From IMG/VR virus record IMGVR_UViG_3300044957_001482, positions 34,179 through 98,178 of that record: a DNA stretch of 64,000 nucleotides. The stretch is one strand, 5' to 3'. How positions within the stretch are numbered: position 1 is the first letter of the stretch; each line of letters begins with the position of its first letter. Both the position numbers and the translations under genes were made by a program. Below are positions 1-64,000 of the stretch, one piece after another. The notes beneath the pieces are model-generated. The model was not told the origin of the DNA and made no database searches. It saw only the letters and a program-made list of their open reading frames with translations. The stretch is from a virus (Duplodnaviria > Caudoviricetes).

Positions 1-188
1 GTTTCTACAGCCTTGAGTATTTCGTGGCGCGGGTAGATGCGTTCGTTGGCGTTGCGCTTGTCACCTTCGATACAGATGCCCTTGAGATAAAGGTTTTTTC
101 CGCCTTTACCCGTGGCATCATCTTCGGTGATTACCTCGATCCGGGCCTGGTTAAAGGTTAGATCTTCTCTGAGGTATCGTGCGCTCAT
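1..188 (-). CDS. Prohead protease, T4 gp21-like (5' part; continues beyond the window)
   Basis: Not in the ORF track. Manual translation from ATG at 188 gives MSARYLREDLTFNQARIEVITEDDATGKGGKNLYLKGICIEGDKRNANERIYPRHEILKAVE, with the gp21-type LY(I/L)xG...xNxNxRxYP motif. Lies downstream of the portal and scaffold genes. Confidence 0.85.
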   Translation of the reverse strand, partial: MSARYLREDLTFNQARIEVITEDDATGKGGKNLYLKGICIEGDKRNANERIYPRHEILKAVE

Positions 189-194
189 TGCTGA

Positions 195-998
195 TTAGCC
201 TCTGGTACCACCGGGCAGCGGGCTCTTGACGTTGACGCCAGTGGCCTGATCCAGATGTGGTTTGACTGCTGGGCTGGGCTTCTGTGTGCCCTGTGCAGGT
301 GTATTACCAACCTTGCCAATGAGATCCTTGGTGGTAGGGGCCGGACGACCTTGTGCAGTGTCGCCAGTCATCCTGACCGGATCTGCTATGGCACCACGCG
401 CACCCGAATTGTTGGCGTTTGTGCTCTTCTTGTTGACCGAGCCTTCCTCCGAAGTAACAGGCTTGGGTGCGGCCTTGAGGCTGACTGCTTCCATGGCTGG
501 CTTGGGTTCCATGTTCATTTCTTTGGTTTCGTCGGCGTCGCCACCTTTGTCGGGGTCCATCATGTCTTCGTTGCCTTGGTTGTTGCCCATGAGTTCTTCA
601 AACTCGGCCATGAGCTCTTCCAGTTTGTCTTCCAGATCCATGACTCGGTCTTCGAGTTCTTCGTCACTGCCCATGTCATCGTGATGATCTACATCATCTT
701 CGCCCATTTCAAACTCTTCTTCTTCTTCTTCTTCTTCTTCCTCGTCTACGCATGAGGCTTCGTCTACGCATGAGGCTTCCATGTGCATGTCGTTTTCTTC
801 GTCCATTTCGACATCGTCGATCAGGTCGTCAGCAGCATCACCGCCCATGGCTTCGTCCAGTTCTTCTTCGGCTTCTTCAGCCATGATATTTTCATAAATC
901 TCGCGGCTCTTTTCTACCACGATGTCGTGGAAAAGTTCGCGAGCCTTTTGTTCTTCATCGTTGATCACGTACTCGATCAACTGTTCAAATCTGTTCAT
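195..998 (-). CDS. Highly acidic prohead core/scaffold-like protein
   Basis: 267 aa, very Glu/Asp-rich with a coiled-coil segment (LEDRVMDLEDKLEELMAEFEELM). Sits between portal and protease. Upstream GAGG Shine-Dalgarno and TAAATA motif. Confidence 0.6.
   Translation of the reverse strand: MNRFEQLIEYVINDEEQKARELFHDIVVEKSREIYENIMAEEAEEELDEAMGGDAADDLIDDVEMDEENDMHMEASCVDEASCVDEEEEEEEEEEFEMGEDDVDHHDDMGSDEELEDRVMDLEDKLEELMAEFEELMGNNQGNEDMMDPDKGGDADETKEMNMEPKPAMEAVSLKAAPKPVTSEEGSVNKKSTNANNSGARGAIADPVRMTGDTAQGRPAPTTKDLIGKVGNTPAQGTQKPSPAVKPHLDQATGVNVKSPLPGGTRG
714..777. repeat. (TTC)n poly-Glu run followed by an exact 18-bp tandem duplication
   Basis: TTC run at ~714-740; tcgtctacgcatgaggct occurs at 742-759 and 760-777, encoding EASCVD twice. 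Confidence 0.9.
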
Positions 999-1102
999 GA
1001 TAGAGGCTCCTATAGGAAAGTGTGTTTTTATTTACATAACTTGTTGAAACTCATTGTAGTTGACGTGGAAAATGGTGAAAATTGCAGATTTATTGCAATG
1101 AG

Positions 1103-1321
1103 TTAGATCGCAGACGCTGCTGGCGGTGCGTACTGGGTACGAATTTTTTTGAGTTTTTCGCTGTGTTCAAACTTGCGTACATCGTTCATGCGACGCAGTT
1201 TGGTTAACTGACGCAGAGTGAGTCGAGTTTTTCTTAGGTCATGTTTGGTAATCTGGCTGTTGTCTTGGCCAAGGTCTTGATATGATTCCGGCTCACGGTT
1301 CCAGATTTCAGTTAGCAACAT
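1103..1321 (-). CDS. Small basic head-module protein (possible prohead core component)
   Basis: 72 aa, RKTRLTLRQLTKLRRM. Lies between portal and scaffold, with a TAAATA motif immediately upstream. Confidence 0.65.
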   Translation of the reverse strand: MLLTEIWNREPESYQDLGQDNSQITKHDLRKTRLTLRQLTKLRRMNDVRKFEHSEKLKKIRTQYAPPAASAI

Positions 1322-1329
1322 GCGATTAT

Positions 1330-3126
1330 TTATCCGCCTGTCGGGATCGTCGGTGTGGACGCTGCCGGGAGTACTCCGCCCGGTGCACCTGGTGCAGCCG
1401 GCGAGCCTGGCACTTCACCGGCTCCACCTTCGATTCCGGCCAATTCTTCACCTGCAGCGATATCGCTTTCGATGCCGCCCGGTGTAATTCCGATGGTGCG
1501 CAGATCTTTCCCGGCTGCGGCTGCCAGTTCGGCCTGATCGCGTTCTTCTTGCCACAGTCGCTCGTTTTCGGAGATTTCGTCCTTGCTGAGACCCAGGAAT
1601 CGTTCTAACAGAAATCGCTTGGACAGATAAGGAAACGGGTCGAGTCTTGAAAATGCATCTATGCGTGTGATATCCAGTTCGGCCTGCCGATAACTGGCGA
1701 AATTCTGTGGCGGACAAAATGCCAGGGTAAACAGTCCCGAATCGATGTTGAATCCACGCCATTTCAAGAACATCTTGAATTCGTCGTCCAGTTTTTGTGC
1801 AATTGCTGTCTGCAGGCGTTCGCAATATTGGTTGAATCGATATTCCTGTATCAGCGCAGTGCCCACACGTCCATCGTTAAGTGCGCGGTCAGATTCGTCG
1901 GGTCCTGTGGGTAAATAGCTGCTGGGCACTCTGAGCCCGCGAGCCATTTTGTTGTTGAAGTATCTGAGGTCGTCAATTTCTCCTAGATTCTGACCGCCAG
2001 GCAAGGTTTCCACCGATGACCCGCGACCGTCTTGTCCCTGTGGGAAAAAGTAATCTTCGTTGATCGAAAGTGGATTGTAACTGGCATCCATCATGTTGGC
2101 ACCGCCGCCGGTTACCGTGGGTATGCGACGTTGATGCATTTCGTTTTTCACCCGTTCCACAAACTGCATGGCCAGGTGACTGGGCATGTTGCCCACGTCA
2201 ATCTTGAAAATCCTGCGCTCGGGTGCACGGCTTACGCGATAGATCAGTATGGCGTCTTCCAGCAGCTCTTTCTGCTTGAATACTTTGTAGATGTTTTCCA
2301 AGATCGAACGGCCAAAGGGCCAGAACACATCCAATCCCTCATTGAGACTGAGGTGCACCACGTGCTTGGCATCGATGCAGGTTTCATTCATGGCCGTCAT
2401 GAAGCGTGCATTGCCCACACCTCCGCCCACACCACCACTGGGCATGGTATAGTTGGCCGATCCCGATATGGTCCCTGTCACCGGATTGGTCATGTAGTCC
2501 GTGGTGGTCTTTTGTGCGATGGACAGACTTTGAAAATTGGGGTTGATGTCGCGAATCACATACTGCTCAGGACGTTTGCCTTCGCTTTCGTTGACAATGA
2601 TACGCATGACCTTTGATGTGTCCACCCAATACATTTCAAAGGTCTCAGGATCTCGCACAAAAACCTGGTCGCCGTACTTGATGGTATTGCGGAACAGTTT
2701 GAAGATACGTTGGTCAAACTGATTGAGCTTGGTCCATTGTTGTAGTTGTTTGCGAATGATCTGAATTTCGTGATCAGTGGGATCGTCGCGAAACCTGATT
2801 TCAAACGGCGTGTCGTTGTCTTTGTTGGTCTGTGTAGAAAACTCTGCAACAATGTCCAGACATGCATTGATCTCGGAATCCATGTCCATGTTTTCGTACT
2901 GATTGTATCGTTCGATACGATTGGGGTGACCCGAATACACTTCGGGCAATCTGGATGCATAGTTTCGAAACACAAAATCCGCAGGCATGCCCATGCTGCC
3001 ATCGTTGCGTCTGTAGTTGGGCAATCCGTATTGATTGTGTCCAGATATCGGACTTATCACACCCGATGTATCTGCGACTTTGAAATACTTACGCCATGAC
3101 TTGGATTGATTTTCTCGATTAGCCAT
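1330..3126 (-). CDS. Portal vertex protein, T4 gp20-like
   Basis: 598 aa with gp20 hallmarks: LEDAILIYRVSRAPERRIFKIDVGNMP, EDYFFP, GSSVETLPGGQNLGEIDDLRYF, LRVPSSYL. Confidence 0.95.
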   Translation of the reverse strand: MANRENQSKSWRKYFKVADTSGVISPISGHNQYGLPNYRRNDGSMGMPADFVFRNYASRLPEVYSGHPNRIERYNQYENMDMDSEINACLDIVAEFSTQTNKDNDTPFEIRFRDDPTDHEIQIIRKQLQQWTKLNQFDQRIFKLFRNTIKYGDQVFVRDPETFEMYWVDTSKVMRIIVNESEGKRPEQYVIRDINPNFQSLSIAQKTTTDYMTNPVTGTISGSANYTMPSGGVGGGVGNARFMTAMNETCIDAKHVVHLSLNEGLDVFWPFGRSILENIYKVFKQKELLEDAILIYRVSRAPERRIFKIDVGNMPSHLAMQFVERVKNEMHQRRIPTVTGGGANMMDASYNPLSINEDYFFPQGQDGRGSSVETLPGGQNLGEIDDLRYFNNKMARGLRVPSSYLPTGPDESDRALNDGRVGTALIQEYRFNQYCERLQTAIAQKLDDEFKMFLKWRGFNIDSGLFTLAFCPPQNFASYRQAELDITRIDAFSRLDPFPYLSKRFLLERFLGLSKDEISENERLWQEERDQAELAAAAGKDLRTIGITPGGIESDIAAGEELAGIEGGAGEVPGSPAAPGAPGGVLPAASTPTIPTGG

Positions 3127-3634
3127 TATCTTGCTCCATCAATTTTGCTGCTTTTTTTGCGGCAAAATATTTTTTTAATGTGTCAGAAATTTTTTTGGCT
3201 CGAAACGGATCGTAAGGTCTTCCAAGATTGGCTAGTCTGACTTTTTCTCTATGGTCTGCAGTCACAGTTCCTTTATAATTCTTTAGCTGCTCGGGGGTTC
3301 GTTTTTTTCCTTTGTTTCCTTCAGAAATCTTTCTTTTAGTTTCTTCAGAATGCTTCCAACCAACTGCGCACGCCCATTGATTGATTTTGATGTTATCTAG
3401 CAAGCCGCCATCAATTTTTCTTTTATACCTAGAAATTAACTCGCCCTCGAGTTTTTTTGCCTCATCGTTTGTTAATCCGTCCTGAACAATTACCCTGCGT
3501 TCAAGAGGAAGTAGTTGGGTTCGTGTGTGCGGTCGATGCAACCGTCTGCCAAATCCTTTTCCAATGTAGTACGGTTGACTGTCTTCATTTGCATATTGAT
3601 ATACATAGAATGTACGAGAATCGTGTTCTGCCAT
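3119..3634 (-). CDS. Free-standing GIY-YIG homing endonuclease with NUMOD3 motif (Seg-like)
   Basis: N-terminal FYVYQY...PYYIGKG...R...E...N pattern and NUMOD3-like KHSEETKRKISEGNKGKKRTPEQ. Visibly more AT-rich than its neighbours; overlaps the portal start. Confidence 0.8.
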   Translation of the reverse strand: MAEHDSRTFYVYQYANEDSQPYYIGKGFGRRLHRPHTRTQLLPLERRVIVQDGLTNDEAKKLEGELISRYKRKIDGGLLDNIKINQWACAVGWKHSEETKRKISEGNKGKKRTPEQLKNYKGTVTADHREKVRLANLGRPYDPFRAKKISDTLKKYFAAKKAAKLMEQDNG

Positions 3635-3650
3635 GGTAGTTTATTTAACC

Positions 3651-6600
3651 CTAGTTTGCTGCTGCTTGGGCCATTTTCTGGTTGGCATCAGCGGTTCTGC
3701 TTTGACTTGTTGCTATCATCTGCAGTGTTTCCAGTATACGCCGCTGTGTCCCATCGTCTTTGTTTTGCAATGAATTGACCACTTGTTGCAGGGTAGATTT
3801 GAATTCTTGTGTTACCTGTTGTATGGCTGCGGATTGATCAACATTGGATTGTTGTATGACATCCTTGATAGCAGTGCCCAGTATTTCACCTATGTCAGGG
3901 CCAAACATTTTGCTACCGGCCTGAACACCGGCAAAGTCAAAATTCATCAACATGCCCGACTTGACAATCTCTTTCCAGGTGTTAGGGTCGGTAATAGTCT
4001 GTGTGGCGGAATCGTAGGCTCCCAGCTGCCCGGCAATTTTCTTCAGGGCTTCTATGTCGGTGGTGATTGGACCCTGGTTGAACCCGGTATAGTCGTCATA
4101 CTGCCCGAGCAGTCTAGCCTGGTCGACGACCAGGCCCGGGTCGATCAAACCATTTTGCTGATTGAATCCAAATGCATTGGCAGCAACATAGTCGTCCAGG
4201 CTACGAGAGTAGCGGGAGATCAAACCATTTTGCTGATTGAATCCAAATGCATTGGCAGCAACATAGTCGTCCAGGCTACGAGAGTAGCGGGAGATCAAAC
4301 CATTTTGCTGATTGAATCCAAATGCATTTCTGTCCGCTGCAGCAGCATAGGCAGCAACATAGTCGTCCAGGCTACGAGAGTAACGGGAGATTGCTGCGAG
4401 ATCTGTGCTTATAGTACCAGTGTCATTCACATTCCGAATGAGTTTGACTTTGACGTTATCATCGGTGCCCCGACGAGTGATATTTGAATTAACCATGCTT
4501 CGGAGGTCATGCAAGGTCTTTTCCAGCTTCGGCGAAAGACTGACCGGAATAGTGTCGCCATCGGGCAGTGGAACCACTGCCTCAGGGCCGGCTTCGCCAG
4601 CAATGGCTATGCCATCGGTCACACCGCCTTTGGCCATAGCAGGTATTTCCACATGAAAGTGACCGCCGGTGGAGTGGCGACTGGGGTTGGTATATTCATC
4701 GCGAACATATGACGCACCATTGCTTTTTAGCCACTCGACGATTTTCTCTGACTGTTCCGGAGTGGGAGGTTTTTGCAAAACAAAATCCAAGGCCGCACCT
4801 TTGTTGTGTGCACTCCCTGGGACTTCTTTTTGATGGTAGTGATCGAAAAAGCCAGAAAAATACCCAAAACCTGGCACCCCTTCCTGGATGTTTTGGGCCA
4901 AATTGATCAATCGCCGATCCAGCTGAGCCCCGGCCTGTTGGACATCACCGCGCTTGACACGCAGACCGAAATTTTGGAGATCGCCCACTGTGAAGCTTTG
5001 TTTTTGCGCGGGTCCCAGTGGAGCAGCAGTGCTTTTGTTGGCGGCTGCGGCTGCCGCAGGTGCAGCACCAGGTGCTGCACCAGGTGCTGCACCTCCAAAC
5101 ATCGAAGTCGGAGCAGGTAGAATATCAGCAGGTGCCACGTAACCCCCTGGGCCAGCGCCTGGCACTCGCACACTTTGGCTAGAACTCTGCCATTGTTTAC
5201 GGAAATCGTCTTCGATCTTACGCTTCTGGTCCAGGCTCAGTTCAACATCTTTCTTGAACAGTTTGCCAATTACCCCGTAGGCCCGGGTATTGGCTTCGGC
5301 CTGTGCATCACCGACAGCACTGCGCAGACCCGATTCGTACATTTCTTGTGCTTGTTTGATACCACGCAGTTTCTGCTCTTCGTCAAAGAGGGTTTGTTCT
5401 AATTTGCGTTCATTCGCAGTCTTTCCTATGCCCAGGATCCGACCAAGCAAATTGGCCTGGCTCTTGTTACGCTCGTCTTGCAGCTGTTTTCTAAGATTAT
5501 CGACTTTGCTCCGGGCCGCTGCTTCTTGTTCGCTCTTGGGTTCTGTCTCGGTAACTCCAAACATCTCGTTGAGCTTTTTTGTGCTAATGGCCACCGCCTC
5601 GGCAAAGGCCAGCGATGCCGCAGTGGCTGCAGGAAGACCTTTGGCTGACACGAAGCGTTCTACAGCTTCGTTGGCACGGATCTGCGTGGCACGCAGTTTG
5701 GCTTGATCGGTCAACATCTTGTCGGCTTTTTGACCCTCGGCCTCGGCCGATTTCTTGCGGTCAGCCTCGATTTTTTCTAGGATCTCGACAATGTCTTTCT
5801 CGGCCAGCCCGGCCAATTTCAAATCACCGGCCAGATCGCCAAAGACCTGATTGTAAGTACCGATCATGCCCATGGTAGTGCCCAGGCTGCGTGCAGTTTG
5901 GCCGTGGGCACGTGCGATGCGTTGTGCTCCTTCGGCAGCACTTATCTGACCAGCTATGATCTGTTGTGCCACGCGCATGCTTTCACCATTCGTGCCCATC
6001 AATGACTTTTGTGCTTTTTCGGTCTGTATGTAGCCGGTCTGTATGTCAGCAAAGCCCTGAGCTGCTTCGGCATTCAGACTCTGCAGTATCAGGAATGTGT
6101 CTTCCAAGGCCTTGGCCTCTTTGAATTTCCCTTGCTGGCGCAGGCTTTCCAACTGTGCAGCAAAGCGTTCCTGGCTGCGCACCTGTTCGCGTGCTTTTTC
6201 CTGTTCTTGGCGTGACAGGCCAGTGAGTTTGGTCAGTGCATCCTGTTCTTCGAGATATCGTCGAGCCCCCTGGGCCAGGCGGTTGAGATCATCAGCACTG
6301 CGCTCAGCACTGCGCACAGTGTAGTCACCGGCCACGCGTTGCTGTTTGACATAGTTGGCCATGATCTCGGCGACGTCGGTCATGTCGTAACCTAGTCTGA
6401 AAAAATATTCTCGCGATCCTGCCAGAGCCAGGCTCATCTTGGCCAACTGTTGTCGTCCGGTGACCACGCCGCCGCCAAACAGTGTGAGTTCAGTGGCATT
6501 CCGTGTTATGACCGATATCAGGCCTTCCAGTTCACTTGATTGCGCTGACACTGCGATACCAAACCGCTTGGCATCATCAAACACTCCAGTCAGGCCGTCA

Positions 6601-7130
6601 CTGGCAGCAGCACCCGATTGGGCCAGGTCCGAATATCCTTTGTACAGTCTATCGGACTGCTCGTTGGCTGCTTTCATCAGATCCGTAAAGCCCTGGGCAG
6701 CCAAGGCCGCGCCGGCAACGCCCGCGGTCATGGCCACTGCTCCGACATTGACCTTGGCCACATTGATTCCCAATGCACTCAACACTCCGCCCAGAGGTTT
6801 CAAAGCACGTCCCAGGGGAATCAACAGTCCTAGCACTGTGATCATACCAATGATACCGGTTGCGGCTTGATCTATGGAGTCATTGAATGCAGCAGCGCCC
6901 TTGGCACCGTTATTCATGGCCGTGGCCGCGGTGAGCACTGACCCTGCGAGATCCAACAGTGCATTCACGGCTTTTGCACCGGCTATTTCCAGCTGCTTGG
7001 ATGTCTGTGTGCTGCCCACACTGAGAGCGCGTGCAGTCTGATCGGTCACATAGCCCAGTGTGCGCAGTTCTTCATTGATCTGTGCCAGCAGTCTTGCACT
7101 TTCTTCCAGCTCTTGATTTGGATCGGCCAT
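3651..7130 (-). CDS. Tail tape-measure-like protein with internal peptidase M15-type domain
   Basis: 1159 aa, long Ala/Gln-rich helical region. Carries the tape-measure motif AKGG...AGEAGPEAVVPL and a zinc-peptidase pattern SAHNKGAALDF...GGHFHVE (~4648-4814). Confidence 0.75.
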   Translation of the reverse strand: MADPNQELEESARLLAQINEELRTLGYVTDQTARALSVGSTQTSKQLEIAGAKAVNALLDLAGSVLTAATAMNNGAKGAAAFNDSIDQAATGIIGMITVLGLLIPLGRALKPLGGVLSALGINVAKVNVGAVAMTAGVAGAALAAQGFTDLMKAANEQSDRLYKGYSDLAQSGAAASDGLTGVFDDAKRFGIAVSAQSSELEGLISVITRNATELTLFGGGVVTGRQQLAKMSLALAGSREYFFRLGYDMTDVAEIMANYVKQQRVAGDYTVRSAERSADDLNRLAQGARRYLEEQDALTKLTGLSRQEQEKAREQVRSQERFAAQLESLRQQGKFKEAKALEDTFLILQSLNAEAAQGFADIQTGYIQTEKAQKSLMGTNGESMRVAQQIIAGQISAAEGAQRIARAHGQTARSLGTTMGMIGTYNQVFGDLAGDLKLAGLAEKDIVEILEKIEADRKKSAEAEGQKADKMLTDQAKLRATQIRANEAVERFVSAKGLPAATAASLAFAEAVAISTKKLNEMFGVTETEPKSEQEAAARSKVDNLRKQLQDERNKSQANLLGRILGIGKTANERKLEQTLFDEEQKLRGIKQAQEMYESGLRSAVGDAQAEANTRAYGVIGKLFKKDVELSLDQKRKIEDDFRKQWQSSSQSVRVPGAGPGGYVAPADILPAPTSMFGGAAPGAAPGAAPAAAAAANKSTAAPLGPAQKQSFTVGDLQNFGLRVKRGDVQQAGAQLDRRLINLAQNIQEGVPGFGYFSGFFDHYHQKEVPGSAHNKGAALDFVLQKPPTPEQSEKIVEWLKSNGASYVRDEYTNPSRHSTGGHFHVEIPAMAKGGVTDGIAIAGEAGPEAVVPLPDGDTIPVSLSPKLEKTLHDLRSMVNSNITRRGTDDNVKVKLIRNVNDTGTISTDLAAISRYSRSLDDYVAAYAAAADRNAFGFNQQNGLISRYSRSLDDYVAANAFGFNQQNGLISRYSRSLDDYVAANAFGFNQQNGLIDPGLVVDQARLLGQYDDYTGFNQGPITTDIEALKKIAGQLGAYDSATQTITDPNTWKEIVKSGMLMNFDFAGVQAGSKMFGPDIGEILGTAIKDVIQQSNVDQSAAIQQVTQEFKSTLQQVVNSLQNKDDGTQRRILETLQMIATSQSRTADANQKMAQAAAN
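4143..4391. repeat. Three tandem copies of a 75-bp unit within the tape-measure gene
   Basis: gatcaaaccattttgctgattg starts at 4143, 4218 and 4293. Encodes ISRYSRSLDDYVAANAFGFNQQNGL x3; the third copy has a short in-frame insertion. Confidence 0.92.
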
Positions 7131-7140
7131 AAAAACATCC

Positions 7141-7148
7141 TATAAATA
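7141..7148 (+). promoter_or_regulatory. T4-type late promoter TATAAATA (for the gp26-like gene)
   Basis: Exact T4 gp55 consensus 30 nt upstream of ATG 7178; a gp55-like sigma is encoded in the window. Confidence 0.75.
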
Positions 7149-7161
7149 AACTACTACTGCA

Positions 7162-7169
7162 TATTTATA
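7162..7169 (-). promoter_or_regulatory. T4-type late promoter TATAAATA (for the tape-measure gene)
   Basis: tatttata on the plus strand reads TATAAATA on the minus strand, ~32 nt upstream of ATG 7130. Confidence 0.75.
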
Positions 7170-7177
7170 GGTGCCCA

Positions 7178-8020
7178 ATGACCATGACTACCAACCCATT
7201 ACAACAGTTTTTCCGGCAGCCTGCGATCTATCTACGCCTGCCCAGCGGTGGCCAATTCTGGCCACCGGGCAGTGTTGACATCCCGCAGACCGGAGAACTA
7301 CCGGTGTTTCCCATGACTGCTGCCGACGAGATAACCTATCGTACGCCCGACGCACTGTTCAACGGGCAGGCTGTGGTCGACGTGGTGCAGAGCTGCATAC
7401 CCGCGATCAAAAATGCCTGGGCCATACCCAGCATCGATCTCAATCCCATCCTGGTGGCCATACGCATCGCCAGCTATGGACACGAAATGGAGATTGGAAC
7501 CACTTGTCCTGCCTGCAGCACCAATGCTGAATTTTCGCTGGACCTGAGATCAGTGCTGGATCAGATGCGAGCACCAGACTACACCACAGCTCTGCGCCAA
7601 GGAGACCTTGAAATCGCATTCCACCCCATGAGCTATCAGCAGCAGAATGCCAGCAATCTCGAACAGTTTGAAAGCCAGCAGATCATGCGTTCGGTGCCCG
7701 ACAGCGGACTGCCTGAGCGTGAAAAAGTGCAACAGATGTCAGAACTGATAAAGACCATAACACGTCTCACCATACGAGCACTCACTGCCAGCATTGCCAG
7801 CGTGCGCACTCCGCACGCCCTGGTCACTGATCCTGCACACATCCAGGAATGGCTGGAAAACTGCGACCGAGCACTGTTCACTGAGATACGCAATCATGCG
7901 ATCAAACTGCGCACTGACACCGAACTGCGGCCCATGGATCTCACTTGTCGTGACTGCGGACATCGATACGAGCAAGGACTGACTCTGGACATGGCAAGTT
8001 TTTTCGAACTCGCCTCCTGA
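7178..8020 (+). CDS. Baseplate hub assembly / tail assembly chaperone, T4 gp26-like
   Basis: 280 aa: YLRLPSGG, PMTAADEI, ILVAIRIASYG, two CxxC pairs (CPAC, CRDCGH) and a C-terminal ..FF, matching the gp26-family pattern. Confidence 0.7.
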   Translation: MTMTTNPLQQFFRQPAIYLRLPSGGQFWPPGSVDIPQTGELPVFPMTAADEITYRTPDALFNGQAVVDVVQSCIPAIKNAWAIPSIDLNPILVAIRIASYGHEMEIGTTCPACSTNAEFSLDLRSVLDQMRAPDYTTALRQGDLEIAFHPMSYQQQNASNLEQFESQQIMRSVPDSGLPEREKVQQMSELIKTITRLTIRALTASIASVRTPHALVTDPAHIQEWLENCDRALFTEIRNHAIKLRTDTELRPMDLTCRDCGHRYEQGLTLDMASFFELAS

Positions 8021-8022
8021 TC

Positions 8023-8235
8023 TTGAGCAATGACGAGATCTCTAAATATGTGGAACAACTGGATCAGGAGGCCAAAAACATACGCGCAGACAGCATGCGT
8101 CTGGCCTGGCACATGCGCGGCGGCGCTAGCTACGCACAGGTCATGATGATGAGTGCCGACGAGCGCAGGGCCATTTCTGAACTGATCAAAGAAAACATAG
8201 AAACCACGAAAAAATCTCGTTTACCCTGGTTCTGA
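8023..8235 (+). CDS. gp51-like baseplate assembly protein, probably made as a -1 frameshift fusion to the upstream gene
   Basis: 70 aa ORF with a TTG start and the motif MMMSADERRAISELIKEN. Its frame is open from the slippery heptamer T TTT TTC at 7999-8005. Confidence 0.6.
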   Translation: MSNDEISKYVEQLDQEAKNIRADSMRLAWHMRGGASYAQVMMMSADERRAISELIKENIETTKKSRLPWF

Positions 8236-8238
8236 CCC

Positions 8239-8742
8239 GTGAACATCGACACTGTCACACAACAACTCATTCAATGGCTGGAAACATTTGTCGAAAAGCC
8301 ACACCCGGCTCTGGGCGGCTGGTCGCCCTGTCCCTATGCACGGCAGGCTCGCATGACCGGTCAGATAAAAATCGTCCCGGGCACCGAGCTCGTAGACAAT
8401 GCCCGTCAGGCCGCTGCACAGGGACTATGGCAGAGAGAAGTGGTGATATATTGCTATCCCACTGATCGTTGGTCTGGCCGGGAGTTTGCCGATCAGGTCA
8501 GTCAAATAAACCAATTTTTACGACCACAGGGCATGTTTGCTCTGGATGATCACCCAGACAATGCCGAAATAGTCAATGGCATCAGTTTCAATTTTGGCGA
8601 GTGTGCGCTGATGATACTGCAACTCACTGACAAACTTGACACAGCAGCACGCGCCTTGGCAGCCAAAGGCTACTACGATGGCTGGCCCGAAGAGTATCTA
8701 GCGCAGTTGTTTCACGGACGCACGGATCCTAGGAAAATATAA
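8239..8742 (+). CDS. Hypothetical protein, DUF1415-like
   Basis: 167 aa. W..TFVE...CPYARQA and the downstream DHP motif resemble the DUF1415 CPFA/FHP pattern. Confidence 0.5.
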   Translation: MNIDTVTQQLIQWLETFVEKPHPALGGWSPCPYARQARMTGQIKIVPGTELVDNARQAAAQGLWQREVVIYCYPTDRWSGREFADQVSQINQFLRPQGMFALDDHPDNAEIVNGISFNFGECALMILQLTDKLDTAARALAAKGYYDGWPEEYLAQLFHGRTDPRKI

Positions 8743-8744
8743 TC

Positions 8745-9977
8745 ATGTACAGTGTGTATCAACCATGGGATCCGTTGAAAATCTGCGTGGTAGGACGCAG
8801 CTATCCTCCCGAGTTTTACAGTTTCATCGACAACCCTCGCTTGCGAGCACTGTTTGAAAAAATCGCAATCGAAACCGAAGAGGACTACCAAAAACTCATA
8901 GTCACATTAACCAATCTAGGAGTCAGAGTCATACGCCCAAACGTTCCCAGTGTGTGTGCAGATGATTTTGTAAGCAATTATCAACGGATCCCTGGCCCAA
9001 TCAGCATGGTGCCCAGAGACCAGATGATCATGGTCGGAGAGAAATTTTTCGTATTTCCATACGACAGGATTTCGGTCAAATCGTCAGGCAGAAATATCCC
9101 CCGCGGGAACTGGACCGAGGATCTCTATCACAGGATCAAGGGGCCCGATTGGCCACAAGCATTTACACCCTATGAAAAATTACCATTGTGGATACAGGAT
9201 GAATGTCATACGATTCTCAAAATTGATGTCTGCCCTGGGGAAGATTTTGAAAATTTCGTCAAGGTTTCCAGCGGGTATCATTGGTGGTCTCCGATTACCA
9301 GTCTGGTCCAAGCAGCCGGCAATCCTGTGATCCAAAATCAGCACCATGCCGCGCTCAATTGTATTCCTGCAAACGGCGTTACCCAGATTGGAAAAGATTT
9401 ATATTTTGGAATATCAAACAATCATGGAGAAAATACCGACATAAAAAATCTCATCGATGATTTTTTTCAGGATTATCGATGCCACTTGATAACATCCGGC
9501 GGTCATATCGATGGATGTTTCAATCCAGTGATTCCGGGTCTAATCATAAGCACACGCGATATCTCTACCTATCAATCCACGTTTCCTGGGTGGCAAGTGG
9601 TTTTTTTACCAGGGGAAAGTTATGGAAAATTACAGCCGTTCCTGGACCTCAAAAAAAAGAATCAAGGAAAATGGTGGATCAAGGGCAGTGAGTACGATCA
9701 CGAGTTGATCGATTATGTAGAAACCTGGCTAGGCGACTGGGTAGGATATGTCGAAGAAAGTGTGTTTGACGTCAACTGCCTGACCGTTGACACAAAAAAT
9801 GTCATAGTTTCTTCTTATAACAGCTCAGTGTTTGATACGTTCGATCAGCACGGAATCACTGCACACATTTGTCCGTTGAGACACAGATATTTCTGGGACG
9901 GTGGAATACACTGCGTGACCCTGGACATAGATCGCGACGGCTATCAACAGGACTGGTTCCCAGACAGATCAAGATGA
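8745..9977 (+). CDS. Amidinotransferase (glycine/inosamine-phosphate amidinotransferase family, pentein fold)
   Basis: N-terminal WDPLKICVVGR plus PRD, GHIDG and the C-terminal GGIHCVTLD with catalytic Cys. Confidence 0.85.
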   Translation: MYSVYQPWDPLKICVVGRSYPPEFYSFIDNPRLRALFEKIAIETEEDYQKLIVTLTNLGVRVIRPNVPSVCADDFVSNYQRIPGPISMVPRDQMIMVGEKFFVFPYDRISVKSSGRNIPRGNWTEDLYHRIKGPDWPQAFTPYEKLPLWIQDECHTILKIDVCPGEDFENFVKVSSGYHWWSPITSLVQAAGNPVIQNQHHAALNCIPANGVTQIGKDLYFGISNNHGENTDIKNLIDDFFQDYRCHLITSGGHIDGCFNPVIPGLIISTRDISTYQSTFPGWQVVFLPGESYGKLQPFLDLKKKNQGKWWIKGSEYDHELIDYVETWLGDWVGYVEESVFDVNCLTVDTKNVIVSSYNSSVFDTFDQHGITAHICPLRHRYFWDGGIHCVTLDIDRDGYQQDWFPDRSR

Positions 9978-10417
9978 CCTACCAATTTGCTCGCATAGAT
10001 CTCAACAAGACATCTTACCAGGCCACAGTGGACTGGCAATATATCACGGATCGCGATGACCCGACACTGACCAAATTAAATAATATCTACCGCACCTACT
10101 GTATCTACAAACGCTTTGCCTCGGTCATGCCCGTGTTTCCAAGTAGATACCGTGACTCCATGTCCGATGTCATTGGCTATTATGACCAGGGTGAATTGGT
10201 GGCCTGGAGCCTGATACGAAGATTTGACTCTCACAATGCATTGTGTGATCAATTTGCCTGGACTTATCATCGACCAGGCATGAGACTGGGAATCGAAAGC
10301 ATGAAGACCGAATGCGCCATCTATCGAGCACGAGGTTTTCACTATCTCTACCTTGAGCAAGCGCATTTGTACAAGCAAGAGATCGACGGATTTGAATTAC
10401 TAGGACCTATGACATAA
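9974..10417 (+). CDS. GNAT-fold aminoacyl-tRNA transferase-like protein (ATE C-terminal-domain-like)
   Basis: ATG at 9974 overlaps the upstream stop. YYDQGELVAWS...RLGIESMKTECAIYRARGFHYLYL...YK parallels the ATE_C pattern YxxGxLxA...LG....E.......G..YxYL....YK. Confidence 0.55.
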   Translation: MTYQFARIDLNKTSYQATVDWQYITDRDDPTLTKLNNIYRTYCIYKRFASVMPVFPSRYRDSMSDVIGYYDQGELVAWSLIRRFDSHNALCDQFAWTYHRPGMRLGIESMKTECAIYRARGFHYLYLEQAHLYKQEIDGFELLGPMT

Positions 10418-10749
10418 TGGATTTATACACTATCTGGGCCGACAAGGACGGCGACATTTCGGATGTAGAGTGGGTAGCAGGAATGAAGCAATTTTTTGAT
10501 CATCTGGTTACCGAGGGCAAGATGCAGGGCTACAGAATCACACGTTGCAAAATGGGATTTCGTAGCATCTCAGACATGCCCGAATGGATGATCATCATGG
10601 AATTCCGGGACATGGCACAGATGGATCAGGCATTCCGCCGTGTGGCTCGCAAAGAAGGCGAACTGGAGGATGCTCATAGATCGTTCAATCAGTTTGTGGC
10701 AGGCAACATACAACATGCACTGTTCCGAGACTGGCCAGATGACATCTAA
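10417..10749 (+). CDS. Small dimeric alpha/beta-barrel-like hypothetical protein
   Basis: 110 aa: YTIWAD...YRITRCKMGFRS..PEWMIIMEFRDMAQMDQAF...H...ALFRDWP. Start overlaps the upstream stop. Confidence 0.6.
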   Translation: MDLYTIWADKDGDISDVEWVAGMKQFFDHLVTEGKMQGYRITRCKMGFRSISDMPEWMIIMEFRDMAQMDQAFRRVARKEGELEDAHRSFNQFVAGNIQHALFRDWPDDI

Positions 10750-11159
10750 GATGTGCTTCGCACATCTGTTCTTCGCTTGCGCTCGAACTGTTTGTCTGTA
10801 CTAAGTATCATCCAGATTTAGTGGTCATACTTGCCCGTTGCCGGGCAAGTAATGGTCGCATCATCCGAGTTTACGCAGCCATTTTGCACGAGAAGATTTG
10901 TACTTGATGAACAGACAATTCTGTCGAGAACTGTCGGTCTAATACGTACAACGGAGGTGGTTGTGCTGTACCCCCTACTTCAGCCTTGACTCACAACGGA
11001 ACGTGTGTGACCCTGTGCAAACAAAGTCGACCACGCCAAGGTTGTGTCTTTTTCACAGAGCCTTGATCATTTCAGCCTTAGTTAGCTGTTGCCTTTGACA
11101 CCCAAGATCCGCCGGTAAACTAATACAAGCTCAATGGGGACCAGTCCTGTTCACTGGTC
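10749..11159 (-). ncRNA. Candidate large structured non-coding RNA (family not recognised)
   Basis: A ~410-nt gap with no ORF in the track, between convergent genes, in an otherwise gap-free genome. At least six stems; G-U pairs and a GCAA tetraloop favour the minus strand (details in findings). Confidence 0.6.
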
Positions 11160-12186
11160 ACAGAGTCTTTGAAAGTTGCCTTACGAAAGTGTGATATGTG
11201 TTTGGTTCTAACAGTTGATGTAATTGTTGTGTGTTGGTAAATTTTTTGAGGCCATACGATCTAAGATTGAGATTATGATGATATAGTAAATGATGTTGAA
11301 TAGCTGCTTCACGCATAAGGTCGAGGTCAAATCGGTCAAGCGCAAGATTCTGTCCGTTGAGTATGGCCTGTATGATGCGGTCAAATGCCCAGACAAATCG
11401 CATACGGTCATAGTGAATCCTGGACCAAACTCGATAGAGGCTCAACCAGGACGACCATCTATCTTCGACCAACTCAACACCAACATGCTTCAAAAGATCG
11501 GGCATTGCTTGATCTAGACAGAACCAATTTTCTGTGGCTTCTAGACCATAGTAATTACAATGATCGAATCGCTCGTCGCTGAATCCTGGCTGTGCAGGGG
11601 GCATGTTGAGAGCCAGGAATTCTCGCAGATCCCAGATTTGATCGAGTCCTTGTGATTTCCATATCGCATAATCCCGGCCAAAGAAAAATTCAATGAAATC
11701 GTGATTTTGTTGGTCCGCGGTCTGGTTGACAGCCGAAGCATCTTGCCATTTTTTTCTCAGTTTCCGAGGTTCCCATTTTGTATGGTACCGATGATACTGG
11801 CTGGACAACCGCACACGTATCATGTAGTCGCTGTGTGTACATGCTAGATCCACGGTTTTTTGATCTAGCACAGGGTCAAATGGCCATTTATTGTCCGAGT
11901 CGATGTCAATTTGACCACGTTCAAAATTGTGAAGATACACTATCTGTGTGGTTGATTGGGACAATGGCCGTAGCGTGTCAACACACTGTTGAAGTTCGTT
12001 GAGGCTGGTAGCATGATTCACAGCAAACTGGTGAGCATTTCGCTCAGTCAATGGGTTGTCTCCGACTTCACAGGTGCTGTTGGATTTTACATGGTAGTGA
12101 TGATCCTGGCCAGACAGCCTCAGGATGCTCCAGGCCAAAAAGGTGCCTCCGACTGCAGGATCTGTGATTAGAGAAATCAACGGCAT
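11158..12186 (-). CDS. Hypothetical protein with sulfotransferase/P-loop-like N-terminus
   Basis: 342 aa. ISLITDPAVGGTFLAWSI resembles a beta-strand plus GxT PAPS-binding loop. Confidence 0.45.
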   Translation of the reverse strand: MPLISLITDPAVGGTFLAWSILRLSGQDHHYHVKSNSTCEVGDNPLTERNAHQFAVNHATSLNELQQCVDTLRPLSQSTTQIVYLHNFERGQIDIDSDNKWPFDPVLDQKTVDLACTHSDYMIRVRLSSQYHRYHTKWEPRKLRKKWQDASAVNQTADQQNHDFIEFFFGRDYAIWKSQGLDQIWDLREFLALNMPPAQPGFSDERFDHCNYYGLEATENWFCLDQAMPDLLKHVGVELVEDRWSSWLSLYRVWSRIHYDRMRFVWAFDRIIQAILNGQNLALDRFDLDLMREAAIQHHLLYHHNLNLRSYGLKKFTNTQQLHQLLEPNTYHTFVRQLSKTL

Positions 12187-12692
12187 AAATCACGCACGGT
12201 ATTGGCATTGAGTTCCCAGAACAGCTCATGGTCCATGATGATCCACTGGCCACGAAGCCCGGCGGCATAATTGAAATGTCTGGTATAGATCAATGAAGTC
12301 TGATTGGGCTGCAACTGAACAGCCACATACGTGCCTTTGCGATTGAACTTCATAAAAATAATGTTGAAATCGCCGAGATCAGACACAGCCATGCATTGAT
12401 CGATCCAGTCGTCCAAAATTTTGACCGATCCTGAAAAAAGCTGATGAAAAGGAAAGTTCTGGTAATTTTTGCATTCTGCGTTGAGCCTGGAAAACGATTC
12501 GCCGGGTATGATGTCGCCCTTGAATGTGCGTATCTGTCCTTCGTGCAACAACTGTTTGCGATGGGTGTTTTTTCCACCTATGTACGCGCCCGACCCCGGC
12601 GCTCGCATGAATCGCTCACCGTAGAGTTCGGTGAGAAAATCCGCGATGTAACGCTCAAAGGAGTTGCCTTTGGTTTTGCTGGGACTGGGCAT
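12177..12692 (-). CDS. Holliday junction resolvase (Hjc-type PD-(D/E)xK nuclease)
   Basis: SKTKGNSFER...PGSGA...GDII...AECKNY motif set. Confidence 0.8.
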   Translation of the reverse strand: MPSPSKTKGNSFERYIADFLTELYGERFMRAPGSGAYIGGKNTHRKQLLHEGQIRTFKGDIIPGESFSRLNAECKNYQNFPFHQLFSGSVKILDDWIDQCMAVSDLGDFNIIFMKFNRKGTYVAVQLQPNQTSLIYTRHFNYAAGLRGQWIIMDHELFWELNANTVRDLCR

Positions 12693-12696
12693 GGTG

Positions 12697-13275
12697 TTAT
12701 TGTTTATGATCTAGATTGACCCAGGCAGTAATTTCCTCTATACAGGTGTTACTTTGCATGGCAAGACACAGCGTTATCATGTCAATGATATCAGTTAGAG
12801 AATGGCCAAGGTCTGTGGGTTCTGCGAGTGCCCGACTCGTTGGCTTCGCCAATTGATCGACATTGAGCAACGTTGTCCTGAATCTCACATGGTTTTGCTT
12901 AAAGGCTCTGCTCCATTGATGACTGTGATATCGCAAAACTGCTTTGTTGGCAGCATAGAGATCATGGTCCAACACAGGCGGAATTTCCGAGACACTGGCC
13001 ACTCCACCTATATTAATAATGTAGCCGGATTTATCACACTGCTTCCAGGTTGTAGCAAGTTGGTTGAGTAATTTGGTTTGGCAAAAATCACCGTTGATTT
13101 CGCCATATACCCCATCATATGCATTGTTTATAAAAATATCATGGTCAAGACTTGCCTGTACTAGATCATTGATATTATTTCGTAGATCGTGCCCGGTACT
13201 GCGGCTAACACTGCTTCCCTTAAAATGTTGACAAATGGCCAGGCCCAGGCCTTGATTTCCGCCGGTTATCAACAT
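12697..13275 (-). CDS. Short-chain dehydrogenase/reductase (SDR)
   Basis: ITGGNQGLG (TGxxxGxG), FINNA, IINIG and catalytic YAANK (YxxxK). Confidence 0.8.
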   Translation of the reverse strand: MLITGGNQGLGLAICQHFKGSSVSRSTGHDLRNNINDLVQASLDHDIFINNAYDGVYGEINGDFCQTKLLNQLATTWKQCDKSGYIINIGGVASVSEIPPVLDHDLYAANKAVLRYHSHQWSRAFKQNHVRFRTTLLNVDQLAKPTSRALAEPTDLGHSLTDIIDMITLCLAMQSNTCIEEITAWVNLDHKQ

Positions 13276-15035
13276 TTGACTTCTATGTCGGAACTATAAT
13301 TGGTAAATCCGCCTTCTTTGACCACACGCAAGATATTGTTCACACGCCCGACCAATTCGTCTCGATGACTTACTAGCCAAATTGATTTTTTACGATCTCG
13401 GCTTATCTTTTTCAATAACGATAGAGAATTTTCCATGCCTGCAGTGTCCATGCCCGAATCAATTAATTCATCAATAAACAGGAGATTGATGGAGGAATAC
13501 AAACTTTCCCACACATCACGGAATGCCCAGCTCATTGACAGTATCAATCGATTGCGCTCGCCGCGACTCAAGTTATCAAAATCAAGATCGCGCCCTAGCT
13601 CTGAGATCTCGACTGTGAGATCGTTCTGGAATATGACCCGATGAGGCAATCCAATGCGGTCAAGATAATAAGTGAGACGAGAATTTAGATAGGAAAGATT
13701 TTGTTCGATGATTTTTTTGCGTATGAACGAATCTTTGTTGGTGAGAAGCTTGAGCAAGAAGTCCTGGTGATCTTGCAGCCGAACAAGTTCGTTTAGCGAG
13801 TCATAGTCTACCACTTGCAGAGCCTGTTTCTGCATCTCTACGATTTGCTCACCGTAGGGATCAATTTCCCCTTGCCGCAGCGCAAGGTCTCGACGCAACT
13901 GATCTAGGCTGCTGCGATGATTCAGCGCCTGTTCTAGATCATCATAGAACACTGCGGGCATTGGACCAGCGATGCCCAGCCGAGCCAAGGCATCGGTATG
14001 TTCTGTTCGTTGGGTCTGATTTGCAAGTAGTTGCGCGACAGTGTCTTTGAGCTCGATCTGCTTGTTTTGTAGCAAGTCGTCCTGGTGATGGTCGTGCAGT
14101 TCGTGCCCGCAGGCGTGACACCGGCGTTCCTGTAATTTTTGTATATCCTTCCTGAGAGCAGCCTCGGCCTTGACAAGACGTGCCAGATCAAGGTCTATGC
14201 TGACAATCCATTTTTGTGCGTCCACACGCGCTGTAACAGCGCGGTTGTATTCGTCTAATGCACGGTGCGATCTGATTTCCTGATCGATATCGATATGCTC
14301 CAGTTGGTCTATAGCAGTCTGCAGTGCAACACAATCTTCTTGTTGCTTTTTGATCCACAGTGTCTGGCGCGTTTTAAGACTTTCGATCTGTTGTTCGATT
14401 CTACGATTGGCTTCCTGCAACGCTCGGATACGTAACTCTTCGGCAACAATGGTTTCCCTGGTAGAACGATTCAGCTCCTTGATACGTTCTGCTCGCTCGC
14501 TCAGCTGTGTAATGCCCAACAGTTGTTCGATGATTGCTCTCTGATCATTGGATTTGAGACTAAGAAACGGTTCGGTATAGGTATTTAGAGCTACAATGTG
14601 TCGGAACATGTCGTGGCTCATTCCTAGCAATGTGTCGATGGCAACCTGTGTTTCTCTGCTATCGCCTTGGCTGTCATCGGTTACCACTTGTTCCTGGTGG
14701 TTAACATAAAATCTGAGTACATTGGGTTTGCGACCTCGTTCCACTCGGTATTCCTGTCCGTTGACAGAAAAATCAAGACTGACCAACATGTTCTTACCGT
14801 TGGTTTTGTTGATGAGATTGTCTCGACGGATGTTGGTCAGGGCCTGACCATACAGCGCGTAACTCAGTGCATTGATAATAGTGGTTTTACCGGTTCCGTT
14901 TCTCGATCCATCGCCACCGAGGTCTAGATTTTCTCCCAGCACCAACGTAAGATCCTGTCGGTCAAAATTAACAGTCTGCGATGCGTTGCCCACACTCATG
15001 AAATTTCGCACAATAAGATGTTTTATCTGAATCAT
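13269..15035 (-). CDS. Recombination endonuclease ATPase subunit, T4 gp46/SbcC/Rad50-like
   Basis: Likely start MIQIKHLIVRNFMSVG at 15035. Walker A NGTGKTT, zinc hook CHAC, signature LSRGE, Walker B LLFIDE and H-loop VSH. Confidence 0.93.
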   Translation of the reverse strand: MIQIKHLIVRNFMSVGNASQTVNFDRQDLTLVLGENLDLGGDGSRNGTGKTTIINALSYALYGQALTNIRRDNLINKTNGKNMLVSLDFSVNGQEYRVERGRKPNVLRFYVNHQEQVVTDDSQGDSRETQVAIDTLLGMSHDMFRHIVALNTYTEPFLSLKSNDQRAIIEQLLGITQLSERAERIKELNRSTRETIVAEELRIRALQEANRRIEQQIESLKTRQTLWIKKQQEDCVALQTAIDQLEHIDIDQEIRSHRALDEYNRAVTARVDAQKWIVSIDLDLARLVKAEAALRKDIQKLQERRCHACGHELHDHHQDDLLQNKQIELKDTVAQLLANQTQRTEHTDALARLGIAGPMPAVFYDDLEQALNHRSSLDQLRRDLALRQGEIDPYGEQIVEMQKQALQVVDYDSLNELVRLQDHQDFLLKLLTNKDSFIRKKIIEQNLSYLNSRLTYYLDRIGLPHRVIFQNDLTVEISELGRDLDFDNLSRGERNRLILSMSWAFRDVWESLYSSINLLFIDELIDSGMDTAGMENSLSLLKKISRDRKKSIWLVSHRDELVGRVNNILRVVKEGGFTNYSSDIEVKC

Positions 15036-15128
15036 TCTATTTTTATAGATTCCTATAGTGATAATACAAAAGTTCGATAACTGATTGTGATGTTCGCCGG
15101 GGGGGTCGTCGACAAAAATACATTGCAA

Positions 15129-16646
15129 TTATACTTGATATCCCATTGCAGATGCAATTTCTCGATGAGTATCGGCAAACGTTTCATGTCTTCGTTGGTC
15201 AAGCATTGACATGTATTCCACGAATTCCTGACCGTTGCTACCGGCACTGGCTGATATTCTTTTTGCCAAATTTGAAAGTTCTTTGATATTGTGATTTTTA
15301 TACTTGGAAACCACCAATTCCTTTGCTAAATCGGTCATGTAATCGACACAAAGATATGTTGGCTGGTCTAGATAGTTAAGAGTGATATTTAGATCTTGTT
15401 CGCTGGCCCAAAAAAACAATGACTCGAGATACAAAACATTCTGTATGTTAACTGTTGGCATTATGTAAATGCGTAGTTGGCTGTCGGCCCAACTTTTTAA
15501 CTTGTTGATATTGTCTTGTATTTCTTTCCAAGATCCGCCACGTTGCAATTCAAATCTTTGGTTGGTGTCATCGATGCTGACAGCTATGTCTACCGATTGA
15601 AATTTTTTTAACAATGGCATGAATTTTTCTGGATAAACAGAACCATTGGTATTGATGTGTAGACGTATGTGATCACTGTCTCCGGACTGGATAGCCAGTT
15701 CTAAAAACAAATATATGTTTTTGAGCAACAACGGCTCGCCACCGTAAAAATCGATATTGATAAGGTTGGGCAACAGATTGATCAGTTGTTCGAGAAAATC
15801 TTTGTTGTGGTCAAACCATCTGCCCTGGTACAGTAAAGACAAAATTTCAGTTTTATCATCGTGTGCGGAGTATCTCAACTTTTCAACAGCGATACTCGAG
15901 CTGGAGGCCGGGGAACATATCCTGCATTTGAAATTGCAAATATTACCGGCCTTGATGTCAATGGATTGCAGCGTTGGATTGTCAATGAGCTCACTCAACA
16001 AATGTTGTCGATACAGACTCAAATGATTTTGTCGATTGCTGGTCAGCCCATTTTTTTCAAGATTCCAGCAATGACTGCATCCAACCGGCTGCTTGCCGTC
16101 AGACAATTCTCGACGCAGAGCGGTAAGGCTGGTGCCGTGAAATATATTTTGCATGGTATCCGTGGATACCGAACCAATTTTGCCTTGATAAACACAACAC
16201 GGTGCATAATGTCCGGTATTGCTAACAGCCAGGTGCATCCAGGGCATGGGGCAAAGGGTCTGTTCGTTGATCAAAAAATTGTCAGGCAATATTTTACCGG
16301 AATCTATGTCGTGAATTTCACAAACAATGGGCGACGAATCTGCATCACCGTATACTCGGTGGCTGAGATCAAACAGATGCTGAGTTGGCTCGCCGCAAAA
16401 AATCAATATAAAAAAATTGCTGATATCTACAAGTTTGGCTGCCCGTTGTATATGATCGGCCAATTGCTGGCTTGGCGCATGTTGACAATAAAAAACAATA
16501 CGTTCATTGTGTTGATACTCAAATCGATGCAGGCTTGTTAATTTTCTATAGATAGACCCGGTGGACTGATTGATTGTAGACAGATCGATCGACTCGATGA
16601 CCAAATATCTCGTTCCGATGTAATCCGATACTCCTCTATTCATCAT
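15129..16646 (-). CDS. Radical SAM protein with N-terminal SPASM/twitch-like Cys cluster
   Basis: CNFKCRIC (CX3CX2C), GGEP, and auxiliary CPMPW...PCC...CSHC. AT-rich gene sitting between gp47 and gp46. Confidence 0.9.
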   Translation of the reverse strand: MMNRGVSDYIGTRYLVIESIDLSTINQSTGSIYRKLTSLHRFEYQHNERIVFYCQHAPSQQLADHIQRAAKLVDISNFFILIFCGEPTQHLFDLSHRVYGDADSSPIVCEIHDIDSGKILPDNFLINEQTLCPMPWMHLAVSNTGHYAPCCVYQGKIGSVSTDTMQNIFHGTSLTALRRELSDGKQPVGCSHCWNLEKNGLTSNRQNHLSLYRQHLLSELIDNPTLQSIDIKAGNICNFKCRICSPASSSSIAVEKLRYSAHDDKTEILSLLYQGRWFDHNKDFLEQLINLLPNLINIDFYGGEPLLLKNIYLFLELAIQSGDSDHIRLHINTNGSVYPEKFMPLLKKFQSVDIAVSIDDTNQRFELQRGGSWKEIQDNINKLKSWADSQLRIYIMPTVNIQNVLYLESLFFWASEQDLNITLNYLDQPTYLCVDYMTDLAKELVVSKYKNHNIKELSNLAKRISASAGSNGQEFVEYMSMLDQRRHETFADTHREIASAMGYQV

Positions 16647-17659
16647 AGTGTGCGATAGATGTTCATTAGCAATTTTGGATCGTAAAATTCCGATTCAAGC
16701 CGGGCAATCTGATCGATCACAATCTGATCCACGGATTCAAACTTTACATCACCGGGCGCCATATCTTCTTCCAGTGCAGATTGTTTGTTGGGCATAAGTG
16801 CTATCTCTTGCAATGCATATTTGCCAGCAAATGTTTCTTTAATATAATTGGCTTCCTCATAAGAAATTTCAATATCTAGCTGGACTCGGACATGCATCTT
16901 GGGTTTCAGTATTTGATCCCCGCGATCAATTAAGGTTGACAAGTCAAATACATTGTAAAGAGGCTGATCGGGCCAGGCATGATATTCGGGCTCCGCACCC
17001 CAAGGCAATATCATGCAACCACGTTGGTCATCGCCGGCATCGGCAAAGTTATGGGGGAAACAGTTTCCAATGTAATTGATGTTGTTCTTGTGCTGACGTA
17101 GATGAAAATGTCCAGAAAAGACTTTTCCAAACCCTCGAAAGTGCTCGGCCTTGATCTCACCATGATCGGGCATTTCGACCATGGCATTCATTTTAAAATG
17201 TGGTAATTCAAAATGACCAAACATATACTGACCGGACATTTTTTGGATTCGCTTGTGATCATCTCCTACCAGCCACGGCGCGATCACAACATCACCTTCG
17301 CGGAACCAATCATTGCATATGTGTATGTTGGGCAGGTGCTGTGCCCAGGAAGCTCCGTGTATGTCGCGCCGATCTCGATAGTAGAGATCGTGGTTGCCGG
17401 GAATGAAGAAAAATTGCGAAAATGCCGATGACAATTTTTCTAGGCTCCTGAGGCTGAAATCCAGAGTATGCAAATTGATAGATGCTCGGTGATGATGCCA
17501 GTCGCCTAGAAATAGTCCGGTTTCGCATTCATGTTCTTGAGCCATTTCGATGACCCAATCAACAAATCGTTCACAGTCTTGATTGTGAACCACACTGTTT
17601 GATTTCAACCCAAAATGAATGTCAGTGAATGCGATTGCCTTACAAAACAAGTTTGCCAT
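16643..17659 (-). CDS. Recombination endonuclease nuclease subunit, T4 gp47/SbcD/Mre11-like
   Basis: Metallophosphoesterase motifs TDIHFG, LGD, GNHD, GHFE and SGHFH. Confidence 0.93.
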   Translation of the reverse strand: MANLFCKAIAFTDIHFGLKSNSVVHNQDCERFVDWVIEMAQEHECETGLFLGDWHHHRASINLHTLDFSLRSLEKLSSAFSQFFFIPGNHDLYYRDRRDIHGASWAQHLPNIHICNDWFREGDVVIAPWLVGDDHKRIQKMSGQYMFGHFELPHFKMNAMVEMPDHGEIKAEHFRGFGKVFSGHFHLRQHKNNINYIGNCFPHNFADAGDDQRGCMILPWGAEPEYHAWPDQPLYNVFDLSTLIDRGDQILKPKMHVRVQLDIEISYEEANYIKETFAGKYALQEIALMPNKQSALEEDMAPGDVKFESVDQIVIDQIARLESEFYDPKLLMNIYRTL

Positions 17660-17671
17660 GAGACGATTTCT

Positions 17672-18565
17672 TTATTCCTCTGAGGTGGTCACAGTCACAG
17701 CGCCTCTTCCAAACGGGTACTTCCCGGAGTTTTGTCGTGTCCAAGAAGGATTCAGTCCATTCATTTCCAAGATATCATCTCGGATGTTTTGATTTTTCTT
17801 TTCGATGTTGAGTATGCGAGTAAATGAATTGGTTATGGCCGCAGTATAGTAGGCAAAAGGATTTTGGCTCTTGGATTCGTCAAACTGCAGACCAATCTGA
17901 CTGAGTTGCAGCAGCGCCTGACCTCGCATTTCTTCGTTGTAGGTATAGCCACGCCAGTTCGATCTAGTGGCATAGCGTTCGCACAGTTTTATGAACATCT
18001 CGGCCAAGCGTCGCGTCATGGCGCCGTGATCCTTGGAAAATTCGCCGGTGTCTAGATCCCCGCGCCAGTGGCTTTTGCCCACGATGCAAGGCACGCGATC
18101 CTCGCGAATACGATAGTGCCAGAACGGAGGGAAATTCAAACGTATGTGTGTGGGATCCAATGTCGGCATGTCTGCTAACTCGGTCAGTGAATCATCCTCG
18201 AGGTCCTCGAGCTCCAGGATATCCTCCACTGTGCGTTTTTTTGCCTGCGCCTTGGCGACTTTTTTGGCGGCCATGGGTATGTGATCCCACACCGTGACGC
18301 GAAACACAAGATCGGTATTGGCAATGCGTTTGGGATCTACGACTTCTCCGGTCTCGCGGCGGATGCGATCTGCTCGATTGCGTCGAGCCTCGGCCACAGT
18401 GCGTTGATTGATGCGATCCGCAGACGCCAGTATGATATCATATTGGTGATCCTGTGCTGGGTCTAGGAAGCTGCAGTAGGTATTTTTGCTGAGATGTATT
18501 TCTTTTAGTAGGTCACGGTTGTTGAGGTAGTTGACCTTGGGCCAAGGCCGAGTGTAATAAGTCAT
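17672..18565 (-). CDS. Late transcription sigma factor, T4 gp55-like
   Basis: NYLNNRDLL...NWRGYTYNEEM...FDESKSQNPFAYYTAAITNSFTRILNIEKK is the gp55 signature; located next to gp47/gp46. Confidence 0.88.
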   Translation of the reverse strand: MTYYTRPWPKVNYLNNRDLLKEIHLSKNTYCSFLDPAQDHQYDIILASADRINQRTVAEARRNRADRIRRETGEVVDPKRIANTDLVFRVTVWDHIPMAAKKVAKAQAKKRTVEDILELEDLEDDSLTELADMPTLDPTHIRLNFPPFWHYRIREDRVPCIVGKSHWRGDLDTGEFSKDHGAMTRRLAEMFIKLCERYATRSNWRGYTYNEEMRGQALLQLSQIGLQFDESKSQNPFAYYTAAITNSFTRILNIEKKNQNIRDDILEMNGLNPSWTRQNSGKYPFGRGAVTVTTSEE

Positions 18566-18651
18566 TGGTAGATGATCTCCAGAACATATACTTATTGTAA
18601 CAGGTTTTGACAGTAGAACAATAATTCTTAAACTGGGTATTTTACCAAAAG

Positions 18652-18659
18652 GTTAAATA
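18652..18659 (+). promoter_or_regulatory. Late-promoter variant GTTAAATA
   Basis: TAAATA core followed by AGGA Shine-Dalgarno and ATG 18678, at the head of the baseplate module. Confidence 0.55.
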
Positions 18660-18677
18660 CATAATAGGAAAAATGTC

Positions 18678-19754
18678 ATGGCCGAAGAATCAGATTTTTT
18701 TTCAAAATTCCGTACCCGTAAATCACCACGGCCTGTAAATACTGCCACAGATCCGGTGTTTGTAAGCCGAGCCCCCGAGGTCACGGTGACCGCGAGCGGT
18801 ACTACTACCAGGTTTGATCAGCCAGATGCAGGCAGTACAACCACTGTAACAGAACCTGGTGTCCCCAGGTTGGTTGGTGGACCAGACCCGGAAGCACAAC
18901 AGGCAGCCGAGGATAGGTCTGGCACGGCAAACGCACAACAACAGGCCGGCAACCAGCAAGGGCTCAACCAGACCACACAACGTGATTGGCGGGTCAGAAT
19001 AGAGCTGGCGCCAGGGTCGGATTATCTCTATCGCGCCGAAGATGCTGGTTCTGGTATCCTAAAGCCTCTGATAGCTACCAACGGCGTAATCTTTCCGTAT
19101 GTTCCTGCCATTGCCACCAATTACACCGCCAACTACGAAAAATATGAACTCACACACAGCAACATACGTGGCTATTTTTATAAAAATAGCCACGTAGGCG
19201 ATATCACAGTGGCCGGCACATTCACTGCTCAGAACACGCAGGAGGCACAGTATCTCCTGGCAGTGATACATTTCTTTAGATCCGTGACCAAGATGTTCTA
19301 CGGTCAGGATTCGAAGCGCGGAACTCCACCACCCTTGGTGTATCTCAGCGGGTTCGGCGAATATCAGTACAACAATCATTCTTGCCTGGTCAGTAACTTC
19401 AACTACAATCTACCCAACACAGTTGATTACATACGAGTGAGTCCCAATAATCTTGGGTTGAGCCTGGCCGCTCGCAGACCGACCACAAGTTCAAATCCGT
19501 TTACCATCAACAGCATCGTGAGCCGTCTGCGGAATGCCACTCCAGGAGGATTACCACCGGGTGCCGAGCCCGGGCCTGTAAACTTTGGCATCGTGGAGCA
19601 AACACAATCGGGCACTGCAGACACTACCTATGTGCCCACGCGTATTGACATCACTGTGACCTTGCTGCCGTTACAGACTCGCAGCCAGGTCAGCCAGCAG
19701 TTCAGCTTGCGAAACTTTGCCAACGGCAACGCCCTGCGTGGAGGATTCTGGTAA
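18678..19754 (+). CDS. Baseplate/tail-tube initiator-like structural protein (gp48/gp54-like)
   Basis: GVIFPYVP...YELTHSN...ITVAGTFTAQ...PPPLVYLSGFG...VPT.I.ITVTL tube-fold pattern; first gene of the baseplate module. Confidence 0.6.
   Translation: MAEESDFFSKFRTRKSPRPVNTATDPVFVSRAPEVTVTASGTTTRFDQPDAGSTTTVTEPGVPRLVGGPDPEAQQAAEDRSGTANAQQQAGNQQGLNQTTQRDWRVRIELAPGSDYLYRAEDAGSGILKPLIATNGVIFPYVPAIATNYTANYEKYELTHSNIRGYFYKNSHVGDITVAGTFTAQNTQEAQYLLAVIHFFRSVTKMFYGQDSKRGTPPPLVYLSGFGEYQYNNHSCLVSNFNYNLPNTVDYIRVSPNNLGLSLAARRPTTSSNPFTINSIVSRLRNATPGGLPPGAEPGPVNFGIVEQTQSGTADTTYVPTRIDITVTLLPLQTRSQVSQQFSLRNFANGNALRGGFW
18757..18839 (+). repeat. 83-bp dispersed repeat, copy 1
   Basis: Matches 20133-20215 at 80 of 83 positions. 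Confidence 0.9.
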
Positions 19755-20053
19755 TGGCTACCTATGATGCCACCAGTCCATACTATCTCACTTCGTACAG
19801 CCAATTTTTCTTGGATGTCATGGACAATCGTCCCATACCCAAGCAGAACGATGACATTCTGTTTTCCATCAACTTGACCTACCAATATCGTCCTGATCTC
19901 TTGGCCTTTGATCTCTACGGAACACCAACACTATGGTGGGTATTTTACCAACGCAATCCCGACACACTCACTGCGCCTCCGTTGGATTTTGCTGTGGGCA
20001 CAAGCATCTATCTGCCCAAACTCGGTACATTGAAATCGATCCTGGGGTTCTAG
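19754..20053 (+). CDS. Baseplate wedge subunit, T4 gp53-like (LysM-like)
   Basis: YRPDLLAFDLYGTPTLWWVF...G..IYLP motif. Confidence 0.8.
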   Translation: MATYDATSPYYLTSYSQFFLDVMDNRPIPKQNDDILFSINLTYQYRPDLLAFDLYGTPTLWWVFYQRNPDTLTAPPLDFAVGTSIYLPKLGTLKSILGF

Positions 20054-20056
20054 TCG

Positions 20057-22756
20057 ATGGCTCTTCCTGTTGTTCCCCAAACCCAAGACAACGGTAATCT
20101 AGACACAGGAACCAATCCACCGATCACTCCACTGTTTGTAAGCCAAACCCCCGAGGTCACGGTGACCGCGAGCGGTACTACTACCAGGTTTGATCAGCCA
20201 GGTGCAGGCAGTACACGCACTGAATTTGTCAACGAGGCCGGTGAGGTAACTGCTGTCACCACGTCTTTCCCGGTGACTCGTACGGACGAGACTGTTACCA
20301 ATCGTGACCAACAGACCGAGCGCATAGATCCTCAACCCAATGTACTCAGTAGATTTAGCAGCTATACCTATGCTGCATCGGTATATCTCTTGACTCCCCA
20401 GCAGTTTGAAGTGTATCAAGAGCAAAAAAAGAAAAATGTCAATGGCTACTATTTGCTGTTCCAGAGCGGCGGTGCGCCGCCCAATGTGCAAGGTCCCCAG
20501 ACCAGCACGCAACGCTCGGCACAGACCAACATCAATGGTGCGATCTCCGGCGGGCAGATCGAACCAGCCACCATCCAGCCCGACGGTCGCAATCCATATT
20601 TCGCTGACGATTTTTACATAGACACTATCACCATTGAGAATTTTCTGCCAGGCCGGGCCACACGAAGCGCACACTCAGTGTCGACGTTGAAGTTCACGGT
20701 GATCGAACCCAACAATATCACTTTGATCGATCGACTGTATCTGGCAGTGAAAAATTCAGCACCACTAAACCCTGCGGGCATAGTAAACTATAGCGCGGCT
20801 GTGTATCTCATGGTCATTAGATTCTACGGGTACGATGCCAACGGCAACATGCAGATCGTGGGCGCAGCTGATGCCCAGACCGGGCTCACTGATCCCAGTG
20901 CTGTGATTGAAAAATTCATACCATTCAGGATCACCCAAATCAACTGGGAGATCGGCAGCAATCTGGTCACATATGAATTAAACTGCGTAGCCCTCGGTCT
21001 GCAGGTGGCCGGTGGAACTCGCCGCGGCACCATACCGGCTGATGTTGAACTGTCCGGGTCGACCGTGGAAAGTCTCCTCCGAGGCGAAGTGATCTACAGC
21101 ACTGCGCAGGCCCCGACTGCTGCACCGGGCGGAACTACCACTGCGGCACGCACCAATCAAGCAGCCAATGGCAGCATTGGCGGTGGCCGGCCTGTGAACA
21201 CTCCACCGGCCCCGCTCAAGGCCGATGCAGCGCCCACTCCACGTCGGGTCATACGCCAGGGCTTGATCGCGGCCATGAACGAACTGCAACAGCAGTATGT
21301 TCGCGAAGGCAAGGTTACCTACGCGGATGAGTACGAACTCGTGTTTGCCAATGGGGCCGAGACCATTGCCGCGGCCACCATAGCCAAGCCCGGTCGCAAG
21401 GTCAACAAATCAGCCACGGCCACGCCTCGGGGCACACAGGACACCCAAGTCAACAGTCCTGACAAACAAAACGTAGACATGACCACACGCAACTGGCCGA
21501 TCACAGCCGGCATGCAACTGCTACAGGCCATAGAAAAGATCATTCGAAACAGCAACTATATCACAGACCAAGCCGAGCAAGTACGCACAGAAAGCACCGG
21601 CACTACCGAACCCAACCCCAAGAGTGCCAGCGAAACCTTTAGCTGGTTTAACATCTTGACCACGGCCACTCAGCTGCAATTTGATCCCTTGCGAAACGAT
21701 TATGCCTATCGGGTAAAATACACCGTGGTACCCTATCGTGTGACCGATTTCCGGAGTGTGTATTTTTCCGAGACCAAATTTCTGGGCGTGCACAAACGCT
21801 ATCCCTGGTGGTTCACTGGGCTCAACACCGAAGTTCGAGAATACCGAGCCAAATTCAACTCTCTCTACCATGAAACGGTGACGCTCGGCAATCTCGCCGG
21901 CAATGGCCTACAGGCTTATCGAGAAAAATTTTCAAACAGTGGAGTGGTCATACCGTTTCTACAGGTACAGGCTCGCAGCACGGAATCGCAGCAAGGTGCC
22001 GAAGGCGGAGCCAACGAATTGGCAGCATCGGCAGCTGAGTATCTCTATTCAGCGTCAGACAATGGCAACGTGAGTCTGCGCATACTGGGCGACCCGGCCT
22101 GGATTCTACAGGGCAGCGTGACCGGGGCGGTGGATGAGGGCAGCATCAACTATTCGCCATTCGAGCCCGATGGTAGCATCAATTTTGAAACCAATGATGT
22201 GTTGTTTGAGATTGTGTGGCAACGTCCTGAAGATTACGACCTACAGACCGGACTGGCTGATCCTTACAGCCGCACTTCGCGACAGTTTGGCACTCGATTG
22301 CCTCTGCAGAGTGTGATATATCGAGCCACGAAAACCAACAGCGAATTTCGGCGCGGCAGTTTTGAAACTGTGGTCGAAGGTACCTTGTATCAATATCCAG
22401 TGCCCGATAGTGCTGCAGCCACGGTGTCAGGACGAGCCACCAGGGCCGCTGCTGGAGCACAAGACCGTGCACGCCAGAGTGTCTCTTCCGTTGACAATGC
22501 AGGTTCAGAATCCTCCAACGTAGTTTTGCGATCCGCAGTGTTGAGCAGCAACGGAGCAGGTCCAGTGGTAGCACCCGCGTCGCCGGGAGCCCAGACCGAC
22601 GCAAGACCATCCACCGGGCAGCTCGATCAGTCGGGCACAGATTTCTACGATAGAGTTCGGGAAGCACCCGCGTCGCCGGGAGCCCAGACCGGCGCAAGAC
22701 CATCCACCGGGCAGCTCGATCAGCCGGGCACAGGTTTCTACGATAGATTTCGGTAG
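20057..22756 (+). CDS. Baseplate hub-like structural protein
   Basis: 899 aa between gp53-like and gp5-like genes; PNVLSRFSSYTY, FTVIEP and LRILGDP motifs. Confidence 0.55.
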   Translation: MALPVVPQTQDNGNLDTGTNPPITPLFVSQTPEVTVTASGTTTRFDQPGAGSTRTEFVNEAGEVTAVTTSFPVTRTDETVTNRDQQTERIDPQPNVLSRFSSYTYAASVYLLTPQQFEVYQEQKKKNVNGYYLLFQSGGAPPNVQGPQTSTQRSAQTNINGAISGGQIEPATIQPDGRNPYFADDFYIDTITIENFLPGRATRSAHSVSTLKFTVIEPNNITLIDRLYLAVKNSAPLNPAGIVNYSAAVYLMVIRFYGYDANGNMQIVGAADAQTGLTDPSAVIEKFIPFRITQINWEIGSNLVTYELNCVALGLQVAGGTRRGTIPADVELSGSTVESLLRGEVIYSTAQAPTAAPGGTTTAARTNQAANGSIGGGRPVNTPPAPLKADAAPTPRRVIRQGLIAAMNELQQQYVREGKVTYADEYELVFANGAETIAAATIAKPGRKVNKSATATPRGTQDTQVNSPDKQNVDMTTRNWPITAGMQLLQAIEKIIRNSNYITDQAEQVRTESTGTTEPNPKSASETFSWFNILTTATQLQFDPLRNDYAYRVKYTVVPYRVTDFRSVYFSETKFLGVHKRYPWWFTGLNTEVREYRAKFNSLYHETVTLGNLAGNGLQAYREKFSNSGVVIPFLQVQARSTESQQGAEGGANELAASAAEYLYSASDNGNVSLRILGDPAWILQGSVTGAVDEGSINYSPFEPDGSINFETNDVLFEIVWQRPEDYDLQTGLADPYSRTSRQFGTRLPLQSVIYRATKTNSEFRRGSFETVVEGTLYQYPVPDSAAATVSGRATRAAAGAQDRARQSVSSVDNAGSESSNVVLRSAVLSSNGAGPVVAPASPGAQTDARPSTGQLDQSGTDFYDRVREAPASPGAQTGARPSTGQLDQPGTGFYDRFR
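20133..20215 (+). repeat. 83-bp dispersed repeat, copy 2
   Basis: Matches 18757-18839; both encode FVS..PEVTVTASGTTTRFDQP.AGST. Confidence 0.9.
22570..22755 (+). repeat. Two tandem copies of a 93-bp unit at the 3' end of the hub gene
   Basis: agcacccgcgtcgccgggagcccagacc starts at 22570 and 22663, with only a few substitutions between copies. Confidence 0.9.
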
Positions 22757-22779
22757 ATCTGACCAATGGAGACAATGCC

Positions 22780-22962
22780 ATGCTGCTTGAAGACCCCAAA
22801 CAGACTGCTGCCAGCAACGGAGATATCACTTCCAGAACTGCCATCATCAGTGGTGTTACCGTTGAGGAAGGTGTTGCGGGCGCAGGCCGACTAACATCCT
22901 TCCAGAAGGATCAGGTCTATGTTTCACTAAACTCTCCGCAACGACTAAACAAGGATATGTAA
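22780..22962 (+). CDS. Short ORF, possibly the detached C-terminus of the hub gene
   Basis: 60 aa. The frame is open from 22747 and ends 4 nt before the next gene. Confidence 0.35.
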   Translation: MLLEDPKQTAASNGDITSRTAIISGVTVEEGVAGAGRLTSFQKDQVYVSLNSPQRLNKDM

Positions 22963-22966
22963 TTGC

Positions 22967-24469
22967 ATGCCTGAAGAAATACAACGCAGCCGAGGTCGGC
23001 CTTCTAACTATCGTCAGGATCGCGGCGGCGTGCCTGCCGAATATGGTCCGTTTGTTGGTGTGGTCATGAACAATGTTGATGTCACACGCAACGGTCGCTT
23101 GCAGGTCTTTATCGAAGTGTTTGCTGCCGGAGACATGAACGATGATTCAAAATGGACCACGGTAAGTTATCTTCCGCATTTTTACGGAGCCACACCACCG
23201 GGCAACACCGGAACAGCCAACGACGGTCAATATCCCGGCAACCAGAATTCCTATGGCATGTGGTTCACACCGCCCGATCTCGGAGTCAAAGTCATTTGTA
23301 TTTTTGCCAACGGTGATCGTAGCCAGGGCTATTACATTGGTGTGATACCGGAAAACAGTCTCAACCACATGATTCCGGCCATTGGTGCCGAGGGCAACTA
23401 TATTCCCGGCAATGAGAACCAGACCGTGTATTTTAAAAACGCACCGTTGATGCCGGTCACAGAGATCAACACTGCCAACGAGCGCTTGGACAATGCCGGA
23501 CGATTCTTTGAGCAGGCCAAGCCCATACAGTCAGTGGTGGCCAGTGCCATGTTCCAGCAGGGTCTGGCACGAGACATCGAACGTGGGCCCATACGCAGCA
23601 GCGCCCAACGCGAAAGCCCCAGTGCCTGCTTTGGTTTCAGCACACCCGGGGTAGCCATCTATCAGGGCGGGCTGACTCCACGAGAAATACGAGCACAACT
23701 CAACAGTGGTACAGTGCAACCCGCTGACCTACGAGTGATTGGTCGCATGGGCGGACACACCCTGGTCATGGACGACGGTGACATCGACGGCACCAACAGC
23801 CTGTTTAGATTGCGCACAGCCAAGGGCCATCAGATAACCATGAATGATTCGGGAAATTTCCTGTACATCATACATGCCAACGGACAGACCTGGATCGAAC
23901 TGGGAGTAGAAGGCACAGTGGACATATTTTCCACCAATTCGGTCAATGTGCGCACTCAAGGCGATGTCAATCTGCATGCAGATCGAGACATCAACATGTG
24001 GGCCGGGCGAGATTTCAATGTCAAGGCCGTGGGCAACGTGATCATGGAGGCCGGAGTCAACTGCAACATCACTGCTACCGATGATTTCAAAATCTACAGC
24101 AAAGCCACGCTGGGAGTTCGTGCCGACGGTACTCTGGCATTGCAGAGCAAGGGCGGTTCCTGGAACGCTGGTCCCAGCATGAAAGTCACAGCGGGCATGA
24201 TCGATCTCAACGGCCCTCGGGCGCCCACGGTGGAACGACCAGTTCCTCTCAAGAAGACCAAGCTGGACGAAACCGAATTCAACGCAGCCACGGGGTGGGA
24301 AGTCAAGACTGAAAAACTCGAAAGCATCGTACCGCGGGCGCCCACGCACGAACCCTGGCCCTATCACAATCAAGGGGTAGATGTGGATGTAAGTCTGCAA
24401 CAAAGTGGCAACCAGGCTCCTCCGGGCTCGTCGCCGATACCAGCCGGTGTAAACATTTCTAGATCATGA
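22967..24469 (+). CDS. Baseplate central spike, T4 gp5/VgrG-like (OB fold plus beta-helix, no lysozyme domain evident)
   Basis: GVVMNNVD..RNGRLQV, SYGMWFTPPDLG.KV...F.NGD, GHTLVMDD...RLRTAKGHQI, followed by beta-helix repeats. Confidence 0.8.
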   Translation: MPEEIQRSRGRPSNYRQDRGGVPAEYGPFVGVVMNNVDVTRNGRLQVFIEVFAAGDMNDDSKWTTVSYLPHFYGATPPGNTGTANDGQYPGNQNSYGMWFTPPDLGVKVICIFANGDRSQGYYIGVIPENSLNHMIPAIGAEGNYIPGNENQTVYFKNAPLMPVTEINTANERLDNAGRFFEQAKPIQSVVASAMFQQGLARDIERGPIRSSAQRESPSACFGFSTPGVAIYQGGLTPREIRAQLNSGTVQPADLRVIGRMGGHTLVMDDGDIDGTNSLFRLRTAKGHQITMNDSGNFLYIIHANGQTWIELGVEGTVDIFSTNSVNVRTQGDVNLHADRDINMWAGRDFNVKAVGNVIMEAGVNCNITATDDFKIYSKATLGVRADGTLALQSKGGSWNAGPSMKVTAGMIDLNGPRAPTVERPVPLKKTKLDETEFNAATGWEVKTEKLESIVPRAPTHEPWPYHNQGVDVDVSLQQSGNQAPPGSSPIPAGVNISRS

Positions 24470-25824
24470 GTCTCTTTTCTTTTATAGATCCTGCCACCGG
24501 TGCTCGGTTTCGAGTGGAAGGCCGTACTGATCTCACCGAAGCACAGGCACGCACTATTTTTGAGCAGCAACGCACAGCTGGCGGTCTGGTAGGCATGCGC
24601 GCCGGCGACACTGTTAATTCCTGGACCCAGGCCATGTCAGGACTCGACTCTGCGCGTGCCGAAGTAGCGCAGAGCGTGGCTCAGGCACCGCGGCCTGGCA
24701 CAGCAGTGCAAACAGTCAGTCGTCTCACACAGGCCAGTTTTTCTGGTGTGCCATCGGCGGGTATCTCTGTAGCTGACTATGGTCGACAACTCCCGGCCTT
24801 GCGCAGCATAGCCAATCTTGACCAATCAGTGGTACGTGGTACAGTGGCCCAGGCAGCAACCCTGTCCGGCCAGACCGTGGACCAGATTTCCAATCTGGGA
24901 GGAGTGGGGAAATTTGGTCTATCGGCCATGCAACTGGAACGCCAGGGAGTGATCAAGCCAGGCACTGTGGCGAGGTTTCTGGGACCGGGCAGTACCAATA
25001 CTCTCCAGAGTGTTCTCAAAAGCCCTGCGGTATGGACCGGCAAGCAAGGCATGTCGGGTTTGTCTGATATGTTGAGCAACGGCCCGGCACAGGACCGCAT
25101 GCAACAAGACCTTATGAAAACAGGCCTGAAACAAATCAAATCGTTCGGCATACCAGTTGATTCGCTCAGCGCCCAATCCGTGGCCGGTCTGACCTTGACC
25201 TCGGCCAAGAGTGTGGAAGGTGCAGTGGACTGGGCACAAGGACGGGCCGGCGGCATTGCTTCGGGACTGCAGAGTCAGTTTGACAACATCGCACGCAATG
25301 CCAGTTTCGCTGTGGGCTTTACCAACACCAAGGTCAGCAATGCCATGAAAGGCATAGAAATACCTCAACCCGCCACTGACACTGTGCAAAGACAAACCGT
25401 AGATGCTGCTGCCACCCGTGTGGTAGGCAACGAAAAAGTGCCACCGGTCAGTTACAATACACAAAAACAAACCGTAGATGCTGCTGCTCTCGATAGCATC
25501 CTACTGGAACAAAAGGAAGCGATAGATCGGGTAAAAGTGTTGAATGAGCGATGGGGCACCACCCTAGACCAAGAAGATCTCATCGCAGACAATCCAAACA
25601 TTGCAGTTGATATTGTGAGAGAACTTGAAAGCATAGCCTCAGATCTAACCGATACCAAAGCTCAATTCCAGAATATAAAACAGCGCGCCGAAGCATTCAA
25701 GCCCCCTCGGACTGTCATATCAGAACGGGCAGAGCTTTTTATCAGATTGATATTAAGCACCCTTAAAAGTGTGGATCAGAGTGTTGTAAGAGTGCGCCAA
25801 AAAGCTGAAGCCGCCCGGCGGTAA
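24466..25824 (+). CDS. Baseplate-associated protein with possible degenerate lysozyme-like domain
   Basis: 452 aa between gp5-like and gp25-like genes. GVGKFGL...LE..G.IKPG...WTGK.G...L....AQD pattern; helical C-terminus. Confidence 0.45.
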   Translation: MSLFSFIDPATGARFRVEGRTDLTEAQARTIFEQQRTAGGLVGMRAGDTVNSWTQAMSGLDSARAEVAQSVAQAPRPGTAVQTVSRLTQASFSGVPSAGISVADYGRQLPALRSIANLDQSVVRGTVAQAATLSGQTVDQISNLGGVGKFGLSAMQLERQGVIKPGTVARFLGPGSTNTLQSVLKSPAVWTGKQGMSGLSDMLSNGPAQDRMQQDLMKTGLKQIKSFGIPVDSLSAQSVAGLTLTSAKSVEGAVDWAQGRAGGIASGLQSQFDNIARNASFAVGFTNTKVSNAMKGIEIPQPATDTVQRQTVDAAATRVVGNEKVPPVSYNTQKQTVDAAALDSILLEQKEAIDRVKVLNERWGTTLDQEDLIADNPNIAVDIVRELESIASDLTDTKAQFQNIKQRAEAFKPPRTVISERAELFIRLILSTLKSVDQSVVRVRQKAEAARR

Positions 25825-25834
25825 ATAATTTGCT

Positions 25835-26209
25835 ATGCCCACATTCATCGGCTTTAATACTATCGGACAGGTAAAGAAGTTTACTTTGACCGATTTTGAC
25901 CTGATCAAGCGCGATCTGCTCAATGCATTCCTCATCCGCCAGGGAGAACTGCCAGGCCGCCCTGGCTACGGCACACAGTTGTGGAACCTCCATTTTGAAA
26001 ATCAGATCGAGCCCTTGCAGGCAGCCATAGTCAACGAAATACAGCGAGTGGCCGGCGGCGATCCGCGCATACAGGTCACAGACGTACAGGTATTTCCACA
26101 ACAGAACGGCATATTGATACAGTTGCAAATCGTGGTAGTGCCCACTACCACAGCAGAGATACTCAGCATATTTTTCGACCTACAGAAACGCAACGCCAGT
26201 TACGTATAA
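25835..26209 (+). CDS. Baseplate wedge subunit, T4 gp25-like
   Basis: LIKRDLLNAFLIRQGE..GRP.YGT.LW...FE...DPRI motif; TAAATA at ~25822 upstream. Confidence 0.88.
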   Translation: MPTFIGFNTIGQVKKFTLTDFDLIKRDLLNAFLIRQGELPGRPGYGTQLWNLHFENQIEPLQAAIVNEIQRVAGGDPRIQVTDVQVFPQQNGILIQLQIVVVPTTTAEILSIFFDLQKRNASYV

Positions 26210-26228
26210 CTAAGCTGTTTTTGATAGC

Positions 26229-26236
26229 TATAAATA
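26229..26236 (+). promoter_or_regulatory. T4-type late promoter TATAAATA
   Basis: Exact consensus 29 nt upstream of ATG 26265. Confidence 0.75.
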
Positions 26237-26264
26237 TCACTACACAACCCAAAGTCGGAATTCA

Positions 26265-29200
26265 ATGGCACAAACTACAAGACAAACAGCGATATTTGGT
26301 GTAGAGGACTGGAAACAGATTTACCAGACCTATCGCGAAGCAGATTTTCAAAGCTATGACTTTGAAACCCTGCGCAAAAGTTTCATTGACTACCTACGCC
26401 TGTATTATCCCGAAACATTCAACGACTACATCGAATCATCGGAATTCATCGCCTTGCTGGATGTGATCGCGTTCATGGGACAGGCCATGGCATTCCGAGC
26501 CGATCTCAATGCCAGAGAAAACTATCTAGACACTGCCGAGCGCAGAGATTCGGTGGTGAGACTGGCAAATCTGGTCAGCTATACCGCCAAGCGCAACACT
26601 GCAGCATCGGGTTATCTCAAGGTATTCAATGTGGTTACCACCGAAAACGTGGTAGACTACAACGGAGTCAATTTGAGCAATGTCACGGTGAACTGGACCG
26701 ACCCTACCAACCCAGACTGGCAAGAGCAGTTCACGGCCATAATCAATGCAGCCATGGTCAGCGGACAACGAGTGGGGCGCCCGGGAAATCGCCAGACCAT
26801 CCTGGGAGTGCGCACCGACGAATACGCCATAAATCTTGTTCCTGGCTTCCTGCCCGTGGTCACATATTCGGCCACAGTGGACGGCATCAATATGCCGTTT
26901 GAGGCAGTGACTGCTACGTCACAAGGCGAACCCTATGTCTATGAACCGCCTCCCAGACCTGGCACACCATTCAATGTTTTATTCCGCAATGATCAACTGG
27001 GATTCAGCAGTGCTGACACCGGTTATTTTTTCCTGTTCAAGCAAGGCACCCTGCAAAATCAAGATTTCAACTTGGCCGAACGCATTTCCAATCGCACAGT
27101 CAATGTCAATATCGAAGGCGTCAACAACCAGGATCGCTGGCTGTTTCAGTTGGACAATGTTGGTACCGTGACCCGCGAGTGGGTTTACGTCGATAATATC
27201 TATGCCGCGGCCGGAGAACCCGGTCTGCGTCCAGTATACTCCACTACCAGTCGTGCCAACGATCAGATTACCCTGGTATTTGGTGATGGTGTGTTTGCCG
27301 AGATACCCGTGGGAACTTTCCGTGCCTACGTGCGCGCCTCCAATGGCCTGCAATACATCATCAATCCCGAAGAAATGCAGAATGTGGTCATACCCATATC
27401 CTACATCAGTCGCAGTGGCAACCTGGAAACCATAACTTTTACCTGTGGTATCACGCGTCCGATATCCAATGCCCAGACCCGCGAGCGCATTGATTCTATC
27501 AAACAACGTGCCCCGGCACGGTACTATGCTCAAAATCGCATGGTCAACGGTGAAGACTACAATCTTTTTCCTTTCACTGCATTCAATTCTATCATCAAGA
27601 GCAAGGCACTGAACCGCGCATCCATCGGTACCAGTCGTTATCTTGATCTGGTAGATAACACTGGCAAATATTCCAGCACCAACACTTTTGGTAGCGACGG
27701 TGGGATGTGGCAAGAAAATCCACTGCCAACCATACTGTTTTCCTGGACCAATCGCAACGAGATCGTAGACATCATTACCAATCAAGTGCAACCACAACTG
27801 GGCGAAGCCATCACCAAACAGTTTTACTATGCCAACTTTCCGAGAAAATTGGTCAACACCGTGGAATTTGTGTGTACGTCGACCAGCTCCACTACCAATG
27901 CCATCAGTACCAGTTCGCAGGAATTTTTCCAATACGTGAGTGAACTCCTGGGCCAGCAAATCAAGTTTGCCGATACCATTGGTGGCCTGATCGCCGGACT
28001 GCCTTACTATGTCAGGACCGTGGACACAACCAATCTGCGATTCACGGTGAGCGCCACAGTGGGTGGCCCGTCGGTGGCCTTGACCACGGCCACTCAGGGC
28101 GCGATGACCGCTCGTGCTGAGCTGATCACGTTCAACACCACCTGGAATCAGAGTACCACCTTTACCAACGAAACCACTGGTTATTTTAAAAACAACAGCG
28201 GCAGCCCGGTGTCGGTGGGGGCAGATTCCAGCCAGGTACTCAAATACATCGTGCCTAGAGCATTGATACTGTTCCGTGCCCCTGCTGGTTATTATTTTGA
28301 TCGTAACAATCGCCTCCGGTTAGGTGAACCCACACGTGCCGACGAAAGAGTCACACTGTGGGCATCGCCATTGCGTGTGGACGGCGATGGATCCAACGGC
28401 GGTATCGGCAATTTTTCCAACGAAACCGGACCGGTGGTACTCAACAACTTTGTCCCCACCGGTGCCATAGTAGACACCGTGATTCCTCAGTTCATAGCTG
28501 ATTTGCCCAGATCCGTGGAGAATCAGGCTCGCGAGCAGATCGAACTGTTTCGCAATTTTGGCCTGGGATATGACAACAGTGGGTCCTTGACTGGAACTCC
28601 GAGTACGTGGTATCTCATAAATCAGCAAAGCCTAGATATTGATGCTCCTTTTGCCATCACTCCGGGAATCAGCGGTCGTAATACCAACACCGGGCAGGAC
28701 GCATCGTGGATGGTGCAGTTCGTGGTAGAAAATCAGAACTACGCTATAACATTCCGCGGTCTTGCCTATTACTTTGGATCGGTGTTGCAGACAAGATTTT
28801 TCTTCTACGAAGGGCAACAAGTGTATGACAGTCGCACTGGTACAATTATCCGCGACTTTGTCAACGTGCTGGCCGTCAACACTCGCCCGGATTCAACCGA
28901 TCCCTTGCCAGGAGACATACCGGTGACCATCATAGGACAACCGGTACAAAGCGATGGCTTTGTGGATGATTTCCAGGTCCTGATTGGTTTTCGTGACAGC
29001 GACAATGACGGCGTGCCCGACGACCCGGATTTCTTTAACGAAATCGTGTCTCCAGCAGTGAATCCCAACCAAAAGCTGGTATTTTTTGAACAAACTGTTG
29101 ACTTTGATAACCTGCAGCGGTATCTACTGGTCCAACCCGGACGAGTGACCAGCGACTATCCTACCCGGGATGCGATTGAGCTGGCCAAATTCGCATGGTC

Positions 29201-29954
29201 GCCGGGCCAAGTGTTTTATGCATACGACGAACAAACTTTCTACCAACTATCACGCACTGTGACTGGGGTTCTGACGATCGACCCGGTTAGTGGTTGGATC
29301 GCCCGCACAGGACGCCAGGCTCTGTACTATCAATATCGGCACAATTCTCCGCTGACCAATCGCATCGATCCGGGTACCACCAATATCATTGATCTTTACG
29401 TGGTCACACTGAGTTACTACACTGCCTATCAGAACTGGCTCAAAGACACCACCGAGACCATACCCGAACCTCTGCCGCCCACGATCAATGATCTCAATGT
29501 CGAGTATCAACATCTCAACGATTTCAAAATGATTTCTGACAACTTGGTGTTGAATTCAGTGTCATTCAAGCCGCTGTTTGGCGCCAAAGCTTCTCCAGAA
29601 TTACGAGCCACAATCAAAGTCATACGAGCACAGAATTCCACAGCCAGCGTCAGCGAAATCAAGAGTTCGGTCCTGGCTGAAATGAACAACTATTTCAGCA
29701 TTGACAAATGGGACTTTGGATCTACCTTTTACTTCAGCGAACTGGCAGGGGTCCTGCATCGGCAATTGGGTACCATTATCAGTTCTGTGATCCTGGTACC
29801 CCTGGATCCACAAAAATCATTTGGGGATCTCTACGAAATACGCAGTCAACCCAATGAAATTTTTGCCAATGGTGCCACTATCGATAACATCGATGTGATC
29901 GAGGCATTGACTAGTAGTAATCTTCGAACCCGACCCGGCAGCGGAGTGATTTAA
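26265..29954 (+). CDS. Baseplate wedge subunit, T4 gp6-like
   Basis: DFETLR...ENYLDTAERRDSVVRLA, FGDGVF..IP, IKQRAPARYYAQNRMVNGEDY. Confidence 0.88.
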   Translation: MAQTTRQTAIFGVEDWKQIYQTYREADFQSYDFETLRKSFIDYLRLYYPETFNDYIESSEFIALLDVIAFMGQAMAFRADLNARENYLDTAERRDSVVRLANLVSYTAKRNTAASGYLKVFNVVTTENVVDYNGVNLSNVTVNWTDPTNPDWQEQFTAIINAAMVSGQRVGRPGNRQTILGVRTDEYAINLVPGFLPVVTYSATVDGINMPFEAVTATSQGEPYVYEPPPRPGTPFNVLFRNDQLGFSSADTGYFFLFKQGTLQNQDFNLAERISNRTVNVNIEGVNNQDRWLFQLDNVGTVTREWVYVDNIYAAAGEPGLRPVYSTTSRANDQITLVFGDGVFAEIPVGTFRAYVRASNGLQYIINPEEMQNVVIPISYISRSGNLETITFTCGITRPISNAQTRERIDSIKQRAPARYYAQNRMVNGEDYNLFPFTAFNSIIKSKALNRASIGTSRYLDLVDNTGKYSSTNTFGSDGGMWQENPLPTILFSWTNRNEIVDIITNQVQPQLGEAITKQFYYANFPRKLVNTVEFVCTSTSSTTNAISTSSQEFFQYVSELLGQQIKFADTIGGLIAGLPYYVRTVDTTNLRFTVSATVGGPSVALTTATQGAMTARAELITFNTTWNQSTTFTNETTGYFKNNSGSPVSVGADSSQVLKYIVPRALILFRAPAGYYFDRNNRLRLGEPTRADERVTLWASPLRVDGDGSNGGIGNFSNETGPVVLNNFVPTGAIVDTVIPQFIADLPRSVENQAREQIELFRNFGLGYDNSGSLTGTPSTWYLINQQSLDIDAPFAITPGISGRNTNTGQDASWMVQFVVENQNYAITFRGLAYYFGSVLQTRFFFYEGQQVYDSRTGTIIRDFVNVLAVNTRPDSTDPLPGDIPVTIIGQPVQSDGFVDDFQVLIGFRDSDNDGVPDDPDFFNEIVSPAVNPNQKLVFFEQTVDFDNLQRYLLVQPGRVTSDYPTRDAIELAKFAWSPGQVFYAYDEQTFYQLSRTVTGVLTIDPVSGWIARTGRQALYYQYRHNSPLTNRIDPGTTNIIDLYVVTLSYYTAYQNWLKDTTETIPEPLPPTINDLNVEYQHLNDFKMISDNLVLNSVSFKPLFGAKASPELRATIKVIRAQNSTASVSEIKSSVLAEMNNYFSIDKWDFGSTFYFSELAGVLHRQLGTIISSVILVPLDPQKSFGDLYEIRSQPNEIFANGATIDNIDVIEALTSSNLRTRPGSGVI

Positions 29955-32900
29955 TGGCGAAGGTACGATCGGTAGATTTTCTACCCGAAATTTTTCAAAC
30001 TGACACCAATCGCCAGTTTTTGGCTGCCACACTCGACATGTTGGTGCAAGAGCCAAAGTTTAAAAAATCACAGGGATTCATTGGTCGCACCGTGGGTCCC
30101 GGGGTCAATCCATCGGACCGATACATCGTTGAACCCGATCGAGTTCGTGCTGATTATCAACTTGAACCGGGGGTGATATGCCTGGAGGAAAACCCTGATC
30201 GGATCAAAGAGGCCATTACATATCCGGGCATGCAAGATGCCATTTCCTTCCAGGGCGGCAACGGAAATCGGGCCGATCGGTTGTACCAAAGCGACTATTA
30301 TACTTGGGATCCGTTTGTAGAATTTGATTCATTGGTGAATTTCAGCCAGTACTACTGGCTGCCCAATGGTCCAGACCCGGTCACGGTGGCCGCCACAGGG
30401 ATTCCAGTTTCCAACGATTTTACAGTGACCAGAGCCAACGGAGTCTATACTTTTTCAGGAGTCGCCGGAAACACTCCGCTGATAGAGCTGGTACGAGGCG
30501 GCAACTATACTTTCCGGGTCTCGCAAAACACCAAAGAAACTGTCAACTATCGTGTGACCAATCAAGGAACCTCGGCCTACGTGATCGACGGTGCGTCTAA
30601 CCCCACGCTGACCTTGGTGCGTGGCAATACCTATGTTTTCAATCTCACACTGCGCGGTCTGTTTCCTTTCTGGATCAAGATCTTGCCCACTCAGGGCGTG
30701 TTTGATGCCTATTCGCAGGGAGTCATCGGAAACGGCAATGCCGCTGGACTGATAACATTTGTGGTGCCACAGGATGCACCGGACACCTTGTACTATGTGA
30801 GCCAAAATCAACCCAACATGCAAGGAGTGTTCAACATTGTCAACGGACAGTCGGGTACCGGTCCTGGTTTTTGGATACAGACCGATCCGGGATTGTCCGG
30901 CACTCTGGAAGCCACCCCCAATATCAGCAGCAGAACAGTGATGGGAGTGTCTAACAACGGTGAGGACCTGGGCACCATATCTTTCAACGTTCCATCTCGT
31001 ACCGCACAGCAGTTTTACTATGATCTAGCGCAATTCACGGTACCAGTGGACCTGGTCACTGATTTCAGGTTCAACCAGATCAACAATCAGCCGCTCAACG
31101 AAGTCATCCAGCGACTGCAGGCCTATGACATGGCAAATTTTGACAGTGCACAGACGTCGGGCAGCCCGGGAAGCTATGATTATAATCCAGGCCCAGACGT
31201 GGAGCTCACAGAATTCGCACGCACCGGCATCGACGGAGTGACCTATCTTGAAAACCGCACATTGATATTCCTCAATGTAGATTCTGGATGGGAACGTACC
31301 ACGTTGTTTGATCCATTGTCTCGAGATCCGGCCAACAATTTTACCACAGGAAGTTTTGATACCACTCTGTATGATCAGGTTCTTCCCATTTTGCCCGAAG
31401 ACAGACAACAACTCTGGCAGATCAACATCGAAACTCGCGAGGGAATTTCGTTTGTGAACTTGGTCAAGGTCGCAGATATTCCGTCACTGTCCAAATTCAC
31501 AGTGCGCTATGGCACGGTTTATAGCAACACCACTTGGTTTAAGAATGACGTTGGACGGTTTGAGCCGGTGCCGTTGTTGACTGCAGTGCGAGACACTTTT
31601 TATTATCAGGACGGAACCGATCCTGATTTGTTTGGAGTCATACGTCTGGTGGACCCGGTACAGAGTTCGACGCTGTTTGTTGATGATATTCTGGACCAGA
31701 CAAACTACCAGAGTCCAAACGGAGTAGAATTTACCAATGGACTCAAAGTGGTATTTCGCGGAGACGTGGTTCCGGCCAGTTACGGGTCGGGCACGATTGG
31801 AATTGACTGCAGCGGCACCAGCAGCGAGTTCAATACCATCATTACCTATTCCACTGAAAATCTCTACATCGGTCAGGAAATACTGTTTTTTGGACCAGTG
31901 TCTGCAGGCCTTGTGCCCGGCAGATCTTACTACGTTTTCACCATAGTCAATCAATTTCAGTTCTCGGTCAGTGCAGTGCCAGGAGGAATGGCCGTACCGT
32001 TGAGTACCGCAACTGTGAATTTCACCGCCACGGCGATTAACTATCGCGAATACTATGTGTCAGGCGTAGGCACTGCTATAAAGTTGCTTCCAGTGAGTGA
32101 TTTCGTAGTTGTGGAATCATATGCAGGTGACAGCAGTGATTTCGTAGTTGTGGAATCATATGCAGGTGACAGCAATGACAGCACACTTGCTGTCGAGCCT
32201 CTGCAACCCGATTACATAACCATAGATCGTGCCAGTCGAGATCTCAATGCCTGGACACGCAGCAATCGATGGTTCCACATCGATGTGATCACGGCCACGG
32301 CTGCTTACAACAACACCGTGATTGATGTGCGAAACGAAAGCCGCGCCAAACGCCCTATTTTGCAGTTTCGTCCTGGTATACGTCTTTTCAACATGGGCAC
32401 CGAGGGCAAACAACCAGTTGATATCATAGATCTATCACAGACCGACGCATTCAGCAACGTACAAGGCGCGACCTCTTATACCATCAATGGCTACAGTTTT
32501 GTCAATGGCACCCGAGTGATCTTTGGTGCGGATCAGGACCCTGCGGTAAAAAACAAGATCTGGGTGGTAGAATTCATTGTGCCAGACACAGTGTTCCCGT
32601 TGATAGCGCAACCAGTGATCAATCTCACCCTGGCACCAGACGGAATTACCTTGGTAGATCAGTCTGTGATCAGCTTGAATCCAGTGCTGTTCGCCGATGG
32701 CACACAAGCCACTGGGAATACCTTCTGGTTCACAGGTGTGTCCTGGGTGCTTGCACAACGCAAGGAATCAGTCAATCAGGCACCGTTGTTTGATGTATAT
32801 GATGACACTGAAATAAGTTTTGGCGATCGAGTCAAATACCCCAGTACAAATTTTCAAGGCAGCAAACTGTTTAGTTATGCAGTGTCGGATCCCGGTGTTC

Positions 32901-35900
32901 CAGACGCGATACTTGAATTTCCATTGCGATATCTCAATGTTGCCAACATCGGTGACATCGTATTTGAAAACAATCTTTATCGCGACCAGTTCGTATACAC
33001 TCGTGACAATGTCAGTGTCACTTTGCCTATCAGTCTGGGCACGACTCGAGAATATCGATCGCGCACACAGTATCAACGGTTGCTGGGATGGCAGCGAGCC
33101 CGCACACAGTCGTTGGTATATCAGCAATTCAAGTTCATTAACGATGGCACTTTGTTGCAGTTGGACATACGTGCCGAGCAACGCCAGGATATTCCGCCCG
33201 TCAAAGTCTATGTTGAGTCGACGTTTGTGTCGCCCGGTGACTACACTGTGACTCGCGGCAACGATTCTACCACCATTGCATTTGATATTTCGTTGCCGGA
33301 TGGTGCGATAATTGAAGTGTTGATTCTCAGCGATCAGGTCAGCAAAACTGGATTTTATCGGGTACCTATCAACCTTGAAAACAATCCGTTGAATGCCAAC
33401 AGCCGGGAGCTCACACTGGGTACCATACGCACTCATTATCAAGGACTGTGCGAAAACCTCACGGAACTTCAAGGGCCAATCTCGGGAGCTAATAACAGTC
33501 GAGATCTTGGTAATCTAGTACCGTATGGACTGACCATATTGCAGCAGAGCAGTCCACTGACACTGGCTGGATATTTCCTTCGCAGTGCGGAATTCAATAT
33601 ATTTGACAGTTTGATTTTCAACAATCAAGAGTACATCAAATACAAAAATCAGATTCTACAATCAGTCACAGAACAGGAACTGCAATTCCAGACAGCCGCA
33701 CAGATTCTAGACCAGGCCATAGAATCAGTCACTGCAGGTCGTGTGCAGTCACAGCCTTTCTACTGGTCGGACATGATTCCGTCGGGTGCAGTGTTCACCC
33801 AGACCAACTACACTGTTACCATTACCACGACCAATACCTTTAACACCTTGCAGATCTACGATTACCACTCGGCCAACTATCGTGGACTCAATGTATATCT
33901 CAATGATAGGATATTGCTTCGCGGCCGCGATTATGTTGTGGCCACCGACGGTGCAAGAATCACTGTGCTGATCTCAATGTCCTTGGGAGATGTCCTGACA
34001 TTGAGAGAATACAGCGAAACCTATGGCAATTTCTGTCCCAATACTCCAACCAAACTGGGACTTTACCCAGCCTGGGAACCTCGGGTCGCAGTGGAACGCA
34101 CATCCACCGGCGAGCAAACCGTGATCGTGGGCCACGACGGAAGTATCACCAAGCCGTTTGACGACATACGCGACGAAGTCTTGCTGGAGTTCGAACGCCG
34201 CATTTACAACAACCTCAAATTGGATGGAAATCCGGTACCGCTGACCATCAGTGATGTGTTGCCCGGCGAGTTCCGCGACACCGGTTATTCGCTGGAAGAA
34301 ATACAGACCATACTCAATGAAGATTTCCTGAGCTATGTGGCCTGGAACAAACTGGATTATCGCGCTCAAGAATATCGAGCCAACAACGAATTCACATACA
34401 ACTACAGTCAGGCCACCAGCAAGATCAACAATGTTCCTTTGCCGGGAGCCTGGCGCGGTATCAATCGATATTTCTACGACACGCAGCAACCACAGTTGAC
34501 TCCCTGGGAAATGCTGGGATTCACTGTGGAACCAGCCTGGTGGACGCTGGTCTACGGGTCAGCACCGTACACACAGGACAACCTGGTGCTATGGGATGAC
34601 CTGGCGCAAGGTCTGGTACGAGACCCGCAGGGATCCTACATCCTATCACAGTATGCCAGGCCAGGTCTGCAACAGGTAATACCCACAGACTCCCAGGGAC
34701 AACTGCAATCGCCGTTGACAGCTGTGGTTGGAACCTTTGATGCGCAGCAGTTCAGACGCAGTTGGAGCCTCGGCGACGGCGGCCCGGTCGAAGCGTCTTG
34801 GTGGAACTCCAGCTCATACCCATTTGCTGTGATGCGTCTGTTGGCACTGACACGGCCAGCCAAGTTTTTTGCTCTGTTTGTGGATCGAGATCTCTATCGT
34901 TATTCTGAAGAATACCGGCAATTTCTCTACGACGACCGTTATCGATTGGATGCCAATGGAGTACAAGTCTATGGCAACGGAGTCAGCAAGGCCGGCTATC
35001 TTGATTGGATCGTCGACTACAATCGTCAGAGCGGGCTGGATTCTACTCAGGATCTAACCAATGATCTTTCCAGGCTGGATGTGCGCCTTTGCTACCGCAT
35101 GGCAGCATTCAGCGACAAGCAATATATCAAGCTGTACACAGAAAAGAGCAGCCCCAACAGCGAAAACACATCGTTCCTGATCCCCGACGAAAACTATCAA
35201 CTTTTGCTTTATAAAAATCAACCATTTGATCGTGCTGTTTACAGTGCAGTGATCGTGCAGCGTGTTCCCGGCGGATACGCAGTCTATGGCTACAGCACAG
35301 CACAGCCATTTTTCACGGTGTTTGAAGGGCAGACCGCAGGAACTCTGGTACCTATCACGGTGTCCGGCAAGACTGTGCGCGTTCCAGCCCGGTACACTGC
35401 AAAAGCGTTGTCGATACCGTATGGATTTATATTTGCTGACGAAAATTCGGTCAGTGATTTCTTGTTGGGATATGGCGAATATCTCGAGTTACAGGGACTG
35501 TCTTTTACCAACACCGAGAATGGCTATCAACTCGATTGGAAACAGATGGTGGTGGAGTTTCTGTATTGGAGCCAGCAGGGATGGGATGACAATTCAGTCA
35601 TCGTGTTGAATCCGCTGGCCTCCAGATTGTCAATCGAGCGCTCCCGGGCCGTGGTCGACAACATCAACATACAGACCACCAACAAGATTTTGTTGGATCA
35701 GAATCGTCGTGCACTGCCTGTGCGCAACCTCAACATCGTGCGATTAAACAACATATTCACGGTTGAGCCGCTGGATGATCGTGCGTTGAGTTTCATTGAT
35801 CTGACCTACACCAGTTATGAGCACATGATTGTGCTGAACAATGTCAGCTTGTTTGGTGATCTTATCTATGATCCGGTGACTGTAGCAAGACAAAGTCGTC

Positions 35901-38900
35901 TGAATATCATAGCAATATCTACGGCAGAATGGAACGGACAGATCGATACTCCAGGATTCATACTGAATCAGAACACAGTCGAGGAATGGAACCCGACCCA
36001 ACGCTACAGCAAAGGTGAGATCGTTCTTTACAAGGATTCGTATTGGAGTGCAGCGACCATTGTGCAGCCCAGTGAATACTTTAATTTCTCTGACTGGGTA
36101 CAGAGCGACTACGAACAGATCGAGCTGGGGCTGCTGCCAAACCTGGCCAACAAGGCCAATCAGATTGCCAACAGCTACAACATCAATCAGGCCAATCTTG
36201 AAACCGACAATGACTTGCTGAGCTACGGATTGATTGGATTCAGGCCTCGGCAGTACATGACAGCATTGCAACTAGACGATGTCAGTCAGGTCAATGTATA
36301 TCGACAGTTTCTGGACACCAAGGGCACCATACTCAGTGCCGAACTGTTAGCACGAGCCAGACTGGGCAAGGAAAGTGCAGATTATCAAATCTATGAAAAC
36401 TGGGCAGTGCAACGCGCAGTCTACGGAGCCAACGCCAATCGCAGTTTCTTTGAATTGCGACTGAATCGTGCCCTGCTAACTGCCAACCCCAGCACCATAC
36501 AAGTGATACAGTCCGAGCAGTCTAGCCTAGCCGATCAAACCATTTTGCTAAGTGATATCTGGAGACAGAGCTATCGTCTGACCAGCACTGATATTTTGCC
36601 TACCACCACGGTGGCTATCACTGACACAGCGCTGCCATCTGCTGGGTATGTGAGTCTCGACGATGTTGACGTCACGGTATTCGATCTCGACGACCGCAAT
36701 GCATTGTCAACGGTAATTGATCAGATCAATTTGGACACCAAGATCTGGGTGGCTCGCATAAACGACTATGACTGGAACGTTTATCGTGTGGGATCGGTTC
36801 CAGGTAATATCAGCCATTGTTGCGACAACCTCGATGGTACCAGTCTGGTCATATTCACAGAATTCCATGGTCTAGTGATTGGACAACAAATCATTATCAA
36901 ATATTTTGATACACTGATCGACGGTGTCTACACCGTGCTGTCGATACCTTCTCTGAGCAAGATTACCATTGGCTTTCGATTCCTCGGCGATCAGACCGTG
37001 GTCAACGGAGCAGGCATTGGGTTTGTCCTGGAAACCATGCGAGTAACGCAGCTCAGCGATATCATAAATTTGCCGTATGCCAATCAAATTCAACCCGGGG
37101 CACGGGTATGGGCAGACAACAATGGCGACGGGCGTTGGACCGTGGTCGAAAAACAACAGGTATTTGTGTCAGTCACACAGCTGGAGCCAAAGATACTTGA
37201 TACACAATCGGGTTATGGAAGTTCGGTGTCTCAGGCCACAGATCGTTTTGCTGCATTGGTAGGATCGCCATCATATTTTGAATCAGTGCCTGCTGGCAAT
37301 GATCTCTATGGAGCTGTCTATGTTTATGTAAGAGGTCACTCCGAGGTGTATCAGCCGGTCAGTCCGGCAAATGACAGAGATGCGGTATTGTACTTGAATA
37401 CTCCGGGCACTCGAGGATTTGGTAATGCCGTGGAATTTGGTAACCGCAGCTGGGCTGCGGCCGGGGCCAGTGCAAGTCTAGGGGAATTTGGAACTGAAAA
37501 CTACGGTTACGTCAATGTAATTCATCTCGACACCAGCGATTATACGCCCGGATCCAACCCCTACATTGGATGTCAAGTATTGGTCAATCCCGATGACACC
37601 GACAGTGCCTCGGAATTTGGTTACAGCCTGGCCATGAGTCTCGATGAACGGTGGCTTTATGTTGGCGCACCTGGGGCCAACCGAGTGTATGCGTATGGTC
37701 TTGTGATCTGGCAAGATCAGTTTGTGCGCACAACAATGGAGGATAGCACTGTAGAGTTTGACATTGCAGGCCAGATCCAGATCGACAATGAAAATCAAGT
37801 TGAAGTCTTGATAGACAACACCTTGCAAACACTGAACGTAGACTACACAGTCAGTGCTGATTTCTCGACGATAACAATTGTCGACTATGTGGAAAACGGC
37901 GAGCTGGTCATACAGCGAAGAAAAGACGTATCGCTGGATCCTGCTGCAGGACCAACCTATGCCAATATTGGACAATATTTCTTCACCGTGGCCACTGCTG
38001 AGAACCTCTATAGTTTTTCTATAGAAGTGGTCAAAGAATATAACATAGTAATCGACGGAATACCCACAAAAATCATAGAAACGGTTCAACAAAGACCCAA
38101 CATTGACTATGAGTTCGGCGACGGGTCCAGCCTTGATCTAACATTTAAATATGCATTTGGGCCCGAAGTCCAGCAGATAAATCTACGTGCCCAAGGCTAT
38201 TGGCAGTTTGTCGACTCGCTGGCTGTCCCGGACCTGCCTGTTGACGCACGATTTGGCCATTCGGTTTCAACCAGTACCGACGGCCGCCAGGTCATGGTAG
38301 GGGCACCATACCATGAAGTTAACCAACAGGATCGAGCAGGATCGGTCTATGTTTTTGACAGAAACGTACAACGTTTTATCTACGGGCAAGAATCCAGCAC
38401 AGTTGATTTCACATTGTTGGGATCTGTGACTGAGCCAGTGGCAGTCACAGTCAATGGACAGTTTCTGATCAGCCAGTCAAGTTCGGTGATAGACGCTCCC
38501 AACTCATTCACGGTGTTTTATAATTCCTATATCAGTAGTTGGCAGGTGCGGATCAATGCTGATCTTGCAGTGGGCGATGTGATTGAAATAGAAACCAATC
38601 AGTTCCGACTGCTGCAGGCCCTGGCACAGGAATCAGCTGAAGAATTCGCAGAGTTTGGTACCTCTACGGACCTTTGCAGCACCAATTGCAGTCTATATAT
38701 AGGAGCACCGAGCAGCAGCGTGCAAGTTTACAAGGGCGGAGTAGTGGAACGCTGGGTCAATCAGGCCACGGTCTACGGTACCATATCGGCCACCAATGCT
38801 CCAGTTTCTCTCACGCCGGGCCACACCTTGCGTGTCAACGACATTGATGTAGCGGTGCCCGCTGCACCCAACAACACACCTGCTGGACTGGCCGCCAGCA

Positions 38901-41900
38901 TCAACTCCCAGGTGCCCAATGTGTCGGCACTGATTGGGTCCGGCGGGCGGATGACCATAAATGTAATCAATCTTTCTGCCACGGTACCGGACAATCGCGT
39001 TGAAGTCTTGCCGGGCACAATAGGCACAGTGTTTGATGACCTTGGCTTTGAATTGTTTGCACGCACCCAGACCATACTCAATCCGTATGCCAAGGGCTAC
39101 GCTGGATTTGGCTACAGTTTGTCGGTGTCCGACACTACCGTCGAACTGGCCGTGGGTACTCCGTCGGGCACCATGTATTTTGTAGCACTGTTTGATGACG
39201 GCAACACAGACTTTGACGGTGCTGCCACAGATTTCTTCAGCGAAACCGTGCAGAGCGGCACAGTGCTAATATACAATTTCTTCCCCAGTGCCAACGCATC
39301 ATTGAGCAATCCCGGGCAGTTTGTTTTTGGGCAACAGATAACCACTGATTCTGTGGCATATCTCGACAAATTTGGTCAATCGGTTGACTACACATCGGGA
39401 CTGTTATGGATTGGGTCTCCGGGGTTTGAATCTGATGATTTACAGAATGCCAACACCGGGCGTGTCTATTTGTTTGACAATCCCGGACGTTTGCTAGCCT
39501 GGGTACCGCTGCACACACAACAACCAGTGGTAGATGTCAGGCTTCTGAATTCGATATTTCTCTACAATCGCATCACTTCTGCTACCACTGAATTCCTGGA
39601 TTTCTTTGATCCTCTGCAAGGCAAAATACTAGGTGCAGCCCGACAGAACATTGACTACATCGGTAGTGTGGATCCGGCCTTTTACAATATTGGTTCTGCT
39701 GCGGTGCGCAGTGGCACCACCTGGGGATCTGCGCAGGTAGGGGAAGTGTGGTGGGATATTTCGTCGGTGCGATTCATCGATCCCAATCAGGATAACACAG
39801 TGTATGCTGCCCGTCGATGGGGACAACCATTCCCGGGCAGCACCGTGGATGTCTATCAGTGGATAGTAAGTCCGGTGCCTCCGGCCAACTATCCCGGACC
39901 GGGCACAGTTCGCGACATCATAAATTATTCTGTCAACACTGTGCTGAGTTCTTCTGGGATCATATCAACCGAATATTTCTTCTGGGTACAGGGCATATCA
40001 TTGGTATCCACAGCCAAAGGCAAAACATTGTCAGTGGACGCAGTGGCACGCTACATCGAAAATCCACAGGCTACAGGTATCTCGTACCTAGCACCCATCA
40101 ACGCAAGCACCGTGGCAATATACAACTGTGAAAATCTGCTAGAGGCTGCAGATACCATCCTACATATTGAATACGATCGTGAATTCACTGCAGACAATGT
40201 CCACGTGGAATACGAGCTGATTGCCCAGGATCGCCCCGACGGCTTTCTCAGCGACAACCTCTATAGAAAGCTACAAGACAGTCTGTGTGGAGTGGATGTT
40301 GCAGGCAACTTGGTACCAGACATGTTCTTGAGCCCACCCGAGCGGTACGGGGTACAATTCAGGCCGCGCCAGAGCATGTTCGTGAATCGATTCCTGTCCT
40401 TGCAAAACTATGTGACCAGTACCAACACTGTATTGGCACAATTTCCAATTTCAGAAACTCGTAGTTTTAATCTTCTGAACAGCCGAGATCCCGAACCCAC
40501 TGCGGCATCTGGGCAATGGGATCGGCGGGTAGCCACACTGGAGGTACTTGGTTTCCAGGTTCTCACGGACATACCCATTGGGTTCAGATATCTAGTGTCA
40601 TCAGACGAAAGCCAACAAGGTCGTTGGACCATCTACGAAGTGGTTTTGTCTTTGATAGACAACACAGTCAAGACTTTCCAACTGGTGCTGGTACAAAATT
40701 ATTATACGCCGGATTATTGGTCCTATATCAATTGGTATCTTCCCGGCTACAATTTCAGCATCCGTCCGGTGCTGGAAGTTCCAAATGTGTCCAGTCTGGA
40801 TACGATAACAGTGCCAGTGGGATCCAGTGTCAAGGTCACAGCCAATGGTCGCGGCAAATTTGAAATCTATCGTCGCGGACTCGCAGGATTTGACCGAGTG
40901 GGACTGGAGGATGGAACCATTGAAATATCTCCAGATATCTACGACTATGCAGCAGGTAGATTTGGCTTCGATGTTGAGGTATTTGATACGCAATACTTTG
41001 ATCAGGAACCGGTGATCGAGACCAGAAAGATCGTGCAGGCCATCAATCAGGAACTGTTCGTGGATGATCTTCTCATAGAACGCAATCGCCTGCTGATGCT
41101 GATGTTTGATTATGTTCTCAGTGAGTCAGTGGCGCCCGAATGGCTGGTCAAAACCAGTTTGATTGACGTGGATCACAGGATTCGTGAATTGTTGCCTTTC
41201 CAGAATTATGTTCGTGACAATCAAGAATTTGTAATCGATTACATACAAGAAGTCAAACCCTATCATGTACAGGTGCGAGAATTCAATCTTACCTATTCAG
41301 GCCAAAACAATTATGAAGGCAGCTTGGTTGATTTTGATGTTCCGGCCTACTTTGACACTGCTCTGACACTACCGCAATTTGTAAGTCCAATCTTGCTGCC
41401 CTACGAAGCAGGAACAGCTCAGGTCAGTAACTTCTTGAGTGATGTGGCATCGACTGCAGCGGTCTGGCAGCAATGGCCATGGAGTCAATGGATCGCCAAT
41501 CATCTTCTGGTTGTAGACCTTGTGATAGTTCCTGAGAGCAAGCGAGGATCAGGGTACACAGATCCTCCGCAGATAATCATTGTGGGAGATGCAGCGGTCC
41601 CGGCCACTGCGGTGGCAGTGATCAATGCATCAGGACAGATGATAGCGATCAACGTGACTTCGCGCGGATCAGGTTATCGATCCACACCCACAGTCGAGAT
41701 CTCGGGAGGCAACGGAACCGGTGCCGAGGCCTATGCAGTACTGATTGGGCAAGGCCTGGCACAGGATTTCAGTGGGGAAATAGTTACCGCCCAGCGATCG
41801 CCATACAACCTGGTGCGATCGATCAAGACGGTGATCAAATATGATCGCTATCAATATGTGTCAACCGTCGTGATCTGGCGGCCTGACGCGGTTTACGAAA

Positions 41901-44689
41901 ATGGCACCTTGGTGCGGCACCTTGATCGAGTCTGGCGCGCAGACAACACTGCCGGTGGCGTGGTAGTTGGTCCTGATTTCGATCTCGAGTACTGGCAACC
42001 GGTACCTGCATCTGCTCTAAGTGGTGCAGATCGCACCATGGGATTCTATGTGGCAGGGGTAGATTCGCCCGGACTGGAATTGCCGTTGTTGATAGACGGA
42101 ATATCATATCCTGGCGTCCAGGTCCAGGGCAACCCGTTGAGGACGCAGGACGAGCGACCACTGGATGTGATATATCGCAGCAGTTTCAAGGACCTGTTCT
42201 TGGGTCTAGATCCCACAGATATCAATGTCGACGGTGGAGAGTTCATAGGATCGTTTGAAGGACATGCTCCAGAGGAGCTGATCAACGGCAGTGAATTTGA
42301 TACCGTGGATATCAAGGTATTCACACGGCCCGGTTCGGACTGGCAGGGTGATGGTCATGGGTTCCAGATCGGTGCAGTGAACACGATATACAAATCCGTG
42401 ACGAATTTTTCATGGTCCTGGGCCGGAGTGTTGAAAAATCCGGCAGCGTTGATCGCTACCAACCAATCCACCGGCACAGTATTGACCCAGGATCTTGATT
42501 ATGTGGTTGACTGGAGCAATCAAACCATTTCTATCGTGCCTGGCCGGGTCGGCGAGGATCAGTTGGTCAACACCATGTTGTTTGAAGTTGGCGGAGGCAG
42601 CCAGTTGTATCGCACGATACTGAAAGGCAACGACGTTGAGTACGGCATTTTCTATGTTCCGGTAAACACAGCAGAAATACAAAATGTTGTGGTTTTTGTG
42701 GATGGCCAGGTCAGTGCCTCGCCAACATGGGAACCGTGGATTGCCAGCCAGCCGTGGTCTCTAAATCAATCGTATGATCAAAACACAGTGGTCAACAACG
42801 CAGGAATCTATTACAGGTCCACTCGAGCAGTGATACCAGGCATAGAAATCAGCAATTTAACCTACTGGTTGCCTTTTGTGCCTACCCTGATGACTCAGGT
42901 AACCATGCCCACAGAGCCATCCCCGGAATCTGGACTCACCGTGGTAGTAATGGGCTATGTCACTGTACCAGTTGGTAATCTGATCATAGGGCGTCAATAC
43001 ACCATACAGATTGCAGGATCCACTGATTGGTCCACAGTGGGAGCACCAGATTCAACACCAGGCACAGTGTTTACAGCTCAGGCCAGTGGCACTGGATCAG
43101 GAACAGCGATCACCGATTATGAGTGGAGCTCGCCACAAATACAGTATCAAATAGTAGATTCCGAAGTGTTGCTGACTCAAACAATACCATTGGTCAATTC
43201 TCTGTCGGGCACCAACTCAGTGAACATGATCGTGACACTGAATGGGTTGAGATTGCAACCACCAGCCGGAATCCGATGGTCAGGTGATGGAAGCACCACT
43301 GATTTTGGGTTGCCACAACGTCTGGGAACCAGTTTTTCTCAGAGTTCAATCAGTGCTACCACCGACATCGCGGTATGGGTCAATGATATTTTTCAAACTC
43401 AGAGCATTGGTTCTGTTGTCGGAGATTACAGCGTAACCAACTGGGACGGCAGCAACGTGCCAGGTCGTCAGGTGGTGTTTGCAGTACCACCACCCCTACG
43501 CGCAGAAATCGTTATCACAGTGTCGACGTTGTCTCAGTATTCGGTGGCCGGCAACAGTCTGGAAATTTCTCCGTTGCTCAATCTCGGAGATATAATTTCT
43601 ATTATCACATTCAATGACACCTCGCAGCAAGGCATTTTGACCACAGTGTTCAATGGTCCGGTCATCGCCAACACTCCGGTAATCGAAGGTTATGATTACA
43701 CTGACTTTGATGTTGGTTTGATCACCGGCGGCGCCGGATCATTTGATTATAGCTCGACCTCGATAATCACAACCAATCAGTTTGATCTCTACTCGACTGG
43801 TTTCACAGCTGGCCGTTTGTGGGTCACACTGGACGGAGTAAAACAGTACGAAGGTTTAGATTATACCATACAAGGACAATATTTGATCCTGGCCAGTGGC
43901 ACCATTGGATTGGATCAATCTCTGGTAGTGACTCAGTTCACCGAAAGCATCGTGCCCGCGAGCGCAGCCTTTAGAATTTTCCAAGACATGCGAGGAACAC
44001 AGGCCACATATAGAATCACACCGTCCTCTACCACACAGTTGGCTCGGCCTTTGTTGCAGTTTGACAGCGAGATCCGAGTGGTCGATGCATCAGCCCTGAC
44101 TGAACCAAATCTCAATCTGGGCATATTTGGGGAGATCACGGTCAACAGTGAGCGCATTACCTATCGTGTGAGAGACCTTGCGTCCAACCGCCTAACAGGA
44201 CTACGTCGCGGAACTGCAGGAACTGCTGCAGCCGATCATGCGGTTGGCTCTGCGGTATATGATATCGGCCGCGGCAACTTGTTGACTGAAGAATATCAGA
44301 ACTATGTGGTCAGTGACACCACTGTGGCCGACGGCAGTATCACGGTGTATTATGCTCCCAACATCGAAATCTCTGATTTTGGTGATAGTAGCTCAATCTA
44401 TGTTGAAAGTATAGAGGTCTACGTGGGTGGAACAAGACAGTATAGATTTGGGGATACTACTGCAGTGAGCCAGTATCGTTGGATTGTCACGGATTTTGAT
44501 CCTTTGGCCATTGAATTCATTCGAAACGAAGATCCGTTGGCATTGGACCCGGCACCGCCGGCAGGAGTTGAAGTTACCATCCTACAGCGTCGTGCTTTGG
44601 GATGGTATGGCCCCGGAGTCAGACAAACCAATGGGCTTGCGTTGCAGGAAACAAACACTGTGGCCGCACGGTTTTTGACCGGAAGATAA
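29954..44689 (+). CDS. Giant (4911 aa) baseplate structural protein, gp7-like position, with FG-GAP-like propeller and Ig/CBM-like modules
   Basis: Uninterrupted 14.7-kb ORF directly after gp6. Contains YIQEVKPYH, seven (F/Y)G.S......VG(A/S)P...G.VY repeats, VPQDAPDTLYY and GSGY...P repeats. Confidence 0.75.
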   Translation: MAKVRSVDFLPEIFQTDTNRQFLAATLDMLVQEPKFKKSQGFIGRTVGPGVNPSDRYIVEPDRVRADYQLEPGVICLEENPDRIKEAITYPGMQDAISFQGGNGNRADRLYQSDYYTWDPFVEFDSLVNFSQYYWLPNGPDPVTVAATGIPVSNDFTVTRANGVYTFSGVAGNTPLIELVRGGNYTFRVSQNTKETVNYRVTNQGTSAYVIDGASNPTLTLVRGNTYVFNLTLRGLFPFWIKILPTQGVFDAYSQGVIGNGNAAGLITFVVPQDAPDTLYYVSQNQPNMQGVFNIVNGQSGTGPGFWIQTDPGLSGTLEATPNISSRTVMGVSNNGEDLGTISFNVPSRTAQQFYYDLAQFTVPVDLVTDFRFNQINNQPLNEVIQRLQAYDMANFDSAQTSGSPGSYDYNPGPDVELTEFARTGIDGVTYLENRTLIFLNVDSGWERTTLFDPLSRDPANNFTTGSFDTTLYDQVLPILPEDRQQLWQINIETREGISFVNLVKVADIPSLSKFTVRYGTVYSNTTWFKNDVGRFEPVPLLTAVRDTFYYQDGTDPDLFGVIRLVDPVQSSTLFVDDILDQTNYQSPNGVEFTNGLKVVFRGDVVPASYGSGTIGIDCSGTSSEFNTIITYSTENLYIGQEILFFGPVSAGLVPGRSYYVFTIVNQFQFSVSAVPGGMAVPLSTATVNFTATAINYREYYVSGVGTAIKLLPVSDFVVVESYAGDSSDFVVVESYAGDSNDSTLAVEPLQPDYITIDRASRDLNAWTRSNRWFHIDVITATAAYNNTVIDVRNESRAKRPILQFRPGIRLFNMGTEGKQPVDIIDLSQTDAFSNVQGATSYTINGYSFVNGTRVIFGADQDPAVKNKIWVVEFIVPDTVFPLIAQPVINLTLAPDGITLVDQSVISLNPVLFADGTQATGNTFWFTGVSWVLAQRKESVNQAPLFDVYDDTEISFGDRVKYPSTNFQGSKLFSYAVSDPGVPDAILEFPLRYLNVANIGDIVFENNLYRDQFVYTRDNVSVTLPISLGTTREYRSRTQYQRLLGWQRARTQSLVYQQFKFINDGTLLQLDIRAEQRQDIPPVKVYVESTFVSPGDYTVTRGNDSTTIAFDISLPDGAIIEVLILSDQVSKTGFYRVPINLENNPLNANSRELTLGTIRTHYQGLCENLTELQGPISGANNSRDLGNLVPYGLTILQQSSPLTLAGYFLRSAEFNIFDSLIFNNQEYIKYKNQILQSVTEQELQFQTAAQILDQAIESVTAGRVQSQPFYWSDMIPSGAVFTQTNYTVTITTTNTFNTLQIYDYHSANYRGLNVYLNDRILLRGRDYVVATDGARITVLISMSLGDVLTLREYSETYGNFCPNTPTKLGLYPAWEPRVAVERTSTGEQTVIVGHDGSITKPFDDIRDEVLLEFERRIYNNLKLDGNPVPLTISDVLPGEFRDTGYSLEEIQTILNEDFLSYVAWNKLDYRAQEYRANNEFTYNYSQATSKINNVPLPGAWRGINRYFYDTQQPQLTPWEMLGFTVEPAWWTLVYGSAPYTQDNLVLWDDLAQGLVRDPQGSYILSQYARPGLQQVIPTDSQGQLQSPLTAVVGTFDAQQFRRSWSLGDGGPVEASWWNSSSYPFAVMRLLALTRPAKFFALFVDRDLYRYSEEYRQFLYDDRYRLDANGVQVYGNGVSKAGYLDWIVDYNRQSGLDSTQDLTNDLSRLDVRLCYRMAAFSDKQYIKLYTEKSSPNSENTSFLIPDENYQLLLYKNQPFDRAVYSAVIVQRVPGGYAVYGYSTAQPFFTVFEGQTAGTLVPITVSGKTVRVPARYTAKALSIPYGFIFADENSVSDFLLGYGEYLELQGLSFTNTENGYQLDWKQMVVEFLYWSQQGWDDNSVIVLNPLASRLSIERSRAVVDNINIQTTNKILLDQNRRALPVRNLNIVRLNNIFTVEPLDDRALSFIDLTYTSYEHMIVLNNVSLFGDLIYDPVTVARQSRLNIIAISTAEWNGQIDTPGFILNQNTVEEWNPTQRYSKGEIVLYKDSYWSAATIVQPSEYFNFSDWVQSDYEQIELGLLPNLANKANQIANSYNINQANLETDNDLLSYGLIGFRPRQYMTALQLDDVSQVNVYRQFLDTKGTILSAELLARARLGKESADYQIYENWAVQRAVYGANANRSFFELRLNRALLTANPSTIQVIQSEQSSLADQTILLSDIWRQSYRLTSTDILPTTTVAITDTALPSAGYVSLDDVDVTVFDLDDRNALSTVIDQINLDTKIWVARINDYDWNVYRVGSVPGNISHCCDNLDGTSLVIFTEFHGLVIGQQIIIKYFDTLIDGVYTVLSIPSLSKITIGFRFLGDQTVVNGAGIGFVLETMRVTQLSDIINLPYANQIQPGARVWADNNGDGRWTVVEKQQVFVSVTQLEPKILDTQSGYGSSVSQATDRFAALVGSPSYFESVPAGNDLYGAVYVYVRGHSEVYQPVSPANDRDAVLYLNTPGTRGFGNAVEFGNRSWAAAGASASLGEFGTENYGYVNVIHLDTSDYTPGSNPYIGCQVLVNPDDTDSASEFGYSLAMSLDERWLYVGAPGANRVYAYGLVIWQDQFVRTTMEDSTVEFDIAGQIQIDNENQVEVLIDNTLQTLNVDYTVSADFSTITIVDYVENGELVIQRRKDVSLDPAAGPTYANIGQYFFTVATAENLYSFSIEVVKEYNIVIDGIPTKIIETVQQRPNIDYEFGDGSSLDLTFKYAFGPEVQQINLRAQGYWQFVDSLAVPDLPVDARFGHSVSTSTDGRQVMVGAPYHEVNQQDRAGSVYVFDRNVQRFIYGQESSTVDFTLLGSVTEPVAVTVNGQFLISQSSSVIDAPNSFTVFYNSYISSWQVRINADLAVGDVIEIETNQFRLLQALAQESAEEFAEFGTSTDLCSTNCSLYIGAPSSSVQVYKGGVVERWVNQATVYGTISATNAPVSLTPGHTLRVNDIDVAVPAAPNNTPAGLAASINSQVPNVSALIGSGGRMTINVINLSATVPDNRVEVLPGTIGTVFDDLGFELFARTQTILNPYAKGYAGFGYSLSVSDTTVELAVGTPSGTMYFVALFDDGNTDFDGAATDFFSETVQSGTVLIYNFFPSANASLSNPGQFVFGQQITTDSVAYLDKFGQSVDYTSGLLWIGSPGFESDDLQNANTGRVYLFDNPGRLLAWVPLHTQQPVVDVRLLNSIFLYNRITSATTEFLDFFDPLQGKILGAARQNIDYIGSVDPAFYNIGSAAVRSGTTWGSAQVGEVWWDISSVRFIDPNQDNTVYAARRWGQPFPGSTVDVYQWIVSPVPPANYPGPGTVRDIINYSVNTVLSSSGIISTEYFFWVQGISLVSTAKGKTLSVDAVARYIENPQATGISYLAPINASTVAIYNCENLLEAADTILHIEYDREFTADNVHVEYELIAQDRPDGFLSDNLYRKLQDSLCGVDVAGNLVPDMFLSPPERYGVQFRPRQSMFVNRFLSLQNYVTSTNTVLAQFPISETRSFNLLNSRDPEPTAASGQWDRRVATLEVLGFQVLTDIPIGFRYLVSSDESQQGRWTIYEVVLSLIDNTVKTFQLVLVQNYYTPDYWSYINWYLPGYNFSIRPVLEVPNVSSLDTITVPVGSSVKVTANGRGKFEIYRRGLAGFDRVGLEDGTIEISPDIYDYAAGRFGFDVEVFDTQYFDQEPVIETRKIVQAINQELFVDDLLIERNRLLMLMFDYVLSESVAPEWLVKTSLIDVDHRIRELLPFQNYVRDNQEFVIDYIQEVKPYHVQVREFNLTYSGQNNYEGSLVDFDVPAYFDTALTLPQFVSPILLPYEAGTAQVSNFLSDVASTAAVWQQWPWSQWIANHLLVVDLVIVPESKRGSGYTDPPQIIIVGDAAVPATAVAVINASGQMIAINVTSRGSGYRSTPTVEISGGNGTGAEAYAVLIGQGLAQDFSGEIVTAQRSPYNLVRSIKTVIKYDRYQYVSTVVIWRPDAVYENGTLVRHLDRVWRADNTAGGVVVGPDFDLEYWQPVPASALSGADRTMGFYVAGVDSPGLELPLLIDGISYPGVQVQGNPLRTQDERPLDVIYRSSFKDLFLGLDPTDINVDGGEFIGSFEGHAPEELINGSEFDTVDIKVFTRPGSDWQGDGHGFQIGAVNTIYKSVTNFSWSWAGVLKNPAALIATNQSTGTVLTQDLDYVVDWSNQTISIVPGRVGEDQLVNTMLFEVGGGSQLYRTILKGNDVEYGIFYVPVNTAEIQNVVVFVDGQVSASPTWEPWIASQPWSLNQSYDQNTVVNNAGIYYRSTRAVIPGIEISNLTYWLPFVPTLMTQVTMPTEPSPESGLTVVVMGYVTVPVGNLIIGRQYTIQIAGSTDWSTVGAPDSTPGTVFTAQASGTGSGTAITDYEWSSPQIQYQIVDSEVLLTQTIPLVNSLSGTNSVNMIVTLNGLRLQPPAGIRWSGDGSTTDFGLPQRLGTSFSQSSISATTDIAVWVNDIFQTQSIGSVVGDYSVTNWDGSNVPGRQVVFAVPPPLRAEIVITVSTLSQYSVAGNSLEISPLLNLGDIISIITFNDTSQQGILTTVFNGPVIANTPVIEGYDYTDFDVGLITGGAGSFDYSSTSIITTNQFDLYSTGFTAGRLWVTLDGVKQYEGLDYTIQGQYLILASGTIGLDQSLVVTQFTESIVPASAAFRIFQDMRGTQATYRITPSSTTQLARPLLQFDSEIRVVDASALTEPNLNLGIFGEITVNSERITYRVRDLASNRLTGLRRGTAGTAAADHAVGSAVYDIGRGNLLTEEYQNYVVSDTTVADGSITVYYAPNIEISDFGDSSSIYVESIEVYVGGTRQYRFGDTTAVSQYRWIVTDFDPLAIEFIRNEDPLALDPAPPAGVEVTILQRRALGWYGPGVRQTNGLALQETNTVAARFLTGR
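32096..32173 (+). repeat. Exact 39-bp tandem duplication (SDFVVVESYAGDS x2)
   Basis: agtgatttcgtagttgtggaatcatatgcaggtgacagc at 32096-32134 and 32135-32173. Confidence 0.92.
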
Positions 44690-44707
44690 ATCAGGATAAA
44701 TAATAAC

Positions 44708-44857
44708 ATGTCGGAAAATGTTAAATCTACAGAATCCACAGAGACTACGCCGGCATCGGCTAACCAGCCCAATGAGCATGGCACAGTGTCCGTGCAAGGG
44801 TTTGTCAGGATCTGGGACCCAAACACAGCCAATGTATTTGTGGAGAAGCGAGCATGA
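44708..44857 (+). CDS. Small 49-aa virion-module protein, paralogous to the N-terminus of the next gene
   Basis: Not in the ORF track. MSENVKSTESTETTPASANQPNEHGTVSVQGFVRIWDPNTANVFVEKRA; preceded by GATAAATA (44695-44702); ATGA overlap with the next gene. Confidence 0.7.
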   Translation: MSENVKSTESTETTPASANQPNEHGTVSVQGFVRIWDPNTANVFVEKRA

Positions 44858-45459
44858 TCGTGCCCGGACTATGTAAAATCGAAGGCTTTGTCAAGATCCA
44901 TGATCCGGTATCGGGGGATATTCTAGTTGACAAAAAAAATGCCATCCATTATGAAAATATTTCTATTGCCATGGCGCAGACCTTGAGCGATCGCAATCTT
45001 GGTTACATTTATGAAATGGCATTTGGCAACGGTGGTAGCTCTGTAGATCCTACCGGGGTCATTACCTATCTTCCACCCAATGTCACCGGTCAGAATGCCG
45101 ATCTCTACAACGAAACCTATGCCAAAGTAGTCAACGACAATTTAGCTGCTGACACTGACCCTATCAATAACAAAATGACAGTGCTGCACACCTCGGGTAC
45201 AGTGTATACAGATATCCTGGTCACTTGTCTACTGGACTATGGCGAACCGCCTACTCAGCAGGCTTTTGATAACTCCACCAATTTCAACGGTGAGTTTGTG
45301 TTCGATGAACTGGGGCTCAAGGCCTGGAACGGTGCGCTCGATAACCTACGGTTGATAACACACGTGATTTTTCACCCGGTACAAAAAAGTTTGAATAGAC
45401 AGATACAGATTGATTACACTTTGCGCATTCAAACGCTGAGCAATATCAATGCTGTATAA
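44854..45459 (+). CDS. Virion structural protein (baseplate/fiber module)
   Basis: 201 aa, beta-rich; FDELGL...LITHVIFHPVQKSLNR.IQIDYTLRIQ. Lies between baseplate and fiber genes. Confidence 0.6.
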   Translation: MIVPGLCKIEGFVKIHDPVSGDILVDKKNAIHYENISIAMAQTLSDRNLGYIYEMAFGNGGSSVDPTGVITYLPPNVTGQNADLYNETYAKVVNDNLAADTDPINNKMTVLHTSGTVYTDILVTCLLDYGEPPTQQAFDNSTNFNGEFVFDELGLKAWNGALDNLRLITHVIFHPVQKSLNRQIQIDYTLRIQTLSNINAV

Positions 45460-45462
45460 ATA
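45455..45462 (+). promoter_or_regulatory. T4-type late promoter TATAAATA
   Basis: Exact consensus 21 nt upstream of ATG 45483, with an AAGG Shine-Dalgarno in between. Confidence 0.72.
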
Positions 45463-45482
45463 AAAAATAAGGTAACAAAGAA

Positions 45483-47279
45483 ATGGCATATACAATTACA
45501 CTAACTGATGGTAACGTTTTTGCAACCATACCCGACGGTCAGACCAACACCACGAGTTCAATGACTCTGATTGGTAAAAACTTTGCCGGATACGGACAAT
45601 TCCTGGATACCAACTTTGTTCGTTTGTTGGAAAATGGTTCAAACCTCAATGCACCCAGTGCACCTCTTACCGGGCAATTATGGTGGGACAAGGCCAACAA
45701 CCTGCTCAAGGTCTACAATGGCTCGGTATTCAAGACCATTTCTGCTGCCACTGCGTCGGCTACAGCACCTTCCAGCAATGTGACTGGTGATCTCTGGTAC
45801 GATACCGTAAATCAACAGCTCAAAGTGTGGACTGGTTCTCAGTTCATTGTGGTTGGTCCTGCGTTTTCGAGCAGCCAGGGCACATCGGGTGCACTGCCCG
45901 AAACTATTGCGGATTCGGGAGGTGTCACCAAGTTTATCACCAGTCTCTACGTTAACAACAACCGTGTGGGCATAGTCTACAATTCGGGATCATTTACCCC
46001 CCAGGCATCACTGCAATCGACCTTCCCGACTATATTTCCGGGTATCACACTGACCACTACCAATGGTGCATTTTTCGCAGGCACTGCTAACAATGCTACA
46101 TTCCTCGATGGACAACCGGCTAGCAGTTATGTGAGTTCGGTAGATCCCAACACATCAGTCACTGGCAATCTGCGTATTCTAAACAACAACGGATTCTTTG
46201 TGGGCGTCAGCAACGTGTTTACAGTTACCACGACCTCTACAGATGCCAACGTACTCAGTGCCATTTCGGGTGGTAACTTGGTCATACAGGCCAATGTGAG
46301 CGGGACTCGCCAAACAGTGGCATCGGCACTGGGCAGCAATGGAACATTTGCCATCGCCAACGCTGCCACGGTAGGAACCACGCTGGCAGTCAACGGTAAC
46401 GTTACCGGCGGCAACATCAACACAGCCGGTACGGTGTCAACTTCGGGCAACATAGTCGGGGGCAATGCTGTGATCACTGCATCGGTACAAGGCGCCACGG
46501 TCAGTGCCACTGGTAATGTGCAGGCAGGAAACTTGAGAACCACTGGGGTGATATCGGCGACAGGAAACATCTCGGCAGCCGGTAATATCTCGGGTACGTT
46601 TCTTTTGGGCAATGGTAGTCTGTTGACTGGCATCAGTGCAGCAGTATCGGTCCAAAAAATAAACAACGGAACGTCAGAAGCAAACATAGGTGTGCCCGGT
46701 GGCAACGCCAACATCAGTATTGGGGGCATATCAAATGTAGTAGTATTCACCAGTGATGCGAATTCAGGCGCTATTTTTGCCCTGCCGGTCTCAGTGCCAT
46801 CCATTGCCAAGACCGGGGCCAATGCAGTAGGCAACATCGGATCATCTTCCAACTTTTTCAACAGAATCTTCGCCACAGCCACCACTGCTCTCTATGCTGA
46901 CGTGGCAGAGCGTTTTGCTGCCGACGAGTACCTCGAACCAGGCACAGTGGTAGAATTGGGTGGCTCTGCTGAAATCACTCGTGCACAGAATGAACTGAGC
47001 GATTCGGTGTTTGGAGTGATTTCAACACACGCTGCCTATCTCATGAATGGTGGTGCAGGCAGCGACAACACACATCCACCAGTGGCAATGACCGGTAGAG
47101 TACCGGTTAAAGTGGTAGGAGTGGTAAATAAAGGTGATCGATTGGTCTCGGCGGGCAACGGTGTGGCCCGTGCTGCATTGCCTGGCGAGGCCACGGCGTT
47201 CAATGTGATTGGTCGGTCTCTGCTTGCCAAGCACACAACAGAAATTGGGCTAGTTGAAGCCATTGTAACTATCAAATAA
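45483..47279 (+). CDS. Tail fiber protein with C-terminal intramolecular-chaperone/autocleavage-like domain
   Basis: GQLWWD/GDLWYD repeats, GN(V/I)xxGN beta repeats, and a C-terminal ALYADVAERF...GTVV...GVIST...VAMTGRVPVKV domain. Confidence 0.78.
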   Translation: MAYTITLTDGNVFATIPDGQTNTTSSMTLIGKNFAGYGQFLDTNFVRLLENGSNLNAPSAPLTGQLWWDKANNLLKVYNGSVFKTISAATASATAPSSNVTGDLWYDTVNQQLKVWTGSQFIVVGPAFSSSQGTSGALPETIADSGGVTKFITSLYVNNNRVGIVYNSGSFTPQASLQSTFPTIFPGITLTTTNGAFFAGTANNATFLDGQPASSYVSSVDPNTSVTGNLRILNNNGFFVGVSNVFTVTTTSTDANVLSAISGGNLVIQANVSGTRQTVASALGSNGTFAIANAATVGTTLAVNGNVTGGNINTAGTVSTSGNIVGGNAVITASVQGATVSATGNVQAGNLRTTGVISATGNISAAGNISGTFLLGNGSLLTGISAAVSVQKINNGTSEANIGVPGGNANISIGGISNVVVFTSDANSGAIFALPVSVPSIAKTGANAVGNIGSSSNFFNRIFATATTALYADVAERFAADEYLEPGTVVELGGSAEITRAQNELSDSVFGVISTHAAYLMNGGAGSDNTHPPVAMTGRVPVKVVGVVNKGDRLVSAGNGVARAALPGEATAFNVIGRSLLAKHTTEIGLVEAIVTIK

Positions 47280-47291
47280 CTGGAAAAAAAT

Positions 47292-48257
47292 ATGACTTAC
47301 AGTGTCGGTGGATTAATTGAAGCAGTAGACTACAATGGATTTGTAAGCACCAATGTAGGAGCCAACGTCAATGCTACCTGGAGCACCGGCGTCGACAGCG
47401 AGGGCTACGGACAGACCGCACTGAGCACAGTGTCTACGAGTGCCCAGGTAACTGCTACGTCTTGGGCCAGCCTTGTCAACACCATTGCAGCCATGGCCAA
47501 TCACCAAGGAACTGCTATCACAGCTCGCACTGCACCTGTGACTGGTAACACGATTTCGATACTGAATGTACTCAGTACCGACATCGCCAACTGCTATACC
47601 AATCGTGGCAGAGCAGTGGCACAAGGCAGTCAATTCACGGGCTGGACCGGAACCAACAGCAAAACCACTGCCACTTCGGGCGCAGCCTGGTCCATTACAT
47701 TTACAAACACCGTTACCTTTACATCTGCTGACGCTGCTCGTTACTTTTTCAATGCAGGTGGAACCATCAAGATTGACGTGTCAAAGACATCGACCGGTCA
47801 GACCGGAGATCCTGAGTGGAACGATCTGGCCAACACTCTGTGCGGAGACATCTACATTTCGGGTGGGGCCTACAGTCAAGTCATAGCCGGAACTACCTAT
47901 ACCGGAACTACCAAGATAGGTGGCACAGGCACGCCTAATATTCTGTTGACTACCACCGGCTATTTTGACCTCACTGCCGGTGCTGCTGCCACCGTGGTTT
48001 ACAAGCAGTTCGCCGACACTGCACCGTATACCAATAACTTTATTCAGCATGCCATTGCCAAGAACGCCGGTGGTACAGCACTGGTTATCACTACCACCTG
48101 GAGTGCCGTGGATGGTGATCCAATATCAGGAGGTACAGCTGCATCGGGTGCCACTCCGGGAACAGCTCCTTGTGCCATCGTGACCTACTATCCACCGTCC
48201 ACCACGTATCTTTCGGCCAGCTGGGGCACACCCACAGTGGCAGCGACTACAGCCTAA
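47292..48257 (+). CDS. Thr/Gly/Ala-rich virion structural protein (fiber-associated)
   Basis: 321 aa; MTYSVGGLIEAVDYN and ARYFFNAGG motifs; fiber-like composition. Confidence 0.6.
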   Translation: MTYSVGGLIEAVDYNGFVSTNVGANVNATWSTGVDSEGYGQTALSTVSTSAQVTATSWASLVNTIAAMANHQGTAITARTAPVTGNTISILNVLSTDIANCYTNRGRAVAQGSQFTGWTGTNSKTTATSGAAWSITFTNTVTFTSADAARYFFNAGGTIKIDVSKTSTGQTGDPEWNDLANTLCGDIYISGGAYSQVIAGTTYTGTTKIGGTGTPNILLTTTGYFDLTAGAAATVVYKQFADTAPYTNNFIQHAIAKNAGGTALVITTTWSAVDGDPISGGTAASGATPGTAPCAIVTYYPPSTTYLSASWGTPTVAATTA

Positions 48258-48261
48258 ACTG

Positions 48262-48290
48262 TAGACTTTTTACCTGCAAGGTTCTATAAT
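48262..48290 (+). promoter_or_regulatory. Sigma70-type promoter heading the modification island
   Basis: -35 TAGACT (48262-48267), 17-bp spacer, perfect -10 TATAAT (48285-48290); ATG at 48298. Confidence 0.65.
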
Positions 48291-48297
48291 GTCAGTT

Positions 48298-48612
48298 ATG
48301 GAACCTAACTCAGATCAATTGTTTGAACATGCCCGCGCACGATTTGACCATGAATCGGCGCGGCGGCTTCTTAGAGAAAAGTATCAGGCACGCATGTTGT
48401 TTGCACATGCCGGTGGTATGTGGCGAGCAGGACCAGATTTGATAACACTGCTGCATGCTTGCTCGCACGCAGACAGCGTCGTGATAACGGATCTCTATGA
48501 CAATCCAGTGCAGGTATCTGTGAAAGAATTCACAGCATTGGTCATGCAGCGATGGCAAGAACAGATGAATGCCTGGCTGATAGAACACGAGCACTACAAC
48601 AAGCAACGATGA
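48298..48612 (+). CDS. Hypothetical protein
   Basis: ~104 aa; GGMWRAGPDLI...VITDLYDNPVQV. Stop overlaps the next start. Confidence 0.65.
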   Translation: MEPNSDQLFEHARARFDHESARRLLREKYQARMLFAHAGGMWRAGPDLITLLHACSHADSVVITDLYDNPVQVSVKEFTALVMQRWQEQMNAWLIEHEHYNKQR

Positions 48613-49403
48613 CCATCGGCGCGACCATACTGGCGTTCAACAACGGTACCATCGATTATGTGGCCCTGGCCGCATGGTCAGCACGCCGGATCAAACACTG
48701 GTTAAAAATACCAGTCTGTATCATCACCGACGCTGCCACCGTTGATCCGATATTTGATCACGTGGTACAGACATTGGCCCTGGGTGAACGCAGCCGCTAC
48801 TTTGAAGATCTGGCAGCCCTGGTGCCCTGGCACAATGCCAACCGAGCCGATGCCTATGATCTAACACCTTGGGATCGCACATTGTTGTTGGATGCTGACT
48901 ATGTGGTCAACAGCGACGTGCTTTCTGCTGTGATCGATACCTGCCAGGAATTTACCTGCCATCGTTATGCCTGGGATTTGGCCACAGGACAGATGATGGA
49001 TGACCTCAATTGGTTGGGACGCTATCGGTTTCCACAATGGTGGGCCACGGTCATGGTTTTTGATCGTAGCCCGCATGCCCGGCACATTTTTGATACCATG
49101 CGCATGGTTCGGAAAAATTGGGAACACTATCGTTTGTTGTACAGTATTACCAACCCCACGTTTCGCAATGATCATGCTCTCAGTATCGCTCTGGGAGTGT
49201 GTTCGGGACATACCCTGGTAACACGAGACATCGCCTGGCCTATGATGTCGATCATGCCGCACACTGCCTTGACACAGATCGATGAGTGGTCCTTTGGTCT
49301 GGAATACAAACGTGACCACAAACCGTTGTGTTGTCGGATCGCACACACTGATTTTCATGCCATGGGCAAGGGATATCTAGGAGCCATAGTTGCGTCCCAT
49401 TGA
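48609..49403 (+). CDS. GT-A fold glycosyltransferase-like protein (GT8-like)
   Basis: AFNNG.IDY..LA...A, V.IITD, YDLTPWDRTLLLDADY (DxD motif) and FRND. Confidence 0.7.
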   Translation: MTIGATILAFNNGTIDYVALAAWSARRIKHWLKIPVCIITDAATVDPIFDHVVQTLALGERSRYFEDLAALVPWHNANRADAYDLTPWDRTLLLDADYVVNSDVLSAVIDTCQEFTCHRYAWDLATGQMMDDLNWLGRYRFPQWWATVMVFDRSPHARHIFDTMRMVRKNWEHYRLLYSITNPTFRNDHALSIALGVCSGHTLVTRDIAWPMMSIMPHTALTQIDEWSFGLEYKRDHKPLCCRIAHTDFHAMGKGYLGAIVASH

Positions 49404-50163
49404 AGAACAGGGATATCTTGTTGTGGCAGTCAATGCCAATGAGATTGACTATGTGTCTTGCGCTCAGCGGCTCATGCAAACAGTCAAGCACTGGCATCCA
49501 GCTGCCAGGACCTGTTTGATAACTGATCAGCCCTATGAACATCCTGTGTTTGATCATGTTAGGATTTTGCCTGCAGTTGATAGGGACAATGTCTATGCCA
49601 ACGATGCTCAGGCATTTCGGCTGACACCATTTCGCGAAACCATCAAGCTCGAAGCCGATATGTTGATGGTAAGTGACTGTTCTCATTGGTGGAACATGCT
49701 GCGTCACAGAGATCTGGTAATCAGTGTCGGCTGCCGAACATGGCAGGATCGGGTCAGTTCTTCGCAGCATTACCGACGAGCATTTGTTGAAAATTCGTTG
49801 CCTGACGTATACAATGCCATTACCTATTGGCGATTGAGCGAAACTGCAAGAAATTTCTTCCGTTGGGTCAAAATAATTTTTTCGGACTGGGGTCGCTACC
49901 GTAGGTTGATCAAGTATCCCGAAGCAGTGCCCAGTACAGACCTGGTCTATGCCATGGCCGCACAGATCGTGGGGCCCGAGCAAGTCACGCTGCCGTTTGC
50001 TGCCTATCCTCGCATGGTACACATGAAACAGCATCATGCCGGAACTGTCTTGAAAGATTGGTCACAGGAATTGGTCTGGGAATACCACGACCATCGATTG
50101 CGGATCAACACCGTGGCTCAGTGGGGAGCTTTTCATTATCATGTCAAACACTGGCAACCATGA
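49390..50163 (+). CDS. Second GT-A fold glycosyltransferase-like paralogue
   Basis: A.N..EIDYV.CA, CLITD, FRLTPFRETIKLEADM (ExD variant) and HMK. Confidence 0.65.
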   Translation: MRPIEEQGYLVVAVNANEIDYVSCAQRLMQTVKHWHPAARTCLITDQPYEHPVFDHVRILPAVDRDNVYANDAQAFRLTPFRETIKLEADMLMVSDCSHWWNMLRHRDLVISVGCRTWQDRVSSSQHYRRAFVENSLPDVYNAITYWRLSETARNFFRWVKIIFSDWGRYRRLIKYPEAVPSTDLVYAMAAQIVGPEQVTLPFAAYPRMVHMKQHHAGTVLKDWSQELVWEYHDHRLRINTVAQWGAFHYHVKHWQP

Positions 50164-50480
50164 CTCCTGAAGAATTTTTCAACGTGGCCTGGCCTGAGGC
50201 CGCCCCAGTCACATACCGTCTGTATCACGATAGCCGTGGGTTTCCGTTATTTTACAGCATGGAACACGTGCCTGGTACATACATCGAGATCACACAGCAA
50301 CAATATGCTGCAAACAGCATGTGGGTGCAAGTAATCAACGGTTGCCTAGAACCCCGGGCCTGGCAGACCGTAGGAAAATTGATTCCGTCCGATTCGGGGA
50401 TCAGTTGTCACTCACAGGATGTGGCCATTGTATGTGCCAACGGGATCAACTGGAGAGTAAAAAATTATGAAAAAAATTGA
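50160..50480 (+). CDS. Hypothetical protein
   Basis: ATG at 50160 overlaps the upstream stop; YRLYHD..G.P..YS.E..PG.YI. Confidence 0.6.
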   Translation: MTPEEFFNVAWPEAAPVTYRLYHDSRGFPLFYSMEHVPGTYIEITQQQYAANSMWVQVINGCLEPRAWQTVGKLIPSDSGISCHSQDVAIVCANGINWRVKNYEKN

Positions 50481-51393
50481 TGTAGCAGATCTTGATTGTA
50501 TCTATCTAACCTACGACGAGCCCCAGCGCGAAGAATTTTGGGTACGTATACGCAACATGATTCCTTGGGCTCGCAGAGTAGACGGAGTCAAAGGATCCGA
50601 TGCTGCACACAAGGCCGCCGGAGAAGCGTCGACCACGGAACGGTTCATACTGATTGACGGGGACAACATACCCGATGCTAAATTTTTCAATCTTGTACTG
50701 GAATTGGCCACTCCGGAGTGGGAGCAGGCAGTGTTTCGATGGCGTGCTCGCAATCATATCAATGGGTTGATGTATGGTAATGGTGGTATTTCGTCTTGGA
50801 CGCGCACATTTGTAGCCAACATGCGCACTCACGAAGCCACCGACGGCCGTACAGAAACCGAAGTGGAATTCTGTTTTGATCCTTTGTATTGGGCCATGCA
50901 CGACTGTTACAGCACTACCTACCCCAACGGGTCTGCGTTCCATGCCTGGCGAGCAGGGTTCAGGGAAGGGGTAAAAATGTGTCTGAACAAAGGTGCTTGC
51001 CCCACTGCAGCGGAATTTCGAGACCGAGTCCATCATAGAAATCTCGATCATCTCACCATATGGCACAACGTTGGTGCCGATGTTGAACATGGGTGGTGGT
51101 CCATGGCAGGGTCTCGGCAAGGCACATACATGACCATGCTGACCAATTGGGATCACCGCCAGGTACAGGATTTTGATGCCTTGGCTGATCTCTGGAACAC
51201 AGTAGAATCATCGGATCCTCGTATCTTAGCCGGCCGCGTGGCCGAGGATCTGCACACTCAGTTAGGACTACCAATGATCACGATGGAAGCACCGCAGAGC
51301 AAGTTTTTCAAACAACACTATAGATCCAATTGGCATAACCAAGGGCCAATGGTCAGAGAAATTGATGTGATACGCCGTCAAGAAGGATGGTGA
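50467..51393 (+). CDS. Glycosyltransferase-like (nucleotide-diphospho-sugar) protein
   Basis: YLTYDEP...RVDGVKGSDAAHKAA...RFILIDGDN (DxD)...YGNGG...AWRAGFREGVK. Confidence 0.6.
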   Translation: MKKIDVADLDCIYLTYDEPQREEFWVRIRNMIPWARRVDGVKGSDAAHKAAGEASTTERFILIDGDNIPDAKFFNLVLELATPEWEQAVFRWRARNHINGLMYGNGGISSWTRTFVANMRTHEATDGRTETEVEFCFDPLYWAMHDCYSTTYPNGSAFHAWRAGFREGVKMCLNKGACPTAAEFRDRVHHRNLDHLTIWHNVGADVEHGWWSMAGSRQGTYMTMLTNWDHRQVQDFDALADLWNTVESSDPRILAGRVAEDLHTQLGLPMITMEAPQSKFFKQHYRSNWHNQGPMVREIDVIRRQEGW

Positions 51394-52019
51394 TGATAGA
51401 AGCAGTGATTGCCCAGGCCAAGCAACAGGAAAAAAATATACTGATACTGTCCAGCGCACGCAGCGGTACTCATGCCCTGGGAGCGGAATTCAAATTTCGA
51501 GATCCCCAGATTCAAAACTTGGGAGAAATATGCGTGATGGGCCGCGCCAGCCCTCCCCACAGCGAAATCACAAAATTATTCAATACTCACAGTTTGTCTG
51601 TGGCGCATATAGTGCAAATGATACCAAAATTTTTTTTATCAGCGCAAGTTGACCGTATCAAACAACACACTATCATAATTTGTCTGCGTCGTAAAAACAA
51701 AGTCAAGCAGTTTGCAAGCAATTATTATTTCAAACACATACATCAAGGGCCTTGGCACAATCTAGCACAAACTGGATTCCAAGGTCGTCCTGCGCAGGTA
51801 GTGGCCAGTGAACAGGATGTCCTGCAATTTTTGCAAGAACAAATGATTGACGATTTTTTCCTGCCTGATTTCAATTTTTGCTATGAAGATATCCATTACA
51901 ATCAAACAAAGATTGTACCAAATGAATTTCCTTTTCCCATAGAGCAAATTTTTTCTAATCTTGACTACGTGCAATCAAATCTTGGAGATTGGACCTATCA
52001 TCATAAACATTTGCTATGA
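51387..52019 (+). CDS. Sulfotransferase-family protein (Stf0-like)
   Basis: ILILSSARSGTH (5'-PSB loop), LGE, IICLRRKN..QFAS (3'-PB) and YEDI; AT-rich. Confidence 0.7.
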   Translation: MVMIEAVIAQAKQQEKNILILSSARSGTHALGAEFKFRDPQIQNLGEICVMGRASPPHSEITKLFNTHSLSVAHIVQMIPKFFLSAQVDRIKQHTIIICLRRKNKVKQFASNYYFKHIHQGPWHNLAQTGFQGRPAQVVASEQDVLQFLQEQMIDDFFLPDFNFCYEDIHYNQTKIVPNEFPFPIEQIFSNLDYVQSNLGDWTYHHKHLL

Positions 52020-53431
52020 ACAACAAAGGCGACGAAACCATCAACAATAAATCCGGCTTCATGACCGGAGCCGAAGACATGCGAGACCGCTTGGGGTCTA
52101 GCCTTTGTCTGGCCAAATGGAAACAGGTCAGCCTGCATCTACCCACGGGCCTAAACAACAGTTGCTATCACCCTCCGCTGCATAGGGTGGATGTATCGGA
52201 GATACAGAAAATGCCGTCGGCACTGCATAATACTCAGCACAAAAAACAGCAGCGTCGTGACATGCTGGCAGGCATAAGACCCAGTGAATGTTCCTACTGT
52301 TGGGCCATGGAGGACAACGACAAGCTAAGTGATCGTCATTATCGTTCGGGCGAGCCCTGGGCTGCCAAAGATTTCCACAGCATTATGGTTTCTACCGGCA
52401 ACGAAGATAATGTATTGCCCAGTTATGTAGAAGTGAATTTTAACCATGCATGCAATCTCCGTTGCAGCTATTGCAGCCCGCAGTTTTCCACTACCTGGCA
52501 ACAGGAAATAGACCAATGGGGAGCATATCCTACCTCGGTTCCGCACAACGCGCCAGAGCATTTCCAGGGCGCCCGGAGACCCATTCCGGTACGCGAACAC
52601 AATCCCTATGTGGAAGCATTTTGGCAGTGGTGGCCCGACCTTTATCCTGAACTCACACATTTCCGTATGACCGGCGGCGAGCCACTGTTAGATAAAAACA
52701 CGTATCGAGTGTTTGACTATGTGTTGGCCAATCCCAAACCTGATCTACATCTCTGTGTCACGTCAAATTTTTCGGTAGACGAACGCTCTTGGCAACGATA
52801 TAAAAAATATGTAAAGCAGTTGTGTGAAGAAGGCATACTGGAACATTTCATGCAATATGTAAGTCTAGACGGTTGGGGCACTCGAGCAGAGTACATGCGT
52901 CATGGCCTAGATTTTGAGTTACTATGGGACCGAGTCAATCAGTTTCTTGAGGAAATCCCCTATCGAAACAGTCTGACGTTCATTGTGACCATGAACAATC
53001 TTTCGGTTACCAGTCTGGATCAGCTGTTTGCAGGTATCCTGGGTCTTAGAAAAACCTACAGCCATACCTATCAGCGAGTTTGGTTTGATACACCGGTATT
53101 GAGACAGCCGGAGTGGCAGAGTCTACAGATCTTGCCCGAAAGTTATGCAGAAAAATTGGCATGGCTGTGGGCCTGGATGGTACGTCAGACCGAACAACCG
53201 GAAGATCCGTTTCATGGGTTCAAGGACTATGAGGTCGCACGCCTCGACCGAGACATTGCCTGGATGAGATCCGGACAGAATCTAGACCCAAAAAAACTAC
53301 AACAACATCGAGCAGATTTCTATAGATTTTTTTCTGAGCACGATCGTCGTCGCGGCACTGATTTCCTTGGAACCTTTCTGGAGATGGCTACCTGGTGGCA
53401 CGAATGCGAGTATCATGCTCGGCAACTATAG
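52016..53431 (+). CDS. Radical SAM protein with N-terminal twitch-like cluster
   Basis: CNLRCSYC, TGGEP; auxiliary CLAKW...SCYHP...CSYCW. Confidence 0.9.
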   Translation: MNNKGDETINNKSGFMTGAEDMRDRLGSSLCLAKWKQVSLHLPTGLNNSCYHPPLHRVDVSEIQKMPSALHNTQHKKQQRRDMLAGIRPSECSYCWAMEDNDKLSDRHYRSGEPWAAKDFHSIMVSTGNEDNVLPSYVEVNFNHACNLRCSYCSPQFSTTWQQEIDQWGAYPTSVPHNAPEHFQGARRPIPVREHNPYVEAFWQWWPDLYPELTHFRMTGGEPLLDKNTYRVFDYVLANPKPDLHLCVTSNFSVDERSWQRYKKYVKQLCEEGILEHFMQYVSLDGWGTRAEYMRHGLDFELLWDRVNQFLEEIPYRNSLTFIVTMNNLSVTSLDQLFAGILGLRKTYSHTYQRVWFDTPVLRQPEWQSLQILPESYAEKLAWLWAWMVRQTEQPEDPFHGFKDYEVARLDRDIAWMRSGQNLDPKKLQQHRADFYRFFSEHDRRRGTDFLGTFLEMATWWHECEYHARQL

Positions 53432-54527
53432 ACTAGTGGTCGATCAATGGGCCGAAGTCTACGATCTATTGAGTCCCTATGCCGACGAATCCTTTTGGCG
53501 ATGGACCGATGTTGAGTTTGATCCTGGTTCGATCTATGTGGTAGGCCGCCTGATAGTCAAGGAAAACTGGCAATCCATTCGCGATCTATGCGAACTCTAC
53601 CCTGGCAGGATCGTGTTCTGTAATCCGGCCGAAGGGTCAGAGACCATAAAATTGCAGTTACAACGCCTGCGCATTACCGATTTGATACAGTCGGGAAAAA
53701 TGCTGTTGTTGACTTCCGGCGATCTAGAACCTGGATTCAATCATTTTTCTACCGACGTATACTTTTCCAACATCTGTGAGTACGACGAGAATCTCCGGGC
53801 CGCAGAAATGTCCGACCAAGTCTACACTCATTCAAAAACCCATGACTTTTTGTTTCTAAATGGAAGACTGAGACCGCATCGGCGTTATCTCATACACCGT
53901 TTCAGGCAAATCGGACTACTGGATCGTGCACTGTGGACCTGTCTACAGAGCCGGGTGGACATGCCCTGGAGCAGTAGTCTTGATCTTTCCGACATGCCCG
54001 CGCAGGAACAATTGAAATTGTTGCCCGCGGCCTACGAAATCGATCGGGCTGTGCCAAATCTTGGTCGACCTCTGCCTGATCGCGACGTCAAACACTTTCT
54101 GTTCGGCAACACCTGGGGCGATGCCATTGTCAATCCTCGTTGTTATATCGACACTGCATTCAGTGTGATAACCGAAACCATTTATGACTATCCGTATTCG
54201 TTTCGTACCGAAAAGATCTGGAAACCCATGATAATGGCCCATCCCTGGATAGCAGTGGCCAATACCGGATATTATCGGGATCTACGTGCGCGCGGTTTTC
54301 GTACGTTTGATCACCTGATCGACGAAAGTTTTGACAGTGTCGAGGATCCCCACATTCGTATCGAGCACATTGTTCAGGTAATCTCAGATATCGTGATCAA
54401 TGGACCTGTGTCTTTCTTGATGGCTGCCCAAGAGGTATGTAAATACAATCAACTACACCTTAGAGAACACAATCGTCTCGAACGATCTGCATTTCCGCAA
54501 AATTTGATTGGATATATCGATGGATGA
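53415..54527 (+). CDS. Putative glycosyltransferase (GT-B-like, TEK motif family)
   Basis: FLFLNGR.RPHR...Y.DTAFSVITET...TEKIWKP...GFRTF..LIDESFD. Confidence 0.5.
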   Translation: MLGNYRLVVDQWAEVYDLLSPYADESFWRWTDVEFDPGSIYVVGRLIVKENWQSIRDLCELYPGRIVFCNPAEGSETIKLQLQRLRITDLIQSGKMLLLTSGDLEPGFNHFSTDVYFSNICEYDENLRAAEMSDQVYTHSKTHDFLFLNGRLRPHRRYLIHRFRQIGLLDRALWTCLQSRVDMPWSSSLDLSDMPAQEQLKLLPAAYEIDRAVPNLGRPLPDRDVKHFLFGNTWGDAIVNPRCYIDTAFSVITETIYDYPYSFRTEKIWKPMIMAHPWIAVANTGYYRDLRARGFRTFDHLIDESFDSVEDPHIRIEHIVQVISDIVINGPVSFLMAAQEVCKYNQLHLREHNRLERSAFPQNLIGYIDG

Positions 54528-55854
54528 TTTAGAATTTCGTCAACAGGTATTAGACAAGAAATCCGCCAGTTTTTGTGCAGCCAAATGGTACAATGCCACC
54601 ATCTGGCTGGGATCGGGCATGACTACCAGTTGTCATCATCCTCCGGCACATTACATTGATTTTGGTCGCATGATACAACATCCGTCGGCCATACACAATA
54701 GCTTGCAAAAAAAACAAGACCGCAAGATGATGAAGTATGGTGAACGTCCTCCGGGCTGTGAATACTGCTGGAAGATCGAGGACATGGGCCGCGACGCAGT
54801 GAGCGATCGGGTGTACAAAAGCCGCATCTACTCGCAGTCCGAGTTGGACGAAGCCTATGACATGGATTCTGATGCCGATGTCAACCTCAAAACACTGGAA
54901 ATAGCATTTGATCGCACCTGCCAATTGGCCTGCAGCTATTGCAATCCGGCATTCAGTACCACCTGGGTGCGAGACATCAAGACCAACGGTGCCTATCAAG
55001 GCTTGGTGTCCGATGGTCGCAATCATTTTACTCACACTCATGATTCCGCACAATTGTACAATTATGGCGAAAACAACCCCTATGTGGATGCATTTTTTCG
55101 ATGGTGGGAAACCGACTTACATCGCACACTCAAAGAACTGCGTATCACCGGTGGTGAACCCTTGATGTCGGCGCATACCTGGAAATTGATTGAATGGTTT
55201 CGAGACAATCCAGGACGCAGTCAGACTCGCCTGTCCATCAACAGCAACCTCAGCATGCCCAGTGAGCGCCTGTCGGAGTTACTGTCAGCATGCGAGGGCA
55301 TAGAACTAGACATCTATACCAGCAACGAAAGCATGGACACTCATGCCGAATATATTCGCGATGGCCTGGTTTGGCAGCAGTGGGTCGACAACATGTGGTT
55401 GCTGATGCACAGCGGTCGTCTACGCGGACTACATGTCATGAATACTATCAATGCTCTATGCCTAGAGAGTCTTCCTGAATTCTTGACCATGCTGGTGACT
55501 TGGAAAAGCCAATGGGGTGCAGACTTTCCGAATTTTACTTTGAATATCTTGAGATTTCCTAGTTTCCAGTCACCCCTGGTGTTGCCGTATGACATACGGA
55601 TGCATCACCGTGGCCGCCTTCAACGTTGGCTCGACATTTATTCTGGTCATGTCATGATACAACCGCATGAGCGCAATCATGTACAACGCTTAATTGATTA
55701 CCTCGATGTGGTAAAAACACCGCATTCAGAAGCCTTTGACTTGAAAAAATTAACAAACGATTTTGGACAATTTTATCGACAGTACGATGCCAGACGTCAC
55801 AAAGACTTTGTTAAAACATTTTCTACCCTATCATCCTGGTATCAAAAACTATGA
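54520..55854 (+). CDS. Radical SAM protein with N-terminal twitch-like cluster
   Basis: CQLACSYC, TGGEP; auxiliary CAAKW...SCHHP...CEYCW. Confidence 0.9.
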   Translation: MDDLEFRQQVLDKKSASFCAAKWYNATIWLGSGMTTSCHHPPAHYIDFGRMIQHPSAIHNSLQKKQDRKMMKYGERPPGCEYCWKIEDMGRDAVSDRVYKSRIYSQSELDEAYDMDSDADVNLKTLEIAFDRTCQLACSYCNPAFSTTWVRDIKTNGAYQGLVSDGRNHFTHTHDSAQLYNYGENNPYVDAFFRWWETDLHRTLKELRITGGEPLMSAHTWKLIEWFRDNPGRSQTRLSINSNLSMPSERLSELLSACEGIELDIYTSNESMDTHAEYIRDGLVWQQWVDNMWLLMHSGRLRGLHVMNTINALCLESLPEFLTMLVTWKSQWGADFPNFTLNILRFPSFQSPLVLPYDIRMHHRGRLQRWLDIYSGHVMIQPHERNHVQRLIDYLDVVKTPHSEAFDLKKLTNDFGQFYRQYDARRHKDFVKTFSTLSSWYQKL

Positions 55855-57572
55855 CCTTAGAAAAATTAGTATCCGATTACTCCTGCCGTTTTGAGTTGTT
55901 ATCTGTTACCAATCTCGACGATTGGTATAGCATGGATCCTCTGGAAAGACCACAATGGTTATACCAGCAGATAAAAAGATTACACCGTGAAAAATATCAT
56001 GACAATCAACGCCTAGTCTTTACACTGAGTCAGGATGATGAATATCTCCACGAGTCAGATGCGTTGGGATTGATTTTGACCAATCTGGTGGAAAGTATCA
56101 ATCAAATTGACATCAGTAATTTTTTTGTAGTTTTGTTCCTCGCTCGTAATCAGAATTTAATCGTTGCTTCAGAACAGTTGCTTACCGTGAGCACCGATCC
56201 TGTACCTATCACTGTGGAGTGGTTTGGCGATCTTGCAGTGTCATCTAAAAAATTATCAAAAACATCAGTCAATACCGGATATACCTATAATTCTCGAGTT
56301 CCTTTAAAACTGAGTGTGGATTCCATGACACCGGAGCAGAGAGAACGGTTGTTGTTCAGTGATTATTTTTGCATGTATCCATGGTTGCATCTTTATGTCG
56401 AGCCCAGTGGTCAGACCTATCCTTGTTGTGGGTATGCATATAGACCCGAATTTTCTGTGGGAAATACCACTCGCCAGAGTCTGATCGAAATATGGAACGA
56501 TCGTCCCATTCGAGATCTACGACTTAATATGTTAGGAGATCGCCCCACCCAAGGTTGTGCTAGATGTTACGAGCAAGAACGTGCTGGATTTGTCAGTATG
56601 CGTATCAGTGCAAACAAGCATCACGGTCATCACATCGACAAAATAGACCTGACCCAAGTCGACGGAACTGTGGATCCCATGCAATTGATTTATTGGGATG
56701 TGCGTTTCAATAATCTTTGCAATCTAAGGTGCCGAACCTGCGGCCCCAGCTTCAGTAGCAGTTGGTATCAAGATCAAGTCGCTATTTCTCCTGATTATGC
56801 GCAATCGCATCGACCATTGATATATGCCGGAAAATATGAAACTGATTTATGGAATCAGTTGCTAGGACAGCTAGACTATGTCGAACAGATTTATTTTGCT
56901 GGCGGCGAACCTTTGATTACCGATGAGCACTATCGTATTCTAGAAGAACTGGAACGTCGCGGACGATTTGACGTCCGCCTGATCTACAACACTAATTTTA
57001 CCGAGATACGCCTCAAAGATCGAATGGTATTTGATTATTGGAAAAAATTTCACAGTGTCAGTGTGGGTGCCAGTCTGGATGCCGCCGATTCGCGCGGTGA
57101 ATATATACGCAAAGGAACGGTATGGAGTGAGGTCGAGGACAATCGTCGGCGCATGATAGAAATTTGTCCTCGAGTGGATTTTTATGTCAGTGCCACATTG
57201 TCTATACTCAATGCCTGGCATTTGCCTGACTTTCATCGAGATTGGAGTAAACGCGGTCTTATCAAACCTCAGGATTTTAACATCAATGTGTTGACCGATC
57301 CGCCGGTCTACAGGTTGGATATTGCACCATCAGAATATCGCGATCAAATACGAGAAAAGTATCTCAATCACTTGGCCTGGCTGAGCCCACAAGATGCACT
57401 GCGTCGTGCCAGCAACGGTTTCCAGTCTGCCATTAAATTTATGGATAACAAAAATAATTCTCACCTTGTTCCTGCCTTTTGGAAACGTACGAAACAATTG
57501 GATGCTGTGAGAAAAGAATCCATGCTGGACAGCATTCCTGAACTGTCGGCCCTATTGCCAGATCGAATATAA
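55851..57572 (+). CDS. Radical SAM/SPASM protein with extra N-terminal domain
   Basis: CNLRCRTC, AGGEP; auxiliary CMYPW...PCC...CARC. Confidence 0.9.
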   Translation: MTLEKLVSDYSCRFELLSVTNLDDWYSMDPLERPQWLYQQIKRLHREKYHDNQRLVFTLSQDDEYLHESDALGLILTNLVESINQIDISNFFVVLFLARNQNLIVASEQLLTVSTDPVPITVEWFGDLAVSSKKLSKTSVNTGYTYNSRVPLKLSVDSMTPEQRERLLFSDYFCMYPWLHLYVEPSGQTYPCCGYAYRPEFSVGNTTRQSLIEIWNDRPIRDLRLNMLGDRPTQGCARCYEQERAGFVSMRISANKHHGHHIDKIDLTQVDGTVDPMQLIYWDVRFNNLCNLRCRTCGPSFSSSWYQDQVAISPDYAQSHRPLIYAGKYETDLWNQLLGQLDYVEQIYFAGGEPLITDEHYRILEELERRGRFDVRLIYNTNFTEIRLKDRMVFDYWKKFHSVSVGASLDAADSRGEYIRKGTVWSEVEDNRRRMIEICPRVDFYVSATLSILNAWHLPDFHRDWSKRGLIKPQDFNINVLTDPPVYRLDIAPSEYRDQIREKYLNHLAWLSPQDALRRASNGFQSAIKFMDNKNNSHLVPAFWKRTKQLDAVRKESMLDSIPELSALLPDRI

Positions 57573-57573
57573 C

Positions 57574-58794
57574 ATGAATATTCCTCATAAAACTTTCTGT
57601 GTGTTGCCTTGGATCAGTTTAGAAACCAGTCCGATCGGAACGGTTCGGCCGTGTTGTTTGGCCGACGACGAAATTGTTGACGATGCTGGCAACAAGTTTG
57701 AACTGATTACCGCAACTTTTGATCAAGTGCAACAAAGCCAACACATGCAACGCCTGCGTAAACAATTTTTGGCTGGGGAGAAACCGCAGACCTGTCGCAA
57801 GTGCTGGAATGAAGAACGCGGAGGTCGAACCAGCAAACGTATGCACACCCAGGATCGTCTCAAGCACATACTACCCGATTGGGAGTGGACTGCAGATGCC
57901 AAACCATTGATGTTTCTGGATCTCAAACTGGGCAACATCTGTAACTTAAAGTGTCGTATCTGTGGGTCTTGGTCCAGCAGTCAGTTTGCTGTGGAAGAAA
58001 TAAATCAGTTACCCACCGACGAAGACAAGAAAAAATCATATGCTTATCAGATGCTGAGAGCCGGAGCCTGGCCCAAAGAAAACGAACATTTCTGGTCAGA
58101 AATAGATCAAGCGTTGGGCCAAATTCTTTTTATTGAATTTACCGGCGGCGAGCCTTTTATGATTGACCAGCACTTTGATATGTTGCAGAGTATTGTGGAT
58201 CGTGGAATTGCCAACCAAGTGGAAATACACTACAACACCAATGGCACACAATATCCCGAGCGTGGCGAAGCAATTTGGAAGCATTTCAAAATAGTAGAGG
58301 TTGCATTCAGTATCGACGATGTAGGTGAGCGATTTGAATATCAGCGCACAAATGCAAATTGGGCTGTAGTACTTGATAATATCACACGTTTTCAATACTT
58401 GCAAGATCAAATGCCTAATTTGCGCTTGCAATGCTGTTCAACAGTGAACATATTCAATGTTCGTTATATTGATCAATTGTCTCATTGGATAGCACTGCAA
58501 CGATTTGATTTTGTGTATTGGAACATGCTGCATGACGCCTGGTACTTTTCGATTGCTACACTTCCTGACTCAGTCAAGGCTGCTATTACAGAGCACCTAG
58601 ATACAGCAAATGTGCCATCACAATACCGTGCGGAGTTTGATCGTATTATAGATTTCATGAATACTGGTGCATCAACAGATGGATTTATGTTGCGAATGAA
58701 AATACGCGATCTAGATCGCAAACGCAATCAAAACTTTCGTGACGTGGCTCCAGAAATGGCCCAGTTGATTAATTATGACTATGCATCGATTTAA
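57574..58794 (+). CDS. Radical SAM/SPASM-twitch protein
   Basis: CNLKCRIC, TGGEP, NTNG; auxiliary CVLPW...PCC...CRKC. Confidence 0.9.
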   Translation: MNIPHKTFCVLPWISLETSPIGTVRPCCLADDEIVDDAGNKFELITATFDQVQQSQHMQRLRKQFLAGEKPQTCRKCWNEERGGRTSKRMHTQDRLKHILPDWEWTADAKPLMFLDLKLGNICNLKCRICGSWSSSQFAVEEINQLPTDEDKKKSYAYQMLRAGAWPKENEHFWSEIDQALGQILFIEFTGGEPFMIDQHFDMLQSIVDRGIANQVEIHYNTNGTQYPERGEAIWKHFKIVEVAFSIDDVGERFEYQRTNANWAVVLDNITRFQYLQDQMPNLRLQCCSTVNIFNVRYIDQLSHWIALQRFDFVYWNMLHDAWYFSIATLPDSVKAAITEHLDTANVPSQYRAEFDRIIDFMNTGASTDGFMLRMKIRDLDRKRNQNFRDVAPEMAQLINYDYASI

Positions 58795-59794
58795 GATATT
58801 GTGCAACCACGACGATCCAAATTCGTTTTGTCATGGTTCTTTTAGTAAATTTTTATCAAAACATTTCGATTTGGTAAGATTTGGTGACGGAATCAAGCAC
58901 AATAAGAAAGATACACTAATTGCTGTAGCTGCTTTCAATTTCAAGAGCGGAAATCCTGAGGCCAATGACTGGTATCGTTCTTATCTTGATCAAGGGTTCA
59001 AAATATTAGTAGATGGGTTATGGGAGCATAAAGAATTTTCAAAAATCTTTCGGTCAACATATAAATTTGATAATTTGCCACACTGGCCAGAAACTGATGG
59101 TAATTTTTTTATATGTCATATAAAAAATTGGTTTTGGTATCTTGAATCCGTGTGGTACACTGATATGGGATATCACACCTATAGACCAAACAAAACATAT
59201 ACCAAACTAGCGCTCATGCCCATGCGTGTTAACCGTCGGCATAGAAGTGAAACTTTGGTAAGAATGAGCAGCATGCTAGATGACATGATTTGGAGTTATG
59301 CATCGCATGAGAAATATTTACCCAACGACTTCTCGCCAGATCATCCTCAGTTTCAGCGCCATTTTGATCCTAGCTGGTATGATAGTACTTACTACAGCCT
59401 TGTGACTGAGACTTACGCAGAGGAAGACGCACATATTTCTTCAGATATTTTTGTCACAGAAAAAACTTTCAAGCCCGTGGCATTCTATCATCCTTTTATG
59501 TGTGTGGCACAACAGGGGCACTTAGCTTATTTAAAAAGTCAAGGATTTGAAACATTTGAAAACATGTTTGACGAAAGTTATGATCAAATTCCTACGGTGG
59601 GTGAGCGAATCAAACACATTGTATCTCAGTCTAAATCATTTAAACGAAAATATTACCGTAAACGAAAACCTTACAGTCAACTGACATGGGACAAACTTGC
59701 TCATAATCATGACAGATTTTACAATCAGCAGATAGTAGAATCATGTCTGATTAAAGAATTAGTCGAACCTATTTTACAATATGCCGAATCCTAA
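58775..59794 (+). CDS. Putative glycosyltransferase (TEK motif family), paralogue of 53415-54527
   Basis: R.HR...WY.STYYSLVTET...TEKTFKP...GFETF..MFDESYD; AT-rich. Confidence 0.5.
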   Translation: MTMHRFKILCNHDDPNSFCHGSFSKFLSKHFDLVRFGDGIKHNKKDTLIAVAAFNFKSGNPEANDWYRSYLDQGFKILVDGLWEHKEFSKIFRSTYKFDNLPHWPETDGNFFICHIKNWFWYLESVWYTDMGYHTYRPNKTYTKLALMPMRVNRRHRSETLVRMSSMLDDMIWSYASHEKYLPNDFSPDHPQFQRHFDPSWYDSTYYSLVTETYAEEDAHISSDIFVTEKTFKPVAFYHPFMCVAQQGHLAYLKSQGFETFENMFDESYDQIPTVGERIKHIVSQSKSFKRKYYRKRKPYSQLTWDKLAHNHDRFYNQQIVESCLIKELVEPILQYAES

Positions 59795-61082
59795 CGCCCC
59801 TGCCACACTTTGCATGGCTCCGTGGACTCATACATATCTGAGTCCTCAAACCGAGCGCAGAATGTGTTGTGCCAGTCGTGAACCAGCACAAAATTTTCAA
59901 CAATACATCGACACTGCTGCCGGCACTGGCCAATATCGTCCCAGCACATTGGACGAACACTGGAACAGTGATCACATGCGGTCAGTTAGGCGCCGCATGA
60001 TGGCCGGTGAAACATTGCCCGAGTGTGAAGTCTGCAATAACAAATTGCTTAACACTGATGTTTATCGTGATTATTTCTGGCGGTTGTTCCAACATCGGTA
60101 TGATGAAATCTGGCAGTCCACGGACGACAATGGTCATACTTCCATGCAGCCCACCAGCTGGGACTACAGATTCTCAAATCTTTGTAATTTCAAATGTCGT
60201 ACCTGCGGAGACATGCTGAGTTCTTCTTGGGAAACCGAACAGCGCCAGTATAACATGGTTGACTGGTCCGATCCCAAAAATGCTTGGATGCGCTCTGATA
60301 TTCGGGCTGAAATTGCGAAATTTCAAGACCAACAGGTCGAACAAGAATTCGCACAAGCAGTCGAACAACATCGGGTAGAAGAAATCTACTGGGTAGGCGG
60401 CGAGCCGTTGATGTACGAACAACACTGGAGGTACATGCGACGCATCATTGAGCTAGGCGACGGCTCTGGGCTCTACGCACGTTACAATACCAACCTCAGT
60501 CGTGTCACCTGGCAAAAAGCCAATTTATTCACAGACATACTTTCTCAGGTCAGAGACTGGCAGATCTGTGCCAGCCTGGATGGCACTGGTTCAGTGGGCG
60601 AGTATTTGCGAACAGGTCTGGACTACAAACAATGGGTAGAAAATTTTCGATTTGGTGTTCAACACCAAAAAACTGCCAGACAGATGAGAATCGATTTTAC
60701 TCTGACTTTGCCTGGGTTGGGAGAAATACTTCACATCGAAAAGCTGGCCGCTGAATTTGGCGTAGATATATTGGCCAAGGTCGTTTTTAGTTTTTCTCCC
60801 AACATTGTGTTGAGTCCACTGGCCTTGCCTCGAAAGTTGTTGGACCGCAGCATTGCTTGTATACTACCGCTGGTGACCACCAGAGTCATGAAAGACATGT
60901 TGCAACAATTGCAACAGAGACCAACTTTCCAGGAACAATGGCCGGATACCGCTGATCAGGCACTGGTCCAGGGCAAAAAAAGACTTTTAGACATCGAAGC
61001 CGTGCGCAAGGATACATACACTATCTCGGATATATTCCAACAACAGGACAGCGAAATATATGCATGGTGGCAAGGCATCTGA
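59781..61082 (+). CDS. Radical SAM/SPASM-twitch protein
   Basis: CNFKCRTC, VGGEP, YNTN; auxiliary CMAPW...MCC...CEVC. Confidence 0.9.
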   Translation: MPNPNAPATLCMAPWTHTYLSPQTERRMCCASREPAQNFQQYIDTAAGTGQYRPSTLDEHWNSDHMRSVRRRMMAGETLPECEVCNNKLLNTDVYRDYFWRLFQHRYDEIWQSTDDNGHTSMQPTSWDYRFSNLCNFKCRTCGDMLSSSWETEQRQYNMVDWSDPKNAWMRSDIRAEIAKFQDQQVEQEFAQAVEQHRVEEIYWVGGEPLMYEQHWRYMRRIIELGDGSGLYARYNTNLSRVTWQKANLFTDILSQVRDWQICASLDGTGSVGEYLRTGLDYKQWVENFRFGVQHQKTARQMRIDFTLTLPGLGEILHIEKLAAEFGVDILAKVVFSFSPNIVLSPLALPRKLLDRSIACILPLVTTRVMKDMLQQLQQRPTFQEQWPDTADQALVQGKKRLLDIEAVRKDTYTISDIFQQQDSEIYAWWQGI

Positions 61083-62154
61083 ACAGATATGTATCACAGC
61101 GCGAGACTACCGTGATGGCCGACTCCACGATATTGTCATAAACACAATCTCCAGTTCGCTGTGTGACAAATGGCTAGAACATGTGATAGATCTCGTGAGA
61201 TCACAGGCTCACCTTGAAAAAAATTATTGTTGGTTGGGCTGGCCCGACAACGATCGCAACGGTCACTATATTCTAGAACAGATCAATCAGAGCATCGACG
61301 CCATCAATCAAGCCGATCTAGGTTACAACATACAGGACCGGTTTGAGTGGTCACAGTGCATGACCGATCAACCCCGAGATGGGCGAGTTGTGGGCCGAAA
61401 TATCATTCATGAAAGGTTTAACGACCTGCATAGATATTTCGAAGATCTCCAAGGAACCAGCGGAAATCTCAGCCTCTACTATCAGTGCGCCGACGCAGTG
61501 ACTCGTTGGCATATCCGACAACTTAATCTTTTGTGCCACGAATTTGAGTGCTGGGCATTGAGTTATCGTCGTCAGCTCGAAGCGCCGGAATGGATACGAC
61601 CCAGTACCTTGATGTGCTGGCTGTCGGCTCCGCGATTTCTCCTGGACGATCGAGATTTTGAATTGTTTGGCATCGACGCCATCAATCGCGACCCGGGCGG
61701 TGTGTATGTGGGAGTCAACAAAGCCGTGGGCAAGCATCACTGGGAAGTGTTCAACGACGAGGGCGGCGACAGTCGGTTGGATAGCTTGACCACTGGTTCA
61801 TTGAGATCTCAGACTGAGGCCGCGGGAGATTTTGATATCGAATGGGGTCGTTGTGCTCGCGATTATCCTTGGCAAAAAGAACGACTGCAACAATTTGAAA
61901 CATGGTTGCACTGCAACGGGTTTGATCCTCGAGATCCTGGGCTAACTATCGGTCACCCCAAGGTAGCGCAGGTCGACCTGGATCTGAGTTTTGGAACCAC
62001 CGACACTCAATCAATATGGAAACAGTTGTCCTGCTGTCTTGACGTATGGAAAGTCTCTGTGGCCGGCGTCGAGGCAACGTATGATTACCACTGGTCAGAC
62101 TGTGATTTTACTCAGCGGCAAATCGAAATTATCAAACGGAGAGAGCAATGTTAA
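61060..62154 (+). CDS. Hypothetical protein
   Basis: 364 aa; FNDLHRYFE...LNLLCHEFE...VGKH motifs. Overlaps both neighbours. Confidence 0.65.
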   Translation: MHGGKASEQICITARDYRDGRLHDIVINTISSSLCDKWLEHVIDLVRSQAHLEKNYCWLGWPDNDRNGHYILEQINQSIDAINQADLGYNIQDRFEWSQCMTDQPRDGRVVGRNIIHERFNDLHRYFEDLQGTSGNLSLYYQCADAVTRWHIRQLNLLCHEFECWALSYRRQLEAPEWIRPSTLMCWLSAPRFLLDDRDFELFGIDAINRDPGGVYVGVNKAVGKHHWEVFNDEGGDSRLDSLTTGSLRSQTEAAGDFDIEWGRCARDYPWQKERLQQFETWLHCNGFDPRDPGLTIGHPKVAQVDLDLSFGTTDTQSIWKQLSCCLDVWKVSVAGVEATYDYHWSDCDFTQRQIEIIKRREQC

Positions 62155-62252
62155 ACTGGTTTTGCAACGTCATCGAACGAATCAAACTTGAAATCCGTTA
62201 TCGGAAAAAACTCAAAGAACTACGTAAAAGAGATCCCTTTATCTACAAATGA
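62148..62252 (+). CDS. 34-aa basic peptide ending RDPFIYK, coupled to the carbamoyltransferase gene
   Basis: Not in the ORF track. MLNWFCNVIERIKLEIRYRKKLKELRKRDPFIYK; GGAG Shine-Dalgarno upstream; ATGA overlap with the next gene. Confidence 0.7.
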   Translation: MLNWFCNVIERIKLEIRYRKKLKELRKRDPFIYK

Positions 62253-63742
62253 ACAATATTCTAGGCATCAGTGCCGGATTTCACGACGCTGCTGTCACTG
62301 TGATTGATCGCAGTGGAAATATCTTGTTTGCAGCGCACAGCGAGAGATACAGCAAGGTCAAGAATGATTCAGCACTGCACATGGATCTCTTGGCCGAGGG
62401 TCTGAGTTACGGAATTGATTCTCTGGCATTCTTTGAAAGACCCTGGATGCACAATTTGCAGCAGTGGTGGTCGCAACAAAAACACTACGGCGCCTGGCGC
62501 GTGAAGGATCGCATACGCGAGCTGGCGCCTCCAGAACAGTCTCACGATCTGCTACAACGGCCGGCTCAGGCCTTCCCGCATCATCTGTCTCATGCTGCCG
62601 CAGGGTTTCAAACCTCACGGTTTGATTCAGCCGCAGTGGTGGTGATAGATGCCATCGGTGAGCTGGATACCATATCCATTTATCGTGCTTGGTATGATCA
62701 GTCGGGCCGTGCTCAGTATAAAAGGCTGTGGCGCCAGGGCTATCCGCACAGCATTGGTTTGTTTTACAGCGCCGTGACTGCAGCAGTGGGGCTGAAGCCC
62801 ATGGACGAGGAATACATCACCATGGGCATGGCTGCCTATGGTTCAGACCATGGACGAGCTTGGCTACAGAAAAATTTCATAGCAGATGCTGACGCCATTT
62901 GTTTTTCACAAAATCTGCATATTGGATTTACCGACGGAACCTTTGATTACTGGTGCAAGGAAAGCCTGGCAGCATCGGCACAGAGTCTCACCGAAGAATT
63001 GATCATGTCAGTGATGCGTCGGGCCGCTGCATTAACCAAGGAACCCAACTTGGTCTACATGGGCGGCGTGGCCTTGAACTGTGTGGCCAACCGACGCCTG
63101 GGACAGATATTTGATCGTACCTGGATCATGCCCAATCCCGGAGATGCGGGATCCAGTCTTGGTGCGGCGGCCCTGGCCCATGGTGGTCGATTGTCATGGA
63201 AAGATGCGTATCTGGGACATTGTATCCAAGGAGATTATCCAGTCAAACCATTGCTGGATCACTTGATCAGTGCTAAAATAGTGGGGGTTGCATCGGGCCC
63301 GGCCGAGTTTGGCCCGCGTGCATTGGGTAATCGCAGTTTGTTGGCGGACCCGCGTGGTCCTGACATCAAGGATCGCGTGAATGAGATCAAGCGTCGACAG
63401 AAATTCCGACCCTTTGCCCCGGTTATTCTGGCAGAAATGGTCAACGAATATTTTGACATGCCGCATGGTTGGACAGACAGCGATTACATGCAGGTGGTTG
63501 CACGCTGCCGTCGTCCGGATCTTTTTCCTGCCATATGTCATTATGATGGTACCAGCAGAGTACAAACAGTGCCCAGAAACTCAAGATCGGGGATACGACG
63601 ACTGTTGGAGTCCTGGTTTGTGATGACCGGGTGCCCCATGTTACTGAATACCAGCTTAAACATACGAGGAGAGCCCATGGTCAATGACCGTGCAGATGCC
63701 GACCGATTTGAAAAATCATACGATGTCAAGGTATTGAGTTAG
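62249..63742 (+). CDS. O-carbamoyltransferase, NodU/CmcH/TobZ family
   Basis: ILGISAGFHDAA, ERYS.VKND, HHLSHAA, GGVALNC, EFGPRALGNRSLLADP, KRRQKFRPFAP, H.DGTSRVQTV and LNTSLN. Confidence 0.95.
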   Translation: MNNILGISAGFHDAAVTVIDRSGNILFAAHSERYSKVKNDSALHMDLLAEGLSYGIDSLAFFERPWMHNLQQWWSQQKHYGAWRVKDRIRELAPPEQSHDLLQRPAQAFPHHLSHAAAGFQTSRFDSAAVVVIDAIGELDTISIYRAWYDQSGRAQYKRLWRQGYPHSIGLFYSAVTAAVGLKPMDEEYITMGMAAYGSDHGRAWLQKNFIADADAICFSQNLHIGFTDGTFDYWCKESLAASAQSLTEELIMSVMRRAAALTKEPNLVYMGGVALNCVANRRLGQIFDRTWIMPNPGDAGSSLGAAALAHGGRLSWKDAYLGHCIQGDYPVKPLLDHLISAKIVGVASGPAEFGPRALGNRSLLADPRGPDIKDRVNEIKRRQKFRPFAPVILAEMVNEYFDMPHGWTDSDYMQVVARCRRPDLFPAICHYDGTSRVQTVPRNSRSGIRRLLESWFVMTGCPMLLNTSLNIRGEPMVNDRADADRFEKSYDVKVLS

Positions 63743-63743
63743 C

Positions 63744-63914
63744 ATGGATCAACACATTGCATTTATAGGTGATAGCTATTGTTCGGACTACACAGCAAAT
63801 CACGAACAGTTGTTGTTTGATACCCACAAACTGGGATGTCGCAATCGAGGAACCGTGACATCTATCTATTGTTGGCCGCCGCTGCTGTCCGTCATAGCAA
63901 GGACTGAGAGATGA
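63744..63914 (+). pseudogene. Truncated SGNH/GDSL-like gene (N-terminus only)
   Basis: MDQHIAFIGDSYC...WP then a stop after 56 aa; sequence character changes at ~63875. Confidence 0.5.
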
Positions 63915-64000
63915 GTGATTTCGTGAGTGGTTTCTGGGGCTGGTACGTCGGCATCACCGTCGTTGCCAGCGTCATCGGCTGTCTCTTGCTGATGAAATCG
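63911..64000 (+). CDS. ccoP: cbb3-type cytochrome c oxidase subunit III, N-terminus (bacterial, partial)
   Basis: MSDFVSGFWGWYVGITVVASVIGCLLLMKS matches the betaproteobacterial CcoP/FixP N-terminus pattern MSDFxSxFWxWYV followed by a TM helix. AAGGA Shine-Dalgarno; GC-rich third codon positions. Confidence 0.75.
   Translation, partial: MSDFVSGFWGWYVGITVVASVIGCLLLMKS

Follow-up and report, generated by a model that had tools for sequence, protein, structure and literature searches.

In argolaphos biosynthesis, AglC makes an arginyl amide with ArgRS and tRNA, and only afterwards does AglA, a Cys44-ligated heme guanidine N-hydroxylase, carry out the N-hydroxylation; AglA is described as taking AMPn-Arg, which was prepared with ArgRS, tRNA and AglC, and not free arginine (PMC12866846). 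The argolaphos cluster table contains a 342-aa PF13480 GNAT and an ATP-grasp ligase (PMC8976061). ATE1 carries an N-terminal Zn-finger segment and a substrate-binding domain beside its GNAT domain (PMC10115844). Phage enzymes using charged tRNA outside the ribosome have only just been shown, in 2026, with Mom of phage Mu; Mom is a late-expressed GNAT that moves glycine from Gly-tRNA to the N6 of adenine in double-stranded DNA, is presented as a lone-acting enzyme and has an essential HTH-like insertion of ~35 aa, at about residues 175–209 (PMC13219725).

Here, we analyse a cassette in a lake-water phage, using a window of 64,000 nucleotides (the whole stretch of DNA that was analysed). Its four open reading frames at 8239–10749 all lie on the plus strand, separated by gaps or overlaps of 1–4 nt, confirming both the coordinates and the tight coupling given in a first-pass annotation of this DNA. 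In our best reading, uncultured T4-like myoviruses of lake water carry the cassette as an accessory enzyme operon. The features of the locus are as follows.

7141..7148, plus strand: late-promoter-like motif TATAAATA, T4-like, 30 nt before the ATG of the hub gene
7162-7169, minus strand: second copy of TATAAATA, facing a divergent 1159-aa gene
7178..8020, plus strand: hub280, baseplate-hub-like, opening the co-oriented gene string; context, outside the enzyme cassette
8023..8235, plus strand: p70, a 70-aa gene; context
8239..8742, plus strand: p167, GTG start 3 nt past the p70 stop; putative heme-thiolate guanidine N-oxygenase with an AglA/YqcI-YcgG-like fold
8745..9977, plus strand: p410, amidinotransferase-family enzyme; optional cassette member
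9974..10417, plus strand: p147, minimal single-domain ATE_C-type GNAT and putative aminoacyl-tRNA transferase; ATGA overlap with p410
10417..10749, plus strand: p110, DUF6614 protein; TAATG overlap with p147
10750..10766, plus strand: hairpin of 7 bp immediately past the p110 stop, with TGTTCTTCG behind it
10829-10850: second, longer hairpin, downstream of the first

Judging by their homologues, the cassette ORFs are real genes and not chance ORFs, because homologous clusters are numerous: 2588 of 2592 candidates for p147 (90%-identity clusters), 892 clusters for p110 and 285 of 360 candidate clusters for p167. Conservation of p147 and p110 (73–87%) is far higher than that of p167 (~45%), a difference that a simple small-molecule pathway leaves unexplained. 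A blastn search of positions 8000–11000 against phages gave no match, NCBIfam holds no family for p167, p147, p110 or p342, and aragorn found no tRNA genes in the 98-kb contig. The upstream hub280 matches Pfam T4_baseplate (E 1.8e-15) and PHROG 150 'baseplate hub' (E 2.6e-16), and p70 has no family match in Pfam or PHROG.

In related T4-like lake phages, p167, the ATE-like gene and p110 form one accessory unit that follows two baseplate-hub genes. Across non-redundant loci, the ATE-like gene adjoins p167 in 65/65, and p110 is present in 60/65. When loci were anchored on the hub gene, which p70 directly follows in 62/62, p167, p147 and p110 all occurred in the same 29/62, and the unit was missing from 33/62. 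It occupies a variable region with the hub genes on one side and SbcCD-like genes on the other. The amidinotransferase is found in 16 of the 65 non-redundant loci, inside the unit in all 16, and stands before and/or after the ATE gene in three arrangements, with two copies in 2 loci; in other counts it reaches 26/80 p147-anchored and 2/62 hub-anchored loci. Since it is present in a minority of loci, 'guanidinylation' is an optional add-on, and the co-occurrence of four genes that had been proposed holds for the core trio but extends to the amidinotransferase in the 16/65 only. The amidinotransferases of other phages (S-SCSM2R and marine virus AG-345-D19) sit in different contexts, without the trio. 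In loci L099, L117–L119 and L161, a two-domain ATE-like gene of 233–248 aa on the opposite strand fills the p147 slot, between p167 (or p410) and p110; the slot has been taken over by a paralogue with the neighbourhood kept. A search of genome contigs with p110 gave five loci and added no bacterial context: L159 and L160 have the whole hub-p70-p167-p147-p110 order, the short contigs L161 and L162 hold only some of these genes, and L163 is a 22-residue match only. The suggestion that the cassette feeds the downstream island is not supported in that form: the link is loose, and different phages have different islands (p342 in 21/80 p147-anchored loci, radical SAM in 15/80 and SDR in 3/80).

The TATAAATA-type consensus marks T4 late promoters, and the window contains four late-promoter-like motifs against 0.87 expected, a count that 0/100 shuffles reached. 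Of 59 unique related loci, only one has the exact plus-strand motif ahead of its hub gene, which weakens the late-promoter argument to a variant motif, ATAAGTA, which 41/59 carry in the 80 nt before the hub gene, visibly at one and the same position in the loci displayed. No internal late-promoter-like motif occurs from the hub start to the p110 end in the 59 unique loci. Transcription from the baseplate-hub promoter probably runs on through the cassette late in infection, a timing suggested by the single motif before the hub gene. Downstream, the two stretches past p110 that were folded with ViennaRNA gave -13.9 and -22.9 kcal/mol, and a consensus terminator scan has neither hairpin in its list; the hairpins likely mark the end of the transcription unit.

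The AF2 model of p147 (pLDDT 95.2) has a GNAT fold with only the core GNAT elements in its 147 residues and no insertion, and it matched 215 chains at Z of at least 8, all GNATs among the matches listed. Among aminoacyl-tRNA transferases, the model fits onto the C-terminal GNAT domain of L-PGS (Z 14.4), FemX (14.1), MprF (13.8), Sbb17 (12.5) and human ATE1 (11.1, 144 aligned). The best structural match is VipF (Z 14.7), MshD reaches 12.7, and VipF and WecD head the Foldseek list (WecD E 5.9e-6). Sequence profiles point to one lineage. Against PDB sequences, the profile of short and long forms retrieved only ATE1 (5/5 matches, E 1.4e-7 to 8.9e-6), over the beta4-alpha3-beta5 core F.WD......SLG...E......YxYLGY...YK, and a short-form-only profile still ranked five ATE1 sequences first (E 0.03–0.06). 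Of the 30 short-form relatives scanned, 15 match Pfam ATE_C (PF04377) at E<=1, the best of them at 7.3e-8; only two match PF13480 (E 0.046) and one matches Acetyltransf_1, weakly (E 0.044). Among distant relatives of 183–260 aa, 9 of the 10 scanned match ATE_C, eight reaching the 25-bit cut-off, and none of these 10 long forms matches ATE_N. Short and long (two-domain) forms align by hhalign with a probability of 99.9% (E 5e-38). In the family alignment, p147 starts after the position of the ATE_N region in its two-domain relatives; the two-domain phage relatives (225–260 aa) are also without the metal-motif cysteines and match ATE_C only. The p147 of the window itself has no Pfam match at E<=1 and no tblastn match in phages, and a phmmer search of the PDB with this one sequence returned one irrelevant match (E 0.063). 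The canonical acetyl-CoA motif A of GNATs is Q/R-x-x-G-x-G/A in the beta4-alpha3 loop; it is missing from that loop of p147, YHRPGMRLGIES (YHRPGMRLG), where it fits in no register, and the family consensus there is YxxPxLRLGxxS. On this sequence evidence, p147, with its single GNAT domain, probably belongs to the ATE_C lineage and is not recognisably an acetyl-CoA GNAT; the resemblance to the C-terminal domain of arginyltransferases proposed in the first-pass annotation is supported by the ATE1-only profile matches, by ATE_C in the relatives and by the hhalign result.

With ATE1 and Bpt, p147 shares the same GNAT core and the beta4-alpha3-beta5 signature, and an aminoacyl-tRNA is the expected donor; in contrast to them, it has 147 aa, lacks the CxxC...CC metal motif and the substrate-binding domain, and sits in a phage operon beside tailoring enzymes. 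FemX, MprF and Sbb17 have two tandem GNAT-like domains, and p147 superposes on the C-terminal, catalytic one (Z 12.5–14.4, 139–142 residues), yet it has one such domain and its signature is ATE-like, not Fem-like. Mom, as a phage single-GNAT enzyme acting on charged tRNA, is a precedent for the proposed role, although p147 has no HTH-like insertion and its family profile matched only ATE1, not Mom. A charged tRNA would be the amino-acid donor of p147, most likely Arg-tRNA(Arg). Bacterial ATE_C enzymes (Bpt) use Leu-tRNA, and therefore membership in ATE_C does not imply arginine.

For p167, the AF2 model (pLDDT 91.9) shares the YqcI/YcgG sandwich fold, a four-stranded sheet flanked by helices. 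In VIA-align against 48,161 chains, AglA (9ub3) alone reached Z of at least 5 (Z 7.7, rmsd 3.7, 148 aligned; next 4.5), and the five AglA entries gave Z 7.7–8.1 and rmsd 3.7–3.8 over 147–151 of 167 residues, a Z of ~8 lying in the range that the tool terms 'middling'. Foldseek assigned the p167-AglA pair a probability of 0.98 but an E of 1e-2. Cys31, within PCPYAR, is invariant in 25 family sequences, and p167 matches PHROG 10325 (E 2.7e-14). None of the 25 family members matches PF08892 (YqcI/YcgG) at E<=1, the p167 profile found nothing meaningful among PDB sequences (best E 0.58), and hhalign against two bacterial YqcI/YcgG proteins was not significant (probability 0.9%), an alignment that nevertheless pairs Cys31 with their conserved Cys. 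A bacterial YqcI/YcgG protein tried as a bridge between p167 and AglA was discarded, as its alignment with AglA had an E of no better than 0.6 and lay outside the Cys region. The label 'DUF1415-like' given earlier is weakly true, in that p167 appears to share with DUF1415/DUF6875 an N-terminal Cys motif only. The Pfam DUF6875 match of p167 stays below the cut-off (19.5 vs 24.5 bits, residues 8–46 only), 24/25 family members match it weakly (best E 3.3e-4), and hhalign against five bacterial DUF1415 proteins reached a probability of 35% across 36 columns at the N terminus; in the ESM Atlas, neighbours with the label DUF1415/DUF6875 score 0.92–0.93. Bacterial DUF1415 loci were seen in 6/151 genomes. 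Judged from the modelled fold and the invariant Cys31, p167 looks like an enzyme in its own right, and it may bind heme.

The cassette resembles the argolaphos system in pairing a tRNA-dependent aminoacyl transferase, as p147 is predicted to be, with an AglA-fold, Cys-bearing protein. It differs in that argolaphos is made by a Streptomyces phosphonate cluster with aminomethylphosphonate as acceptor, whereas the phage cassette has no phosphonate genes, and in that AglA is ~75 aa longer than p167, which has no detectable PF08892 similarity.

The amidinotransferase called in the first-pass annotation was likewise upheld. Its motifs are intact in p410 (PRD at 90–92, GHIDG at 253–257, GGIHC at 386–390), and seven of the eight PDB sequences returned by phmmer at E<=10 are amidinotransferases: HsvA (6.3e-11), StrB1 (1.6e-9), SxtG (9.1e-5) and four AGAT entries (1.2e-8 to 6.6e-7). 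The similarity runs over N-terminal, middle and C-terminal segments, with PRD, GHxD and GG(I/F)HC in common, and points to p410 as a true relative of these enzymes. Unlike them, p410 is embedded between AglA-like and ATE-like genes. Across 18 members of its family, D92, H254, D256 and C390 hardly vary, and His254 and Cys390 align with residues 227 and 332 of StrB1, whose catalytic triad consists of C332, H227 and D179. Asp179 of StrB1 falls just outside the HMMER alignment, which starts one residue later, and by extension lies opposite Pro208 of p410, where the relatives carry Asn or Ser. p410 has no Pfam match, and identity within its own phage family only is about 34–67%. Characterised amidinotransferases use arginine as amidino donor, and HsvA amidinates polyamines.

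The last gene, p110, matches Pfam DUF6614 (PF20319) over residues 1–109 (E 3.5e-24, 85.5 bits vs a cut-off of 25), and 30/30 of its Atlas neighbours are DUF6614. It is very conserved (65–87% identity, with C44, H87 and H100 invariant), and its profile found nothing meaningful among PDB sequences (best E 0.89). Complex prediction of p147 with p110 scored 0.00 in both runs.

Three arginine-linked enzyme types would meet in this operon, namely an ATE1 type (Arg-tRNA), an amidinotransferase and an AglA type (guanidines), which supports our best reading. We give about an even chance to a pathway in which an aminoacyl group, probably arginyl, is transferred from tRNA to an amine acceptor and the guanidino group is then tailored, as by AglC and AglA in argolaphos. 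Specifically, p147 would move the aminoacyl group from charged tRNA to the amine, and p167, as a Cys-ligated (heme-thiolate) protein of AglA type, would then oxygenate a guanidino nitrogen of the attached arginine. The requirement of AglA for an arginyl conjugate fits this order of transfer first and tailoring second, an order that we propose by analogy. Where present, p410 may add an amidino group to this arginine-derived moiety or take one from it, and p110, an obligate-looking fourth component, could be a partner, a carrier or a further tailoring enzyme. As acceptor, a protein amine (including p110 itself) and a small-molecule amine are tentative candidates of equal weight, and a DNA base, like any other acceptor, seems doubtful.

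An N-terminal transferase of Bpt/ATE type is an unlikely alternative, in which p147 places Leu or Arg on Asp/Glu N-termini of host or phage proteins for N-degron proteolysis, with p167 or p110 as the substrate-binding half and the amidinotransferase as an unrelated passenger. ATE1/arginyltransferases are the only sequence-level relatives of known function that p147 has, and all characterised ATE_C enzymes, to our knowledge, act on protein N-termini. The conservation of p110, equal to that of p147, also suits it, and a partner protein would make sense for an enzyme without a substrate-binding domain. A passenger, however, would hardly be found always within the unit and in three arrangements, and the sole clear fold match of p167 is a conserved-Cys enzyme, not a binding module. 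Moreover, one- and two-domain ATE forms can stand in for each other in this slot, and therefore p167 and p110 do not replace the extra domain. The idea in the first-pass annotation that p167 supplies the missing substrate-binding half is thus only partly right, given that protein's own enzyme look.

An ordinary acyl-CoA GNAT (e.g., a polyamine or amino-sugar N-acyltransferase) that yields an acylated or guanidinylated small molecule with no tRNA involved appears very improbable. Acetyl-CoA enzymes (VipF, MshD, WecD) are among the best structure matches of p147, and structure alone therefore cannot tell it from them; among solved proteins, HsvA comes nearest to p410 by E-value, and one short-form member has the weak Acetyltransf_1 match. 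Against this outcome, which the first-pass annotation had named as the one that would count against it, stand the profile searches, which return ATE1 and nothing else, the 15/30 members matching ATE_C vs 1/30 for Acetyltransf_1, and the missing motif A. The chance is just as slim that the genes form an island for counter-defence or host takeover in which each works on its own, for example with a GNAT taking aminoacyl-tRNA as substrate, or an arginine-consuming enzyme starving a host system, and p110 as a small inhibitor. TacT/AtaT toxins are GNATs with aminoacyl-tRNA as substrate, and the variable region between hub and SbcCD-like genes, together with absence of the unit from 33/62 relatives, would suit such an island, but the three core genes co-vary and have overlapping stop and start codons, which points to one function and against separate action. 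No TacT-like chain is among the best 50 structure matches of p147, an observation that carries no weight as evidence. A DUF6614-annotated phage protein, Druad1, is reported as an anti-Druantia factor (bioRxiv 10.1101/2024.04.14.589459), in line with an island of this kind; it was set aside as a lead for p110, since it has 44 aa only and its DUF6614 annotation is weak.

A more far-reaching form of the aminoacyl-transfer pathway, which we consider decidedly unlikely, is a second, multi-enzyme kind of tRNA-dependent macromolecule hypermodification in phages, in which p147 would arginylate either bases of the phage DNA or a protein of the virion or with a carrier role (e.g., p110) late in infection, and p167 with the optional amidinotransferase would turn the product into an N-hydroxyguanidino or trans-amidinated group that shields the genome or virion from host defences. 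If so, an abundant lake-phage clade would bear a never-before-seen arginine-derived modification.

Our literature searches found no description of such a pathway in phages, and the earlier suggestion of an undescribed phage pathway stands as far as the tight unit goes, with guanidinylation as an option. The cassette would be a new form of known chemistry, in a phage clade that is abundant but uncultured. Its minimal, single-domain ATE-type transferase belongs to an abundant family and keeps fixed synteny with the AglA-like Cys protein and the DUF6614 protein, and often amidinotransferases are there as well. If the proposed pathway is true, p147 would be the smallest known ATE-type aminoacyl-tRNA transferase, DUF6614 and the DUF1415/DUF6875-like Cys-motif proteins would gain their first functional contexts, and a new arginine-derived modification or metabolite of environmental phages would be indicated.

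The window covers the last 64 kb (3' end) of a virus record that consists of one 98-kb contig and is rated 28% complete; it shows the hallmarks of a T4-like myovirus (portal, gp5- and gp6-like baseplate proteins, SbcC/SbcD-like nuclease genes and a late sigma factor matching the PHROG 'sigma factor for late transcription', E 6.5e-75). Near-identical DNA is contained in lake-water metagenome runs. The four ORFs described as a cassette in the first-pass annotation were recovered at exactly the same positions, downstream of a baseplate-hub-like gene (hub gene) and a 70-aa gene:

7178-8020 (+), hub gene, Pfam T4_baseplate, E 1.8e-15
8023-8235 (+), 70-aa gene between the hub gene and p167
8239-8742 (+), p167, AglA-fold Cys31 protein, GTG start
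8745-9977 (+), p410, amidinotransferase relative
9974-10417 (+), p147, short single-GNAT ATE-like protein
10417-10749 (+), p110, DUF6614 protein
10750-10766, hairpin beginning immediately 3' of the p110 stop
10829-10850, second, stronger hairpin downstream of p110

Gaps of 2-3 nt separate the hub gene, the 70-aa gene and p167; p167 and p410 are 2 nt apart, p410 and p147 overlap at ATGA, p147 and p110 overlap at TAATG, and the genes beyond the cassette end lie on the opposite strand.

We show that the core of the cassette is a three-gene accessory unit (p167, the ATE-like gene and p110), based on the gene arrangements in 65 non-redundant loci, a set in which each p167 DNA sequence is represented once and every locus extends at least 2.6 kb downstream; because many loci come from related samples, these counts do not represent independent events.

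Gene arrangements in the 65 non-redundant loci (ATE, ATE-like gene; AMT, amidinotransferase gene)
p167, ATE, p110: 46 loci
p167, AMT, ATE, p110 (the order in the window): 8 loci
p167, AMT, ATE: 4 loci
p167, ATE, AMT, p110: 2 loci
p167, AMT, ATE, AMT, p110: 2 loci
p167, long ATE (reversed), p110: 2 loci
p167, ATE: 1 locus

Across these loci, the amidinotransferase is optional, yet invariably inside the unit when present. In 80 IMG/VR loci anchored on p147, p167 occurred in 79 (in L004, the one locus without it, the contig stops short), the 70-aa gene in 72, p110 in 70 and the hub gene in 69, with p410 in only 26. Among 80 loci anchored on the hub gene, 62 had at least 1.8 kb downstream; the hub and 70-aa genes were paired in all 62, p167, p147 and p110 were found in an identical 29, and p410 in 2. 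The proposed co-occurrence of four genes thus holds for p167, the ATE-like gene and p110, but not for p410. One locus (L018) retains a remnant of the amidinotransferase N-terminus upstream of p110, and the same gap of ~100 nt separates p147 from p110 in L016-L018. The p147 position is occupied in L099, L117-119 and L161 by an ATE-like gene of two domains, encoded on the opposite strand. Of the MAG contigs with p110 relatives, two are organised as in the phages and a further two, both short, contain portions of that gene order.

p147 was unrecognised by Pfam, PHROGs, NCBIfam and a single-sequence PDB search. Its homologues comprise 2588 clusters, with a length of 144-148 aa in all 120 matches listed, and an exhaustive phmmer search returned 111 representatives, including proteins of 225-260 aa that match p147 across their middle part. 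Nine of ten such long relatives match Pfam ATE_C (8/10 at the curated cut-off), as do 15 of 30 short forms at E<=1 (best 7.3e-8), and hhalign relates short to long forms at 99.9%. Searched against 177,635 PDB sequences, a joint family profile retrieved only ATE1 arginyltransferases (5/5, E 1.4e-7 to 8.9e-6), and those five ATE1 sequences still ranked on top with a profile of short forms only (E 0.03-0.06). The earlier reading of p147 as a single GNAT resembling the ATE C-terminal domain is therefore upheld. The AF2 model is a simple GNAT domain (pLDDT 95.2), and the domain of tandem-GNAT enzymes onto which it fits is the C-terminal one. Aminoacyl-tRNA transferases (L-PGS, FemX, MprF, Sbb17, ATE1) are among its structural matches; since acetyl-CoA enzymes such as VipF score as high, the fold leaves the donor unsettled. 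It is the sequence signature rather than the fold that points to the probable donor type: the beta4-alpha3 loop resembles that of ATE1 (..SLG..), and acetyl-CoA motif A is absent from this loop. In the alignment, p147 starts where a ~55-aa N-terminal segment of the long forms ends, and it consequently lacks the parts that form the Zn finger and substrate-binding domain in ATE1 (PMC10115844).

p167 had been described as DUF1415-like, of which a weak N-terminal likeness around the Cys motif stands: hhalign against five bacterial DUF1415 proteins gave 35%, spanning the N-terminal helix and the CP[FY]A motif, but the match to Pfam DUF6875 was weak, below cut-off and limited to the first 40 residues. 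ESM Atlas neighbours include clusters labelled DUF1415/DUF6875 (0.92-0.93), and p167 matches PHROG 10325, to which PHROG assigns no function (E 2.7e-14). The AF2 model (pLDDT 91.9) has one clear structural match, AglA of the Streptomyces argolaphos pathway (five entries, Z 7.7-8.1, 147-151 of 167 residues aligned; next chain 4.5); Foldseek also places AglA first, yet at E 1e-2. According to PMC12866846, AglA is a YqcI/YcgG-family heme enzyme with Cys44 binding the iron, which N-hydroxylates the guanidine of aminomethylphosphonate-arginine, not free arginine, its substrate having been prepared with ArgRS, tRNA and AglC; its activity was assayed with ferredoxin, ferredoxin reductase and NADPH. 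In p167, Cys31 is invariant within PCPYAR, immediately N-terminal to a helix, and the C-terminal arginines are invariant as well. Given a fold match to AglA only and the invariant Cys31, but no link to PF08892 by sequence methods, we lean slightly towards p167 being a heme-thiolate guanidine oxygenase.

The call of p410 as an amidinotransferase was confirmed: although Pfam returned no match, phmmer against PDB sequences found seven amidinotransferases (HsvA 6.3e-11, StrB1 1.6e-9, four AGAT sequences and SxtG). Its PRD motif aligns with those of HsvA and StrB1, and His254 (GGHIDG) and Cys390 (GGIHC) lie opposite StrB1 residues 227 (catalytic His) and 332 (catalytic Cys). If the alignment is extended, the third triad residue (Asp179 in StrB1) would face Pro208 of p410. 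Across 18 family members from related loci, there is almost no variation at D92, H254, D256 and C390. Amidinotransferases of other phages occur in different gene contexts, without the p167/ATE/p110 trio, and one was detected in a virion proteome (PMC12801897). p110 belongs to DUF6614 (Pfam), with 65-87% identity and invariant C44, H87 and H100. In open-access papers and bioRxiv, the sole paper naming the family concerns a 44-aa anti-Druantia protein (bioRxiv 10.1101/2024.04.14.589459), a weak lead to the role of p110.

Upstream of the hub gene, both strands of the 47-nt divergent region bear TATAAATA, the T4 late-promoter consensus. The window holds four copies against 0.87 expected; of the remaining two, one lies ahead of a baseplate-wedge gene and one ahead of a different + strand gene. 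Among 59 unique related loci, the exact + strand motif stands upstream of the hub gene in 1 and ATAAGTA within 80 nt upstream in 41, and none has a late-promoter-like motif anywhere from the start of the hub gene to the end of p110. We therefore infer with moderate strength that the cassette is expressed late by read-through. TAAATATA is found on the - strand of the divergent region in 52/59 unique loci. This region (7130-7178, and the corresponding stretch of L001-L084) is a conserved near-palindrome, CCTATAAGTA...TATATTTATAGG, with the look of two late-type promoters placed back to back.

Several surrounding genes merit a record. Divergent from the hub gene, a 1159-aa ORF (3651-7130, -) with three tandem ~24-aa units (GLISRYSRSLDDYVAANAFGFNQQN) and an Ala/Pro-rich stretch may encode a tail-length or hub protein; a 171-aa ORF (3119-3634, -) between it and the portal gene matches homing-endonuclease PHROG 314 (E 1.3e-12). 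A single 4911-aa ORF (29954-44689, +) lies downstream of the gp6-like baseplate wedge gene. Neither Pfam, PHROGs, NCBIfam nor PDB sequences yielded a family for the 342-aa protein at 11158-12186 (-), whose relatives occur in 21/80 loci, often immediately 3' of p110 on the same strand. In a variable island, an SDR-like gene (12697-13275, -; 192 aa, truncated-looking, adh_short over residues 1-18 only, E 9.5e-5) adjoins a phage PDDEXK nuclease gene (12177-12692, -; E 1.1e-23). A 505-aa twitch-domain radical SAM protein (15129-16646, -; NCBIfam N_Twi_rSAM, E 4.7e-91), with relatives in 15/80 loci, is encoded between the SbcC-like and SbcD-like genes. Next to the SbcC-like gene, the variable island of several relatives, whether or not they carry the cassette, contains a conserved 142-aa ORF (MxWLYENxxxExLPEDCVGFVYLITN...RKYIGKK; L117 4471-4899, L099 8077-8505, L090 7604-8032, L116 7385-7813, all -) that by eye looks like a GIY-YIG homing endonuclease. 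Two ORFs downstream of the cassette in L099 (6602-7141 and 7083-7682, +) resemble, by eye, a phosphoribosyltransferase (VIIDDLLATGGT) and a nucleosidase. In a Bacteroidota MAG (L167), the gene immediately upstream of a genuine DUF1415 gene (1453-2025, +; 220.9 bits) encodes 169 aa resembling a GNAT of the RimJ/RimL type (866-1375, +).

In the pathway we propose, p147 would use charged tRNA to load an amine with an aminoacyl group (arginyl being the most likely), p167 would then oxygenate the guanidino group of the conjugate, and p410, where present, would carry out trans-amidination after the p167 step, with p110 as a near-obligate component. The closest worked example of this p147/p167 order is the argolaphos AglC/AglA pair. 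Mom of phage Mu is a phage GNAT that uses charged tRNA late in infection, on DNA (PMC13219725); among the open-access and bioRxiv papers retrieved on tRNA and hypermodification, only the one on Mom is relevant. The conservation of p147 and p110 (73-87% identity), well above that of p167 (about 45%) and the hub protein (about 37-60%), is unexplained by a simple small-molecule pathway and hints at macromolecular partners. Open-access papers and bioRxiv full text gave no account of a phage ATE-like transferase or of this cassette, nor did the matches listed there for phage amidinotransferases, in keeping with the initial description of the phage pathway as undescribed. The cassette would represent a variant of known chemistry in a new setting.

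What the first reader, a model, noticed from the sequence alone, without database searches (positions are those of the whole stretch)
10749..11159. ~410-nt ornate non-coding element, probably a large structured RNA on the minus strand
Seen: the only large gap in a gene-dense window, packed with stems. These include 11139-11145/11153-11159 (7 bp), 11037-11041/11061-11065, 11009-11016/11021-11028, 10914-10922/10927-10935 nested inside 10898-10903/10946-10951, 10828-10837/10842-10851 (perfect 10 bp, GCAA tetraloop on the minus strand) and 10749-10756/10760-10767. Mismatches in two stems are G-U on the minus strand but A-C on the plus strand, which points to a minus-strand RNA. Three short motifs each occur twice (minus strand): AAGGCTGAA (10979, 11071), TCCGTTGT (~10949, ~10994) and GGATGAT flanking the 10-bp hairpin (~10807, ~10860). 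It does not look like a tRNA, tmRNA, group I/II intron core, CRISPR array or simple terminator. Inference: an unclassified large phage ncRNA at the end of the gp55-gp47-gp46-resolvase transcript.
Basis: partly seen in the sequence, partly recalled or inferred. Interest (0 to 1): 0.8.

Follow-up and report, generated by a model that had tools for sequence, protein, structure and literature searches.

The report
Large structured RNA of lake jumbo phages
The gap holds a gene for a roughly 400-base, intricately folded non-coding RNA shared by many uncultured giant lake phages, and it carries two short boxes that are almost always identical to each other although their sequence differs between phages, which no known RNA mechanism readily explains.

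Summary
Window 10768-11168, minus strand, encodes a ~400-nt structured RNA. It follows the late-sigma/SbcD/radical-SAM/SbcC/PDDEXK operon and converges on a DUF6614 gene.

- **Conservation.** Homologues occur in 192 of 201 sequences searched; 104 unique full-length copies were aligned.
- **Structure.** 45 of 72 proposed pairs show compensatory changes. Several near-invariant G-U pairs fix the strand as minus. A pseudoknot is supported.
- **Rfam.** Rfam 15 has no match in the window. In 24 of 24 sister loci with a different 5' half, that half is Rfam RF01718 (Polynucleobacter-1 RNA, an orphan motif). The window RNA is therefore a new class sharing a ~200-nt 3' module that the Rfam model does not cover.
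- **Oddity.** Two 7-nt boxes about 54 nt apart flank hairpin P11, after ACUC and AUCU. They are identical in 98 of 104 unique RNAs, although 14 different box sequences occur.
- **Partner.** No complement was found in the RNA, in the loci or at alignable sites of three near-complete genomes. No reverse transcriptase was found.

Function is unknown. My best guess is a folded scaffold offering two equal pairing sites for one unidentified partner. No expression data exist.

The parts
10768..11168 (-). Whole RNA, minimum extent (P1 to P12), about 400 nt
   Evidence: nhmmer profile hit 11167-10802, plus the conserved P12 hairpin downstream. 104 unique full-length homologues were aligned.
11097..11167 (-). 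P1 (11167-11165 with 11099-11097), closing the 5' domain. Its 5' strand lies in the last codons of P0001.
   Evidence: Outer pair is GC 82, CG 17 of 104.
11139..11159 (-). P2 hairpin. It overlaps the TGA stop of P0001 (11158-11160).
   Evidence: 7 of 7 pairs show compensatory types. In the 27-sequence alignment A1, 6 of 7 changed on both sides.
11101..11138 (-). P3, enclosing hairpin P3a/P3b
   Evidence: CG 85, GU 10, GC 7 at one pair. P3b is CG 75, AU 12, UA 11.
11074..11088 (-). P4 hairpin with a conserved loop
   Evidence: the loop CUAACUUAAGG is nearly invariant.
11034..11068 (-). P5 hairpin (P5a, P5b, P5c)
   Evidence: P5b is UA 49, GC 36, CG 11, AU 4. G-U pairs occur in 92 and 101 of 104.
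11005..11031 (-). P6 hairpin. Its loop UUUGCA (11021-11016) forms the pseudoknot.
10883..10888 (-). 3' strand of the pseudoknot (UGCAAA), pairing with the P6 loop
   Evidence: The longest Watson-Crick run between the loop and this region averages 6.7 in matched sequences. It averages 4.0 when loops and partners come from different sequences. Long-range columns give UA 46, CG 43.
10993..11000 (-). UUCCGUUG: CCG and UG invariant, the other three bases at least 90% conserved; single-stranded in the model
10892..10981 (-). P8 (10981-10978 with 10895-10892), closing a three-way junction with P9 and P10
   Evidence: UA 55, AU 43, GC 5. 4 of 4 pairs are compensatory.
10953..10975 (-). P9 hairpin with a nearly invariant 11-13-nt loop
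   Evidence: GC 82, AU 22 at the closing pair. G-U occurs in 98 of 104. It was the basis of the search pattern.
10898..10951 (-). Most relatives have 4 bp and a GAAA loop.
10860..10870 (-). Box 1: ACUC flank (10870-10867) plus 7-nt core GGAUGAU (10866-10860)
10828..10851 (-). P11 hairpin between the boxes (10 bp, GCAA loop in the window)
10807..10817 (-). Box 2: AUCU flank (10817-10814) plus 7-nt core GGAUGAU (10813-10807), identical to box 1
10768..10788 (-). P12 hairpin with apical motif GAGC-GCAA-GCGAA (tandem G-A next to a GNRA loop on this strand only)
   Evidence: The motif is found in 165 of 178 loci downstream of box 2. The flanking arms pair in 119.
10749..10767 (.). Terminator-like hairpin right after the DUF6614 stop. 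It may end transcripts of both strands.
   Evidence: Sequence; not tested further.
10417..10749 (+). Convergent neighbour, DUF6614 protein
   Evidence: PF20319, E 3.5e-24. 596 relatives in IMG/VR.
11158..12186 (-). Upstream neighbour P0001 (342 aa, no family). Most relatives have a SegE-like GIY-YIG gene here instead.

Best explanation
**What it is (shown).** A single-copy gene for a ~400-nt non-coding RNA, read from the minus strand. It folds into about a dozen helices with a pseudoknot (P6 loop with the strand before box 1) and a three-way junction (P8/P9/P10). It is a core element of a group of ~320-350-kb T4-like jumbo phages from lakes. It is a new class of a wider RNA family whose other class carries the orphan Rfam motif Polynucleobacter-1 (RF01718) as its 5' half. 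Both classes share the ~200-nt 3' module: P6 and pseudoknot, UUCCGUUG, P8-P10, box 1, P11, box 2, P12.

**How it is made (inferred).** No room for a promoter lies between the upstream stop codon and P1. It is therefore most likely transcribed as the 3' end of the recombination-nuclease operon and ends at the P12/terminator hairpins. It may then be trimmed to a stable RNA.

**How it works (inferred, my best guess).** The fold is a scaffold that holds out two equivalent 7-9-nt boxes. Each follows a fixed pyrimidine flank (ACUC, AUCU) and each is followed by a hairpin. The box sequence is free to change but is almost always the same in both copies, and no complement lies in the RNA. I therefore think both boxes pair with the same complementary strand in trans. 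That would mean two copies of one partner, or one strand pairing first with one box and then with the other.

My odds: real structured RNA on the minus strand 0.93; trans-acting rather than merely a 3' end structure 0.6; boxes act by pairing with a common complementary strand 0.35.
For: **Conservation.**
- blastn and nhmmer find the element in 192 of 201 sequences searched (200 loci plus the window). 131 are full length and 104 unique.
- 71 of 80 loci chosen only by the DUF6614 protein have it within their 3-kb flank.
- There is one copy in the complete genome G001.

**Structure.**
- RNAalifold gives 52 pairs, 29 with both sides changed.
- 45 of 72 curated pairs show compensatory types.
- The count of structure pairs gives 0 of 500 shuffles for four of five measures.
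- The pseudoknot averages 6.7 against 4.0.

**Strand.**
- Near-invariant G-U pairs fix the minus strand.
- The fold z-score is -2.78 against -1.56.
- The P12 apical G-A/GNRA motif makes sense only on the minus strand.

**Not coding.**
- Pairwise indel lengths mod 3 are 665, 406 and 111 for residues 1, 2 and 0.
- The 45-aa + ORF is frame-shifted in the 92%-identical L002.

**Boxes.**
- The 7-mers are identical in 98 of 104 unique RNAs.
- A pair of identical 7-mers in the expected arrangement was found in 179 of 192 loci, with 13 cores, plus ACAGAAU in L114.
- Spacing has a median of 54 nt, range 48-74. Flanks are ACTC in 174 and ATCT in 170 of 179.
- On a tree built without the boxes, the core changes at least 35 times in box 1 and 33 in box 2.
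- For box position 1, of 8 independent pairs on supported branches, box 2 goes the same way in 6-7 and the other way in 0 (p about 0.016). For position 5 it is 5 of 5. The control, position 1 against position 5 in one box, shows no link.
- Position 8 stays different between the boxes (G/A in 129 of 179) while position 9 again tends to agree (121 of 179). This argues against simple gene conversion.

**Kinship.** RF01718 scores 82-120 bits (gathering score 37) just 5' of the shared module in 24 of 24 class-2 loci tested.
Against: - **No expression data.** No RNA run holds the stretch, so neither a discrete transcript nor its ends are shown.
- **No pairing partner found.** No complement of the core lies in the RNA. 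The loci hold 114 complementary 7-mers against about 89 expected, with no consistent position. No site that can be aligned among G001, G003 and G004 changes with the core.
- **Transitions are not explained by pairing alone.** A G-to-A change could pair with U either way, so pairing alone does not force the two boxes to change together for those positions.
- **Boxes are not clearly exposed.** Predicted unpaired probability is 0.43 for box 1 and 0.52 for box 2, against 0.40 for the whole RNA in 70 sequences.
- **The change count may be inflated.** Recombination between phages, which have homing endonuclease genes next door, could inflate the number of changes on the tree. The safe figure is 14 distinct matched cores.
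- **No cultured relative.** The RNA is not found in cultured phages, including PA5oct, so nothing can be read from experiments.
Confidence: 0.45

Rival explanations
1. The RNA acts only in cis. It is an elaborate 3' end of the operon transcript that blocks exonucleases or terminates transcription of the two converging units. The boxes are protein or nuclease sites.
For: It sits directly after a stop codon, at a point of convergent transcription, with terminator-like hairpins at 10749-10788. No trans partner was found.
Against: About a dozen conserved helices, a pseudoknot and nearly invariant loops are far more than a 3' end needs. The upstream gene differs between phages (SegE-like, P0001, others) while the RNA stays. 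A protein site would not change through 14 sequences in close relatives.
Confidence: 0.17
2. The boxes are donor and acceptor sites for a copying enzyme. A strand copied up to one box re-anneals at the other, as in template realignment or template jumping. This would make repeated or shortened copies.
For: Identity without a complement in the genome is what such mechanisms require. This rests on recalled knowledge of telomerase templates, retroviral strand transfer, nidovirus leader-body joining and defence reverse transcriptases.
Against: No reverse transcriptase (PF00078) occurs in 5 of 5 records searched, four of them 93-100% complete genomes. No joined form appears in three DNA contig sets. 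The spacing varies from 48 to 74 nt.
Confidence: 0.07
3. The boxes are a DNA-level feature. They could be a small palindromic insertion (P11) with a target-site duplication, or two recombination sites whose 7-bp crossover region must match.
For: Direct repeats of 7-9 bp flank a perfect palindrome. An identical but free 7-bp core is the known rule for crossover regions of tyrosine recombinases (recalled).
Against: A duplication made once would decay independently, yet the copies stay equal across 14 cores. No locus with one unit or three was seen among the 192 loci; the 13 without a detected pair were cut short or differ by one base or in their flanks. I saw no inverted arms around the cores (by eye only). 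The flanks and position 8 differ in a fixed way. The neighbouring P12 motif is RNA-specific.
Confidence: 0.07
4. The RNA is a ribozyme or an RNA that assembles into multimers, like other ornate phage-linked RNAs. The boxes are cleavage, ligation or contact sites.
For: Size, pseudoknot and many invariant unpaired bases. Large ornate RNAs form RNA-only assemblies (PMC12286853, abstract seen in the listing).
Against: No match to any ribozyme or ornate family in Rfam 15. Contacts between copies would give complementary changes, not identical ones.
Confidence: 0.1
5. The gap encodes small proteins (+ strand ORFs 10831-10989 and 10961-11098).
For: Two ORFs of 52 and 45 aa exist.
Against: Both start with TTG. 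The second is frame-shifted in L002. Indels are mostly not multiples of three, and there are no PHROG hits.
Confidence: 0.01

Closest known systems
Polynucleobacter-1 RNA motif (Rfam RF01718; Weinberg et al. 2010, PMC2864571)
   Same: It occurs in close relatives of this phage at the same genomic place, directly 5' of the same ~200-nt 3' module, in 24 of 24 class-2 loci tested. It is freshwater in origin. The function is unknown in both. Class 2 has an analogous pseudoknot, seen by eye in the alignment.
   Different: The window RNA does not match the model, neither at gathering score nor at E up to 10. Its 5' half (P1-P5) is a different fold. The Rfam model covers 141 nt and stops before the boxes. 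The paper's table calls the motif probably cis-regulatory (one table row seen; supplements closed). That does not fit a position after an operon and facing a converging gene.
Large ornate RNAs linked to phages (GOLLD, ROOL) and other orphan large RNAs (OLE, HEARO, raiA)
   Same: All are large, highly structured, carried by phages or mobile DNA, found by comparative genomics and of unknown function.
   Different: No Rfam match. This RNA is smaller, about 400 nt. It is not next to tRNA genes: none in the window.
Immunity RNAs of phages P1/P7 (C4) and P4 (CI), which pair with two direct repeats in their own operon (recalled)
   Same: Two short direct repeats stay equal while differing between related phages.
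   Different: Those systems carry the complementary sequence in the same operon. Here none is found in the RNA or within several kb.
Matched take-off and landing sites of translational bypassing (T4 gene 60), and matched leader/body sequences of nidovirus transcription (both recalled)
   Same: Two identical short sites lie about 50 nt apart with a hairpin between them. Identity is needed because one strand pairs with both in turn.
   Different: No minus-strand ORF of 30 aa or more crosses the region. The stop codon after the box is lost in rare cores. No RNA-dependent polymerase or reverse transcriptase was found.

Membership tests
Rfam RF01718 Polynucleobacter-1 RNA | Match to the 141-position covariance model at or above 37 bits | tested here: not met
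   The window has no match at gathering score and none at E up to 10 in 10600-11300. Eight other main-class loci also have none. 24 of 24 class-2 relatives score 82-120 bits.
Wider family defined here (shared 3' module) | P8/P9/P10 junction, two boxes, P11; match to model R1 or to the nhmmer profile | tested here: met
   The window scores 243 bits with the full-length profile. It is a member of alignment A2, from which R1 was built. R1 finds independent copies in G002, G005 (two) and G006.
Other Rfam families (GOLLD, ROOL, HEARO, OLE, ribozymes, introns, riboswitches) | Match to any of 4227 covariance models | tested here: not met
   No match at gathering score in the whole window. The only match at E up to 10 is a 12-bit hit to a mammalian lncRNA model.
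tRNA / tmRNA | ARAGORN detection | tested here: not met
   0 genes in the window.
Translational bypass element (gene 60 type) | An ORF entering the first site, a stop codon after it, and a matched landing codon | tested here: not met
   No minus-strand ORF of 30 aa or more lies in 10750-11157. The stop after the box is absent in cores such as ACGAAAU and AGAUCAA. Only the matched sites are present.
Immunity RNA with cis targets (P1 C4, P4 CI type) | A sequence complementary to the two repeats in the same RNA or operon | tested here: not met
   Full 7-nt complements, G-U allowed, appear in 3 positions in 104 RNAs, no more than in controls. No consistent position in the loci.
Recombination sites of tyrosine recombinases | Identical crossover region, inverted binding arms, and a recombinase gene | tested here: inconclusive
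   The identical 7-nt core is met. Arms were looked for by eye only and not seen. Recombinase genes were not searched for.
CRISPR array or repeat mimic | Whole repeats of about 28-37 nt, identical to each other | tested here: not met
   Only 7-9 nt are identical. The rest of the two units differs in a fixed way. No CRISPR finder was run.

The most novel reading that the evidence does not exclude
The two boxes are a duplicated, freely re-programmable guide. The folded RNA would recognise the same short sequence twice, for example on two DNA or RNA molecules or on both strands of a symmetric site, and bring them together for the recombination nucleases encoded in the same operon. This would be a new kind of RNA-guided pairing device in jumbo phages. 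An even stranger reading is also not excluded: the two purine-rich boxes (73% purine) pair with each other base-for-like-base in a parallel arrangement.
Probability: 0.15. Interest if true: 0.9.

Novelty: new variant of a known kind. Interest (0 to 1): 0.72.

Why it matters
- **Size and support.** Few RNAs of this size and with this much covariation remain undescribed. This one is a core gene of a widespread group of giant lake phages.
- **An orphan motif extended.** The 15-year-old orphan motif Polynucleobacter-1 turns out to be only the front part of a longer phage RNA, and its genomic setting argues against the cis-regulatory label.
- **A rare, clean signal.** Two boxes that change together by staying identical rather than complementary point to a mechanism in which one strand meets two equal sites. 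Known cases of that logic include strand transfer, bypassing and recombination crossover.
- **A simple test.** Changing one box, the other, or both would test the idea directly.

Tried and rejected
- **Cultured phages.** blastn of the window element and of the L111 RNA against 50,697 phage records gave no match. nhmmer on the PA5oct locus gave none. Model R1 on the whole PA5oct genome gave none. The four PA5oct ncRNAs in PMC7318152 lie elsewhere in that genome (passages read).
- **Relatives of P0001.** None were found in viral contigs by the search for related loci.
- **Expression.** No RNA holder was listed for the stretch. Three DNA contig sets, two of which may be the source, cover it without differences or joints; a fourth run did not lay.
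- **Partner for the boxes.** There was no cis complement. The extended motif showed no genome-wide enrichment in G001. A palindromic site with two inverted box copies exists in G001 only, 1 of 5 records, so I take it as chance. No covarying orthologous site was found in G001, G003 or G004. The small cluster of complements about 275-315 nt downstream is the W-M-I codons of DUF6614 and does not follow the core.
- **A third box copy.** The one in the 5' domain of some RNAs does not follow the core.
- **Reverse transcriptase.** None in 5 records.
- **Replication origin.** Cumulative GC skew is monotonic in three genomes, with no extreme at the RNA.
- **Promoters and terminators.** The consensus scan found 2 promoter-like and 1 terminator-like site, as many as in shuffles.
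- **Pairing of box 1 with the flank of box 2.** This is possible in common cores but lost in rare ones (reasoned).
- **Accessibility.** The prediction was equivocal.
- **Closed or unavailable steps.** Relatives cannot be drawn for a virus record, so I could not test whether Polynucleobacter genomes carry the full RNA.
- **Literature.** PMC10690425 reports IMG/VR candidate RNAs of 29-151 nt (passages read). Pieces of this RNA may be among them, but its supplements are closed. One full-text search for 'Polynucleobacter-1' found a single paper. One search for structured phage RNAs showed no description of this RNA in the 20 titles and abstracts listed.

Full report
**Setting**

The window is part of a 98-kb IMG/VR virus record, estimated 28% complete. 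Its closest cultured relatives by the SbcC/gp46 protein are PA5oct-like Pseudomonas jumbo phages, at about 50% identity. Related near-complete metagenomic genomes are 320-353 kb.

The gap 10750-11157 lies between converging genes. On the + strand is a DUF6614 protein (10417-10749). On the - strand is a 342-aa ORF without family, P0001 (11158-12186). P0001 ends a minus-strand operon of late sigma factor, SbcD, a radical-SAM/SPASM protein, SbcC, a 192-aa ORF and a PDDEXK/RusA-like nuclease.

- The minus strand folds better than shuffles: z -2.78, with 0 of 100 shuffles as low. The plus strand gives z -1.56, with 7 of 100.
- Rfam 15 gives no match at gathering score in the whole window. In 10600-11300 at E up to 10 it gives only a 12-bit chance hit.
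- ARAGORN finds nothing.

**Homologues**

The DUF6614 protein has at least 596 relatives in IMG/VR. The 80 best loci were fetched. blastn showed that the gap is conserved in blocks in many of them.
- A profile search found the element in 192 of 201 sequences (200 loci plus the window). 131 are full length and 104 unique, at 53-67% identity to the window apart from one close relative.
- Of the 80 loci chosen by the protein alone, 71 have the RNA.
- The complete genome G001 has one copy.
- The RNA always lies on the strand of the SbcC operon. In 140 loci a 142-aa SegE-like GIY-YIG gene ends 15-25 nt before it. The window has P0001 there instead, and its record has no such gene.
- Downstream genes converge on it.

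**Structure**

- RNAalifold on 27 sequences gave 52 pairs, 29 with both sides changed.
- On 104 unique sequences I curated 72 pairs in 16 helices. 45 show compensatory types.
- The tool count on 27 sequences gave 89.2% paired cells against 78.4% in shuffles, and 29 of 63 pairs with a double change. The covariation score was 0.325 against 0.139 (0 of 500). Slid controls reached at most 0.084.
- Near-invariant G-U pairs, for example 100, 101, 100, 103 and 98 of 104, would be A-C on the other strand. The RNA is therefore the minus strand.
- The loop of P6 pairs with the strand just before box 1. The longest Watson-Crick run averages 6.7 in matched sequences against 4.0 in mismatched ones, with examples of 9 bp that differ between phages. 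In the window this is 11021-11016 with 10888-10883.
- The nested hairpin 10898-10951 is an insertion found in the window's near kin only.
- After box 2 comes hairpin P12, with the apical motif GAGC-loop-GCGAA in 165 of 178 loci, often with a GNRA loop. In the window it is 10788-10768.
- The region is not coding.

**Link to a known motif**

About 40 loci matched only the 3' half of my profile. In 24 of 24 such class-2 loci tested, the sequence just 5' of the shared part is a full-length match to Rfam RF01718, Polynucleobacter-1 RNA, at 82-120 bits against a gathering score of 37.
- Nine main-class sequences including the window, four of a third type (L200-like) and L084 have no Rfam match.
- The only paper in the library with that name lists the motif as a likely RNA, likely cis-regulatory, from Burkholderiales and fresh water or estuary (one table row seen; supplements closed).
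- The window RNA is thus a new class of a family whose other class contains a known orphan motif. The shared 3' module lies outside the Rfam model.
- The position after an operon and facing a converging gene does not fit a 5' leader.

**The boxes**

- Box 1 (10866-10860) follows ACUC. Box 2 (10813-10807) follows AUCU. Hairpin P11 lies between them.
- Mutual information ranks the box columns among the top pairs, but as identical letters: GG 54, AA 48 at one position and AA 58, GG 41, GA 3 at another.
- The 7-mers are equal in 98 of 104 unique RNAs.
- A search that asked for two equal 7-mers in the right arrangement found them in 179 of 192 loci, with 13 cores. Of the other 13 loci, 6 are cut by contig ends, 6 differ at one base, and L114 has equal cores (ACAGAAU) with other flanks.
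- The changes include transversions.
- On a tree built from the rest of the RNA, the core changes at least 35 and 33 times. Independent pairs go the same way in 6-7 of 8 (none opposite) and in 5 of 5. Two positions within one box are not linked.
- Recombination may inflate the change counts, so the safe statement is 14 matched cores.
- Position 8 differs in a fixed way (G against A in 129 of 179) while position 9 tends to agree (121 of 179). A conversion tract would not leave that pattern.

**Search for a partner**

- No complement lies in the RNA or at a consistent place in the loci.
- The extended motif is not repeated in G001.
- Among G001, G003 and G004, which have three different cores, no alignable site changes with the core.
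- No reverse transcriptase is present.
- No expression data exist.
- DNA contigs show no variant.

**Reading**

That this is a conserved structured RNA on the minus strand is shown. That it is made as the operon's 3' end is inferred from the lack of space for a promoter.

For the mechanism I commit to a scaffold that offers two equal pairing sites to one complementary strand. Identity with a free sequence is the mark of sites that must meet the same strand. I give this about one chance in three.

Rivals are a purely cis 3' end element, template realignment, a DNA-level repeat, and a ribozyme or assembly. Each is listed with its evidence.

**Host**

Three GTDB records hold the RNA: two contigs of a Haliscomenobacter MAG and one of a Flavobacterium MAG. 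These are probably phage contigs binned with bacteria. RF01718 is reported from Burkholderiales. The host is open.

Noticed in passing
window 15129-16646 (-): A radical-SAM/SPASM protein gene sits between SbcD and SbcC. In PA5oct these two genes are adjacent.
   Followed up: no
window 11158-12186 (-): P0001 (342 aa) has no Pfam or PHROG family. Its 41 relatives in my loci lie on either side of the RNA (35 downstream on the opposite strand, 6 upstream), so it looks like a movable gene.
   Followed up: partly
e.g. L111:4925-5353 (+): A 142-aa SegE-like GIY-YIG protein (PF19835, E 9.5e-33) ends 15-25 nt before the RNA in 140 loci. It is missing from the window's record. Free-standing homing endonucleases often sit beside conserved RNA genes.
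   Followed up: partly
L003:3691-3826 (-) and 23 other loci: Rfam RF01718 covers only the first 141 nt of an RNA of roughly 420-450 nt in these phages. The model could be extended.
   Followed up: partly
L256, L257, L258: One Haliscomenobacter MAG holds two different copies of the RNA on contigs of 148 and 183 kb, and a Flavobacterium MAG holds one on a 6-kb contig. These are likely jumbo-phage contigs binned into MAGs.
   Followed up: no
G001:C1:341983-342005: A palindromic site carries two inverted copies of that genome's box preceded by T. It is not found in the four other records, so it is probably chance.
   Followed up: yes
window 11157-11163 and 11054-11060 (-): The heptamer CUCUGUG occurs twice in the main class, before P2 and inside P5. 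This was seen by eye in the consensus and not tested.
   Followed up: no
window 10417-10749 (+): The DUF6614 protein is unusually well kept (78-86% identity in the 80 best of at least 596 IMG/VR relatives), although its function is unknown.
   Followed up: no
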